A stretch of 64,000 nt of DNA from positions 1 to 64,000 of the forward strand of contig CAVRAL010000005.1 in the NCBI GenBank assembly GCA_963719085.1. The letters run 5' to 3'. The stretch is from a candidate division FCPU426 bacterium (GTDB lineage: Bacteria; Oederibacteriota; Muellerivitia; Muellerivitales; Muellerivitaceae). This document shows, one piece after another, positions 1 to 64,000 of this stretch. The notes beneath the pieces were generated by a model that did no database searches, was not told the origin of the DNA, and was given only the letters and a program-made list of their open reading frames with translations. A program made the position numbers and the translations under genes. Position 1 is the stretch's first letter, and each line of letters starts with the position of its first letter.

Positions 1-2092
1 TCATCAAAAACAGCTGTTTTTTCACCAAATGATGGTCCCACCATGCCGTGTGTTGAACACCATTACTTGTTGTGATGGTATTTGGATTGATCAATGGATG
101 TTAGGAATTGGTGAGGTTTGGTATTTTTCATCAAAAACAGCTGTTTTTTCATCAAATGATGGTTTCACCATGCCGTGTGTTGAACACCATTACTTGTTGT
201 GATGGTATTTGGATTGATCAATGATGTTAGGAATTGGTGAGGTTTGGTATTTTTCATCAAAAACAGCTGTTTTTTCACCAAATGATGGTCCCACCATGCC
301 GTGTGTTGAACACCATTACTTGTTGTGATGGTATTTGGATTGATCAATGATGTTAGGAATTGGTGAGGTTTGGTATTTTTCATCAAAAACAGCTGTTTTT
401 TCACCAAATGATGGTCCCACCATGCCGTGTGTTGAACACCATTACTTGTTGTGATGGTATTTGGATTGATCAATGATGTTAGGAATTGGTGAGGTTTGGT
501 ATTTTTCATCAAAAACAGCTGTTTTTTCACCAAATGATGGTTCCACCATGCCGTGTGTTGAACACCATTACTTGTTGTGATGGTATTTGGATTGATCAAT
601 GATGTTAGGAATTGGTGAGGTTTGGTATTTTTCATCAAAAACAGCTGTTTTTTCACCAAATGATGGTTCCACCATGCCGTGTGTTGAACACCATTACTTG
701 TTGTGATGGTATTTGGATTGATCAATGATGTTAGGAATTGGTGAGGTTTGGTATTTTTCATCAAAAACAGCTGTTTTTTCACCAAATGATGGTTCCACCA
801 TGCCGTGTGTTGAACACCATTACTTGTTGTGATGGTATTTGGATTGATCAATGATGTTAGGAATTGGTGAGGTTTGGTATTTTTCATCAAAAACAGCTGT
901 TTTTTCACCAAATGATGGTCCCACCATGCCGTGTGTTGAACACCATTACTTGTTGTGATGGTATTTGGATTGATCAATGGATGTTAGGAATTGGTGAGGT
1001 TTGGTATTTTTCATCAAAAACAGCTGTTTTTTCACCAAATGATGGTCCCACCATGCCGTGTGTTGAACACCATTACTTGTTGTGATGGTATTTGGATTGA
1101 TCAATGATGTTAGGAATTGGTGAGGTTTGGTATTTTTCACCAAAAACAGCTGTTTTTTCACCAAATGATGGTTCCACCATGCCGTGTGTTGAACACCATT
1201 ACTTGTTGTGATGGTATTTGGATTGATCAATGATGTTAGGAATTGGTGAGGTTTGGTATTTTTCACCAAAAACAGCTGTTTTTTCACCAAATGATGGTCC
1301 CACCATGCCGTGTGTTGAACACCATTACTTGTTGTGATGGTATTTGGATTGATCAATGATGTTAGGAATTGGTGAGGTTTGGTATTTTTCATCAAAAACA
1401 GCTGTTTTTTCACCAAATGATGGTCCCACCATGCCGTGTGTTGAACACCATTACTTGTTGTGATGGTATTTGGATTGATCAATGATGTTAGGAATTGGTG
1501 AGGTTTGGTATTTTTCACCAAAAACAGCTGTTTTTTCACCAAATGATGGTTCCACCATGCCGTGTGATGAACACCATTACTTGTTGTGATGGTATTTGGA
1601 TTGATCAATGATGTTAGGAATTGGTGAGGTTTGGTATTTTTCATCAAAAACAGCTGTTTTTTCACCAAATGATGGTCCCACCATGCCGTGTGTTGAACAC
1701 CATTACTTGTTGTGATGGTATTTGGATTGATCAATGATGTTAGGAATTGGTGAGGTTTGGTATTTTTCATCAAAAACAGCTGTTTTTTCACCAAATGATG
1801 GTTCCACCATGCCGTGTGATGAACACCATTACTTGTTGTGATGGTATTTGGATTGATCAATGATGTTAGGAATTGGTGAGGTTTGGTATTTTTCATCAAA
1901 AACAGCTGTTTTTTCACCAAATGATGGTTCCACCATGCCGTGTGATGAACACCATTGCTTGTTGTGATGGTATTTGGATTGATCAATGATGTTAGGAATT
2001 GGTGAGGTTTGGTATTTTTCATCAAAAACAGTTGTTTTTTCACGAAATGATGGTTTCACCATGCTGTGTGATGAACAGCATTGCGTGTTGTG
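1..2092. repeat. 126-bp tandem repeat array (~16.5 near-identical copies, runs off the window start)
   Basis: The unit TCATCAAAAACAGCTG...GAGGTTTGGTATTTT recurs at 1, 128, 254 and onward. Two units carry an extra G (~96 and ~979) and the last unit is degenerate. The 42-aa periodic ORFs in the track reflect this period. Confidence 0.97.
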
Positions 2093-2476
2093 CGCCCCAT
2101 AAAACTCTTAAAAGTTTGTTCGTTTGTTTGTGTGTTTGTTTGTTAGTTTGTCCAAGCCAATCAGAAACGAGCTTTTTTATTTTAAGGTTTTTTGAAGTTT
2201 TGATCGAGCTTTATTATAGGTTATTGGGGTCCAGGAGTTCGAATCTGTGATCAGTTTTTCAAAAAATTTTTTGCGATTGATTTTTTTACACAAAGGATAG
2301 GTTTTTTACGAAAAAAGTTTTTTTATATAAAGTTGGACCAAAGGTAATCGGGGTCGAAGAGTTCAAATCGGAGATAAGTATTTTGAAATTGTATCAGTAA
2401 ATAGTTTGCTCATAGTTCAGAAATAGAATTTCTACGAGAAAGAGCTAAGCGAGTCCGCAGACGAGCGTTACTTGTT
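2093..2476 (+). mobile_element. Possible Helitron/Helentron-like non-autonomous element end abutting the tandem array
   Basis: GTTT-type microsatellite at ~2115-2150, then a GC-richer terminal segment (GCGAGTCCGCAGACGAGCG) ending in CTTGT followed by a T-run. The resemblance to HINE/DINE-1-type ends is inference. Confidence 0.35.
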
Positions 2477-2661
2477 TAATTAAATAAGTTTTTTTCTTTA
2501 TTTTAGATCGATTGGACCATGGAAGTCGAACAGTAAGTATTTTTTTCAATTAATAATTTTTTTTCTTTTTCTAGATTCATCTCAACAAAGAAAGGAAAGG
2601 TAAGTATTATAAAGTAGGCAGCTGATGAGTGAACCATTCATGCTGCAGGTAATATTTGATT

Positions 2662-2934
2662 TACCGGGAGAAATCTAGCAGGATCCCATCGGATCCAGTA
2701 CTTTCCGACAGTTTCCGACTGTCGGAAATCGTCGGAAATCGCCGGATCCGACTGTCGGAAACCATCGGATCCAGCATCCGACAACTTCCTATTGGAATCC
2801 TGTACCAAGGAATCCAACAACTTCCGACAGGATCCTATCGGAAGTTGTCGGATTCCTGTCGGAAGTTGTCGGATTGTTTGGGTTTTCCTGTAGGATCCGA
2901 TGGGATCCGACAGTCGGATTGCTCGTCCTGGGTA
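2662..2934. mobile_element. MITE-like element built of TCCGA/TCGGA sub-repeats
   Basis: GC-richer island with many TCCGAC/GTCGGA/GGATCC motifs in both orientations. It ends CCTGGGTA, like the elements ending at ~34332 and ~34860. Confidence 0.6.
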
Positions 2935-3244
2935 TTTTTAAGTCGAAGAGATATTACAGTATGATGAAGGAATATGTATCACAAAGCAAATATGATACAT
3001 AAGATTCCAAAAAACAAAAAGGCATAGATAAGAGCAAACGTGAGCGATACCTATTGCTTCATTATAACTCACTTTTGTTTTTCTCTCAGTCGCTCTTACC
3101 TTTTATTGATGCTGTAGGCTACAAAATTATTTGAGATAAACAAGAAAGTGCAGTTTTTTCTAGGATATGAATGCTCATCAGCAGTAACACCAAGGTGTAG
3201 TCACTGTTTTAACTCACTATGTGTTGCATATATTGTAGATAAAG

Positions 3245-4097
3245 ATGAGTACAAAATTACGTGAATTGATCGCTAGAACTCATGAAGAATTTGGCACGTG
3301 CTTAACAGCCGAACGATTAAAAGAAGATTTTCAAAAATTAGGCATCTCAGCTGGTATGACATTAATGGTGCATTGTTCATTATCAAAAATTGGTTGGATT
3401 TGTGGCGGACCTGTAACTGTCATACAAGTGCTATTAGATTTGTTAGGTCCTGATGGAACTCTTATTATGCCATCTCATACGGCAGAAAATACAGATCCTA
3501 GACATTGGCAAAATCCACCAGTGCCATCCGAATGGTTTGATATTATTCGTCAATCGATGCCAGGTTTTCAACCTGATATAACACCAACACGTAATATGGG
3601 AAAAGTAGCTGAAACATTTCGCCATTGGCCAGGAGTTCTACGAAGTCAACATCCACAATATTCAGTGATTGCTATTGGTCCAAAAGCAAAACTGATCACT
3701 GATAAACACGATGATGCATGTGGTGAACAATCTCCATTAGCTCGGTTGTATGATTGTACTGATAACGGCTATGTTTTGTTATTAGGAGTACAACATGAAA
3801 ATAATACATCATTACATTTAGGAGAATATCGTTTTCAAGTCAATAACAATATTGAAAAGAGTTTCAATGAAGGTACAGCAATAATCAATCCAGAAACAAA
3901 AATACGCCAGTGGTTAGAATGGAACGATTATCATTATGACGCTGATGATTTTAATGATGCTGGAAATGTATTTGAATCAATTGAAGGAAACGTCAAAAAT
4001 AGGAAAAGTTGGTCTGGCTGAATGTAGATTCATGAAACAATATTTATTGGTTGACTTTGCTACTGACTGGTTTACTAAAAACAGACTAAAACAATAA
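3245..4097 (+). CDS. Aminoglycoside N(3)-acetyltransferase family protein (AAC(3)/YokD-like), intronless, with one frameshift near 3995-3999
   Basis: Family motifs VHCSLSKIGWICGG, GTLIMPSHT, MGKVAETFR, RSQHPQYS and NTSLHLGE. Removing one A from the A-run gives the expected C-terminus VKIGKVGLAECRFMKQYLLVDFATDWF..., with a stop at 4095-4097. Confidence 0.9.
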
Positions 4098-4351
4098 ATC
4101 AGATACTGTGAAAATTTTTGACCAGTATTGCGATTTTCACTTTTGATTCGTTAATAAAAAATAGAACATCTCTTCTTTCAGTATATGTAGGTAGAATATT
4201 GTTCTCCCATTTCATTTTCTTTATTCTCATACACAGATTGTTTTTTTTTATTTCACAAGAGAGTGAAAAAAGAAAAGACCGTCATTTACTGTTGGTTTAC
4301 TAGTAGAAGTAGAGAAAGAAAGAATAAACGAAGAGAAGATAATTTACATGA

Positions 4352-7300
4352 TTATTTAGGACAAAAAAGAGGTGAAGAAGTTGTGGCTGTTGTACGTTTT
4401 GGATAAGATTTTAAATATTCATCTTCACTTAATTGTAAAACATCAGGACGATCACGTACTTGATAAGTTAAACATCGACGAATGAATAATTTTGCTTCAT
4501 TGGATACTTGAGGTCGATTAGGAAATTGAATTTCTTTGGCATTTAAAATTGTTTGATTTTCTAATATAGCTGCTTGAGATAAATTATGACCATAAGGTTT
4601 TCGTCCATATAAACATTGATAAAAAATACCTAAAAAACAAAACAATCATTGAAACAAATAAAATAAACTTACAACCTACACTCCAAACATCAACTTTAGA
4701 AGAAATTTTTGGAGGATTTGGTCCTTGAACAAATACTTCCGGTGGTAAATACCAATAAGTACCCGCACCTAGAAAAAATTAATTAATTAATTATCCTTAT
4801 TTTATTTACCTTGAGATGTAAATCCATTCCATCTTCAGATCAAATGTATCTTCACGCATTTGTTTACGATAAACCAAAATCAGTTATTTTTATTTCTCCA
4901 CTATTATTTCCTGTTCCCAAAAGAACATTACCTGGTTTTAAATCATAATGAATCTAAATAAATAAAATGTTATTTTATTTTTATTAATAATTAAAAAACA
5001 GACCACAGGTGGTTTAATTTCTGAATTAAGATATTTAATGCATTAACTGTTTGCATAACAACTGAACGTGCTTCTTTTTCAGGAATAATTTTATTTTGTT
5101 TAAGAAAAAAATCTAAATCATTTCCTTCAAAATATTCCAAAACTGTACAAAATGAATTTGTATCAATTTCAAATACATCAAATAATTTTACAATATCTAA
5201 ATTCAAATACATCAAATAGTCGAACAATTCGAGGATATCAAGTTTTAAGAAAATACTTACGTTTATGTTCGAAATGTTTATGTATATTATATTCTCTAAG
5301 AGCATGTTTAATATAATTTGCTTTTTTTTCTTCTTTCCATTCTTTATTTAGTTGATGAATTTTAACAGCAACATAACGTTGTTCATGTAAATCAAATGCA
5401 CGATGAACTTCACTAAAACCACCTTTACCAATAAGAGTTAAAATAAATAACGTTCATTAAGAATATTATTTTTATTAAATCTTGAATGATCTTCATTATA
5501 TAAACGTTTTAATTCTCGAATATGAATATTTCTTTCACGATCAAGTTTTTCTAAATCTTGAGCTAAATCATATTCTTCACGTTTAAGTGTTAATTGTCGA
5601 AGACGAAGAACTTCATCATATTCATACCAATCTTTTAATGTCATTATAGATGATGAAGAATTTGAAATAAAGATGATGATGATGATGATGAATTACCACT
5701 ATCATTCGGAGCATTATTATCAAGAGAAAATAAATAATGACCATCATTTGAATTATCAGAACATGCTTGAATTTGTTGATGTCCAATAAATGATGATGAA
5801 CCCACTAAAGGATTATTATTGAATGTTATAACGGCTGATGAAGATGAAATAGGTTGATTTTTTTGTTGACTAAATGATAAAAAATGACTTGTTAGTAAAG
5901 CTAATAAAATCATGACACTATGTTCTCTAAAAAGTAGAAGTAGGAAGTCATGATCATTAATTCTATTTTCCTCAATCATGTATACATTCAATATGAATAG
6001 TATTGAAATAGTTTATAGTTTTTCTATGAACTAAAAGCGAAGAATATTTACCTAGTAAATGTTTTGATAGTTGAATTTTTATTTATTCGTTTAGATTTAG
6101 TTGGTGGGAATAATGGATTATTAAAATCTTGAGAATTAAAATTACTATTTTGAGTAATTGTTTCATCGTTATTGTTGTTGTCATATTATTTGTTGTTGTA
6201 ATAATGTTTTCTTTTTTGTTAAAATTTTTCGTTCTTTATCAAGATTTTCTTTTGTTCGAGTTAATTGTTCTTGTGCACGTTGTTTATCCGAAAAATCATA
6301 TCCATCAATCCATTGTTCAACAAATGATGTACCTTGTCGTTGTGTAACAAATTGACCAAGACGTAAACGATTTTCCATAGCTTTTTCTCGTAGCTTGTTT
6401 TTTTTCAAGTTGAGATTTTTCAATAAGTAATGAACGTGTCATAATTAAACAACGTTTTATTGTTTCAACAGTTGATTCATATTGACGTTGAATATCTAAT
6501 TTCGTACGACGTAATTCATTAATTTAGCTGTTAATTGTTCTTGTTCAATATCAAGATGATGACTAGATGTAAACATTGAGAATGAAGGATCCGTTTGAAT
6601 TAATTTACTATTATTAAGAAACATCACAACTGAACCGTTGGACGGCATTATTTTTGGAAAGAACATGGTCAGATAGGAGTTGATCGTTTTGCAGGAATTG
6701 AAGGTGTAATAAATGAAGAGGAATCATTTATTGGTTGTTTACGTTTACGAGGTGTAGATATATGAGTTGTATTTATTGAATTTGACATTGATGATGAATA
6801 AGGTGGAGTATTTTGTGTATGGAATGGTGTTATAAGATATGGTTGAAATGGAATTGGAGATGAGGATGATATTTGTTTCGGAGATGATGAACACGATGAT
6901 GATGATACTCCAGTTACAGCAACATTTGATGATCTCAAATGATTATCTCTTTAAAAGAAACATAATTAATAAATATTCTTTTTTTTTGATTTTTTATTAA
7001 ATAAAAATTCAAGTTTTAAAAATTAGTTTGATGTTTATAACTATTCTCAAGTATCAAGAATAATAAAAATTTACATAAACATTTTACTCTTGAAGATGAT
7101 TGAAAAATGAATTTTAAAGCAATAAATCGGATCGAAATTTAATGTTATTGCGTGGATTCTTTTCTATTCTGCTTTCCTATTAAAAAATAACGATGACTCA
7201 AACTGATACATAAAAATGTCCTCAGAATACACTTTTTGCTTTATCATATGTCTATATGTGTCATGATGAAAGCTAAAAAAAAGAGGATTATAGTATATAA

Positions 7301-7483
7301 TACATACGGTGAATAAGGAGTAATTGCTTGATCTTTTTGTTGAAAATATGTCAGAAGAGTTGGTGTTGATGGTGGATGAAATATCTGACAATCGTCTTGA
7401 TTTTTATTGTAGATGCCAGTCAAATTAGAAGTTGATCTTACTGGCCAGTGAACAAATGAATAATGAGACTCTGGATTAGTCAT
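4352..7483 (-). CDS. TLK: Tousled-like serine/threonine kinase (multi-exon; 5' end approximate)
   Basis: Exons encode [69 protein letters not shown] and [12 protein letters not shown], separated by short GT-AG introns. Several single-base indels are present. Confidence 0.9.
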
Positions 7484-8278
7484 ACCAACGACAACAAACT
7501 AAAAAAATATATATATATACATCACAAGGCTATCATCATCATCAACAACAACATCATTATTATTATCAATAAAAAAAAACGGGAATAGTATGCGCGTAAG
7601 AGAAGATCATATGGAGGAGAGAAGAAAAAAAAGAAAGAAAAAATGTAGAATCATATGATGGATGTATGTGTGTTTATCGTGACAAGGCAGAACACAACGA
7701 GAAATAGGAGAGAACGTGAGGGAGGGAAACAATCATCACATCAACACAAGAGCAGCAGCATGCAAACCGGTCTAAAAACACATACACAGAGAAAAAAACG
7801 ACGACGCTGTCGATAAGCACAACTGCTGTTGTGATGTAGAGAGAAAGTGGATGAATGACGAACGACGGGCATCAAAAGACAGACTCATCGAATAAGAAAC
7901 TGTTGGAAAACAAATCTAGTTATAGAATATATACCTTTGATTATTGTGATCGTCATGACCGTGGCTTCTTTCCAGTTTGCTGAGAATAGTCCAAGTAACG
8001 CACGACGATGAAATGCAAATAGAATGTATTTCTAATCGTCGCATTACCCAGCAAACGAAATGCCAAAAAGCAACAACACGTATGTATCAATGTATGCTAT
8101 CTAGAAAATATGTGTAACTATTAACAGATATTAATAAAAAACAATTTCCATATAAAAAAAAACAAATTCTTCTTTTTTTTTGATCTACATATATTTAAAA
8201 GGACGTCTGCGTTTTGTCTTTGTACACATCTGTTCAGTTAAAAGTAATAAAAAATAAATATCACAAAAAAAACACAAA

Positions 8279-11200
8279 CTAATCAATCACCGGACAAGAA
8301 AAAACCGTTGTGGTAAGTGCATTCGCATAAATAACATCCGAATTTTGTAATATTAATGTTTCAGTTTGAGATGAATAAAGAATTTTTTCAATATTCATTT
8401 CATTTTCATCTTTATTAATATCATTCAAAAATGGAATTAGAAATTGTCTTGTAGATATCTTTGTTTGATTAAGTGTATCATATATAAAAAGAGAATTTAA
8501 TTGAGTATAAAATAAATAATTTGTACGATGTATCGTAAAATAATTTGATGTTATCTCATTTAATTCATAAAGAAGTTGTAAACTTGAATATGTCCAAATA
8601 CATAAACGTTTATCTGTACCAAGACTTATTATATTTGATGAGTGACCACAAAAATTTATATCAGTTATTATTGAGGATGGATGAGCATTAATATTTGTTT
8701 GACTCAAACTATCACCATTCCATACACATAATGTTCCATTAAAACAACCACTTACCAATGTTGTTGGATGATACTAAAAATTTATTCAAATAAATATGAC
8801 AGACAATGTAATACAGATATTAACGAGGAGATTTGGGATATTTTACTTTCAAAAACTAAGATGAACTCAACGTTTAAAAAGGTTTTAAGGTCAAAACTAT
8901 TCTAATCTTAATCCAAAGGAAATGAACAAATTATGTGTTAACCGTTTCAGGTTTACCGTACTTTATATAATACGATTTTTTCAAGTCCGGTAATCTTTGA
9001 ATAACTCATGAATGCAAAAAGATATAAAGTACGATGGGCCTGAAAGAGTTAATAATGATTTATAGGACATAAAAAAACTAATATTGCTATTCAGCCCTGA
9101 CTCTTTCTCATGAAAAATCTAAAACATCGTTTTAATTTGTTTTGTTTTTAACTTACTGGATCAATAGCAAGACAATTGACAGGAGACTGATGTTTATGTA
9201 AAGTATGTAAACAAGATCCATTTGAAACACTAGTTACTTTAATTGAATGATCATCACTACCTGTAAATATCAATGATGAATTTAAATCAATTTGACAAAC
9301 ACGTATTGGCCATTGATGTAATCGTTTAACATACATTTCTTTAATTAACCCATTTATATATTCAAATGCAATTAAATATCCACGTCGTGTTGTACTTATA
9401 ATTAATGTTGACGAAGCTCGTATAAGATGTGTTATACCACCAAGTTCATTATGATATAATATAAAATTTTTTGACATAGAATTATTTGGATAAAGTTCAA
9501 TTTGCCCATCTGAACAACCAAATAAACATCGATGTTCATCAATCATTAATGAACACCAAACATGATTAATAACTTTTTCCGATGATGTTATTGAATATCT
9601 TTGTTGTGTTAAAATAATTCCACCTGTTTGAGGATTCCACATACAAATTGAACCATCAGAATAAGCTGCACTAACAACTGTACCACTTTCATGTACACAC
9701 ATCGATTCAATTAATAATGTTGATGATGGAGGAATTAATATTGTTGGAACAATTGAATAATCACTTTTTATATAAGATAATGAACGATTATGAATTAAAT
9801 TTAATGAAAATGATGTTGATAAAAAACAAAAATAAACAATACTAAATAATGTTAAACCAAATAAAACAATAAATAATAAGTTCCCAAAGTGCTGTGGAAA
9901 ATCGTACATCAATTAATGAACTACTTGTACTTGTTATTGTTGCATCAAGTAAAGGTCGATGTGATGTCTATAAATATATAAATTAATAAAGTAATAATTT
10001 ATCAAATATTTATTATAATAATAATCTTTTGTTGTTTGATCTAATTGTTGATTTTCAGATGAAATAATTGGTAAATAAATCGATGGCATTATAGTTAAAT
10101 ATCGATTATCATATGAAATATTATAAAAAGAAAATAATGTTGGCCAATGATCATATGATAAAAGTGTTTGCCATTCATAATTTGGTAAAGATATATTATT
10201 TATAAATTGATCTTCCATAATATTATGTGAATCATATGGATGATGATGAACCAAAATGTTCATTAAGCATTTTTTCTGGAACAAAATCTTTGATTTGTTC
10301 TCGATTGATTTGTACTAAACATATAAAAGAAAATATTAGTTATTTAATAAAAATAATATCAATTCTCTTACCATTTTTATGAAGTAAATCAACAATTAAA
10401 CATGATTTATAAAAAATCAAAATAACCCAAACAAGAACAAGAAACATACTTCCTCTTTGTAAAACTCTATATCGTGCCCATTGAGATTGTTGTTGTTGTT
10501 GTCGTTTATTTATTAAATATGGCATTTTCATTGGTAATGATACTTTGATTTCATTTTTTTCTTGTTCTAAATTTCTATTTTTCTTTTTTCCAACACCAAC
10601 TGTAAATCGTCGAATATCAATACTTAAAACTGCTAACCAAAAATTAATTTGCATAAAAAAATCAATTAAAATTCCAATTAATGCTAATTGACAAAATTCT
10701 CGTACTGTTGGAACATATGTTATATAACCAATCATAACAATAATTAATTCATAAACTAAATGTTTAGATATTGTCCAAGATTCAGCACGAAGTGCATGTG
10801 CAACACGTTCACGTATATCATCATATTGTTTTTGAGCTTGAGATGATGTTACTGCACGTGTTAAAACAACTAAATTTTCTAAACCAATAAATATAACTAA
10901 ATATGGAAAGACTTCACCACCATCAAGACGTAATGTCATATGAAATAATGAAGATAATGCTAATGATATTAATAAAGAAACAACAATTTGAACAGTGGCT
11001 GCTAATGCAAGACCCCATTTCGATTTTACACATTCAAATTGACCTAAAATTCAAAAGAATAGATTGAAAATTAGAAACTAGAGATATCTTTATATCTGGT
11101 ATTAAGATATTTAGTTCAAGAAATTTTTAATCAGCTAAAGAGTTTCCGACTTATTGCCAGATACAAAAGAAACGATGATAAAATCATCGATTTCTCTCGA

Positions 11201-12404
11201 GATTATTTTAACAGGAAATATCTTCATATGACCTTGGCTTAAAACACAGCTAAAATATACTATCATGCGACCGTAAAAAAGAAACCTCCGTCATCTCTTT
11301 CTTGACAGGAAATTCAATAGTCAAAGCCCTGGACGGTGCGAGCAGGAGGTTGGAGAGAGCACCCCCGTGCTTTGAAAAATTCGTTAGATTGAATACTTAC
11401 AAACTGAATAATAAATATAAAGAAAAACAACAATATAAATAAGTACAAGTGGTAAATAATAAAGAAAAGATTTTCTTGAAAAATAAATATGTATAATATC
11501 ATCTTGTTGTTGTTCATCTAAAGCAAATAATCGTTTTTTTAAATCTTGTCTATATTCATTTGATGCATTATTTAATATAAGTGTTATTGCATATGTTAAA
11601 GATTTTTTTGATGAAAAATATTCTTGTGGAATACCAAATATAATATCTGCATAACGTTTTGATAATGATGGAATTGTTTCAAGAATTTCACGTTCATTGA
11701 ATTATTATATTTGATACATCATTTGACCAAAGATTTAATGGTGAAAGAAAAAGACAACCAAATGATGGTAAATATGATAACATTTGTTGAGCATTTATTG
11801 CTTCACTAACTCTTAAACAATTTGTATCAAATTGTGAATCAGAAAAAAGACGATCACGAATATCACGTGCACGTAAAAGACATGATGAACGAGATGTTAA
11901 TGATGAACATCGTATAACAATATGTTGAACATAAGCAAGTGGATAACCAGAATACTTTAAATAAATAAATAAATTTCTATTCGATCTGAAAATATTTATG
12001 ATTAAAATTTACCCATAATGGTTTATCTGGTTGTTTATCATGTAATTGATCACTTGTATTTAATTCTAATCTTGCGCGTACAGGTCGAAATGATCTTGAT
12101 GATTCTGCAAAAATTTCTAATGTACTACCAGGTGGTGGAACATTTGTTGTTATTTGAAATCTATATTAAATAAATAAATTCTTTATAACAAAAAAATATT
12201 TTTTTTATTTCTTACAAACTAAGTAGAAAAATACCAAAACAGACTAGAATTATATAAAGTGAATGATCTGCAACAAAAAATCCATATGCATATGATAAAT
12301 TAAGTACTCGATTCTAATAAATAAATAATAAATTAAATAAAATCAAAGAAAAAAAAAAGATTTACTTTAAGATGAATATGAAGTTGTATCAATGCACGAT
12401 ACAT
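8279..12404 (-). CDS. SCAP: SREBP cleavage-activating protein (sterol-sensing domain plus WD40 repeats), multi-exon; start approximate
   Basis: Sterol-sensing domain with EVFPYLVIFIGLENLVVLTRAV, YELI and VREFCQLALIGILIDFFMQ, plus the HWPTLFSFYNIS motif and C-terminal WD40 repeats (FTGSDDHSIKV). Confidence 0.88.
8942..9048. mobile_element. piggyBac-like MITE in a SCAP intron
   Basis: TTAA on both sides (8938-8941 and 9049-9052) and imperfect ~27-bp terminal inverted repeats (CCGTTTCAGG...CGTACTTTATAT / ATATAAAGTACG...CCTGAAAGAG). Confidence 0.7.
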
Positions 12405-12729
12405 TTCATATCTAACATAATCAAGAGAAAATATAATTCAACTAACACACATACACCAATTAATAAATTAGTATAATTATTCAATTAAAATTATAGAATA
12501 TATCGTGAGTACATTAAATAGAAAAGAAAACAACAAAAAATAGAACAATGAATCAAAATGATTGACAAATAATTCTATTGGTTAATATGAACTACCAATG
12601 TAAGTTTATTTAATAAACCCTCAGATAGAATTCTATACGTGGCTGAAGAATAGTCATCTTTTATCATCAAATAAATATTTTTATTTCAATTCAAGATTCT
12701 ACTAAATCTTTTTTTTCCGTGAAATCATC

Positions 12730-13350
12730 ATGACAAGCGGCGGTGCACCTACTACTGGAGGAGCTTCAGGTCCGATGCTTTTCGGTGGAAAAAGTAAATT
12801 ATTAGCAGTTATTGGTGATGAAGTGAGTTATTAAATATTCTATTTTGTCTATCTTATTATTATTTTTTTAAAGGATACAGTAACTGGTTTTTTACTTGGT
12901 GGTATCGGTGAATTAAATGCTAAAACTCGAAAACCAAATTTTTTAATTGTTGATAAAAGTTTGTTTTAAAAAACTAAATATTTTTATATTAATCTTTATT
13001 TAATTAATAGATACAAAAATATCGGATATTGATGAAACATTTAAAAGTTTTCTTGCTCGTGATGATATTGGAATTATTCTTATTAGTCAATATGTAAGAT
13101 TAATTATTCTTATTTATTAAATTTAATTTTTATCTTTGCAAAAGATCGCTGAAATGATTCGTGGAACAGTTGATGGTCATGATAAATCTGTTCCTGCAAT
13201 ATTAGAAATTCCAAGTAAAGAACATCCATATGATGCTAGTAAAGATTCGATTTTACGACGAGCACGTGTAAGTTTATTCAAATAAACTGATTTTCTAATC
13301 AATTGTTTTGTCTTCTTTAGGGAATGTTCAGTGCAGACGATTTCAAATAA
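12730..13350 (+). CDS. ATP6V1F: V-type proton ATPase subunit F (5 exons)
   Basis: The spliced translation gives [22 protein letters not shown]...[21 protein letters not shown]...[34 protein letters not shown]. Confidence 0.95.
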
Positions 13351-13493
13351 TAACGAAAAATTTTAATAATTCTTTTGCATTTATTTTGTGTTGTATTCCA
13401 TTTTTATTTATTTCGATAGTTCAACAATATATATTTGTCTATGAATATTCCAATTGATTAAAACTTATCCGAGATATTAGTTTTAGATTAAAT

Positions 13494-14033
13494 ATGTCTT
13501 TAGATACAATCTCAACACCATTGGTCAATTGGCCATTATTTTTATTTACTAGTTTATTAATATGTCTTCGGACATATGCTCCATCAATATGTATATGGAT
13601 ATTAAATAAATATAATCCTCTATCAACAACAATCAATGGACTTATTGATGAATTGAAATGTGTAAAACGTGAATTAGGATCAATATCTCAACAAGATGAA
13701 TTTGCTGCTTATGCTCGTAAAGAACGACAATGTAATACACTTACTCAACGTCTTAAAGATGAACGAAATAAAATTGAAACAAAACAAAAGAATTTACTAA
13801 CTTATGTTCGATTAACACTCAATATTGGAACTGTTTTAATTATGATTTTATTAACAATAACAGGACGAAGACATGAATCAATACCTTTATTTAATTTTCC
13901 ATTTTTTCGTTTTCCATTAATTATTTGGATGGTGGCATTACATACATTTATTACGACACTTTCGGATATTTATATTAAGATATCGAACAAATCAAAAAAC
14001 TGCTACAGAATAATCAATAGAAGAAAAAGATAA
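13494..14033 (+). CDS. GET1/WRB (CHD5-like) tail-anchored protein insertion receptor, copy 1 (extra A near the 3' end)
   Basis: TM-coiled coil-TM-TM layout with ISQQDEFAAYARKER, matching the WRB/Get1 (S-x-x-DEFA-x-Y/W-A-R/K) motif. Confidence 0.75.
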   Translation: MSLDTISTPLVNWPLFLFTSLLICLRTYAPSICIWILNKYNPLSTTINGLIDELKCVKRELGSISQQDEFAAYARKERQCNTLTQRLKDERNKIETKQKNLLTYVRLTLNIGTVLIMILLTITGRRHESIPLFNFPFFRFPLIIWMVALHTFITTLSDIYIKISNKSKNCYRIINRRKR

Positions 14034-14040
14034 AAAATGT

Positions 14041-14247
14041 TTATTTGATAAAATTTCTTCGTTTGAAAAATAAATCACGAAAGTAACGTTTACAATAAGT
14101 ACATTCATCTGTAAGAATTAAATTTAAATATTCTTCTTTTGTTCTTCGTTTATCCATATTTGTTAATGAATTTTGTTCACCATCAATTGTTATAATTTGG
14201 ACAAAAACTAGGATCAGTAACAAACCGAGAAAGATCGTTCGATTCAT
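14041..14247 (-). CDS. Small secreted peptide precursor-like protein, copy 1
   Basis: 68 aa: hydrophobic signal peptide MNRTIFLGLLLILVFVQIITIDG, two KRR sites flanking a CxxC-containing peptide, and a splice acceptor 2 nt upstream of the ATG. Confidence 0.55.
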   Translation of the reverse strand: MNRTIFLGLLLILVFVQIITIDGEQNSLTNMDKRRTKEEYLNLILTDECTYCKRYFRDLFFKRRNFIK

Positions 14248-14497
14248 GTCTAGAAGAAGAAAAATATGTATTGATGTGAATGGTTTCAATTAATATATGT
14301 TATTCGTGTGCAGTCATGTGTAAGAGAAGAAAAACACCTCCGCATATTTATTTACCTTTTCGTAGCAAAATTTCATTGGTTTTTACTAATGCTGTTTGAA
14401 GAGCTAAATAAAAAAATTATTCAAGTTGTTGAAATGATGTATTCTAAAGATTTGAAAGAAAAATATTTCTTAAATAAAATATTTATATTATCTACAT

Positions 14498-14889
14498 TTA
14501 GAAATGTGGGAAGGTGGAGATGTTAAAATAAAATTTGATTTTGGTGCTGGAACAAAGTTTTGATGATTCATCGACTGATAGTTCATGTAAACCACCAAAA
14601 TGACCTAATTGATGTTGTTTACGCCATTTAGCACGACGATTTTGAAACCAAATCTAATTGAAATCAAAATAAATAGATTAGTTTTAAGAAAAAAGAAAAA
14701 TCAAACTTGAATTTTTTTATCAGGAAGTTGAGTTAAAAGAGTTAAATGTTGACGAAGAGATAAATCCGGATAATGTGTTATTTGATCAAATACATATTCT
14801 AATTGACGAATTTGTTCAAGATCAAATACACTACGTTTTCTTTGTTTTTTAATAGTTTCTATTTGATTGGTATGCTTCTCGCTGGTCAT
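14498..14889 (-). CDS. PRD-class (Q50) homeobox gene, copy 1; intron 14654-14706; ends approximate
   Basis: RKRSVFDLEQIRQLEYVFDQITHYPD...KKIQ/IWFQNRRAKWRK, with the intron immediately before IWFQN. Confidence 0.85.
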
Positions 14890-15741
14890 GATTATTGCTT
14901 TAATAATAATCATCCATTCATTTGCTTACCGCTCTCTTCATGTAATTAAGTCATACAATGGACCATTATGCATCAAAAATATTAAAGACCAAAGATCTTC
15001 GAAGTTGCAAATTGAATGGACAATTAAGTTCCTAAGGGTGAAATAGCATGTTCTTCATCCCAATAATAAAATTGCTGAAAAAGAGCTCAGTTACTTTCCG
15101 AAATGTTCAATCTGCGGAAACTTCTACACCATTGAAAGAACATATGTTTGGTTCTTCTTTCACTCAAAAGACGCTTGATACAGGCTAAATCTTCTTATGA
15201 TAGTTCAAGACGAACTGTCATAGAACGCATTTGGAATGTATTCAAAAGTATTCCCGATAGAGGTCGCTTCTCTCCGAACGCGTTCGCGAGTTTTTGTGTT
15301 CATGGTGGTGGTCAACCACTTTATACAATTAAGATGGTGCGTTATCAAATTTTCTCTTCTCTGTATTTTATTCCTAATAAAGTATCTTCGGAAGAAAGAT
15401 AAGGCATATAACAATTTCCCATCAATAGAGAATTTAGAAAAATTTTAATATTTGTTGCTCTATATGAATACCCATTGACTATAACCATAGATAGTATTCA
15501 GCCGTTTTGCGCTTTGGACATATTCTCACGTTAATTGATACACACCAAACAACACATACCGTGCGGGTAAAGATGAAGGATATAACTAAACTGAAGTAGC
15601 ACTTAGAAAAGTTTCAAAAGAAATCTGACGTTGAATTCTTTCCCATCAGAATTTTATAATGATTATTTATATTTACTTTATGTTTACTATTGAAAAGTAA
15701 GATTTGATTTTTAGATTTATTGGTCAGCCGATTTAAATTAC

Positions 15742-17123
15742 ATGGCATCAACAGCAGGAGAACTTCCGAATATCAATGAAGATAATTTAGCTGAGATCAA
15801 AATCCCATGTGAGAATTACACAGAGAATCAATATGGTATGAGAAAAAATATTTCTGATTTAGTTTTGCTCCGTAATAGTAAAGTATCCAGATCTATTTTT
15901 TTGTCAAGAAAGGTCCTCTAGTGTGACTTTGCTCAATGATAGAAAATTAATACAACTATCGAAATCACCATAATGAAATAACATCTTCAAAGCACGAGTT
16001 TCTTCGTGGTAAAAATAAAAATCGACAAGATTTGTTACCAATTATCGAATCACGTTCCTGATCACTAGAAATAATTTTCTTTTACATGACTCTGATATGA
16101 CTTCACTTTTCATGTATAGAGAAGAAAAATAATGATCAATTAAAGGAAAAATATCTTTTGTAGAATTCTCATTATTTGAGATAATTTGTAAGAATAAAAA
16201 AAGGTAACTTTTCTGAATGTAATGATAAAGAATTTTTGTTTCTAGGCATCACATTTCGTTATTTCAATCGTTTAAAAATCGCACACGTATTAAACGAGTC
16301 GAAGCAATTTTGTTTAGCATTATCTTTGGTTGAAGATTTAATTGATAATGATAATTTATGTTGTTGTTTTTCACCTATGTGTAATATTGATTTAAGATTT
16401 GAAAATCTCTTTCATTTGGAAAAAGCAAAACAAGTTATCGATAAAACAAGAGCGTTCATTATTAACCTATGCAATCTAATTCAATTTACAATTGGTATTT
16501 TGCCACATGAATATTCGATATTTCATGGTGATCCATTTATGGTGGGTGATTATCTTGATTATATTATGTTAGATCTAACATTAATTAATGGATTTTATGG
16601 AAATAAAACAGATTTCAATGTTCAATTCTATATGGAAGTTTTCTTTTTATTTATAAAGATTATTCATGAATTAAGTCATGCATTAACATTTCACTGGGCT
16701 CGTATGTATTTAACAAATGAAAAGGATAAATTTGAAACACCAAAAACGCATTGTTTACAAGGTGAATCTGGTCAAAGCATAGAACGTTTGTTATTTGGAT
16801 CTGTAATTGATGCATTTGGTCGAAAACAAAAGGAAAAATACATTATTCAATATTTAATCTTGTCAGATGGAAGAATATCAGGTGTTATTGATCAAGATTG
16901 GATTAAATCATTTGTCAATGATGCATTGAATATACGCAAGTTAAAAGTAATTGATTCAATTGTACCTATACCATTTCAATTTTTAACAAAAAGTTTTAAA
17001 AGAAAACTTCATTCTCAATCAAAAAACTTTCATAAAAAAAAAAATCTTTCGAAACTAAAATACTTAAATTTCGACTGGACCGATGATGAATATGATTTAA
17101 TTCCAATGACTTTTAAATCATAA
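15742..17123 (+). CDS. Uncharacterised protein with an HExxH motif (intron 15836-16245)
   Basis: Exon 1 (MASTAGEL...ENQY) splices in frame via GT-AG to the 295-aa ORF, which contains IIHELSHA and a downstream GESG..IERLLFG. Confidence 0.65.
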
Positions 17124-17890
17124 TTAGATTTATACTTCTTTTCTGTATATATATAATTATGCATTTTCTTGATCTCAGATATTTGTCAACGAAGCTTTTA
17201 TAACTGTTTCTTTCAATTCTCTTCATTTTTTCTTTCTGATGATTATCAAATAAATCTGAAAATCTTTAACAGAAATAAAGTTATCATCCATTATTATCAT
17301 TTGTCATTTTAATAGTTTGTCTAAAAATATGAAGAATTTTTCACCCTTCGCCTACAAATGTTTTTGTAAATTATTATTTTACACTTCTTATTCTTTTTCT
17401 ACACGTCGATTATGTCACTAGCGAAAGAATTGAGAAAAGTCCTATTATACTTTCATCTCTTAATTATCGTTCGAGATAATGAACATGCATAAGTTATCTG
17501 AGATCAGTAAACAATTCTCTATTTCTTATCACAAATGCTTAGTCAACATGGCCAATCATCTTTCACTATCAACAGTGCACGATAGATTTCTTTATACTAA
17601 TCGTTTTTCGCTGCATTACTGTGTAAATATTCAATAGCAATAGTGGACGCAAATATTGATGATTATCAGATCATATGATCTGACCAATATAATAAAGACA
17701 AGCAAAATTTACACTCGATAATCCGTTTTCTTTTCTTGTCTTAGTACACTTCTAATAGTTTTACTAAGATCAACTAGAATATTAGATATATTTTCATCAT
17801 GTCAAACGAGTATTGTAAGTTGATTTATTCAATTTATATCGAAGACAAACTATTTTATTCTTCTATGATTTAATAATCATTTTAGATTTT

Positions 17891-18409
17891 ATGTCTTTGG
17901 ATACAATCTCAACACCATTGATCAATTGGCCATTATTTTTATTTACTAGTTTATTAATATGTCTTCGAACATATGCTCCATCAATATGTATATGGATATT
18001 AGATAAATATAATCCTTTATCAGCAACAATTGATGGACTTATTGATGAATTGAAATGTGTAAAACGTGAATTAGGATCAATATCTCAACAAGATGAATTT
18101 GCTGCTTATGCTCGTAAAGAGCGACAATGTAATACACTTACTCAACGTCTTAAAGATGAACGAAATAAAATTGAAACAAAACAAAAGAATTTACTAACTT
18201 ATGTTCGATTAACACTCAATATTGGAACTGTTTTAATTATGATTTTATTAACAATAACAGGACGAAGACATGAATCAATACCTTTATTTAATTTTCCATT
18301 TTTTCGTTTTCCATTAATTATTTGGATGGCAGCATTACATACATTTATTACGACACTTTCGGATATTTATATTAGATATCGAACAAATCAAAAAACTGCT
18401 ACAGAATAA
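17891..18409 (+). CDS. GET1/WRB (CHD5-like) protein, copy 2 (intact frame)
   Basis: 172-aa ORF nearly identical to copy 1. Confidence 0.75.
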   Translation: MSLDTISTPLINWPLFLFTSLLICLRTYAPSICIWILDKYNPLSATIDGLIDELKCVKRELGSISQQDEFAAYARKERQCNTLTQRLKDERNKIETKQKNLLTYVRLTLNIGTVLIMILLTITGRRHESIPLFNFPFFRFPLIIWMAALHTFITTLSDIYIRYRTNQKTATE

Positions 18410-18436
18410 TCAATAGAAGAAAAAGATAAAAAATGT

Positions 18437-18644
18437 TTATTTGATAAAATTTCTTCGTTTGAAAAATAAATCACGAAAGTAACGTTTACAATAAGTACAT
18501 TCATCTGTAAGAATTAAATTTAAATATTCTTCTTTTGTTCTTCGTTTATCCATATTTGTTAATGAAATCTTGTTCACCATTAATTGTTATAATTTGGATA
18601 AAAACTAGGATCAGTAACAAACCGAGAAAGATCGTTCGATTCAT
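18437..18644 (-). pseudogene. Small secreted peptide precursor, copy 2 (+1 frameshift near 18567; may be a sequencing error)
   Basis: Duplicate of 14041-14247, but 208 bp rather than 207 bp. Confidence 0.5.
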
Positions 18645-18849
18645 GTCTAGAAGAAGAAAAATATGTATTGATGTGAATGGTTTCAATTAATATATGTTAT
18701 TCGTGTGCAGTCATGTGTAAGAGAAGAAAAACACCTCCGCATATTTATTTACCTTTTCGTAGCAAAATTTTCATTGGTTTTTACTAAAGCTGTTTGAAGA
18801 GCTAAATAAAAAAATTATTCAAGTTGTTGAAATGATGGATTCTAAAGAT

Positions 18850-19285
18850 TTAGAAAGGAAAATATTTATTCAATAAAATATTTATTTTATCTACATTTGG
18901 TTGAAATGTGGGAGGTGGAGATGTTAAAATAAAATTTGATTTTGGTGCTGGAACAAAATTAAAATGTTCATCAACTGTTAATTCATGTAAACCACCAAAA
19001 TGACCTAATTGATGTTGTTTACGCCATTTAGCACGACGATTTTGAAACCAAATCTAATTGAAATCAAAAAAATAGATTATTTTAAGAAAAAAGAAAAATA
19101 CAAACTTGAATTTTTTTATCAGGAATTGAGTTAAAAGAGTTAAATGTTGACGAAGAGATAAATCCGGATAATGTGTTATTTGATCAAATACATATTCTAA
19201 TTGACGAATTTGTTCAAGATCAAATACACTACGTTTTCTTTGTATTTTATTAGTTTCTATTGATTGCTATCTTCATCGTCGTCAT
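18850..19285 (-). pseudogene. PRD-class homeobox gene, copy 2 (indels in exon 1; may be sequencing errors)
   Basis: IWFQNRRAKWRKQHQLGHFGGLHEL...FVPAPK is intact. A 1-bp deletion is present near 19125 relative to copy 1. Confidence 0.65.
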
Positions 19286-21762
19286 GATTATTGCTTTAAT
19301 AATAATCGATTCATTTGCTTACTGTTCTCTTCATATAATTAAGTCATAAAGATAAGATATATATGGGTAAACTAACTAGGAAAAGAATTCAATTCTCATT
19401 CATTCAGATCGTAAATCATCACACCAATGTTATAAAATCATTCATAGAGATTAGTAAAATAACGTCAATAAATTATATCACGTTGTTAAATTTACCATTA
19501 TTTCCTATTCAATAGTCTTACAAAAATCAATGCAATTTTAAAGAAGAAAATATTTGAATTGTTATTTAAAATCAAGTAACCAATAGTCGATATTAATTTT
19601 AGTTATTCATAGGTATCTTCTTCTGCAAACAATTTCAAATAACAACAAGCAATTAATTTCTTTCTGTATATTTTCCACATCAATATTCTTTTTTAAAAGC
19701 ATTTAGATGTTTGAAGTATATCATTCGAACCTACAGTGTTACCATGACCTATTACTATTTGTAGTTCTCAAAAACCTTCTCGCTTCATTATAAACACAAT
19801 TATCGATTGATTTAGCAATTCGATCTTTTGAAAATAAAAACATTTGTATGACATTCTTCTTTATATACTAATCCCCTCCTCCACATCAATCTTATGTTTA
19901 CATATAAGTACTCTACAACCTTATATTTTCATATATAACGCATGCAGTATTTCTATTATTCATCAGTATTAATACGAAGAAAAGATGTTTAACATTGATT
20001 ACTAATTATAAATAGAGAATAGTTCGCATGACAAATATACTAAATACTTCTCGCATTGTTTACATGCTAGAGAAAATATCAACATAATCTTTCTGTGTTT
20101 CTGTATCATAAAGAATATCTATTAAGCTATATTTATTTTTAGACATTATTTCCGAAACAATATGCTTTATGTTTACCATAAAGAAACTAATAATCCTGAA
20201 AAAGGAAATAATTAAACATGTGAAAAGAAAACAAATAAGACTACAACCACAGGTGATATAGTATTAGACAATAATATATTCTTGCTTTTTCAATTAACAA
20301 GTCTCTTTTATATTTATAATACGGAAGGAATTATCCTACATCTTTTATATAATGACATACTCTGAAACATATAATTGTTTATCTAGTGCTTTTCGGAAGT
20401 TCAGTTGGTTCATCAAATGCTAGGATTAAATAAATTACTGTGAGAAATGGAATTGCACGCATACAAAAGCAATAATTAAACCAGTATTATGCTCATTATT
20501 TTTTCATATTTTCATTCTAAATCCAATAGAATTCCTATAAAATTTATGACGAATTTTTAGATTGTTAGGTTACTAAAATTAATTTATTTTGTAATCGTCT
20601 AATCCATATTATACTAAGAACAGATTAGTAAATCTTGGAAAGATATTTTTCTAAAAATATTTCATTAATCGAATCCTTAAATACGATTTAGCATAAAACA
20701 TAACTTGTCTATGTGATAAAATTAAAATAATTAATAAAGCTCATCAACTTGTATGATCTTGAATCGAATAAAGAACCTTTTAAAGTCATGCTTTATTTTA
20801 TTTAAATGATGCTTGAATAAAAAACTAAAAGACTTTTTCTAAATATAGAAAGTACTCGTCATTCATATTTCAGTGTGACAGAAATCCAGTAATCTTTATC
20901 GGACTAAAATAGACTTCTCATTTGTGTATTTATCAAGATCGTCATACTTCGATGAAAATGTATCTCGTTAAATATGATCGAGAAAAATGTTTTTATTCAT
21001 TTTCCATTAAGATTTGTGAACAAAATATATTTCAAACATCTCATATTGTTTGATATATATGCACGAGTGCTTCGTGTACTTATTGCATGTTTCCAAGTCT
21101 GTGGTTATTGAAAACATAATTATATTTTATTATAAAATGGTGGACAAAATAGGAACTTTTTTGTTTTGAAAATAATTTGATAATATTACGAAGAATGAAT
21201 GTTTACAAGGTTTTGAAATTAAATTTATAAAAGCTAATTGAGTTTTTCAAAATCCAATATGCGTAGGAGAAAGACTATGTGACAGATCAATTCCATTCCC
21301 TTTTTTTCTCTTTGACTCGATTGTTTATTATTTTTTATCGCCTCATATTTCATCGATAATTTATGAAAATCTATCTGTTGTTATTCTATTCTTTGTCATA
21401 TGCATGTTGTTCAGGAGTAGATAGTCGTCCTTGTATATTCATTATTCATAAGGATCGACTACTAAACAAAGAAAATCTGAAAACAGTTTTGTTTTGTGTC
21501 TTATATTATTAGCGTCGCGCGACGCCATGACAGACAAATAGACAGACATTCAAGAAAAAAAAGGACGCATCACGCACACACACACAAGCATATAAAGAAG
21601 AAGAAGATAGTGTGAACAAAAGAAAGTCATGACAATCATCCACACGTTCATCCATCCGATTTATCGATGTAACGAGACGAGTGAGTGTGCGTTCGAACAA
21701 AATAGATGAGAAAAAAAAAAAAGAATAAGACAAAAAAGATAAAACGAGGCATCATCATTATT

Positions 21763-24129
<2,367 letters not shown>

Positions 24130-27100
24130 TATAATATGAATGGAATTGAATTTGTCCTAAATTTCCACTTGTATGAATCTGTTATAATGTCGACCTGTAT
24201 ACCAGGTTCGAAATGAAGATTACTCGTCGTTCTTATTTCTCTTGGCCAACACCGGGGTTTGTGGTCCGCGTGTATGTTGTATTTTGCGATGTCGTTCAGT
24301 TGTAGATAGAGAGAGAGAGTATGTGTGTGTGAACGAGCGAGAAAGAGCGAAAGAGAGGAGAGTGGTCTCGACTCGGCACGAACGCAATGCACGGCAACAC
24401 AAGGCAATAGTAGTAGAAGCAACAACTTATCTTTCTTGTAGGCGCGGCGGCAGCAAGAGTATTTTCTGTGATGATGACGGCGACAACGACGATTCTCGTT
24501 TGCTTGTGATATAGAACAGAGAGAAAAAAATAGAATAAAAAGAAGAATAAGAGATTTTTGAAAAGAAGGGAAAAAAACCAGAGCACGTTGTAATACCGAA
24601 CTAAGAGAAGAAGAAAAGAGAAGAAAATTGATTTTTCTTCTTTTTCCTCTCTCGGTTTGTAGAAGAAGAAGAAGAAGAGGTATGTTCATTATTCTCTTCT
24701 TTCTTGCTATTCTTCTTCCGGCGTCGAGCAATGCTACAACGACCAAAAGAATATAATGTCGTTTTCAGCTGCTACGATGCAAGCAATGCAACGATGATTG
24801 TAGTCTCTCTAGAGTAGTAGTAAAAAGAAGCAAAAGAAGAATGTTAGGATGCAACAAGGGAACACACTCGTTCGCATAAAAATACACAGAATTGTATGAG
24901 TCGTCTTTCGTTCTTCTGCTTTTTTTTTCTTCTATTTGACAAAACATCGTTCTTTACTTGTTTTTTTTCTTCTCTCTGTTTGTTCCATCTTGGTCGTTGT
25001 CGAAAGAAAGAAAGATCTCGTTACAGTACACAATGCCTTGACAACAACGTTATATGTCTGTGTATATGTGTTCCGTTTCCCGGGAACGTCAATGTGTTGT
25101 CCCTCCTACTTTCACTCATTCAAGCATTTATCGATTTACATATTGTCCATCTCGTTTTTTTACTACTAGTACTAGTTTATCAGTTTGCATGTTCAAACTT
25201 GATTATATCGTGTTTCAGAACAAAAGAGAGAAAAGAAAAGAAAGTAGAAGATGATAATTCATTCTCGGCTCCAGAGACTCACTTATTAAAATAGATGAAC
25301 GAATGCAACGACAAAACAATCTCGAGAAGAACAATTAAGAAAATATATGTTCACCTGGGAAAAAGAAAGAGAGAATACCTAATTATATGACTAACACATA
25401 TGTTAACAACGGAATGAAAAAAAACATGCAAATAAAAGAAGAATTAGTGCTTGCTTCATAGATAGAAATGATTGACTCATTTTTCTCATTAATCAACAGG
25501 AAACACGAATGAAAAAGAAAAAAAAAAGAAAACTGAATTCTCAATTGACATAATACAAAAGAAATCATCATTCTAACTATCATTTTCATCATATACATTA
25601 AATCAACCAATTGAATTCATTTATTATGATATATATACTGATAAATTTTAATGATAAATATTAGTAAATCCAACAAATCCTTTCTTGCAGAAAATCTTTC
25701 TTGATAGGGAAGAAAAAGAATATATATATTAAGAAGCTTCTTTTCTATCACATAATCAGTCAAATGCAATCTTTCCAATGAAAAAAAAAGAAGAATTGGT
25801 ATATCGAACCAACTCTAATCCAGAGATAGTCTGTCTTTCTTGTCTATCGGCATCTTAGAATCAACTACCGATCAATTATAGATTTCCTGGTTAGCCCGAG
25901 CGTGTGCTCCCGGTTTTTTTCTGCTTTTCTTGCTATTTGATGAAACGTTCATTCTTTTGCTTTTTTTTTCTCGGTCTCAAGGGTAATAAGACATCGTTGT
26001 CGTTCTTCGGACCGCGTTATGGAATGACAATTTTTTGACATTTGCTGGATAAGCTTTCTCGCTTGCAATGCTCGATGTCAAAAATGCATTTGGACTTCGT
26101 TTATTATTCGAGAACGAGACCGTTATTGACGATAAAAAGAAGAAAAGAGAAAATCGACGAGAATAATAACAACAACAACAACAACAACGGCACGTTCATA
26201 ACGATGATGATAATGATGATCAATCGTGTTTGTTCCGGAATAGTACCCGGATGAAGCTTAACACTACATTCACTACTGAGCATTTCACAGAAATAAGAAT
26301 GCGTCTCCGGATGTCGACAGAAATAGAAACCATTATCATAGACGCAATTACTACGATAAACTTTATTTTTTTTTAAATAATTTTAAGAAAAGCAATGCAG
26401 ATCTAGAAATAAATATTTTTCAGTAAAAAGATAAATGATCTTGTTTTTAATGCAGGAAGACAAATGAGAAAATTCTTTTTTTTTTATTAACTGAAATGAC
26501 GCCATTACATTTTTTACTAAAAATTAAACTACGCAATGTCAATAACAAATATTAATGTATAGAAAATTAAAAAAAATGAATCATAGATATTTGCATAGTT
26601 AAAACATATTTACATTCATTACAAGTTTTATTGTTTTCTATTGAAATGAAAATTATTGAAGCAATTACGATCTATATGGTGCTATTGACCTATAAATCAT
26701 TTGTTTTTGAATGATCTTACTCATTACGAGAATGCTAATAATAGATGCATGTTTCGTGAACTTATATTAATAATTAAATCAGTCCGTGTAAAATGTATTT
26801 AGGGAGACTTCCATAGCAATGAAGACAATGTTTTATGGAAGAAAAGTGTGTAGATACCTCGTTTATTGAACTGATGTATTTGTCTACAAAATAAGTAAAC
26901 GTGGGATGTGGTAGATAATAATATAAACCGATCTATTTTCTCATTATAATTTACGATTGAATGGATTCATCACATAATTCAATTTGATCCGTTCAAAATA
27001 TAAACTTTTATCTTATTGCGATAAATAGCCTAAAGATAGGATAAGAAATAATCAATGGCTGAGAAGGTTTTTGTCATTTTCTAAGAAATCTTTGGTGTTT

Positions 27101-28451
27101 GCGTGGTAATATACTACTCCCACATTTAAGACAATGAAATCTGACAGAAATTTAAGAAATATGCTAATTAGACATTATCTCCGATGAATTTACTGTTTCA
27201 TCTAGCGTAGGAAGGTGATGGCAGACGAAACGGAAGGTAAAATGTAATGGTTTGGATAGAATGACACCGGAAATCTTTTGAAAGACATTCAAATTTATGG
27301 ACAATGAAAGTTAAAAACAATCTTTTTCTTATATTGAAAGTAACATACTTCCTGGTTTATTTTATCAATAAAAATCTATTATTATTCTTGGACAAAAATA
27401 AAAATCCCGGTGACATTTTCTCTTTTTTTAAGAACTTATCGATTGCCTGGAGAAATGGTCTTGATATCGAGGATGAAATAATTTCAAATATTTATTGATT
27501 TATGCATATAAGTTATACAAATACCATAGTGCGATTATGAGTACATATTCTTTATCTTAGCCAACTACACATGAACTCATATCATGCCTAGAAGAAAATA
27601 ATTGAAGTTAAAATGGATGAAGTACGATTTCTTTAACACCTTACATAAGATGTACACAAGCACTTTATAAAAAAAACTGCTCTGAAATGAAAGTGACAAT
27701 GCAAAAGGAGCTTCGCATCAGATAAAGCCATAGTTTTAGAACATCTATAGATCGCATAGAATGTATGAAGAACCGTAGTGAATTGCAAAGGCAATGATCT
27801 TCATGATCGATATATACTTTTTCATAACCCTAAAATTAATCTTTCATCAACAAACGTTATTGCTTATTGTTCTTTTAGCCTACTAAAAATAGATAACAAT
27901 AATGCAAGAAAGTTCTTTGTTATAGTTGCTGAAGAAAATTCGATGAGTTATCTTTTTGTACCTTATAACAATCTATTCATGTTTTAAATTATAGCAAGAA
28001 TATGGATATAAGAATAGGAAACTTAATCATTTTTTTCTTATTACATTGGATTTATATGAGAAAAAAAGCAGTATGGTTTCATTATATACATTTATTATTC
28101 CTTCCTTAGACTTTGCACTCTATGGATACTTGCAACATATTTTTGATACAAAGTACGCACCGTTATCAGTATTGATATAAAAATAAAGGGTTCAGAAAGG
28201 ACGTCTTTGGTAATTTCAACTAGTAATGCGAGCCCAAAATTGAAATGCAATTTTTTAATGAAAACCTGGATTACCATCGAGTTGTTATTTGGCCTTGTGG
28301 GGGAACACATGTGTTATTTTACTCTCACGATGATAACAACATTGACTATCGGAGGATTGACTGAAATATTTATTGTTCTATCTTTATATATAAATAGCTG
28401 ATTGATTATTATTTGAAACATAGACGATAATCACAAGCAAGTAAAGAAGAC

Positions 28452-30142
28452 ATGGTTGCTGCTCCAATTATTGTAGCGTATTTTGCTGCATGGTCAATTT
28501 ATGCTCGATCATATTTTGTTACTGATATTCCAGGAGATAAAATTACTCATATAAATTATGCATTTGCTAATATTGGTTCGGATGGACGAATTGCTATTAG
28601 GTGATTCATGGGCTGATGTAGAAAAAACATTTCCAGGTGATACATGGGATCAACCATTACGTGGAAATTTTAATCAATTAATTAAACTGAAAGAAAAATA
28701 TCCACATATTCAAACATTGATTTCTGTTGGTGGATGGGTAAATTTCATTTTATTTTTATTAAATTTTTATATATAATAATATTCTTATAGACATGGTCTG
28801 GTAAATTTTCTGATATTGCTTTAACTGATGCAAAGTCGATCGACATTTGCTCAATCATGTGTTGAATTTATTCAAAAATATGGTTTTGATGGAGTTGATA
28901 TTGATTGGTAGAATGTCTATTTAATATTTATTTCATATAAAATATTATTTTATTTTCAAGGGAATATCCTGTATCTGGTGGTTTGCCTGGAAATATTCGT
29001 CGACCAGAAGATAAACAAAATTATGTATCTTTTACTTAAAGAACTTCGTCAACAATTAGATGTGCTGGTACTCCAATACAAAACATATTTGTTAACTGTA
29101 GCGTAAGTTAAATAATTCTATATAAATATTATATTCTATTTTGTATATTAATATAGAACTGGAGCTGGTACTGAACGTATTGCTGATATGGATTTACCTG
29201 GTATGTCTGCTTATCTTGATTGGATCAATGTTATGACTTATGATTTTCACGGTAAATTTTATTTTATTTATTATACATTAATATATGTATTTGTATCATT
29301 AATTTGGTAGGTGGTTGGGAATCAAAAACAGGTCATAATGCTCCATTATATAAAAATGATGATGAAACAGCAACTGATGTTGCTCCATCATTCATCAAAT
29401 CAAAATATAATTGTGATGCAGCTATTCAAGCTTATATTGCAGCTGGTAGTACCTCGAACGAAAATAGTAATGGGTTTAGCTTTATATGGACGTGGTTGGC
29501 AAGGTAATTTGATTTCTTTTTTATTAATAGATTAAATATATTTCTATTTTATAGGAGTTACAAGCACAGCTCTAAATGGATTTTCACAAACTGCATCAAG
29601 TCAACTTCCAATGGTACATGGGAAAATGGAGTATTTGATTATGATCATTTAAAAAAAAATTATTATACCATACATATACACGTTATTGGGATGATGCAAT
29701 CTAAAGTACCATTTCTTTTTAATCCATCAACTGGTATTTGGATTAGTTATGATGATCTTGAATCAATTCAATTAAAAATAATTATATTAAACAAAAAAAA
29801 TTAGGTGGTGCAATGTTTTGGGAATTAAGTGGTGATCGTAATGCAGAACTTATTGGTGCTACATATGCAGCATTAACCAATGGTCAAACACCACCCCCTG
29901 GAACAAATCCACCAACTGCACCGACCCCTTCAACATCTGCAACGAATGCACCAAGTCCAACCGCTCCTGGATCAACAACTCAAGCTCCTACAGGAGAAAC
30001 TTCTGCATGGGCACCAAATAAGGCGTACAAAACAGGTGAACTAGTAACATATCAAGGTAAAACATATAGATGTCTTCAAGCACATACATCAATAGATAGT
30101 TGGACACCAGCTGCTGTTGCTGCACTTTGGCAAGCTCTTTAA
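28452..30142 (+). CDS. GH18 chitinase of bacterial type with Pro/Thr linker and C-terminal CBM5/12-type chitin-binding module; five introns and several indels
   Basis: KITHINYAFANI, LRGNFNQLIKLKEKYPH, LISVGGW/TWS, catalytic FDGVDIDW/EYP, MTYDFHG and GGAMFWELSGD. The C-terminus reads AWAPNKAYKTGELVTYQGKTYRCLQAHTS...ALWQ. Confidence 0.93.
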
Positions 30143-30539
30143 ACTGTCTCGTTTTTTTCTGAGTTTGAACTTTTTGTTCGTTTAATACAAAAAAAACGTA
30201 TGATACATTAACTCAATAAAAATCTATAAATTATACTGCACAATATACATGCTTTGACCATGGATATATCACAGTGACTCATGAAAGGAGATTTTCTTTT
30301 CTAACAGCAACATAATCCTTGCATTTCTATCTACTATGTACAGATCAGACTTCAAATATGCATGAATTAAAGATACGAGAAAAAAGCACAGAAAAAAACA
30401 ATACAGATAACGAACAACAACATCATTAATCCAAATAAATAAAGAGATTTTGTCGCTTGAACGATGAAAACTGATCGTGGAGTCTAAATGAAAAAAAAAC
30501 ATTCAATTGAGTTATTGATCAAGGACAAAAAATCAATCG

Positions 30540-31063
30540 AAAAATGGCAATATTAAACATTTCAGTTGTTTTTTCCTCGGTTGCAATGATGAAAATTTGC
30601 TGCCGATCGAATTGATTTGTCCAAAAAAGAAAAATTTTCTTTAATATAAAGATAGACATCTAATCGTTTTTTGTTCTTTTGAAGAGATAATCAATAATAA
30701 TGAACTAAAACAAACTTTTTGGTTGAACGTCGTTGGACATTTCCAATGTTCAAAAGATCTTTCAATTTATTGGAATTCAAACTGATCGTACTTATCATGA
30801 ATTGGATCTATATCCAGGAACTTGAAGATACTTGACAAATTCTTCATAGCTTCATTTTGACGATACTCAAGATCGTAGGTAATATCACCTGATTCTTCGT
30901 CCATTGCCTCAGGATTAGTTTCTTCATCAGTGACACACAGTATATTATCACTGTTGCCTATGAATCCAGCTTCCGTCAAATTATCCATGTAAACATTGTC
31001 TTCGATTTCTTCATGCTCATTGAGGGTGAGGGGGTGTGGGGGTGAGGTTTCTCTCAGATCCAT
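30540..31063 (-). pseudogene. Degraded ORF fragment, possibly transposon-derived
   Basis: 98-aa acidic ORF followed by broken frames, in a repeat-rich region. No family was confidently recognised. Confidence 0.25.
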
Positions 31064-32000
31064 TATTTCTTTTCACTGTATCAGTAATTACAGAATAAAT
31101 AATTAAATATTTTTCCAAAGAAGATTCGAATAAATTTATCAATAGTTTAATATTTCTATTTGGACAAATAAATTTATTTGTGATGATGACTTGTTTACGA
31201 TCTTTTTTTTAGCGATATATATTGTACAGGATATTTGTTTATGATGTCGATCATGATGGTGACGTTAGCGATGATTTTTGTTATTCAATATGTATGATTT
31301 GCCATTGGATGGAGAACAAATACTGATGACAAAAAACAGATCTGAAAGTGGTATAGGCTAATTTTTATTTAACTTGTGTTCCTTATTAACAGGAGCATTA
31401 ATATATGGTAAACCATTTGCACCATTTCTTATTACTCTGTTTGGTTGGATGCTTTTCGGTCGGTATTGCGTATAAATATGCGGCACTTCTGGATTGGTTA
31501 GAATAACTTTTCTCGATCATTGTAGTATGGTTTTTATTGTGTAAATATTTTTATCGGTATTTTTTTTATGTAAAGGCTAAATATGATTAATTATTTTTAT
31601 TTTTATTATGTTTCGTATTGTATATTTTTTTATCGTAGTTCGTTTCTATGTTTGGTTCTTTCTTTTTTTTTCAAAATTATCTTTGACTACCGATATTTCC
31701 TTTTCTTTAAACTAAACAACAGCTTATTTGCCCTGTATAATTTACGTGAATGAACGAAAAAGACCTCTTCCTTCAGGATTACATGTTGGTTCTGTTGACC
31801 GATTGAGTTCCATTAATATTGTATCTTTAACTGATTTTATTCCATTCAAACAATTGTTACAAATAAGATTATTTACATCTTGGAACATACTTGTACGTAC
31901 AACCACGTTTTTTTTACCATGCAATTCTATAACTGTTTTGTTCTTGGTGGTTGTGTTTTTTGCGGCTTTAGCTTGCACTTATTATCACATCAAATTTTTT

Positions 32001-32293
32001 CCATCAAGAGAAGTTTGGAAAATACGACCGGTTGATCCTACAACACCAATATATACCATGTTTAACATAGAAACATTATTAATAAGTGCGCTTGGATTTG
32101 GCAAACCTTATAGCCCAGCAGTTATAACAGTTATTGGTTTTTTCGTAAATTTTTGGATATCATTAATTTTTCCAGGTGTTATGGATTGGAATGAAAAGAC
32201 ATTATCGGTGCTTGTTGTTCTCGCATTATCCTGTCAATTTTTTTGGTCACGTGTTTGTCAAATTTATCGGAGATATTTTAATTAGATTGTGTT
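32001..32293 (+). repeat. Direct repeat, copy 1 (copy 2 at ~34888-35252, with an extra internal segment)
   Basis: CAAGAGAAGTTTGGAAAATACGACCGGTTGATCC...TTAATTAGATTGTGTTA occurs at both sites. Confidence 0.9.
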
Positions 32294-32654
32294 ATGTATG
32301 CCATACTTTTATTGTTAAAAATTATGCTATATATGTTCTTATGTAGTGTTATGTGGTAGTTCATATATTTTTATTCGCTTTCTGATACATATGTTCTTGT
32401 TATTTTCCTTCTTGTTCAGTTGGTATTTTCCTTTCGTTTTTCTTTTGTCTCTTCTTCGTATACATGTCACAGCTTGGACTTCTCCCTTTCTCTATATCAC
32501 ATATGTTAGAACTTTTCCTTTCTTTCTCTATATGTCATCTTTTGAAATCTTCTTATTCCATTTTATTCTTCATCTCCTCATTCTTCTAACACAAATGATG
32601 CTGAACTTATTCTTGAACTTCGTCGTGAAATCACTTGATGTCGTTCCTTATTAA

Positions 32655-34058
32655 GGTAGAAAAACTGCAAAATTACAGTGGATTTTTCTTTTCGTTTATT
32701 TATATATGGTTTGATAGAGCGTGAAAAGCTGATCACGAATATATATATTTTATTTCGATTTGATCGCTATTTGGCTGAAAAACGTTAAACAAGTTGAACG
32801 ACTACAAATGTCGTATATGCAGCTAAAACTCGTTTCTTTTACAGAAATTGTTAAATTTCAGGGTCATTTATTTTGTTAAACTTTTTTTAAATATTATATT
32901 CTGAATCAGCATGAAAAACTGAATTAGAAAATGCTATTTGATTAGACTCAAAGCTAAAAAAAGTTTAAAAAATTCGGTCCAGTATAAATACCTCGACATG
33001 CTCAAAAGTGACTAACCGTGTAAACCTATCTAGTTTTTTGTAATAAGAGATAAAAACAACTATCATATCTCGTTAGAATCGTCAGATCGTGGGCTACAAA
33101 AGTACCTATTTAGTTTTCTTAAATTTTTTTTAATGTTGAGAAAATTAAAGTTTTTTCATATTTGGTGGCAAAATCAAGTGAAAAGACGAAAAATGCGTTA
33201 GTTTTTGGGAAAATCCAATACCATAGCTCAGTAGAAATGAAAAATAAATAAGATATTCAGAATCAGCGTAAAAAACTACGTCGAATCACATATGTTTCAA
33301 AAAAAAAGAAATTTTATGAAATTTCAGCCTGTGGGGGACCCCAGGCAAAATCTTTACGAAATTCTGCTGAGGGGGAGTACAGGTCATTTTTGCGATGGAA
33401 ATATTTTTGCCTAAAGAATATGTGATTCGACGTAGTTTTTTACGCTGATTCTGAATATCTTATTTATTTTTCATTTCTACTGAGCTATGGTATTGGATTT
33501 TCCCAAAAACTAACGCATTTTTCGTCTTTTCACTTGATTTTGCCACCAAATATGAAAAAACTTTAATTTTCTCAACATTAAAAAAAATTTAAGAAAACTA
33601 AATAGGTACTTTTGTAGCCCACGATCTGACGATTCTAACGAGATATGATAGTTGTTTCTATCTCTTATTACAAAAAACTAGATAGGTTTACACGGTTAGT
33701 CACTTTTGAGCATGTCGAGGTATTTATACTGGACCGAATTTTTTAAACTTTTTTTAGCTTTGAGTCTAATCAAATAGCATTTTCTAATTCAGTTTTTCAT
33801 GCTGATTCAGAATATAATATTTAAAAAAAGTTTAACAAAATAAATGACCCTGAAATTTAACAATTTCTGTAAAAGAAACGAGTTTTAGCTGCATATACGA
33901 CATTTGTAGTCGTTCAACTTGTTTAACATTTTTCTCAGCCAAATAGCGATCAAATCGAAATAAAATATATATATTCGTGATCAGCTTTTCACGCTCTATC
34001 AAACCATATATAAATAAACGAAAAGAAAAATCCACTGTAATTTTGCAGTTTTTCTACC
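32655..34058. mobile_element. Foldback non-autonomous DNA transposon with ~640-bp near-perfect inverted arms (Kolobok-like termini)
   Basis: Arms 32655-33293 and 33418-34058 are reverse complements with a ~124-bp spacer. Flanks read TTAA|GGTAG ... CTACC|TTAT. Confidence 0.9.
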
Positions 34059-34199
34059 TTATTTATGCTGTAGATTTGTTTTTGGAGTTGAAAAAAACAA
34101 CAGTCACTCACTTTGTGAATCAATTTGGTCTTTCTATTGTTACAGAATGCTATCTATGTAAGAAGAAATAAGTACATCTATTTGTTTTATCAAATAAAC

Positions 34200-34332
34200 C
34201 AAATACGGATTCCGGTTCTCATAGTATAGCTCCGTATACGCGAGATTGTATACGGAACGTGTGTATGACCTCCGTATATCTCCGTTTCTCTCGGTAAACG
34301 GTCGTTTACGAGCCTGCCTGTTCGACCTGGGT
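34200..34332. mobile_element. MITE-like fragment with TACGG/CCGTA sub-repeats
   Basis: Ends TTCGACCTGGGTA. A related fragment lies at ~34750-34860. Confidence 0.5.
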
Positions 34333-34749
34333 ATACATATATAGATATATAATTGTTTATTTCTCACGGTCAATGCCACTTATAACTAATTCGTCCCCAA
34401 CCAGTTAAAAAAACGATTAAAAAAAAATTTGTCCATTCTGCCGCGGACGAAAGTCGTCAGCGGGTATGAAAATTTTTTATGACTTCAGGAAAAATAATTT
34501 ATTCTTCGGCAATAGACAAAGAGAATAGAACAGTAAGTATTTTAATCTATTTTTTATTTATTTTAGGTCATTTCCAGTCAACAGTTTAACGAATAGTGAG
34601 TATTTTTTTTAAATTTATTTAATTTATTTTTTCTTTTAGATTGTTTTTTTTATGGATGAATTCGATCGTATGGAAAGGGTAGGGAGAGAGGCAGAGTCAG
34701 ATATAGAACCGGTCTCGTGCCCGGTCTGATAAAATGGCTTGTGGTTCCA

Positions 34750-34860
34750 GTACGGTAAAAGTCACGATCTGTGTACCGTGGTTTACCTGCATACGCTCGT
34801 TTACGACCGTATACAGGACAAATACGGTCGTATACGGAGTCCGTAACAGGCGATCTGGGT
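34750..34860. mobile_element. MITE-like fragment related to 34200-34332
   Basis: Shares CGTTTACGA and CGTATACGGA motifs and ends CGATCTGGGT. Confidence 0.45.
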
Positions 34861-34887
34861 TGCACTTATTATCACATCAACTCTTTT

Positions 34888-35252
34888 TCCACCAAGAGAA
34901 GTTTGGAAAATACGACCGGTTGATCCTACAACACCAATATATACCATGCTTAATATAGAAGCATCATTAATAAGTGCGCTTGGGTTTGGCAAACCTTATA
35001 GCTCAGCAGTTATAACAGTTATTGGTTTTTTCGTAAATTTTTGGATATCATTAGTTTTTCCAGGTGTTATGGATTGGAATGAAAAGACATTATCGGTGCT
35101 TGTTGTTCTTGCATTTCATTTAAAAAATTTTTTGAATTCTCTTCTTTGTTAATATTTCATTCTTTATTGCACTTACTGTATGAATTATCCTGTCAATTTT
35201 TTTGGCCACGTGTTTGTCAAATTTATCGGAGATATTTTAATTAGATTGTGTT
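34888..35252 (+). repeat. Direct repeat, copy 2
   Basis: Matches 32001-32293. Confidence 0.9.
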
Positions 35253-35644
35253 AACCAATACGATATGTTAGAATAACACATGTCACTGTTAATTGTTAAT
35301 AAATATCTTAGAATGTTGGCAACTCACATTCATTTTGTGCATGTCTGCTAGTAAACCAATGATAAAATATTGAACTATTTTTAAAAAGAAGTATCCGCGA
35401 ATTCTCTTCATCAATTATATACAAGAAATTTTCTTAGTTTTTCCCATCGATTTTAGTCTCTTATGTAATAAATTTTATTCGTAACTTCGGTTTCTATGAA
35501 CAAATTTTACGAGCATCGCTTCTGATTACCAATATCATGTTGAGAAAAAATCAATCTTACCTGATTATTAAAATAGTATTTCGTGAAGTTACTTTTTCAA
35601 TTGTTATAATCTTTTTTGACTATTACTAAACTACTGCTTATAAT

Positions 35645-35723
35645 TAGGGATGCAACGGTGACGGTGAGCCACCGGTCTCACCGGTCTATCGGTGGACCGG
35701 TGACCGTCACCGTTGCATGCCTA
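35645..35723. mobile_element. hAT-type MITE (79 bp)
   Basis: TIRs TAGGGATGCAACGGTGACGGT / ACCGTCACCGTTGCATGCCTA with a perfect 8-bp TSD CTTATAAT. Confidence 0.93.
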
Positions 35724-36214
35724 CTTATAATGGTTACAAAAAAATTAGAAGGGAGCCGTACAAGGTCGGAACTATAGAAAGATAAGATACAGCTGATAGT
35801 TTCAACATTATTGGTAAACTCCATCAGTCTGACTTAGAAATTGCTGATGAAATACGTCATATAACAACAGATGTCTAGATTCAACTACAAATGACATTGG
35901 ATAGAGCTATTATAAGCAAGAATCATAGATCTTGATCAAGAAAAGAGTAGCTCCACCACTTGTAAAGATTATCTGATAAATATCAAGATATTCGAAACTT
36001 TAATTTGTTATTGAATATAATTAGAAGATAAAACACCCAATTCACAGTTAAGAATATATTCATTTAATAATCTTCTTTTTCTACAAGAATAAATTCACAT
36101 ATAACAAAGATACACACAACACACACAATTAACTAGAGAATTAGGAAGACGAAAATACATAGAAATAATAATGTACAGAGACAAAAAAGGGTTAATGTTC
36201 ACTGATCAACAATT

Positions 36215-39200
36215 TTACACGCGAAATCGTCTAAAAACAAAGAAAAATGTAATTATAAAATAAATTAATGAGTGATTAATTTACTTAGGTGCAACAGCCG
36301 GACCCTGGCGGGACGAAGGTGATTGTGTATTTGTCTAAAAAATAAAAAATTAATTTAATTTTAAAATAAATATAATTTACTTCTTGAAGAATTCGTTCTT
36401 CACTTTGACATCGTTTATGTAATATTAATGGATCTGGTGGTGATGTACATGTTAATCGTTCAACATCATTAAAAATGACATTAACACCTCCAGTACTTGA
36501 TTGAAGAACATCACCCTAATAAATCAAAAAAATAAATTTATATTTAAAGTAAAAGAATAATTTACTTTAACAAAATCAGTAACAATTTCGCCTTGTGCAT
36601 CAAGATTTTGATGTGTTAAAACATATTTTGTTGTTCGCACTATTTCATTTTTAGCTGGTGCTTGTTGAGTAGACACTTTTTTATGAAATTTTGGTTGAAG
36701 AAGAGTCTCTAGATTAAACCAAAACATTTATTTTACAAGAATAACTATCTCTTTACCTGTTTGAATTGTTCCTTGTGGTCTATGTTCAAGCCACACTTCA
36801 CGTTAATGAACGTGATCTTCGATGTTGTTGTCTTGGATGACCAACAAGAACATGTCCATTAGTATTTTCAATATTCATTGGTTCAGTATTTGGAATATTC
36901 GGACGACGATGAGGACTTGTATTTTTTGATGTTGGTGTTTTACAATTTTGAGATATAATCATTTCAACACGATGATATTGTTGTTGTTGATTTTGATAAA
37001 CATGATCCATTGGACTTCTAGAAAAAATAATCTCATCATAAAATGTTTTTGTTTTTAAAAATATTCTTTACTCGATATTAACATGTGATGATGGTGATTT
37101 AATTGGAATTAAAAATTGTTCATTTGTAATGTTATTATTTGCAGCCATTGATCGAATAATATTTAATTTATCATCATGTTGTCGTTCAAGTTCACGCATT
37201 TGAATTTCTTTATTTTTTATTTCATTAATCTTAAGAAAAAAAAGTTGAAATAAGATTTTTAAATAAATAAATGATTTACATATTGTTGTTCAATTTCATT
37301 TAATTTTAATTTTTAATTTATTTTCAAAATCAATTTTATCTTTTCGTCGTTCAGATTTTAAAGATTTTATTTCATTATTTCGTTCTTCAATTTGAGATTT
37401 TAATGTTTTATTTTCACGTTCAATTTGATTTGTTGTTTTATATAAATCATTTTGAGATTTTTCTAATAATTTAATACGTGTTTGTAAATGACGAATTGTT
37501 TTTGTTTGTTGATCATTTTCTTTTGATAAATCATCATGATCAGATATTGTTGAATCATAATCAGATGCTAATTCAAGTGTAAATTTACGTAAATAATTCT
37601 TGTTGTTCTTGAATAAGCTATTAATGAACAAAGAAAATAAATTAGATTATAAGAAAAATAAAGATTTTTACCATATTAAATCGTTGTCGTTCATCCATAC
37701 GTCGTCGTAAATGTTCTTGAAGAATTAAAATAGCTTCATCATCACCAGCTCCATCCAATAGAGAATATTCAAGTGATGGAAATGGAGCAATTAATGCTTG
37801 AGCACTAGAATGAGAAATAAAAAGTTTTTTCAATAAAATATTCTCTTATTTACTTGAATTCAGTAAAAAGAATTGGTTGTGCATTTTGTTGTTGTTGATT
37901 ATCAATTTCACGTAAAGCCCCAACACGAGTGAATTTTGGTGGAACTGGTGGAGGTGGAGGTGGTAAAGCACGTGGTACCATAACATCTTTAGTTAATTCA
38001 CCAAATTTAAGTGCATGCTAAAAGTACAATTATTCAAATAAATAAAAATAATAAAATAAATATTTACTTGAATTTCTTCATAACCATCCACAGTTGGATT
38101 AACACAAAGAATCATTCGTATTCGACCTTCACCATCAAAATAACTTTTAAAAAATGATGTTAATTTTGATTCACGATATGGTACCATCTATATAATAAAA
38201 TCTTGTATTTTTTTCAATTAGAAAAAAGAAATAAAGTTTACCTTGCTTGTACCTTGTGCTTGATTTTCTCGTAAAGTTTCAAAACATTGTCGAAGAACCA
38301 TTAATGATGAATTAATATTACCTAAATCAAAATTTGAATCAATCACGAAATTTCAAATAATTCACTTACTTGCTTCTTTAACTCGTTCACCAACAGTTTT
38401 AGCTCGATTAACACGTTCACTTCCAGCTAAATCAACTAAATGAATTGTACTAATTGTTAAATCATCTTTTGTCTATTATAAAAAAAAAACAATATTTTAT
38501 AAAAATATAAAAAATAAAACATACAAGTGATGTTGGTGGAATATCATTATGAAATTGAACAAGACGCATTGATAGAACACTATGTGATCGACTTGATTCA
38601 GTATTAATTGTGTATGAGCAATACGACGTCGTTTTAAACCCATATTAAGTAATTCAATTGCTTCTTCACTTGATACGTACTTCAATTTCTTTAACATCTT
38701 TTATATATGGTCGACCACGATTATCTTCACGTAATTGTTTCGATTGTGGTGCTCTAAAAAACAAAAAGATTTATTTCCTTGTTTAAAATATATCTAATCT
38801 TACTTATTAAGAATATCATCATCGAATAAATCATAAATATAATTATTATAAATTTCAACAAATGTAACAAAGACAAAATATGAACAATTTTCATTTAATT
38901 GTGGATTCCATAATGATGTCGTATCTAATGTACGACCATTTGATGAATCAGGAATTCTATATAATGATATTATTTGAATTATAAAAATGATGAAAGAGTT
39001 TATCTTACTTTCCACGTTGATTATTACCATTTCTAGCCATTTGAATTTCTTTTCGTTGTCGTTCAAGTAAAATATCAGCTTCACTTTGAATTTCATAACC
39101 ATTTTGACGATCAGAACGAAGAAGCTAAAACAAATCAATATAAAGAAAACATCAAAAATTCGAATCAAACTCACATATTTCTTTCCAAGATGTGATCCAA

Positions 39201-39841
39201 TTGAATTAAAAATAACATCAAATGAACGTGGAATTAAACCAGGATTATTCAATGGTCCCATCATTGTATAAGTTTTTCCTGAACCTGTAATTCCATATGT
39301 AAATAATACACCTAAATTTTTTCATAAATAGAATTAAATGTTTACTTTAAGAAATAAAAACAACATACTGTTTTTTCCTTGAATAAGATCATCAAGGAGA
39401 GGTATAGCTAATTCTTTAAAAGCAGCTGATTGTGAAACATCATCAGTAAGAATATGAGTAAATTCATAACGAGACTAAACAAAAAAAATTTTAATAGGAT
39501 AAAAGTATCAAAGACGAAATGACTTACTTCTCTAATTTGTCCATTTTTAGCATTCTAGAAAAAATATAATCAAGTATTCGAATAATGAACTATTAAAATA
39601 AATCCTGACCTCAGATGAGAAGAGAGTGAGTTCTGTTGAACTTGAAACTTTGAACATGATGATGAATTATCTGTTTCTTGATCATTATTATTATCTTTTG
39701 GTGGTCGTAAACGACAGAAGACCTTTGTTAAAATAAATAAAAATAATTAATTATCAAAATTCGATAGAAATTATTCACTTCAACAGGACAACCACCACCA
39801 TTGGCAAGTAAATCTCGCGAGCCAAGATGTGTTTTCTTCAT
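36215..39841 (-). CDS. KIF23: Kinesin-6 family motor KIF23/MKLP1 (multi-exon; start approximate)
   Basis: [24 protein letters not shown] and [30 protein letters not shown], plus the MKLP1-type tail KYVLTHQ...[21 protein letters not shown]. Confidence 0.9.
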
Positions 39842-41059
39842 TGGAGTGCGTGATATTATTAAAATCAAAACAATTTATATAGACGAAAAGAAACAAAAGG
39901 AAAATAAAAGTTCGAATAAAGAATGGAGAAAATTGGTCGAGGTACTATATCTATATTGATCGTGATCGTCAGTCATAAGTGATCGAAGAACGTATCTATT
40001 GGTTAATTCATACAAAAGACAAAACGTCATTACTATATATCAATTATGCTCTGTTTCAGAGAATATAATGAAGAAAACTATATTCAAACTTAAAATATAT
40101 AACATGCGACTGTCGTAAAACCCAATCTGGAATAATTACTTAATAGATGTCGTCGCTAATAACAACTTTTTTTTTAACCATCTTTCTCATAAAGTACTTA
40201 ACCAGGGTCACAACATCTCCTGATTTTTTAGACTTTTCTTCTGATAAAAAATCTTCTGGATCTAAAACTGCTTTTTAATGTTTTCTCCTAATTTTTATTC
40301 TTTTCATTCTCGATTTTGAAAATTGAAATCGAGTTTCACTTGTTAAATTTGTCACAGTCATTCATTGGACATTGTGCAGAACAAAGCGTTGATGGACAGA
40401 AAACACCAGGCTCAAACCCTTTGAACAGGAGTATCGCTCTAAAATTTTTATAGTGCCTGGAACATTTGCGTACATAATCTACCGATCAGATTTTTTAGTT
40501 GTTTTCGAGCTTCGTTATCAATTTGACAAATTGTATCAATTGAAGTTACCGTAACGGATATAGCTCAACAAACTCCAGGAATCGAATAACGATAAAAACG
40601 CTGTGTAATCTCTCTGACTTAAATACTTACTGTAGCATGCACAGCCTACATCAAAACTAAGCAGTGTCAATAAAGAAGCACTGGCTCCTAATGTCACGGA
40701 TTTTTCCTCACCAGTTCTTACTTGAAAATGGATTATCATGAGCAAACTAGTTATCGGTCTGAAATTCGTGATAGGCTGGTTCAAAATCAACTCCAGCTAA
40801 CCTAGCCGAGGTTAACAGAGCCCGACTTATGAGTCAACTCATCAAAATAGAGAAACCATGGGATGATATTGGCCGAGCATCTTATGTGATATGCACTCAT
40901 CATTCGAGTAGGTAGTCGAAAAAAATGTCTGCACGCAACTTTTGTGATCAGTTGACCATTTTAAAAAATGTCTTTCAATGTGTTTTGTTCCAGGGGCACT
41001 TTTCAGAAAGAAAGTTTTAAAGAAATACGAAAAGAAAACGCAATTATATATTTGTTGAC

Positions 41060-41169
41060 TAGGGATGCAACGGTGACGGTGAGCCACCGGTCACCGGTTC
41101 ACCGATCCACCGGTCTCACCGGTCTATCGGTGGACCGGTGGACCGGTGACCGTCACCGTTGCATGCCTA
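41060..41169. mobile_element. hAT-type MITE (110 bp), same family as 35645-35723
   Basis: Same TIRs, with a perfect 8-bp TSD TTGTTGAC. Confidence 0.93.
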
Positions 41170-41769
41170 TTGTTGACCTTTTCCTATTCGAGTTTGACCA
41201 ATTTAACTCCACGCACGTTATCTTTCTTTTTTTTCTATAGCTATTGCTATTGTCTGCTCTTCAATATATATCTTCCGACAATCAGAATTTTCTCGTTTTT
41301 CTTTTAGATTTTATAGAACAACCCAATTCTTCATTGGTGATCAAAATCATTTCTCAAACAGAACACAGACAAGAAGTTCTTCTCTTTATTCAAAGAATTT
41401 TCTCTTCAAATTCAGTCTAAGATCAAATGCATGCCGATAAAAGACAACAATCCTAGCGGACACTGTGAATTCTAGCCGCGTTTATATTTTGTTACTTTCT
41501 TACAAGGCGTCGTCGAAACATGAAGAACAATAACCGTCTCACTTGTCTTTAGTGCGCTTCCTATCTTGATGGAGGGTTCACTCGAGTGAAACGGTCAACT
41601 AAGGAAAGATATATATATATATATATGTATATTTGTCGTTCGTCCATTTATCTTCAGACTAATAAAACAAGCACGACGTTCATTGTTGTTGTTATTCAGC
41701 TCGATATAAGAGGAAGAAGGAAGGCGTTCAACTGTGTACATCTAATTTTCGTTCATGAGAGAAAGAACA

Positions 41770-42997
41770 ATGTCGACCACCTTCGAATCACTCTGCAACG
41801 ACGTTCTCATGATCATCTTCGAGTATATCGGCGAAGTGAATCTCCTCCTCGACGGTTTTCTCAACCTGAACCAACGGCTGAACTCTGTTCTTTTCGACCA
41901 CCGCCTTCGCACATTCTGGCTGATCATTGCCAGTGACAGTGGTGCTGAGAAGCGAGATATACACTGTCTGAAACAACATCTCCGCTCACTCTGGCTAATT
42001 CAGAAGAACTGGTCACCTTCGTTATTTATTACGACGGTGCGTCTGCCCTCTCTTTGCCACCTGGTCATCTATGGACTCAACTTCGATAGTGTCAAGCTAT
42101 TATTTGCCAAAGCTGAGGATCACTACCCGAATCTAAAGTATTTAGTTGTGAACAACGCAGGTGAGTAGCCGAGACTCTCTCCCATTTTTAACTTAGTTCG
42201 AACCCAGCTCTTTCTCCATAGGTTACACGACAGAATACAAAGATTACTCCGAAACCGGCGCCGCCCTCTCAACTATCGTGTCCAATGCTCTTCAGCTAAA
42301 ATCACTGGCGTCACTTGAACTCACAGTTTACCGCAATCCATGCATTCTGAATATACCTGTCTTGGAACAACAGCAACAGCAATTCACTCTCCAGTACTTG
42401 ACTCTGACGGACCGATTCAAGATCGATAATCTCTTTCTCCTCTGCCAACAGCTACCTTTTCTCAAGCGACTCCAGCTGCGAGCTCAGCTGGGAGACGATG
42501 TATCTAATAATTTTACTCATATTCGTTCCGTGTTTTCGCTGAAGTGCAAGGTAAAACTGAACCTTGAACTAGTCTGGTTGAAGGCGCAGTTCAATCTACT
42601 CACACTGCTCCTTACGAACATGCCGAATCTCTACGACCTATACATTTTTGGCACTACTGCTCTTGACACTGTTCTTCTGATGAAGAAGTACCTTAGTGCA
42701 TACTACTGGAATGACACGCTGCTGGCACAGTTACCACGACTGAGAAAGCTAAAAGTGGATCTGAAGGCATATGGTATGTTGCTGCCTGCTGATGAAGAAA
42801 TGCTCGAACGGGAAATCATCGCTCCGTTTCGAAACGAACAGGAAAAATACCAGAAATTTCTTCTACGATTGTACCCTCGTTGTCTGGGAGAAGGTTATTT
42901 AAGCTACCTTCATTTACAATCTCAACAGAAGACTACTACAACTGGAAGAGACAGCTGGGTTGACGGCGACTACGTGCCAGATATATATATCGGATAA
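41770..42997 (+). CDS. F-box-like / leucine-rich protein (intron 42161-42221)
   Basis: N-terminal FESLCNDVLMIIFEYI F-box-like motif and LxxL-rich repeats. The GT-AG intron joins the two ORFs in frame. Confidence 0.7.
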
Positions 42998-44138
42998 ATG
43001 TAGTAGCTTTGTAGTGGTATAATTTCTAATAAAAATCAGCAAGAAAACTGTAGTAGTCTGAACTAGTAAAACAGAGAAAATGGTCTAGAGCTCAAGAAGA
43101 CCGCCACAGAAATATTTTTCTCCTTTTACTCTCTGCAAAATAAGTAGTACTGCTTGACATTCAACCTTTCTGATCTGAGAACCAAACTCACTTGATCAGC
43201 GACATAGATTTTAAACGAATGTACTGTTCTCTGGATCTTTATTTCATGATTAACATAAGTGGTTTCAAAAAACACATGGTTTGCAACCATGGCGAATAGG
43301 AACTAAAGCAAACGCTTGTGCTGTGTGGCTATTATTCGGGTGTGAAAAATAAGAATGTGTCGTACAATCGATGCCCACATGAGCAAGACAATGATTGTCT
43401 GCGCTCGACATTAAAGAAAACGAAATGTGAGGTGAGAACCCATGAGTTCGGAGGACGACTGAAAATTAGACAACAACTGCCACTGCTCAAATTTTTCGAA
43501 GCTAAACCAGGAACTTGCTTTCTAATCAACATTTTCTCACTCGATGGACGTATATGGGCCAATGAAGCGAATTCATGCCACAACAGAGACCGTCAGGACG
43601 ACGTTTTTTCTGTCCCGTCCCGTCCCATTTCTCGCAGGAAATTTTCTTGTCACATCGAGATCAATCATCACTTTTTGCTAACACATTGCCTCTCTACTTG
43701 GTTATTGTTTCCTCATTGAAGTCAAATCTTATCATTCATTTTCACACACAACCTGCACAAAAAAAAACTTGTCAATCATTGCAGGAGAAAAGACCATGAC
43801 TTTATATTCCGGGCACATCGAAGAAGATCATTTTCGAGTGAAGCTAATCGAAGGAGCACGGCGCTGTCCACTTCAGATAATGAAGAATCTATCTAGAAAT
43901 AAAATATAAGAAGAATTTTTACTAGCATTATTTAAGTGGATGGACAAAGCTAAATATCACAGATGTTTAACAGCAATAATATCAGTATTCTATTCCTCCT
44001 CCTGTATTAATAGTCATAAGACGTATTTATACATTTCTTTTCTTTCTATAATAAAAGAGCACGTGCACATACACGTGACTTTTTTCTCAATAAATAGTTG
44101 ATAAATAATAATCGATTATTTATTTTCCTCAACGAAAA

Positions 44139-45890
44139 ATGAAAAAGAGCTCAAAATGTTTTATGGATCCAAAGGAAAAATTGGTTAGTCATGAAGCACT
44201 TGAAGAATACAATAAGCAAATACGAAAAAAAAATAATTCTGGTGAAAAACGTTCACCACCACCTGATGATGATGGCATTAACGTGATTAGCATGGATAGT
44301 AATAGTTACCAACTGTCAACACCACAAGAAAAGAAGAAACCAAAGATAAATAGAGATTTATTATTAGTGAATAATTCTCGAAGTGGTAATCAAGGATTGG
44401 TACAACATCAGGCATCAAATGGATATAATAGCAGTAATGTGCAACAAGATGTAATTAATATATCGAACCAAGCACTATCATTTACAATTGAAAATAATTT
44501 CGCACCAGTGAAAATTGAATGCTCACCCCCTTTCCAACATCGTGAAGAAGCAAAAAGATTTATTGTGAATTTTTTCAAGGTTATAAACAATGAATTTCGC
44601 AAAGAATATCCAAAGAATCAATAACCGTTAGGTTTCCATCATTGGTGGATAGATACAGGTGGTAAAACATTATATGGTGTCACGAATGATGTCGATCTTT
44701 ATATCTATTTATGTGAAATCAAAAATTATCGGAACGAATCGACAATATCAAAATCGAACCAAATCCACCGAATCGACTTCCACCCCAAAACACAGTCATT
44801 ATTAAATTTGTATCAAATGAGATATGTAAAGAAGATATATCAAATGAGATCAAAAATTAAATATCATCAAGATTTGTAGTCGACGATATGATGGAAAAAA
44901 TGAGATCAAATAGTCGACATATCAGACTAGCATTGTATCAAAAGGATGACTATATTAAAATTATAAATGATGGTAAAATTGCATTACAAGGACAAATATT
45001 CGAAGTAGAAGAATATCTTCCGCCTCCAAAAATACTCATATGTTTTAAATACAATAAACCTGGTCATGTGAAGAAAACATGTGAATCACCTGTTGAATTA
45101 TGTCGAAGATGTGGCGAAAACAGAAATGATGGTAATAAACATAGTGAATGTAGTATCAAGTGTCGCCATTGTGACGGTGATCATATAGCGACAGACTGTA
45201 AATGTCCCTTGATATTAAAATTTCGGCAAGAACTACTTAATCGATTAAAACTGATCGAAATAAATTACCACCAAATATTAAACTTTTTATTCCGGTCGAC
45301 TGCAGAACGACGGGTGATCGAAATAGATACTTAACTCCTGTGAACAACAACGAAATTCAAAATCTTGTTCCATCTCAGCCTCCAATTATGAATCCATGGT
45401 TTGACAAACAATGCACAAACAATGAAACATCGTCTACAACTGACGCTGGTCAAATAGTGAAGGTCTTGCAAATGAGTTGCAGGAATGTAAAAAGAAGTTT
45501 GAGATTGAATATGTGAAAATCAAAAGTTCCTACGATACGCTAATGAAATCAATTCAGCAAGCATGGCTCATGTTGCAATAACAGGTTCAAGCACAAAACC
45601 AATATTTGTCACTCATGTCAACGATGATCAAGGACAATGTAGTAGCAATGAACCAACTATATAACACCGATAATAACGACATTCAATGAAATTATCAAAA
45701 TAAAGCTTGATGGAATAGACAGAAATAAAATAGAAATGTCTCAAACACTTATCAATTCGACATTAAACCATATGAAGAATTTAAATGATTCATATATTAA
45801 ACATGAGCAAAATCTAACAATGATCATGAATAAACAGGTGACAGTGTTTGAAACGGCAATGGACTCCTTCTTTCCGCCGATTAATGTGAA
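44139..45890 (+). pseudogene. Degraded gag-like ORF1 of a non-LTR retrotransposon
   Basis: Three tandem zinc-knuckle-like motifs (CFKYNKPGHVKKTC, CRRCGE...HSEC, CRHCDGDH...C), with multiple stops and frameshifts. No RT follows. Confidence 0.7.
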
Positions 45891-46242
45891 GTTGGTACAT
45901 GCGCGGCTTTGTTAAGTTTTTCTGGAGATTGTTATTCAAGCGTAGTTAATTTAACCAATACAGAATATGTAAAAAAATGTACTTCGAATTGGTTCTTTTG
46001 GTCTTATTCACTTAATAATATTATATTAATTATTGAAACAGAACTTACTCAACAACGTCATGATTATACAATTTCTCTTGATAATGAATGTATAGTGGGT
46101 GCTATTTTACATGTTTATCGAATCTTTAATAATCAAGGAACTGATGTAACAACGCGAGATAAAACACTTATAGAATATTCCGATTCAAATTATCAAATTA
46201 TCCGGTTGGTACATAAGTTCTGCACGTTTTTTTGTTCACCAA

Positions 46243-47101
46243 CAAAGGACGGGGGTGCATAAGGTCGAGCTGTTAGTTCATAGTGGAGTCGACGCAGAAT
46301 TTTACGGCGAATCTTTTGGTAATAAAATATAGCCTTTCTGAACGATTCTGGGTCACTTATACTCGAAATACTGAAGATGGGTCATGGCATGCCTCTACGA
46401 GAGCGGTACGAAGGGGCGAATTTTTCGGCGAAAAAAAGTTCAAGAAAACGTTTGAAACATACATTAGTCGACTCAGTTTTTGATGCTGATTCCAAATATG
46501 ATGTTTATTTGAGATCAACTGAGGGTTCTTCTGACCGAAAACCATGGAATATCAGTCAAAAATGTCAAAAATCAGGTCTCAAAAATAGTATGATTAGGAT
46601 TTGGTCAAGTGGCCCACTTTTTTAGATCCTAAAAAGTAGCTAGTTTTGTAGCCCTTCAAAAGCTCTATCGAATGGCATACAAAAGAATTGGGGTGGAAAT
46701 ACAGTTGTAATTCATATATGATAACAAAATGATAAAAATCTTGTTTTTTATACATACTGAACCTATTGTTTGATGTTTTTGACCTATTGGTCAACTTTTT
46801 TGGATTCTTAAAAATAGTCAGTTTTGTAGAGCTTAAAAAGCTCTATCGAATGGTATATAAAAGAAATGGGAAGAAAATATAATTGTAATTCATATATGAT
46901 GAAAAAATGAGAAGAATCTTTGAGAGTGTTATTGACTAATTAATGGGCCCTGATGGCACCTAAAATCTTATAGGAATACATTGTATTTAGCATCAAAATG
47001 ATCAGAAAGTCATAATCTATCAATTTATGTATGAATCAATTAGTTTTAATAGTGAAAATCAAAAGGGGCCAAAATACGTCCTTATGCGCCCCCGCCCTTT
47101 G
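46243..47101. mobile_element. Non-autonomous DNA transposon with 22-bp TIRs
   Basis: CAAAGGACGGGGGTGCATAAGG matches the reverse complement of CCTTATGCGCCCCCGCCCTTTG with 2 mismatches. There is an internal direct sub-repeat (AAAAGCTCTATCGAATGG at ~46657 and ~46836) but no clear TSD. Confidence 0.7.
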
Positions 47102-47253
47102 AGAGCATACATGCCACACAGCTGAGAACAGGAAGAAAAAAAATGAACAGTTAATGAGAAAATAAACAAGAAGAATTTCAGCTTTTGTCGAATCAGAGTA
47201 AGTTTCGCCAAACTATAGGATCATGATCAATTTCTACTTCTGAAGAATCATCA

Positions 47254-47898
47254 TCAGTTTCTACTTCGGTAAGACCATGATCGATTTCTACCTCTATAGG
47301 ATCGTCCATAAATTTCTACTTCTATAGAATCATTTAGAGTATTATGATTGTTATGTGAAAAACGACGACCGCCTCCGAGAAAGAATATATCAAAGGCCAC
47401 GCCCAAAAACAGAAGTATCCCAGTACCATGAAGAAATGTATTTACATTATAATAAAAACAATTATCACGATAAATACCATTTGTAATAAAGACGAAGATA
47501 AATACGGAAATGATCCATAAAACCCAGACAAGAATACGACTGTACTTTCCATTCACCGAGAAAAGTTCTCGAATAGTATAGATCTGTAGTATGAATAGGG
47601 CTTATTTCAGATAAATAGGGCTACCCAGAAGATAATAATGAGTGAGACAGTTTTTCAGTTGTTCATGTTTCGTTGATTGTATAGAGCAAAGACAATCTTC
47701 ATAAGGAATACCACAAAGTAAGTCAACTGTAATTAACTTCAAATTTGGCGTCCGCGAACGAAGAACCGATTCATAAGCGTCGTCTATAGTCTTTTGAAAT
47801 GAAGCGTACAAAAAAATGGTGCTGTTAAAAATGATGGAAACAAAAATTTGAGCGCGAAATGATTCTATGGCGAGCGGAATGCCAAATTTGATTTCCAT
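47254..47898 (-). pseudogene. Uncharacterised membrane protein ORF interrupted by one in-frame TAA (47602-47604)
   Basis: The two track ORFs are in the same frame, 45 nt apart, and contain hydrophobic segments. Confidence 0.45.
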
Positions 47899-48840
47899 AT
47901 TGATATTTGTTCGATTTCAATAATAATCCAATTGAAAGAGTATTCAACTAATCTAATGAATATATATCTGAAATAAAACATGAAAAATATTTAGAGACGA
48001 TTGATAAAACAAAAGATGCTTTAATGCATCAATCAGAATCAATATTAAACCTAATTCTCATTTATCTTTAGCCTTTTTTCTTGTTTAACGTTCAAATATA
48101 AATCGCATAATGAAAAATAGATAATACGAAAACCAAAATGACAAGAAAAGAATGTTGTTCGCGATCGAATATCGATATTAGCAGAATAATTTGATGTAAA
48201 TATTAAAGGTAATAGCAAAAAAATCTATGAAATTAGTTGAAAAAACTAATTTCGTTTAGAAAATTTCCATCGAAAGAGTAATACATACACACTGATTTTA
48301 TCCAACTCTAGGTGAAAAGACATGCCGTAATTATTCGATTGGAATATATTGTCATCGAACACATTATAAACATAATTCTTATACATTGTAGGAAAAATAA
48401 TAAGAATAAACTATGAGATTTTTATCGAAACTTACTTTTATAGATCCAGATTTATGTAATACTCAAACAACTAATGCACATCTATATTTTATGTTCATTT
48501 CATTTAGATAAAAAATAAGAAGGTTTAACTTGATATATTGACCATCAGTTAACATCTGCTTATTTAAACCGCTTTAGATTGCCTTTAGAATAGAGTTATT
48601 CATCATTTTAAAGATGATAAAACATTAAATGATCGATATCATTGAAAGATATGGTAAAAAACAACGTCAAGAAAAAGAAAAATGGAGCACAATAAATACA
48701 TATTTCGTTTTGAAATATTAACAGATTCTCATCACATTAAAGTGAAGCAGTGTGTATATGTTTCATCATGACAAATATATTTTCATAAGAAAAAGAATGA
48801 AAATGCTTTAAAATTGTTAACGAAGAAATATTATGTAAAA

Positions 48841-49882
48841 CCACCACCAAAATGCCTTCTTCCAATAATTTGGCGGACATGGCGACCGCCTTTTCGTTGT
48901 CGCCCACCATCACGGGAATAATCGGGCTCTCGCCCGCCGGAACCTCAAAACCCAAACCCTTTAACCCATTGCGGATTTTGTCCGCGTTCTTCTTTAGCTT
49001 TTCCACCCGGTCCGGTTCCTCTTCCAAAACTTCCAGGGCGCCTAAAGAGGCCCCGCAAACCGAGGGCGGCAAACCCGTGGTATAGATAAAAGTCCTGGCC
49101 TTATTTAAAAGGATGTCGGTCAGCAATTTAGAAGCGCAGACAAATCCGCCGATGCTTCCCAAGGCCTTGCTATAGGTTCCCATGACCACGGTTGGAAGCG
49201 TCCTCAAGGGAAAATGATGGGCCGCGCCGCGCCCGCCCACCCCTAAAACCCCCGTTCCATGGGCGTCGTCGATTAAAACCATGGCGTCAAACTCAGCGGC
49301 CAAATCCATGATGCCTCCCAAAGGAGCCAAATCCCCGTCCATGCTGAATAAAGAATCGGTCACAATCAAGCGCCTGCGGTAATTGCGGGCGCGTTCCAAA
49401 CAGCTTTTTAAATCATCCAGGTTTAAATGCTCATAGACCAGCAGTTTGGCTTTCGACATCCGGCAAGCGTCGACCAAGCTGGCGTGGTTGAGCCGGTCGC
49501 AAAGCACCGCGTCCTCATCCCCCACCAGCGCCGAAACAGCGGCTAAATTGGCCATATAACCCGTGGGAAAAGCCAGGCAGGATTCGGTCCCTTTAAAGAG
49601 GGCGGTTTTTTCCTCAAGCAAATCATGGATGGGAAAGTTGCCCGACACCAGCCGGGAAGCCTGCGCCCCGGCGCCATAGCGGTCCAAAGCCTGGTGGGAC
49701 ATTTTGAGCACGCGGGGATGGTCGGATAAACCCAGATAATTATTGGCGCAAAAAAGGGTGCAGTCTTGCCCGTTGACGCGGGCTTTCGCGCCGCCCAAAA
49801 GATCGACGGTGCGCAATTGACGCTTCAGGCCTTGGGCTTCCCAGTCCTTCAACTCTTGTTCAAGTTCCGCCATCCAATCCAA
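48841..49882 (-). CDS. bioF: 8-amino-7-oxononanoate synthase, 3'-truncated at the eukaryote/bacterium junction
   Basis: NNYLGL, ASRLVSG, DRLNHASLVDA, DSLFSMDGD, DDAHG and GTYSKALG motifs. The reading ends at EEGILVV, without the usual IRPPTVP...RLR tail. Confidence 0.9.
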
Positions 49883-49892
49883 GCGGTTCCCC

Positions 49893-50357
49893 TTAAACGA
49901 AAGTGAGTTCGAAAAAGTACTCGGCGTCCGGTTCGTCGTTGTAACGGGGAATCAATCGGAACCCGTATTTTTTGAAAAGGTGGATGGCCGCGGGGGACTT
50001 GGAGTTGGTGTCCAACCGAAGTTTTCTAAACCCGAAAGTAGGGGCGCTTTGGATGACTTTTTCCAAAAGCATCTTGCCTTGGCCCTTGCCGCGTTTGTTC
50101 GAGTCGACGAAGAAGCGCTTAATCTCGCCCGTGCGGTCCTCAATCCAGCGAAGCGCGATGGTGCCGACGATTTTACCGTGATCCCGCAAGACCCAAAAAT
50201 CCCCGGTTTTCTGGTAGAACTCCGGGATGCGCCGCAGGTCCGATTGGCCGCCCTCGAGGTCGAGCTCAATCCCGATTTCCCGGAAAGGGCCCTCCAGAAA
50301 GGTTTCCAGTTCTTTTTGAAATTCCACGCGATAGGGTAAGCATTCCATAGGTTTCAA
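49893..50357 (-). CDS. GNAT-family N-acetyltransferase
   Basis: EIKRFFV, RGKGQGK acetyl-CoA motif and AIHLFKKYGF. Confidence 0.9.
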   Translation of the reverse strand: MKPMECLPYRVEFQKELETFLEGPFREIGIELDLEGGQSDLRRIPEFYQKTGDFWVLRDHGKIVGTIALRWIEDRTGEIKRFFVDSNKRGKGQGKMLLEKVIQSAPTFGFRKLRLDTNSKSPAAIHLFKKYGFRLIPRYNDEPDAEYFFELTFV

Positions 50358-51553
50358 CCTTTAGAAAAAATAACCGCGCCCAACTGTCCCCCGATGCCGT
50401 ACGACAGGGACATCACATGTTCCCAATTTCCCGTCACGCCGCCCGGCGGCACATGCCGCACCCGGCATTCCGGATCAGGGTCTTTCAGGTTCCGGGTCAC
50501 CGGAGCCCGCCCGCGACTGACAGCCATCGCCGTGAAAACCGCTTCCACGCTGCCGGCCGCCCCGAGCAAATGGCCCGTGGCGCCTTTGGTGGAACTCACC
50601 CAAACCGAACGCGCGCCAAAAACCTCAGCGAGCGCTTCGGACTCTACTTTATCATTGGCCCGGGTCCCAGTTCCATGGGCGTTAATATAACCGATATTTT
50701 CCGGTTTAAGTCCGGCCCGGCTTAAGGCCCGCTGAATGACCCCTATGATAGAACGACCCCGGGGTTCCAGTTCCAAAATTCCATCCCCGTCGGCGCCCAA
50801 GGCCCAGCCCGTCATCCGGACTAAAGGAGTCGCTCCCCTCCCCAAAGCCGAACTTTCCGACTCTAAAACCATCGCGCCGCACCCTTCCCCCAATAAAAAA
50901 CCATCTCGGCAAAGATCAAAAGGCCGTCCACCCTGGGGATTTGAGGTCAAAAGCCCCATTTGGGCGAAACCAGCCAGAACCAGGGGATGGATGGAAGATT
51001 CGGTGCTGCCGGCTAAAACCGCCCCGCAGGATCCCCGCTCAATCCAATCGGCGGCCTGGATCAAGCTGGCCAGCCCGGTGGCGCAAGCGGCCGAGAAAGA
51101 CAAGGCGGGACCTTTAAATCCAAGCTGTTCCCGCAGGAAAATTCCGGGCGTGGAGGGAAAAAAATCTTGAAGAAAATTGAGCGGGGGCGCCTGCCCCCGC
51201 TCCAAATCTTCCCGGGCCCGAAGCAGGCTTAAGAGCCCGCCTTTGCTGGAAGAAAAAGTCGTCCCGACCGCCGCGGGGGAAACTTGGCCCAGCGCGGCTT
51301 GGTCCCAAGCCTCCTGGGCCGCCAACGCCGCCAATTGAAGGGAGCGGTCCCGCGGCGAGGTCCCCCCAGGCGGCGTGAAGGACGGCACCCGGGCCGCTCT
51401 TGGCGATTTAAATTTCAGCCACTCGGGGCCGGATAAACGCTCACCTTCCGCGCCCATCCCCTCCATTAGCGCATCCCAGCTTTGGGCCGCGTTCAACCCC
51501 ACGGGGCAAACCACTCCCCAACCCGTCACCACCAAGGCCGCGTTTACAGCCAT
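50354..51553 (-). CDS. fabF: Beta-ketoacyl-ACP synthase II-like (FabF family)
   Basis: Cys-His-His triad in AACATG, NAHGTGT and GHLLGAAG, plus RPFD...DGFLLGEG. Confidence 0.85.
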   Translation of the reverse strand: MAVNAALVVTGWGVVCPVGLNAAQSWDALMEGMGAEGERLSGPEWLKFKSPRAARVPSFTPPGGTSPRDRSLQLAALAAQEAWDQAALGQVSPAAVGTTFSSSKGGLLSLLRAREDLERGQAPPLNFLQDFFPSTPGIFLREQLGFKGPALSFSAACATGLASLIQAADWIERGSCGAVLAGSTESSIHPLVLAGFAQMGLLTSNPQGGRPFDLCRDGFLLGEGCGAMVLESESSALGRGATPLVRMTGWALGADGDGILELEPRGRSIIGVIQRALSRAGLKPENIGYINAHGTGTRANDKVESEALAEVFGARSVWVSSTKGATGHLLGAAGSVEAVFTAMAVSRGRAPVTRNLKDPDPECRVRHVPPGGVTGNWEHVMSLSYGIGGQLGAVIFSKG

Positions 51554-52272
51554 CCCGGAATCCGGGAATCCAAATTAAAAACCTGGCCCGAAATGGACCG
51601 GCTTTGGGCCAGCCAAAGCATAAACTGCTCCACTTCGCGCAAATCAGTCGTCGCGGGCAGAAGATGCCGGGAGCGGATCGCCTCTTCCGCTTCCGGCGTC
51701 AACCCGTCCGATAACCGGGTTTTATGAAAACCGGGGCAAACCACGTTGACCCGGATATTTTTAGATCCATATTCCCGGGCCAGGCTTCGGGCCAAACCAA
51801 TCAAACCGGCCTTGGCGGAAGCGTAGGAAACTTGCCCCGGATTACCCGTGGTGGCCACCACCGAGGAAATAAAAATAAGGTGGCCTCCCTGGCGCAGCAT
51901 GGGCTTTAGGCAGGCTTTGGAAATCAGGAAGGAAGCCTTCAGGTGGACGCCTAAGGTGGCGTCCCAATCCGCCTCGTCCACATTCATCACCCGGGCGTTG
52001 CGGGTGAAACCCGCGTTATGAATCACGCAATCGATGGTGGAAAAGCGATCCCGGGTGGCCGTCACCCAAGCGTTCACCTCACCGCTTTGGGTGACATCGG
52101 CTTTGAGGACCAAAAAATGGGGAGTAAGTTTCGCCAGCTGGGTTTTGGCTTCGGCGGCCGAAGCCTCATCCTCATGATAACAGGTGGAGACGGCCCATCC
52201 CGCGGCGGCGAAAGCCCGGATCAATGCCCATCCAATTCCCCGGGTGCCCCCTGAAATTAATAGAACCGGCAT
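51544..52272 (-). CDS. fabG: 3-oxoacyl-ACP reductase-like SDR (FabG family)
   Basis: SGGTRGIG, HNAG, YASAK and VCPGF motifs, with a GGAG RBS upstream of the ATG at 52272. Confidence 0.8.
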   Translation of the reverse strand: MPVLLISGGTRGIGWALIRAFAAAGWAVSTCYHEDEASAAEAKTQLAKLTPHFLVLKADVTQSGEVNAWVTATRDRFSTIDCVIHNAGFTRNARVMNVDEADWDATLGVHLKASFLISKACLKPMLRQGGHLIFISSVVATTGNPGQVSYASAKAGLIGLARSLAREYGSKNIRVNVVCPGFHKTRLSDGLTPEAEEAIRSRHLLPATTDLREVEQFMLWLAQSRSISGQVFNLDSRIPGWL

Positions 52273-52319
52273 CGCCCACTCCAAAAATTAAAATTCACAA
52301 GCTCAATCTTATACGCGTT

Positions 52320-52491
52320 CATGCCCCGGGATTCCATGTTGAATTCATAGATACCCGGAACAATGCCGCTTTTCCCCTAACTACGATATGGAGAAGCGAC
52401 GCGAACGCGGATGAACGCGGATTAGAATAAACATTTGTTTAAGTCGTTTCACATCGGCGTTCATCTGCGTCCATCATTGTAAAATTGATTT
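52320..52491. repeat. Intergenic dispersed repeat, copy A (inverted relative to 56534-56693)
   Basis: The core CCCCTAACTACGATATGGAGAAGCGACGCG matches the reverse complement of copy B. Internal palindrome GCGGATGAACGCGGAT...ATCGGCGTTCATCTGC. Confidence 0.85.
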
Positions 52492-52540
52492 TGGGCCTTT
52501 TAGGTTTTCGGATGAAAAATGTAGACGTCGGGAAAAGACT

Positions 52541-52828
52541 TCAACTTCCCCCGGAGAAGGCCTGGGAGAAGAGCGCCGCCAAAGCGATGGTTCCAACCAG
52601 AACAAGGGCCACCAAAACCGCCACCGGAAGCACGACCCAGACTAAAAAGCCGATAAAAAGGCAGGCGCGGCCGACCTGCCGAACCTCCCGGGAATCCTGG
52701 TCATAAAGAAAAAGACCGATCAAAATTCCGCAAAAGGGAATGAAGAGCGACAATCCGTACCAAGCCCATCGGTTGGACGTCACCAGATTCGGTTCGGTTT
52801 GGGTTTTCGCCAAGGAAATTTTTCGCAT
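52541..52828 (-). CDS. Small membrane protein (two predicted TM segments)
   Basis: 95-aa hydrophobic ORF directly abutting the upstream gene. Confidence 0.7.
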   Translation of the reverse strand: MRKISLAKTQTEPNLVTSNRWAWYGLSLFIPFCGILIGLFLYDQDSREVRQVGRACLFIGFLVWVVLPVAVLVALVLVGTIALAALFSQAFSGGS

Positions 52829-53356
52829 TTAAAACACCTTAAACATCAGGCTGAAAAAAACGACCAGCACGGCGAAAATCGAAAAAGGCAAAAACACAAA
52901 AAGAACCGCGGTCCACCGGGAACACCGCAAAACCCGCTCCATGCCCCAGACTTGAAAAAGCACCGTCGTCAGCGATAAAAGTTTGCCGAACCAGCCCCCC
53001 AAACCTAAAAACAGCAACCCCGCCGACGAATAACCCACCATCAGGCGTAAAAGGGAAAAGGGAAGATTTTCTTGGAGTAAAAAAGCGCAAAGCTGGATAA
53101 AGGCGGACCAAACATAAACCCAGGCCATTAAAACGACCGGCATCACCACCAGCATTAAAAGGGTCACCAACGCCACGATCGCCGGCGAACTGCTGGCAAA
53201 AGCTTCCGAGATCCCGAGCTCCAAAGCGATGCAAACACCCGTCAGGGCCGCGAATTCCAAGGCCTTGGGCAAGCTTGATTTTTGAAGGGCTTCGTCAAAA
53301 AAACGCCCCGGCCGCGTGTAAGCCAATTTGACTTGATCGATATAAGCGTTGAACAT
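52829..53356 (-). CDS. Yip1-like multi-pass membrane protein
   Basis: N-terminal RPGRFF motif followed by about five hydrophobic helices. Confidence 0.65.
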   Translation of the reverse strand: MFNAYIDQVKLAYTRPGRFFDEALQKSSLPKALEFAALTGVCIALELGISEAFASSSPAIVALVTLLMLVVMPVVLMAWVYVWSAFIQLCAFLLQENLPFSLLRLMVGYSSAGLLFLGLGGWFGKLLSLTTVLFQVWGMERVLRCSRWTAVLFVFLPFSIFAVLVVFFSLMFKVF

Positions 53357-53417
53357 GGCTTAGAGTTTAACATAAACCCACGCGGGTGAAATGACTTTCC
53401 CGGACGGCGACCGCCTT

Positions 53418-53453
53418 AAAATAAAAATCCCCGGATCCTTTTGAACCCGGGGA
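53418..53453 (-). terminator. Rho-independent terminator
   Basis: TCCCCGG/CCGGGGA stem followed on the minus strand by a T-tract, downstream of the acidic ORF. Confidence 0.7.
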
Positions 53454-53483
53454 CTAAGGCGTTAGGCGGAAGGCGAAGTTGGC

Positions 53484-53891
53484 TTAGGATTCTTCCAGCC
53501 GAGTCAAAGCCTCTTCCCAGGCTTCTTCCATGCTGACCACTTCCCCCTCGGCGATGACTTCGTGCAGGAAACGCTTTAGTTTCGGCGCGTCCTCGACGTC
53601 CATCTCGTTTTCCCGGAGGACTTCGGTCACATCCTCGAGGGTGATGTGATCGAGAATTTCCTCGGCCTCACCCTGGAAAAGACGGCGAGCCTCTATTTTT
53701 TCGACGGAGCTGTTTTTTTCCTCTTCGTCATCATCCTCGTCATCGTCGTCGTCTTCCTCTTCTTTTTCGGCGCTGTCCAGGTCAATGGTGTCCTCGTCGT
53801 CGTCCGCGTCATCATCCTCTTCGTCGGCCGCCGCGTCGTCATCATCCAAATCCTCGATATCATCTTCATCATGATTGCTTTTACGAGCCAA
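53484..53891 (-). CDS. Highly acidic hypothetical protein
   Basis: Probable TTG start at 53891 after a G-rich RBS, then a long Asp/Glu tract and a helical C-terminal part. Confidence 0.7.
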   Translation of the reverse strand: MARKSNHDEDDIEDLDDDDAAADEEDDDADDDEDTIDLDSAEKEEEDDDDDEDDDEEEKNSSVEKIEARRLFQGEAEEILDHITLEDVTEVLRENEMDVEDAPKLKRFLHEVIAEGEVVSMEEAWEEALTRLEES

Positions 53892-53976
53892 GATGAACCC
53901 CCCGATTGGATTTAAGAAGGAATAAACCAAACTTCGCCCCAATGAATACTTCGACTTTAAAAAGAAGTCAAGTGTT

Positions 53977-55737
53977 TCAACTCGGGGTTAAATAACGGCG
54001 GCGTAAATTTTCCCACACGCTTCGGTCCACCAGCTCCACGCCGGAAATTCGGGCCAGGGCCCGGGCCTCAAGGGAAAAATAAGCCGGGGCCATAAGCAAA
54101 CCACGGTAACAAAACTCGGAGGCCATCACATGGCTGAATTCACTCACGATTTCGCCCGGAATTTGAGTGGTTTCGGGGAACTGTTTGGCCAAAACCGCGA
54201 ATTTCCCCCCGATCACGGGATGGGAATGCTCCACCACGGCGATGACCGCCCCGCCGTCGGCCCGGCGGATTTTGGTGATCCGAAACCCTAAGGTTTTTAA
54301 AAAGCGGTCGGTTTCATGCTCAAAATCCAAAAGCGACATTTGGCTCAAATCCAGCAAAAGTCCCTTTTCATCCCCCAGGTTGAAAACCCAGCGCTGGTCA
54401 TAGGCCGGTTCTTTGAGGAGATCTTGAAGACGGCGCCCATCGATTAAATCCACCGCCATCTTCCGGCCGCTGTTCTTGGCTTCCTCGGTGAATTGGCCTG
54501 TCACCAAATAAATTCCCCGCTTGCAGCCCTCTTCCCGGGCCAACTCATCCAATTCCCGAACCAAGTCCGCGTGGACCTGGGCGTTTTCCGGATATTGCCG
54601 GGCCAGGATCATGAATTGCCCCCCTAAAACAGGGTGCTGAAAATCGGCCAACATTTGAAGCGTGCCGCCGGGTATTTTCTTGACCTTCCCCACCTCAAAT
54701 CCCAATTGGGTCAAAAAGGTCTGGGCCAAAGCCTGGAATTCGGACAAAGCGATCCCGCTGAGGGGTTTCTCCCGCTGAGGGTCTTGGCCGCGCGCGGAAT
54801 CTTCCAGCGGCTTCGCTTCTTCCCATCCATCATCGATTTTTTCTTGCTTAGATTCGTAACGAACCTCCAACCGGGGCGCCTGGGCCTTGATGCGCTCCAA
54901 GATCCTGGCGTTCTTGCTTTCTTCCTCGGGAAAAGCCTCCACTTCCATTCCGTCATTGTAACGCAGGTCAAAAACCGCCAGTCCCTTCAAAAGGTTCGCG
55001 TCCGTCAGATGAACCTGGCGGTATATGTCCCGGGTCGCCCGGACGCTTAAAACAGCCCCATCATAAAACTTGGCCTTCCCGCTGATGAAGTTCATCATGG
55101 CGTCAACAATGATGGCCGGCACATTCTCCGAAATGGAGAATCCGGTTTCCAGGATGTGGGCCGTATCCCGCAAGAGTGAATCCCGGAACAACTTGTAATT
55201 CCCGTTCACATCCCCGCCCATCTCGGCGCGGAACATCCGGGCCGCGAACTTGATCCGGGGCACCGTATCAACGACGTGGATGGACTTTATCGCGACCTCG
55301 GGATATTTTTCCTTTAAGGCCAGCCGGAGCAATTCGTCAAAGTGCCCCATGGCGCCCCGGGCCAAGGATTCCTTGCGGGAAATGATGAGGGCCTGTTGTT
55401 GGCGCGCGGTAATCTTATCCGAGGCCGCCTTTTCTTCCCGGTGGCCCGCCATTTTAAAAAGCACGCCCAAAAATAAAACCGTCACGAAAAAACCAAGCCC
55501 CACCGCGTCCATGGGATTTTGCCCGATGAAATCCCAAACTTCCGAAAAAAATCCGCGGATCATGCCCAGGATAAAGCTGTTGAGCATCATGACGAAAACA
55601 AAGAGGACCAGCCCCGCCATCAAAAGGCCGCCCGCTTCCGCCTCCTGCGGGGTGTGCCCTTGATCCGTCAAATGACGTACCACCCACTGGGCGCCGGGAG
55701 TCTTGAGCAAACGTTCCTTCCATTCCGATGGCAGCAT
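53977..55737 (-). CDS. Membrane-anchored protein with two degenerate Mrr-like restriction endonuclease domains
   Basis: Two N-terminal TM segments and two repeats of the Mrr_cat pattern (EFQALAQTFLTQLGF...VRELDE...KRGIYLVTGQFTEEA...VDLIDG and DFEHETDRFLKTLGF...RGLLMAPAYFSLEA...VELVD). Confidence 0.75.
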   Translation of the reverse strand: MLPSEWKERLLKTPGAQWVVRHLTDQGHTPQEAEAGGLLMAGLVLFVFVMMLNSFILGMIRGFFSEVWDFIGQNPMDAVGLGFFVTVLFLGVLFKMAGHREEKAASDKITARQQQALIISRKESLARGAMGHFDELLRLALKEKYPEVAIKSIHVVDTVPRIKFAARMFRAEMGGDVNGNYKLFRDSLLRDTAHILETGFSISENVPAIIVDAMMNFISGKAKFYDGAVLSVRATRDIYRQVHLTDANLLKGLAVFDLRYNDGMEVEAFPEEESKNARILERIKAQAPRLEVRYESKQEKIDDGWEEAKPLEDSARGQDPQREKPLSGIALSEFQALAQTFLTQLGFEVGKVKKIPGGTLQMLADFQHPVLGGQFMILARQYPENAQVHADLVRELDELAREEGCKRGIYLVTGQFTEEAKNSGRKMAVDLIDGRRLQDLLKEPAYDQRWVFNLGDEKGLLLDLSQMSLLDFEHETDRFLKTLGFRITKIRRADGGAVIAVVEHSHPVIGGKFAVLAKQFPETTQIPGEIVSEFSHVMASEFCYRGLLMAPAYFSLEARALARISGVELVDRSVWENLRRRYLTPS

Positions 55738-55834
55738 AGGGACTCTTTCAAGATGCGATTTAAATAACCCGCCGGGAAGCCGATTGGTTTCGAGACGACT
55801 TCATGTTAAAGTCCAAAAACTCCGGAGGCAAGCC

Positions 55835-56530
55835 ATGGATTACGTCAAACGCCTGGAAAAACTGATGACCCGCCTGAGGGCGCCTCACGGCTGTCCCTGG
55901 GACCGCCGCCAAACCCATAAAAGCTTGAAGCCCTATCTTTTAGAGGAAACCCACGAGGTTTTAGACGCCATCGATAAGGGAAACCCGGCCGATCTGCGCG
56001 AGGAATTGGGCGACCTTTTACTTCAAGTTATTTTCCATTCCCAAATGGCCAAGGAAAAGGGTTCGTTCAATTTTCAGGCCGTGGCCAAGACCATCGGCGA
56101 CAAGCTGATCCGCCGGCATCCCCATGTTTTTCAGCGAGCCGGGGGCGTAAGCCGTAAAATCAAAGACATCAATCAAAAATGGGAGCAACTCAAAAGGCAG
56201 GAAAAACCTGAGCGAAAGTCCGCTCTCGACGGGCTTCCCAAATCCCTGCCCGCGCTTCTCCGGGCCCAGCGGATGCAGGAAAAAATATCGAAAACAGGCA
56301 GACCGAAATCAAGCACCAAGGCGCGGATCGACGAGAACTTGAAAATCTTCAAAAAATCGGCTGCCCACAAAAATCGGAGCCGCCAAGAAAAAGCCCTGGG
56401 CGAAATGCTTTTAAGCCTCACCCGGTGGGCCCAGGCCCGGGGTATCCACGCCGAAATGGCGCTCCAAGCCGCGGCTTCCCGTTACGAGAAGGAGTTCAGG
56501 AAATCCGAGCGGCGGATCAAACACCCCTAA
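55835..56530 (+). CDS. mazG: Nucleoside triphosphate pyrophosphohydrolase MazG
   Basis: LRAPHGCPWDRRQT, EETHEVLDAI, EELGDLLLQV and KLIRRHPHVF, with a GGAGG RBS before the ATG at 55835. The second domain is degenerate. Confidence 0.92.
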   Translation: MDYVKRLEKLMTRLRAPHGCPWDRRQTHKSLKPYLLEETHEVLDAIDKGNPADLREELGDLLLQVIFHSQMAKEKGSFNFQAVAKTIGDKLIRRHPHVFQRAGGVSRKIKDINQKWEQLKRQEKPERKSALDGLPKSLPALLRAQRMQEKISKTGRPKSSTKARIDENLKIFKKSAAHKNRSRQEKALGEMLLSLTRWAQARGIHAEMALQAAASRYEKEFRKSERRIKHP

Positions 56531-56533
56531 CAA

Positions 56534-56693
56534 AAACTATTTAACATTGATAAAAGCGGATGAACACTGATGGGAAAACATTTAATCTTTTGTCCGCCTA
56601 ACATCTGCGTCCGCGTCGCTTCTCCATATGGTAGTTAGGGGAGAGCGACATTGCCCCGGGCATCTTCGACTTCAATAAGGAGGCCCGGGACAT
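56534..56693. repeat. Intergenic dispersed repeat, copy B
   Basis: Diverged reverse complement of 52320-52491. Confidence 0.85.
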
Positions 56694-56718
56694 CATTGTT
56701 AAAATGCATTTGTCTGAG

Positions 56719-57642
56719 CTATTTTATCTTTTTCACCAGGATCACCCAAATTACCCAGCCCAAAAAGATCATGCCGAGGGTCAAAAGACTGTAGGAAAGC
56801 CATCCGCTGATGGCTTTGGTGGCTTCGCTGTATTCCGACATTCCGCCGATTCCCGCGATCAGATTGAGCGGAAGAAAAACGATGTTGATGATGGTCAGGT
56901 CTTTCAGAAGCCGGTTCATATTGTTATTGATGATGCTGGCCCGGGCGTCCATCAAACCCGAAAGCACCGTGGAATAAATCTCCGCCTGTTTGGCGCATTG
57001 ATGATGCTCAATGATAATGTCTTCCATTAACCCCAATTCCCCCGAAGTGAACCCGATCCTTTCCCATTCTTTATGGAGCTTGGCCAAAACCGTGTTATTG
57101 GCTTCCAGCGCGTCGATGTAGTAAATCAGGTTCTCGCCCAGGGTGAACATCTGCAACAGGTATTGGTTGCCCAACGACGCGTTGAGCTTCTCCTGGATTT
57201 CCCCCGTCAATTGCTTAATGGCCTTCAGATGCCCGAGAAAATGATGGATGGTGTGCTGCAGGATTCGCAGCAAAAGATCCGGAAGCGAGGCCGTTCCTTG
57301 AAATTCTTTTTCCTTAAAAGGAATGACGCCTTCGCTGAGGATGATGGTCAGACGGTTCTTTTGCAGGTACAAACCGATGGAAGAAACTTCCAGTTTAAAT
57401 TGCCGGGCGAAAGACGTGTTATTGGGCCGCTTCCAAATGACGTAAAGATCATCCTGGAGGCACTCCATCCTGGAAATTTCATCCGGATCCAGTGCCGACT
57501 CCAGCGCGTGAGGATCCAAATGGAGATTGCCCAGCAATTCTTTTTTCTCGCCCTCGTCCGGCAGGGTGTAGATCACCACATTGGACTGGGGCCCATCGCA
57601 TTCCATGACCTGGCCGTCTTTTAATTGAAAAAATTCTTTCAT
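56719..57642 (-). CDS. CorA-family Mg2+/divalent cation transporter
   Basis: ALDPDEISR, NNNMNRLLKDLTII and GGMSE (a GMN variant), followed by two C-terminal TM helices. Confidence 0.85.
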   Translation of the reverse strand: MKEFFQLKDGQVMECDGPQSNVVIYTLPDEGEKKELLGNLHLDPHALESALDPDEISRMECLQDDLYVIWKRPNNTSFARQFKLEVSSIGLYLQKNRLTIILSEGVIPFKEKEFQGTASLPDLLLRILQHTIHHFLGHLKAIKQLTGEIQEKLNASLGNQYLLQMFTLGENLIYYIDALEANNTVLAKLHKEWERIGFTSGELGLMEDIIIEHHQCAKQAEIYSTVLSGLMDARASIINNNMNRLLKDLTIINIVFLPLNLIAGIGGMSEYSEATKAISGWLSYSLLTLGMIFLGWVIWVILVKKIK

Positions 57643-57736
57643 GAAGTCTCCGGGCGTCTCGGGTCAAATGGGATGGGCATTAAGCCCGCTCGGTATTGAC
57701 GGAAAGGCACAGGCTCATCAAGCGGGTGTAAAAAAA

Positions 57737-58399
57737 CTACTTCACTTGATAAAGTTTCTTGTCGGGTAGGGAAAGCGCCGTTAGGAAACCCCCATAAACG
57801 CAGCCCGTATCCAAATTGATCCGGTCTTTGGACAGCTCCACTTTCTCAATGGGCGTATGGCCGTGGACCACCAATTTGGGGGTCGGGCGGGGATCCTGCA
57901 AAAATTTCCGGCGGATCCACAAAAGGTCATCCGCCTCTTGTTGGTTTAAAGGCCTGTCGAGATTAACCCCCGCGTGGCAGAAAAAATAATCCGGCGTCTC
58001 ATAGGTCAAAACCAAGGCGTTTAACAGTTCCACATGCGTATGAGGGATATAGGACTGAAGCAAAACATGGGCCCCTTCCCCCCGAACCTCATCCAGTTTT
58101 TCCTGGGACACATAGGACTGCAAAGTCTGATGCCCGCCGTTTAAAAGCCAATTGGAAGCCGCCAAGGAATTGGGCGTCCCCAGCCAGTCCAGCAGCATCT
58201 GCTCGTGGTTTCCGCGCAACAAGTGCCAATTGGGCTTCTGCTCCTTCACCAAATAATCTAAAACGCCCTTGCTGTCCGGACCGCGGTCGATATAGTCCCC
58301 TAAAAAAACCAGCTCATCTTCCGGCTTCACCGGCAATTGAGCCAAGAGTTCTTTGAGTTGTTCCAAGCAGCCGTGAATGTCACCGATGGCGTATATCAA
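57737..58399 (-). CDS. Metallophosphoesterase (PrpA/PPP-like Ser/Thr phosphatase family)
   Basis: GDIHG, GDYIDRG, RGNHE, HAG, HGHTP and DTG motifs. Confidence 0.92.
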   Translation of the reverse strand: MIYAIGDIHGCLEQLKELLAQLPVKPEDELVFLGDYIDRGPDSKGVLDYLVKEQKPNWHLLRGNHEQMLLDWLGTPNSLAASNWLLNGGHQTLQSYVSQEKLDEVRGEGAHVLLQSYIPHTHVELLNALVLTYETPDYFFCHAGVNLDRPLNQQEADDLLWIRRKFLQDPRPTPKLVVHGHTPIEKVELSKDRINLDTGCVYGGFLTALSLPDKKLYQVK

Positions 58400-58417
58400 T
58401 TGATTCTCCCGTTAAAC

Positions 58418-60685
58418 TTATTGGCCAAACAAATTTTTAATCAGATTCTTCCCGGCGTCCACCGCCGCGCTTCCCAGGTGTTTACCGATATTTTTCTTGA
58501 TCCGCGCCCAATCGTAAGAATAGTGATTGTCCGCCGCCTTCCCTGTGAAGGTAAAGTCCACCGGAATATTCCCCTTGTCATCCGCGAACCAATCCAGGTT
58601 TTTGGCCTGGCCCTTTAATAGATCCGGCAGGGCCGCGTCCACGGCGTCCGAATTCAGATATTGTTCCTTGAGGTCGCATTGAACCTTCATATCGGGCGAA
58701 TAGGCCATCGTCACGCAGTCAATTCCGCCCGTTTCCCGCACCGCCCCCACCTTCCCCTCGGTGTTGGCCGTATAGGAGAAAACCTTGTTTTTCATGGCCA
58801 GGTTGCCCGTGATCTGATCAAAATCGATCTCATTGCTCGAGCTCTTCATGAACTTATTGATCGCCGTTACCGCGGCTAAATCCTGAACCTTGGACTTGGT
58901 TAAGGCGTAGTTTCCCGCCCCCTTGAGGTTGGTGATCATCTCGTCGCCCGACAAGCCTTTTCCGGTTCCCGCGTAAGACAGGTTCAAATTCCCGTAAAAC
59001 TTATCTTTGTAGGAACTGTAGTCCTTGGTGGTCACATAAGCGTCGATGCTGGCATCGATGGCTTTCTGAATGTTCACGTTTTTAAGAACCAAAGCGTAGC
59101 CATAGGCTTGGGAGTTAAAGGTATAGGTCACGCCCGCCTCACCCGCGCCGTCGAAAGAATTAAAGCGAATGCCGGGAACCCGTACCACATTACCCGTGAA
59201 ATTGATGGGGCCGGTCATATTTTGAAGATAGGGCTCCTGGGGCAGGGTAATTCCCACGTCCTTCAAAAGAATTTGGCCATTCACGCTGAAAGACGCCGCC
59301 TTGCCTCCGGTCTCGGAAACGGACAAGTTGACGGAACCGGTCCCGTCAAAAGTGGCCCTTTTCAATTTAGGAATCATGGCCGGCAGACCGCCAAAAGGAA
59401 GGGCCTGGGAATGGATCTCGCCCGAGTAAGAACCATCGGCCCGGTAATGAAACGCCCCGGTTACTTCCCAATTATCGTAAGAAACCTTGAGGGAGGGGAC
59501 GTCGTAAATTCCACGGTTCAATTGGTTGATCGTCTTAAAGTCGACCTTACAAGTGGTCGAGGCGGTTTTCACGAAGAGATCCTTATAGGCCAGGGCCAGC
59601 TTCGACGCGTCCGCCGTGCCCGAAAGCTCCAACCCCTTTTGGGCACTGCCGCCCAAATGGAAATCAACCTCGGCGGGTCCGGTCAAGGACAAACCTTCCG
59701 GCATTTTTGAGAGCGACGCCGGAACGAGGCCGGAAAACTTCAACATGTCCAGGGACGCCGTCCCATCCAGATTCGGCGTGGTGTTCCCCGTCATGTCTTG
59801 TACATCGCCCTGGAGGCCAAAAGCCAGGTCATTGACCTTCCCCTTCACCTCAAGTTCCTTGAGTGTCTGGTCCGCCAGGAAATAACGGAAGGAGCCGCCG
59901 ACGACCATGTGGTAGGCGGTTTTGTTGTAGGAAAAAGGCGCGTCCAACTCAAAAACCGTCTTCCCCCCAACCATGGAGATGTTTTTCACGGTCAAATTCA
60001 GGTCTTGCAGATCCGACTTTTGGGTCGGCGAGGTTGTCTCATCCAAATAAACCAGTTTTCCGTGCTCGATCTTCACGCTGTCCACCGAGAGAAGCAAACC
60101 GGTTTTTGACGGAGCCGCGGTCGAAGTCTCACCGGCCCAAGCGGACTCGGCGAAAAAGGAACCAGTCGACATCGCCGTCTCGGGTAATTCACCGGGGACT
60201 TGCGCCCTTTTGTGTTTGGCTGTCTTTTTTTTCTTTTGCGTGGGGACCGCGGGCTCCGGCGCCGCCGGCGCCGTGGACGAACCGGTCATATCGCTGAAAT
60301 TAAATTCGCTGGCGCTGCGGCGCTCCACCAACACTTGAAAATTTTTCAGTTCCACTTGACCCAGGGAAATTTGGCCCCAAAGCAGGGGAAAAAGATGGTA
60401 GGAAATCGAGATTTCATCGGCCGAAAGGAACTTCCCCGGCGCCCATCCGGGCCGGTTGGAAACGGTCAATTGGTTGATCTCAAAACCGCTCAGAACATTG
60501 AATCGAACATCCCCGATGGTGACATCACGTTTCAAAGTCTCCGATAATTTATCGGTGGCCATTTTTTTCAAAACAGCGGGGGGATATTTGACGTGAATAA
60601 TAATGGCGGCGGCCGCCATCAGAATGACCAGCAGGGCTAAAAAGGCCCCGCCGGCGATTAAAGTGAATTTCCAAAATTGACGCAT
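58418..60685 (-). CDS. AsmA-family protein
   Basis: N-terminal TM anchor, then LSETLKRDVTIGDV, a long beta-rich body and a C-terminal IPVDFTFTG. Confidence 0.75.
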   Translation of the reverse strand: MRQFWKFTLIAGGAFLALLVILMAAAAIIIHVKYPPAVLKKMATDKLSETLKRDVTIGDVRFNVLSGFEINQLTVSNRPGWAPGKFLSADEISISYHLFPLLWGQISLGQVELKNFQVLVERRSASEFNFSDMTGSSTAPAAPEPAVPTQKKKKTAKHKRAQVPGELPETAMSTGSFFAESAWAGETSTAAPSKTGLLLSVDSVKIEHGKLVYLDETTSPTQKSDLQDLNLTVKNISMVGGKTVFELDAPFSYNKTAYHMVVGGSFRYFLADQTLKELEVKGKVNDLAFGLQGDVQDMTGNTTPNLDGTASLDMLKFSGLVPASLSKMPEGLSLTGPAEVDFHLGGSAQKGLELSGTADASKLALAYKDLFVKTASTTCKVDFKTINQLNRGIYDVPSLKVSYDNWEVTGAFHYRADGSYSGEIHSQALPFGGLPAMIPKLKRATFDGTGSVNLSVSETGGKAASFSVNGQILLKDVGITLPQEPYLQNMTGPINFTGNVVRVPGIRFNSFDGAGEAGVTYTFNSQAYGYALVLKNVNIQKAIDASIDAYVTTKDYSSYKDKFYGNLNLSYAGTGKGLSGDEMITNLKGAGNYALTKSKVQDLAAVTAINKFMKSSSNEIDFDQITGNLAMKNKVFSYTANTEGKVGAVRETGGIDCVTMAYSPDMKVQCDLKEQYLNSDAVDAALPDLLKGQAKNLDWFADDKGNIPVDFTFTGKAADNHYSYDWARIKKNIGKHLGSAAVDAGKNLIKNLFGQ

Positions 60686-60772
60686 CGATCGTGCCTCCCG
60701 GGCATCCCTAAAAGGGTTTGTTTAGGGTTCCCATTTTAGCAGGAACCCCCGGGACTTTCCGACCGTTTGGAC

Positions 60773-61993
60773 TTATTTTTTCAAAGCCAACTTGGCCTTT
60801 TCAGTGGGAACAAAGGCGGCTTCTTTTTTGACTTCCAACTTCGCTTCCATCTTTTCCTTAGCGCCCACGGCCGCCAGCGGGGCAGCCGATGATGCCGGCG
60901 CCGCCTTCGGCGCAGACGAAGCCCCCGAAGGCGCAGTCCCCGCGGGGGAGGACAAAGCCCCCGAAGGGGACAAAGTCTCCGAGGTGGAAGACGCCGCCGT
61001 GGGGATCAACCCGGATTTTTCCTTCACTTTTTTCTCAATCTGGGCGTAGACGTCGGCGTTTTCCTTCAGGAAGGTCTTAGCCGCCTCGCGGCCTTGCCCC
61101 AATTTCACCTCCCCGTAGCTTAGCCAAGTACCGCTCTTGTCGATGACTTCCATCGTAACCGCCGTATCGATCAAGCTGCCTTCTTTTGAGACTCCCAAAC
61201 CAAAGATGATGTCGAAAAAAGCCTCCCGGAAAGGCTGGGCGGTCTTATTTTTCACGACCTTGACCTTGACCTTATTGCCGATATTTACATCACCGTTTTT
61301 GATCGCTTCCACCCGGCGGATGTCCAAGCGCATGGAAGAATAAAATTTGAGGGCCCGGCCGCCGGGAGTGGTTTCGGGGCTTCCAAACATGACGCCGATC
61401 TTTTCCCGGATTTGGTTGATGAAGATGGCTGAGGTGTGGGATTTGGCCAGTAAGGCGGTGAGTTTTCGCAAGGCCTGGCTCATCAAGCGGGCCTGCAAGC
61501 CCACATGGGCGTCGCCCATTTCCCCTTCGAGTTCGGCCCGGGGCGCCAAGGCGGCCACAGAGTCGATCACCAGCACGTCGATCGCGCCGGAACGGATCAG
61601 CGTATCGGCGATTTGGAGCGCTTCTTCCGCCGAATCCGGCTGGGAAATAAGCAGTTCGTTCACATTCACGCCAAGCTTGGCCGCGTAAACCGGATCCATG
61701 GCGTGTTCGGCGTCGATAAAGACCGCGGTTCCGCCGGCCTTTTGGGCCTCGGCCACGATATGAAGCGTCAAGGTCGTCTTACCGGAGGATTCCGGTCCGT
61801 AAATCTCAATGATGCGGCCCCGGGGAACGCCGCCGATGCCGGTAGCGATATCCAATGAAATAGCGCCGGTCGAAATGGCCTTCACATCCTGTACCTTGGC
61901 TTCACCCAAGCGCATGATCGCGCCTTTGCCGTGGTCTTTTTCGATCTGTAAGATCGCCATATCCAACGCTTTTTGCTTTTCGGTTGCGGCCAT
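60773..61993 (-). CDS. recA: Recombinase RecA with an extended C-terminal tail
   Basis: [26 protein letters not shown] and [10 protein letters not shown], with an AAGGAG RBS before the ATG at 61993. Confidence 0.98.
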
Positions 61994-62071
61994 GAGACTC
62001 TCCTTGAAGATGATCACTTTCGTGCAAGAAGGGCACCATCACGACTTTTAAAAGCCCCTCTATGCGAAAAA

Positions 62072-62100
62072 AGAATACAGGCGTATACCACTCGATTCAA
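62072..62100 (-). promoter_or_regulatory. Candidate sigma70-type recA promoter with an overlapping palindrome
   Basis: TTGAAT-N17-TATTCT on the minus strand, with ATAC-N4-GTAT at 62075-62086. Confidence 0.55.
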
Positions 62101-62164
62101 GCCTTTTTTTTATTTTTTTTAGGGGGTATCCGAAGGTCCCAAAAAGGACCTTTTCAGCTCTAGG

Positions 62165-62917
62165 TTAAAGGAACAACCGGGGGTCTTGGACGCCCAGGTT
62201 TTCTTTACTGAAAAAGGGCTCGCCGGTTTGGGTGCCGATCATCGAGCCAAAAAAACGGTTGGCGGTTGAGACAAACTCCAGGGCTTTGCTACCCGGCTTT
62301 TTAATGAATTGGCTTTCGTAGCAACGGATGACTTCGAGTTTTTGGTTGTGATAGGCCGAAGTATCCACGATGAAAGAGGGTTGGACGTTGGGCCGCAAAT
62401 GGGAGCACAAGTGATAATAAAGTTTCGGCGCGTACCAGGGACCGCCCTTCATATCGGTCTTCACCAGCTTGGCCCAAAAACGGGCGGCCTCCACCAACTG
62501 GGAAGCGCCCCAATGGTCCGGATGGGCGTCCACCCAATAAGGCGCGAATAGAATCCGAGGCTGGTATCGGCGGATCACCTCCGCCACTTTTCGGCGGGCC
62601 GGCAAGGTGTCTTGGAGCGATCGGTTTTTTAAGGGAAGAATTAAATAATCATCCAGCTTAAGAAGCCGGGCCGCTTGGGCGGCCTCCTTCAACCGGGTGG
62701 CGTGGTTTCCATAGGGCGTCGGTTCCCCGTCGGTCAGATGGCAGACCACCACTTTGGCGCCCTGGGCCTTGAGCGAAAGAAGCGTGCCGCTCATGGCGAT
62801 TTCCACATCATCCGGATGGGCCCCAAAAGCCAGCACATCGACCTTAAAATCCAAAGCGCCGCCACCGGGCGCCACGGTTTCAAAAGTTCTTATTTTTTTA
62901 CCGCGGGAAGCCGCCAT
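62165..62917 (-). CDS. bshB1: PIG-L family deacetylase, BshB1-like
   Basis: AHPDDVE, LTDGE, DAHPDH and KLEVIRCYESQF motifs. Confidence 0.75.
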   Translation of the reverse strand: MAASRGKKIRTFETVAPGGGALDFKVDVLAFGAHPDDVEIAMSGTLLSLKAQGAKVVVCHLTDGEPTPYGNHATRLKEAAQAARLLKLDDYLILPLKNRSLQDTLPARRKVAEVIRRYQPRILFAPYWVDAHPDHWGASQLVEAARFWAKLVKTDMKGGPWYAPKLYYHLCSHLRPNVQPSFIVDTSAYHNQKLEVIRCYESQFIKKPGSKALEFVSTANRFFGSMIGTQTGEPFFSKENLGVQDPRLFL

Positions 62918-63120
62918 AAAAATCCTTCCGAATTTGAACCCTTAGTTTACTCCGACTCGGCTGAAACAAAACGGAACGATTCACTTCACAAAACAAGACC
63001 TGTTGAAACATTGATGGAGGCTGATAAAGGCCGATTTTTACGCCTCAAATATCAGCCTTCATCCGCACTTATCATTGTTTCAAAAGCCGGACCTTGCCCA
63101 ATTTGTAAAAAAATAGTTCC

Positions 63121-63155
63121 AAAACAAAAAAAGCCCCCATCGGTTGGATGGAGGC
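63121..63155 (-). terminator. Rho-independent terminator after the cold-shock gene
   Basis: GCCCCCATC/GATGGAGGC stem with an adjacent A-run (T-tract on the minus strand). Confidence 0.7.
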
Positions 63156-63174
63156 CTGGATCGATGGGTCGAAA

Positions 63175-63381
63175 TCAGTTCGCTTTAGCGATCACGTTCG
63201 CGGCTTGTTTGCCCTTGGCGCCTTGAACGATCTCAAATTCCACTTCCTGGCCGGCGGTCAAGGTTTTGAAGCCGTCTCCCGTAATCGCGGAGAAGTGAAC
63301 GAATAAATCCTCGCCCCCGTCTTGTTCGATGAAGCCATAGCCCTTCCCGGCGTTAAACCACTTAACTCGACCCATTGGCAT
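63175..63381 (-). CDS. Cold-shock protein (CspA family)
   Basis: [21 protein letters not shown] and QAANV. Confidence 0.95.
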
Positions 63382-63504
63382 TTCCCGAACCCCTTGTCTT
63401 TCAGCATCTAGTTCACTGCCCGCGCCATGGATGCTTTTCATGACTTGCATTAAGTCTAAGTTAAAAAAAATATTTAATCAACCGCCCCTACCCATTGACG
63501 CAAA

Positions 63505-64000
63505 CTAATTCGCGACCCCCGCCAATCGAAAAAGAAATTGGCAAGCCGCCGCGATCAAGGCCGCCGCCGGGATGGTAAGAACCCAGGCCCAGACAATCCG
63601 GCTGGCCACTCCCCAACGAACCGACGAGAAGGAATTGGTGCTGCCCACGCCAATAATGGCCCCTGTAATGGTGTGCGTAGTGGAAACCGGAACACCTAAA
63701 TACGTGGCAAAGAAGACGGAAATAGCCCCTCCGGTTTCAGCGCAAAAACCACCCACGGGCTTCAATTTGGTGATGCGTTGTCCCATGGTTTTGACAATCC
63801 TCCACCCTCCGGTCAAGGTCCCTAAAGCCATGGCGGCATAACAACAAATAATGATCCACCAAGCAATTTCAGCTCCTTGCCCCCGGCTGGCCCAAGTCTC
63901 ATGACGGGCCGCCACTAAAAGGGCCACGATGATCCCCATGGTCTTCTGGGAGTCATTGGCTCCGTGGCTGAGGCTATAGAAGGAAGCCGAAAAAAGCTGA
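63505..64000 (-). CDS. pit: Inorganic phosphate transporter (PiT family), C-terminal part
   Basis: HGANDSQKTMG, GGWRIVKTMG, PVSTTH and WVLTIP. The gene runs off the window end. Confidence 0.92.
   Translation of the reverse strand, partial: QLFSASFYSLSHGANDSQKTMGIIVALLVAARHETWASRGQGAEIAWWIIICCYAAMALGTLTGGWRIVKTMGQRITKLKPVGGFCAETGGAISVFFATYLGVPVSTTHTITGAIIGVGSTNSFSSVRWGVASRIVWAWVLTIPAAALIAAACQFLFRLAGVAN

Follow-up and report, generated by a model that had tools for sequence, protein, structure and literature searches.

A bdelloid-rotifer-like contig that turns bacterial inside a truncated bioF gene is probably an assembly chimera

Background

Does a contig that passes abruptly from animal-like to bacterial DNA, inside a bacterial gene, record a very recent horizontal gene transfer (HGT), or does it bring together the DNA of two organisms that were merely sequenced together? 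The question arises here for bdelloid rotifers, the animals richest in foreign genes, in a window of 64,000 nucleotides whose change of character falls within bioF. Judging from its sequence, we give a probability of roughly three in four to the reading that the contig is an assembly chimera of a rotifer and a co-sequenced bacterium, and the junction at 48840/48841 most likely exists in no living genome. Bdelloid-type rotifer DNA would then have been joined to part of the chromosome of an uncultured bacterium from the same sample, through a chimeric molecule or read or through a misjoin by the assembler, and the two halves would never have been linked in vivo.

The features around the junction are as follows.

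1..48840, no strand: AT-rich eukaryotic (bdelloid-rotifer-like) DNA, by composition, animal-type exons and AAC(3)
47920..48840, no strand: AT-rich, non-coding DNA just left of the junction, by ORF scan and GC
48737..48840, minus strand: spurious read-through tail of the bioF ORF, 34 residues, in rotifer-side DNA
48837..48849, no strand: junction, by the end of homology and the composition change point, with the break at 48840/48841
48841..49882, minus strand: bioF (8-amino-7-oxononanoate synthase family), 3'-truncated, 347 of ~384 codons

Results and discussion

Composition and homology switch at one point

The break is sharp to a few bases, and composition and homology both change there. GC content lies between 0.246 and 0.446 in every 1-kb window of positions 1-49000 and between 0.504 and 0.611 in every 1-kb window of 49001-64000, while 60-nt windows climb from 0.183 (48780-48839) to 0.50 (48840-48899) and 0.65 (48880-48939). 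A third-order Markov segmentation placed the change point at 48837 after training on the intervals 1-45000 and 52001-64000. By blastn against 12 related loci, the alignment reaches 48841 in 8 of them and 48843 in another 3, and beyond it these 11 loci continue on their own; the twelfth, L011, is itself cut short and stands outside this 11-locus comparison. The flip from AT-rich to GC-richer DNA that the initial annotation had placed at 48840/48841 is thus reproduced by GC windows and segmentation, and blastn ends the homology at the same place. Directly past the last shared G, all 11 loci read C[CGT]AT[CA]CG, where the window instead has TTTTACAT.

The sequence runs unbroken through the join, with no N or gap, so some path across it existed for the assembler. 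Moreover, the contig on which the window's RecA is recorded has a length of 226,441 bp and is therefore no short stray piece. Both facts count against a chimera and speak for a real and very recent HGT, in which at least 15 kb with at least 16 genes of an uncultured, free-living bacterium would have been end-joined within bioF to a rotifer chromosome at a double-strand break, the genes undecayed and their composition unchanged. We regard such a transfer as unlikely.

The bioF gene is cut at its 3' end

The minus-strand ORF at 48737-49882 matches Pfam Aminotran_1_2 (6.9e-49) over profile positions 2-331 of 361, and with the match ending there it falls short of a complete PLP-dependent class I/II aminotransferase fold. 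NCBIfam bioF (TIGR00858) was the best among 12 BioF/Kbl-family models, at 402.4 bits over profile positions 2-329 of 365 and below its cut-off of 426.45, a sub-threshold score that goes together with the absent C-terminus. Alignment with eight relatives holds up to V347 (...EEGILVV), after which similarity is gone: the relatives run AIRPPTVPKGTARLRL and the window has VLHNISSLTILK, leaving it ~37 C-terminal residues short of relatives of 383-384 aa. The read-through tail, translated as VLHNISSLTILKHFHSFSYENIFVMMKHIHTASL and a stop, has a counterpart in none of the eight. Together with blastn, this alignment shows that bioF is indeed cut after ...EEGILVV and continues into unrelated AT-rich DNA, as had been noticed from the sequence.

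The join carries no integration signature

A search of 47800-49900 for terminal inverted repeats (TIRs) or target-site duplications (TSDs) returned just short, low-identity, AT-rich matches and neither a TIR nor a TSD, in agreement with the earlier reading. A telomere-type motif that we take to be the Adineta vaga repeat, searched as (TGTGGG)x3 with a tolerance of three mismatches, had no match. Neither the leftover tail of bioF nor the relatives' downstream DNA was found in 1-48840 by tblastx and blastn. The microhomology that had been suggested at the join, CCACCACC, was dropped: the motif lies entirely inside conserved bioF coding sequence (L-V-V), and 5 of the 11 relatives carry it unchanged. 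As ordinary coding sequence, it gives no evidence of microhomology. The longer stretch ACCACCACCA (48840-48849) codes for the same conserved L-V-V.

A switch of composition and homology at one point, with no integration signature, is what the chimera reading calls for. A random breakpoint within a gene, free of TIR and TSD, is equally what end-joining would be expected to leave in a real transfer. Direct reading of the join revealed no adapter, linker or restriction-site palindrome, an observation that counts against a chimera. A further possibility is a chimera formed in vivo and never fixed, by ligation in a few cells or individuals (e.g., during post-desiccation repair) outside the germline. 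It shares the sequence facts of the other readings and would look identical to an in-vitro chimera; nothing is specific to it, and an assembler would rarely base its consensus on a molecule so uncommon, so we hold it to be very improbable.

The left side is bdelloid-rotifer-like

Positions 1-48840 have a GC content of 0.305 and a homogeneous tetranucleotide signature: 11 of 12 4-kb windows correlate with the left reference at r=0.77-0.98, and left windows correlate with the right reference at r of at most 0.27. Animal-type genes split by introns are represented by exon fragments (SCAP, Pkinase, kinesin, CHD5/GET1, and GH18), and a satellite array is also present. The best named relatives of an AAC(3) gene at 3245-4094 (GC 0.36, GC3 0.20) are those of bdelloid rotifers, at 75-79%. 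The side first described as animal-like is thus eukaryotic, as stated, and by the relatives of AAC(3) it is more closely bdelloid-rotifer-like, a taxon that rests on this one gene. Toward the junction, GC is 0.17-0.35 across 48300-48840 (60-nt windows), and the only ORF of at least 60 aa that enters 47920-48840 is the bioF read-through ORF, with its last 104 nt (48737-48840). ESM Atlas look-ups of the ORFs at 47602-47916 (minus) and 44112-44624 (plus) gave no usable match, and Rfam and tRNA scans of the whole window gave 0 and 0.

AAC(3) and a chitinase with GH18+CBM_5_12 are genes of foreign type and older date that already stand in the window, and the neighbourhood therefore tolerates foreign DNA. 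With the bdelloid-like host side, their presence favours a real transfer and counts against a chimera. The reverse direction, in which a bacterium took up 48.8 kb of rotifer DNA, has the physical join in its favour and nothing more. Against it stand the animal genes divided by introns, the satellite array and a GC3 of 0.08-0.20 (three genes) over those 48.8 kb, together with the 11 of 11 relatives reaching the break that continue bioF normally, and we give it almost no credence.

The right side has the character of a native bacterial chromosome

To the right of bioF, the window holds the following genes.

49893..50357, minus strand: GNAT acetyltransferase (Pfam Acetyltransf_1, 1.1e-18); L001 is the sole locus with an ortholog, at 87%
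50354..51553, minus strand: beta-ketoacyl-ACP synthase, FabF-like (Pfam ketoacyl-synt N and C domains; NCBIfam fabF 4.6e-83, under cut-off); single-frame in 11 of 11 matching loci and end to end in the 7 with the whole gene
51544..52284, minus strand: SDR/FabG-like reductase (Pfam adh_short_C2, 7.9e-54), with full-length orthologs
52541..53942, minus strand: three conserved hypotheticals (52541-52828, 52829-53356, and 53484-53942), with no match in Pfam or NCBIfam and with syntenic orthologs in 7-8 related loci
53977..55737, minus strand: Mrr-type restriction-endonuclease-domain protein, 586 aa (Pfam Mrr_cat, 1e-24), with full-length orthologs in 5 loci at 52-56%
55703..56530, plus strand: MazG nucleoside triphosphate pyrophosphohydrolase (Pfam MazG; NCBIfam NF007113, 234.8 bits, cut-off 208)
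56719..57642, minus strand: CorA-like Mg2+ transporter (Pfam CorA, profile positions 9-292 of 292), with a counterpart at the same place in none of 12 compared loci
57737..58399, minus strand: Calcineurin-like phosphoesterase (Pfam Metallophos), with full-length orthologs at 75-86%
58418..60685, minus strand: AsmA/DUF748-family envelope protein (Pfam DUF748 and AsmA), with nearly full-length orthologs in L003 and L007
60773..62017, minus strand: RecA (Pfam RecA, 9.7e-135; NCBIfam TIGR02012, 540 bits, cut-off 325)
62165..62917, minus strand: PIG-L family deacetylase, BshB1-like (Pfam PIG-L; NCBIfam BshB1, 190.6 bits, cut-off 182.5)
63175..63450, minus strand: Cold-shock domain protein (Pfam CSD, 1.2e-28)
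63505..64000, minus strand: phosphate transporter, PHO4/Pit family (Pfam PHO4, 205-350 of 350)

The block measures at least 15.16 kb with at least 16 genes, and since the PHO4 ORF is still open where the window stops, the bacterial DNA goes on past base 64000. Its 16 ORFs are densely packed and all open, 13 of them with a Pfam family, and none shows a frameshift or interruption; the 12 with counterparts in relatives align in a single frame and end to end, MazG over residues 44-273. Because the MazG orthologs align from ORF residue 44 on, the true start is probably near that residue. The right side is therefore as intact as it had first appeared. The order RecA-AsmA-phosphoesterase-MazG-Mrr-three hypotheticals-SDR-ketoacyl synthase-bioF is kept in related loci of metagenome-assembled genomes (MAGs), the GC content of the block (0.538) lies within the relatives' range of 0.49-0.62, and its GC3 is 0.62-0.70 versus 0.08-0.20 in left-side genes.

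Evolutionary rate gave a similar picture. Window bioF is 90% identical to its sister P0002 and 85% identical to P0003, P0004, and L001, and it is as near to outgroups as P0002 or nearer (identities of 85.2 versus 84.0, 85.0 versus 81.8, and 81.3 versus 79.4), with RecA behaving likewise. Its end branch is 0.089, where L001 has 0.12 and the median is 0.14. Neither relaxed constraint nor a rate speed-up is visible in the right block. In synteny, intactness, composition and rate, the foreign part is indistinguishable from the native chromosome of its donor, as a chimera would have it.

These observations weigh against a real transfer. None of the 16 genes displays decay, an intron or amelioration, and branches are not sped up, although a very recent transfer would lack these signs of residence in a host too. 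In addition, a single junction is visible, with the block running off the window. Linkage to metazoan genes on one scaffold, used as an HGT criterion in bdelloid screens (PMC5916493), is present here in the assembled sequence only, and because a chimera presents it as well, it does not discriminate.

RecA is 89% identical to the L007 copy and 76-90% identical to the nearest other clusters; its matches with taxon names are at most 71% identical (Acidimicrobiia, Limnochordaceae). The bacterium's relatives are known only as MAGs or metagenome contigs, which fits an environmental co-inhabitant. A plasmid origin was also considered and rejected, megablast of 48841-64000 against a plasmid collection having returned no match.

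Frameshifts differ between the two sides

The description of the left side as indel-rich stands, with real frameshifts in AAC(3) (at the A-run 3993-3997), in GH18 (near 29773) and in Pkinase (overlapping frames at 4355-4778). The left has at least three homopolymer frameshifts in ~2.7 kb of examined coding sequence versus none in 15 kb on the right, while homopolymer density is similar (12.1 versus 10.0 per kb, counting runs of at least 5). Frameshift density was taken as a stand-in for a coverage step and was counted for neither reading. On the left, a 126-bp satellite has 0% indels, and the 650-nt arms of an inverted repeat are free of homopolymer-length differences; given this self-consistency, the left-side frameshifts may be real mutations.

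Documented chimeras and their bearing on HGT counts

Chimeric contigs of exactly such make-up have been documented and weigh against a transfer: PMC8885841 describes 12 rotifer-plus-bacterium contigs in an Adineta vaga assembly. Those of the L1 hybrid assembly were, according to the same paper, mostly eukaryotic with a bacterial stretch attached, as in the window, and their bacterial parts were recognised as foreign to the animal's genome. They differ in having been flagged by SMRT methylation density, where the window is known from its sequence, and in stretches that the paper calls 'small', compared with a block here of at least 15.16 kb that runs off the window. With a native-looking block, a join free of integration signatures and this documented precedent, a chimera with a co-sequenced bacterium, which the initial annotation also ranked first, is the reading that we favour.

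The Hypsibius dujardini contamination that was read as HGT (bioRxiv 10.1101/033464) is likewise a case of intact bacterial genes in an animal assembly, and in both cases coverage, spanning long reads and expression decide, not gene content. Most contaminant scaffolds there were wholly bacterial, unlike the window, where the bacterial block is joined to animal genes. A per-contig contamination screen would therefore miss the block and keep the contig, because 48.8 of the window's 64 kb (three quarters) are animal. Bdelloid HGT screens that take a metazoan gene on the same scaffold as support, as PMC5916493 sets out, would let the at least 16 bacterial genes of this contig through.

The pace of transfer bears on the same choice. 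In PMC4632278, transfer into bdelloids is described as ongoing, which favours a real event, and as slow, with an estimated gain of 12.8 genes per Myr; by our own reasoning from that rate, it would be improbable a priori to meet 16 or more genes in one block before any had decayed. We therefore keep a real recent transfer as a minor reading, and agree with the initial annotation that it would be remarkable: among the bacterial insertions seen in animals that do not stem from endosymbionts, it would be the youngest and the largest, and a real join would give a rare view of foreign DNA just captured and not yet domesticated, the first step of bdelloid HGT. If the contig is a chimera, as we think probable, trimming and flagging at 48840 would protect gene sets and HGT counts.

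Within the window, AAC(3) provides a comparison for the right block. Both are of bacterial/archaeal type and both are linked to animal genes. AAC(3) is found across bdelloid genera at 75-79% and is ameliorated, whereas the right block is unameliorated, multigenic and in bacterial synteny, with bacteria as its nearest relatives at 85-90%. Wolbachia-type nuclear insertions also consist of multi-kilobase, multigene bacterial segments with abrupt junctions, as the block here would if truly inserted, and their donors live in the germline; nothing, by contrast, links the MAG relatives of the window's bacterium to rotifer cells. These MAG relatives are labelled 'bacterium', 'uncultured proteobacterium' or 'Candidatus Firestonebacteria'.

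Sequence join inside bioF

We put at about three in four the probability that this contig is a chimera, an artificial join of two co-sequenced organisms, with bdelloid-rotifer-like DNA on the left and bacterial DNA on the right. The gene cut at the join is a minus-strand BioF/Kbl-family ORF (48737-49882; Pfam Aminotran_1_2, 6.9e-49, profile 2-331 of 361), for which NCBIfam bioF was the top of 12 models (402.4 bits vs a cut-off of 426.45; profile 2-329 of 365). A protein search scored 7,949 of 8,000 candidates at E<=0.001, the closest being P0002 (90%), followed by P0003 and P0004 (both 85%), and most of the matches listed are 384 aa long. Aligned with eight relatives, the window protein is conserved to V347 (...EEGILVV); past this residue the relatives read AIRPPTVPKGTARLRLSVS... 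until about residue 384, while the window ORF reads VLHNISSLTILK... for 34 codons and then stops.

Among 12 related loci compared at the DNA level, alignment with the window ends at 48841 in eight and at 48843 in three, and sooner in L011 because that locus is itself cut. All 11 loci reaching the breakpoint go on ...G|C[CGT]AT[CA]CG..., in place of the window's ...G|TTTTACAT; as their homology ends here, the break lies at 48840|48841, just where the initial annotation had placed it. Its further idea, that CCACCACC at the join could be a microhomology, did not hold up, since this plus-strand motif pairs with GGTGGTGG, which encodes Val-Val in bioF; it lies wholly on the bacterial side, is exact in 5/11 relatives and is uninformative about microhomology.

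Composition switches at the same place. GC of 1-kb windows is 0.246-0.446 throughout 1-49000 vs 0.504-0.611 throughout 49001-64000, and in 60-nt windows it rises from 0.183 (48780-48839) to 0.50 (48840-48899) and 0.65 (48880-48939). Third-order Markov segmentation, trained on sequence distant from the junction, set the change point at 48837. Tetranucleotide correlation to the left reference was 0.77-0.98 in 11 of 12 left 4-kb windows (the outlier, 1-4000, holds a satellite array and reached 0.56), and correlation to the right reference was at most 0.27 in all 12 and 0.92-0.95 in the three full right windows. Left-side continuity up to the junction is supported by composition, the final 900 bases before the join being non-coding.

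The bacterial block and its relatives

Sixteen ORFs were examined in 48841-64000:

48841-49882, minus strand, bioF, cut at the junction
49893-50357, GNAT
FabF-like KAS
FabG-like SDR
three hypothetical genes
Mrr-domain protein
MazG
56719-57642, CorA
phosphoesterase
AsmA/DUF748 protein
60773-62017, RecA
62165-62917, BshB1-like deacetylase
cold-shock protein (CSD)
PHO4/Pit transporter, extending past the window end

A Pfam family is present in 13 of the 16. Twelve could be matched to counterparts among the relatives that were fetched, and each of these aligns along its length in a single frame; for CorA, the BshB1-like deacetylase, CSD and PHO4, intactness was judged from full profile coverage alone. 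Counterparts of MazG align from residue 44, so the start listed for this ORF is probably too early. Gene order from RecA to bioF is collinear with L003-L010. GC3 is 0.62-0.70 in the 11 genes measured, overall GC (0.538) falls within the relatives' 0.49-0.62, and no plasmid record matched the block. The block shows no sign of past residence in a eukaryote.

A genome-collection scan matched 586 stretches, 528 of them encoding relatives, and the best 80 of these 528 were kept. L001, titled 'bacterium', has 85% identity; L002-L011 and L020, titled 'bacterium', 'uncultured bacterium', 'uncultured proteobacterium' or 'Candidatus Firestonebacteria bacterium', have 69-71%; and the remaining loci among the best 80 have at most 51%. 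A quick maximum-likelihood bioF tree of the window and 32 of the 80 loci (L001-L010 and 22 others of our choice) placed the window sister to L001 (SH-aLRT 86), the pair being nested in an 11-sequence clade with support of 100. The window's end branch was 0.089 vs a median of 0.14, and its bioF is no more distant from outgroups than its nearest sister P0002, as also holds for RecA. The window RecA is P0242 (406 aa), found on a single 226,441-bp contig and in a 90% cluster (n=19); other RecA clusters have 76-90% identity to it, and the first taxon-named matches are Acidimicrobiia and Limnochordaceae at 68-71%. The donor bacterium is a member of an uncultured lineage.

Several smaller features of the block were recorded. 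GNAT, with a counterpart in L001 only, and CorA, with one in 0/12 loci, look like lineage-specific insertions within an otherwise conserved gene order. A 41-nt inverted repeat (52373-52413 / 56602-56642; 93% complementary) occupies two intergenic gaps, its arms flanking the three hypothetical genes, Mrr and MazG, and may be a REP-like intergenic element. RecA has a long C-terminal extension (ORF of 414 codons vs a 321-position core model), and several relatives span only 79-82% of the window protein. The deacetylase scores 190.6 bits vs the NCBIfam BshB1 cut-off of 182.5, suggesting that the bacterium might make bacillithiol.

The animal-like side

Stop-to-stop ORFs and Pfam revealed exon-sized fragments of animal-type genes, and a foreign gene, on the left side:

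kinase (Pkinase)
SCAP: N-terminal, sterol-sensing and WD40 parts
CHD5/GET1, two copies
kinesin
29311-30139, GH18 chitinase with CBM_5_12, a bacterial-type module
3245-4094, aminoglycoside 3-N-acetyltransferase, AAC(3)

The taxon assignment of this side comes from one gene, AAC(3), 45 kb away from the junction. Its top match overall is P0122 (98%), and its best taxon-named relatives are bdelloid rotifers, namely Didymodactylos carnosus (79%, partial), Rotaria sordida and R. sp. Silwood1 (78%), and Adineta steineri and A. vaga (75%), with bacterial and archaeal matches from about 53% downward. Because its bdelloid relatives stand at 75-79% and its GC3 is 0.20, AAC(3) reads as an old, ameliorated foreign gene, in contrast to the right-hand block of the same window. 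The opposite direction of transfer, a bacterium acquiring rotifer DNA, we regard as extremely improbable.

Repeats are varied here. At 1-2092 a 126-bp unit is repeated 16.6 times in tandem with 98% identity; minus-strand ORFs 165-983 and 946-2055 stay open through this array as 42-residue repeats, and one 127-bp copy shifts the frame. A segment of some 1.5 kb is duplicated (13490-14960 / 17890-19350; 91-100% identity, about 4.4 kb apart), each copy carrying a CHD5/GET1-like gene, with a one-base indel between copies near the coding 3' end. A near-perfect inverted repeat (32652-33307 / 33404-34061; 650-nt arms, 96-nt spacer) has on either side a copy, in direct orientation, of a membrane-protein-like ORF (31996-32294, 34884-35253). 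Overlapping-frame ORFs in 44112-46625, some 2-4 kb left of the junction, show a CCHC zinc-knuckle-like motif, returned no Pfam or usable ESM Atlas match, and may be a decayed retroelement.

The left side had been called indel-rich, and frameshifts do occur in three genes. AAC(3) has a +1 shift at an A-run (3993-3997) relative to P0122, with 100% identity over the 33 residues past it. The GH18 chitinase is split across three overlapping frames. Around an A-run near 29773, profile part 243-305 and the next, 296-317, occupy overlapping ORFs that differ in frame; one or more of the splits resemble the loss of a single base in that run, and an intron might explain the overlap at about 29520. Pkinase has profile parts 158-196 and 186-263 in overlapping frames (4355-4778), and SCAP_N (11387-12008) may be a fourth. 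The satellite has 0% indels across its 16.6 copies, and the only differences between the inverted-repeat arms are one 2-bp indel and two substitutions, homopolymer lengths agreeing throughout, so the frameshifts may be genuine mutations. Homopolymer runs of at least 5 are similarly dense on both sides (12.1/kb left vs 10.0/kb right), and equal consensus quality should therefore give right-side frameshifts too. The left-right contrast was given no weight in judging between chimera and insertion.

Chimera or recent insertion

As first noted, neither a terminal inverted repeat nor a target duplication marks the junction, our repeat search returning only short AT-rich chance matches (best 28 nt at 71%). 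Neither the missing bioF tail nor the DNA downstream of bioF in relatives has left any piece in 1-48840; the join has no N, adapter-like insert or GATC, and the whole window has no RNA families or tRNAs. The (TGTGGG)3-type repeat, which we take to be a telomere-type repeat of Adineta vaga, was absent with up to three mismatches allowed. An artificial join and a very recent, unchanged end-joining insertion fit this anatomy equally well, and it is the priors that separate them.

A real, fixed insertion by end joining, too recent for any change, is compatible with the junction, and we consider it unlikely. Eyres et al. (PMC4632278) estimate bdelloid foreign-gene gains at 12.8 per lineage per million years, and we infer that at this rate it would be extraordinary to find 16 or more genes together and undecayed. 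That a rare chimeric molecule arose in vivo seems very improbable. For an artificial chimera there is a likeness in the 12 rotifer-plus-bacterium chimeric contigs of an Adineta vaga assembly (PMC8885841), which have the same make-up as this contig; chimeric contigs in general exist and are likely rare, according to the ContScout paper (PMC10831095). In the tardigrade case, coverage, spanning long reads and expression were the deciding evidence (bioRxiv 10.1101/033464). In Nowell et al. (PMC5916493), same-scaffold metazoan gene linkage was recorded as support for HGT candidates and scaffolds were discarded only when at least 95% of genes were foreign; the present contig would get through both filters.
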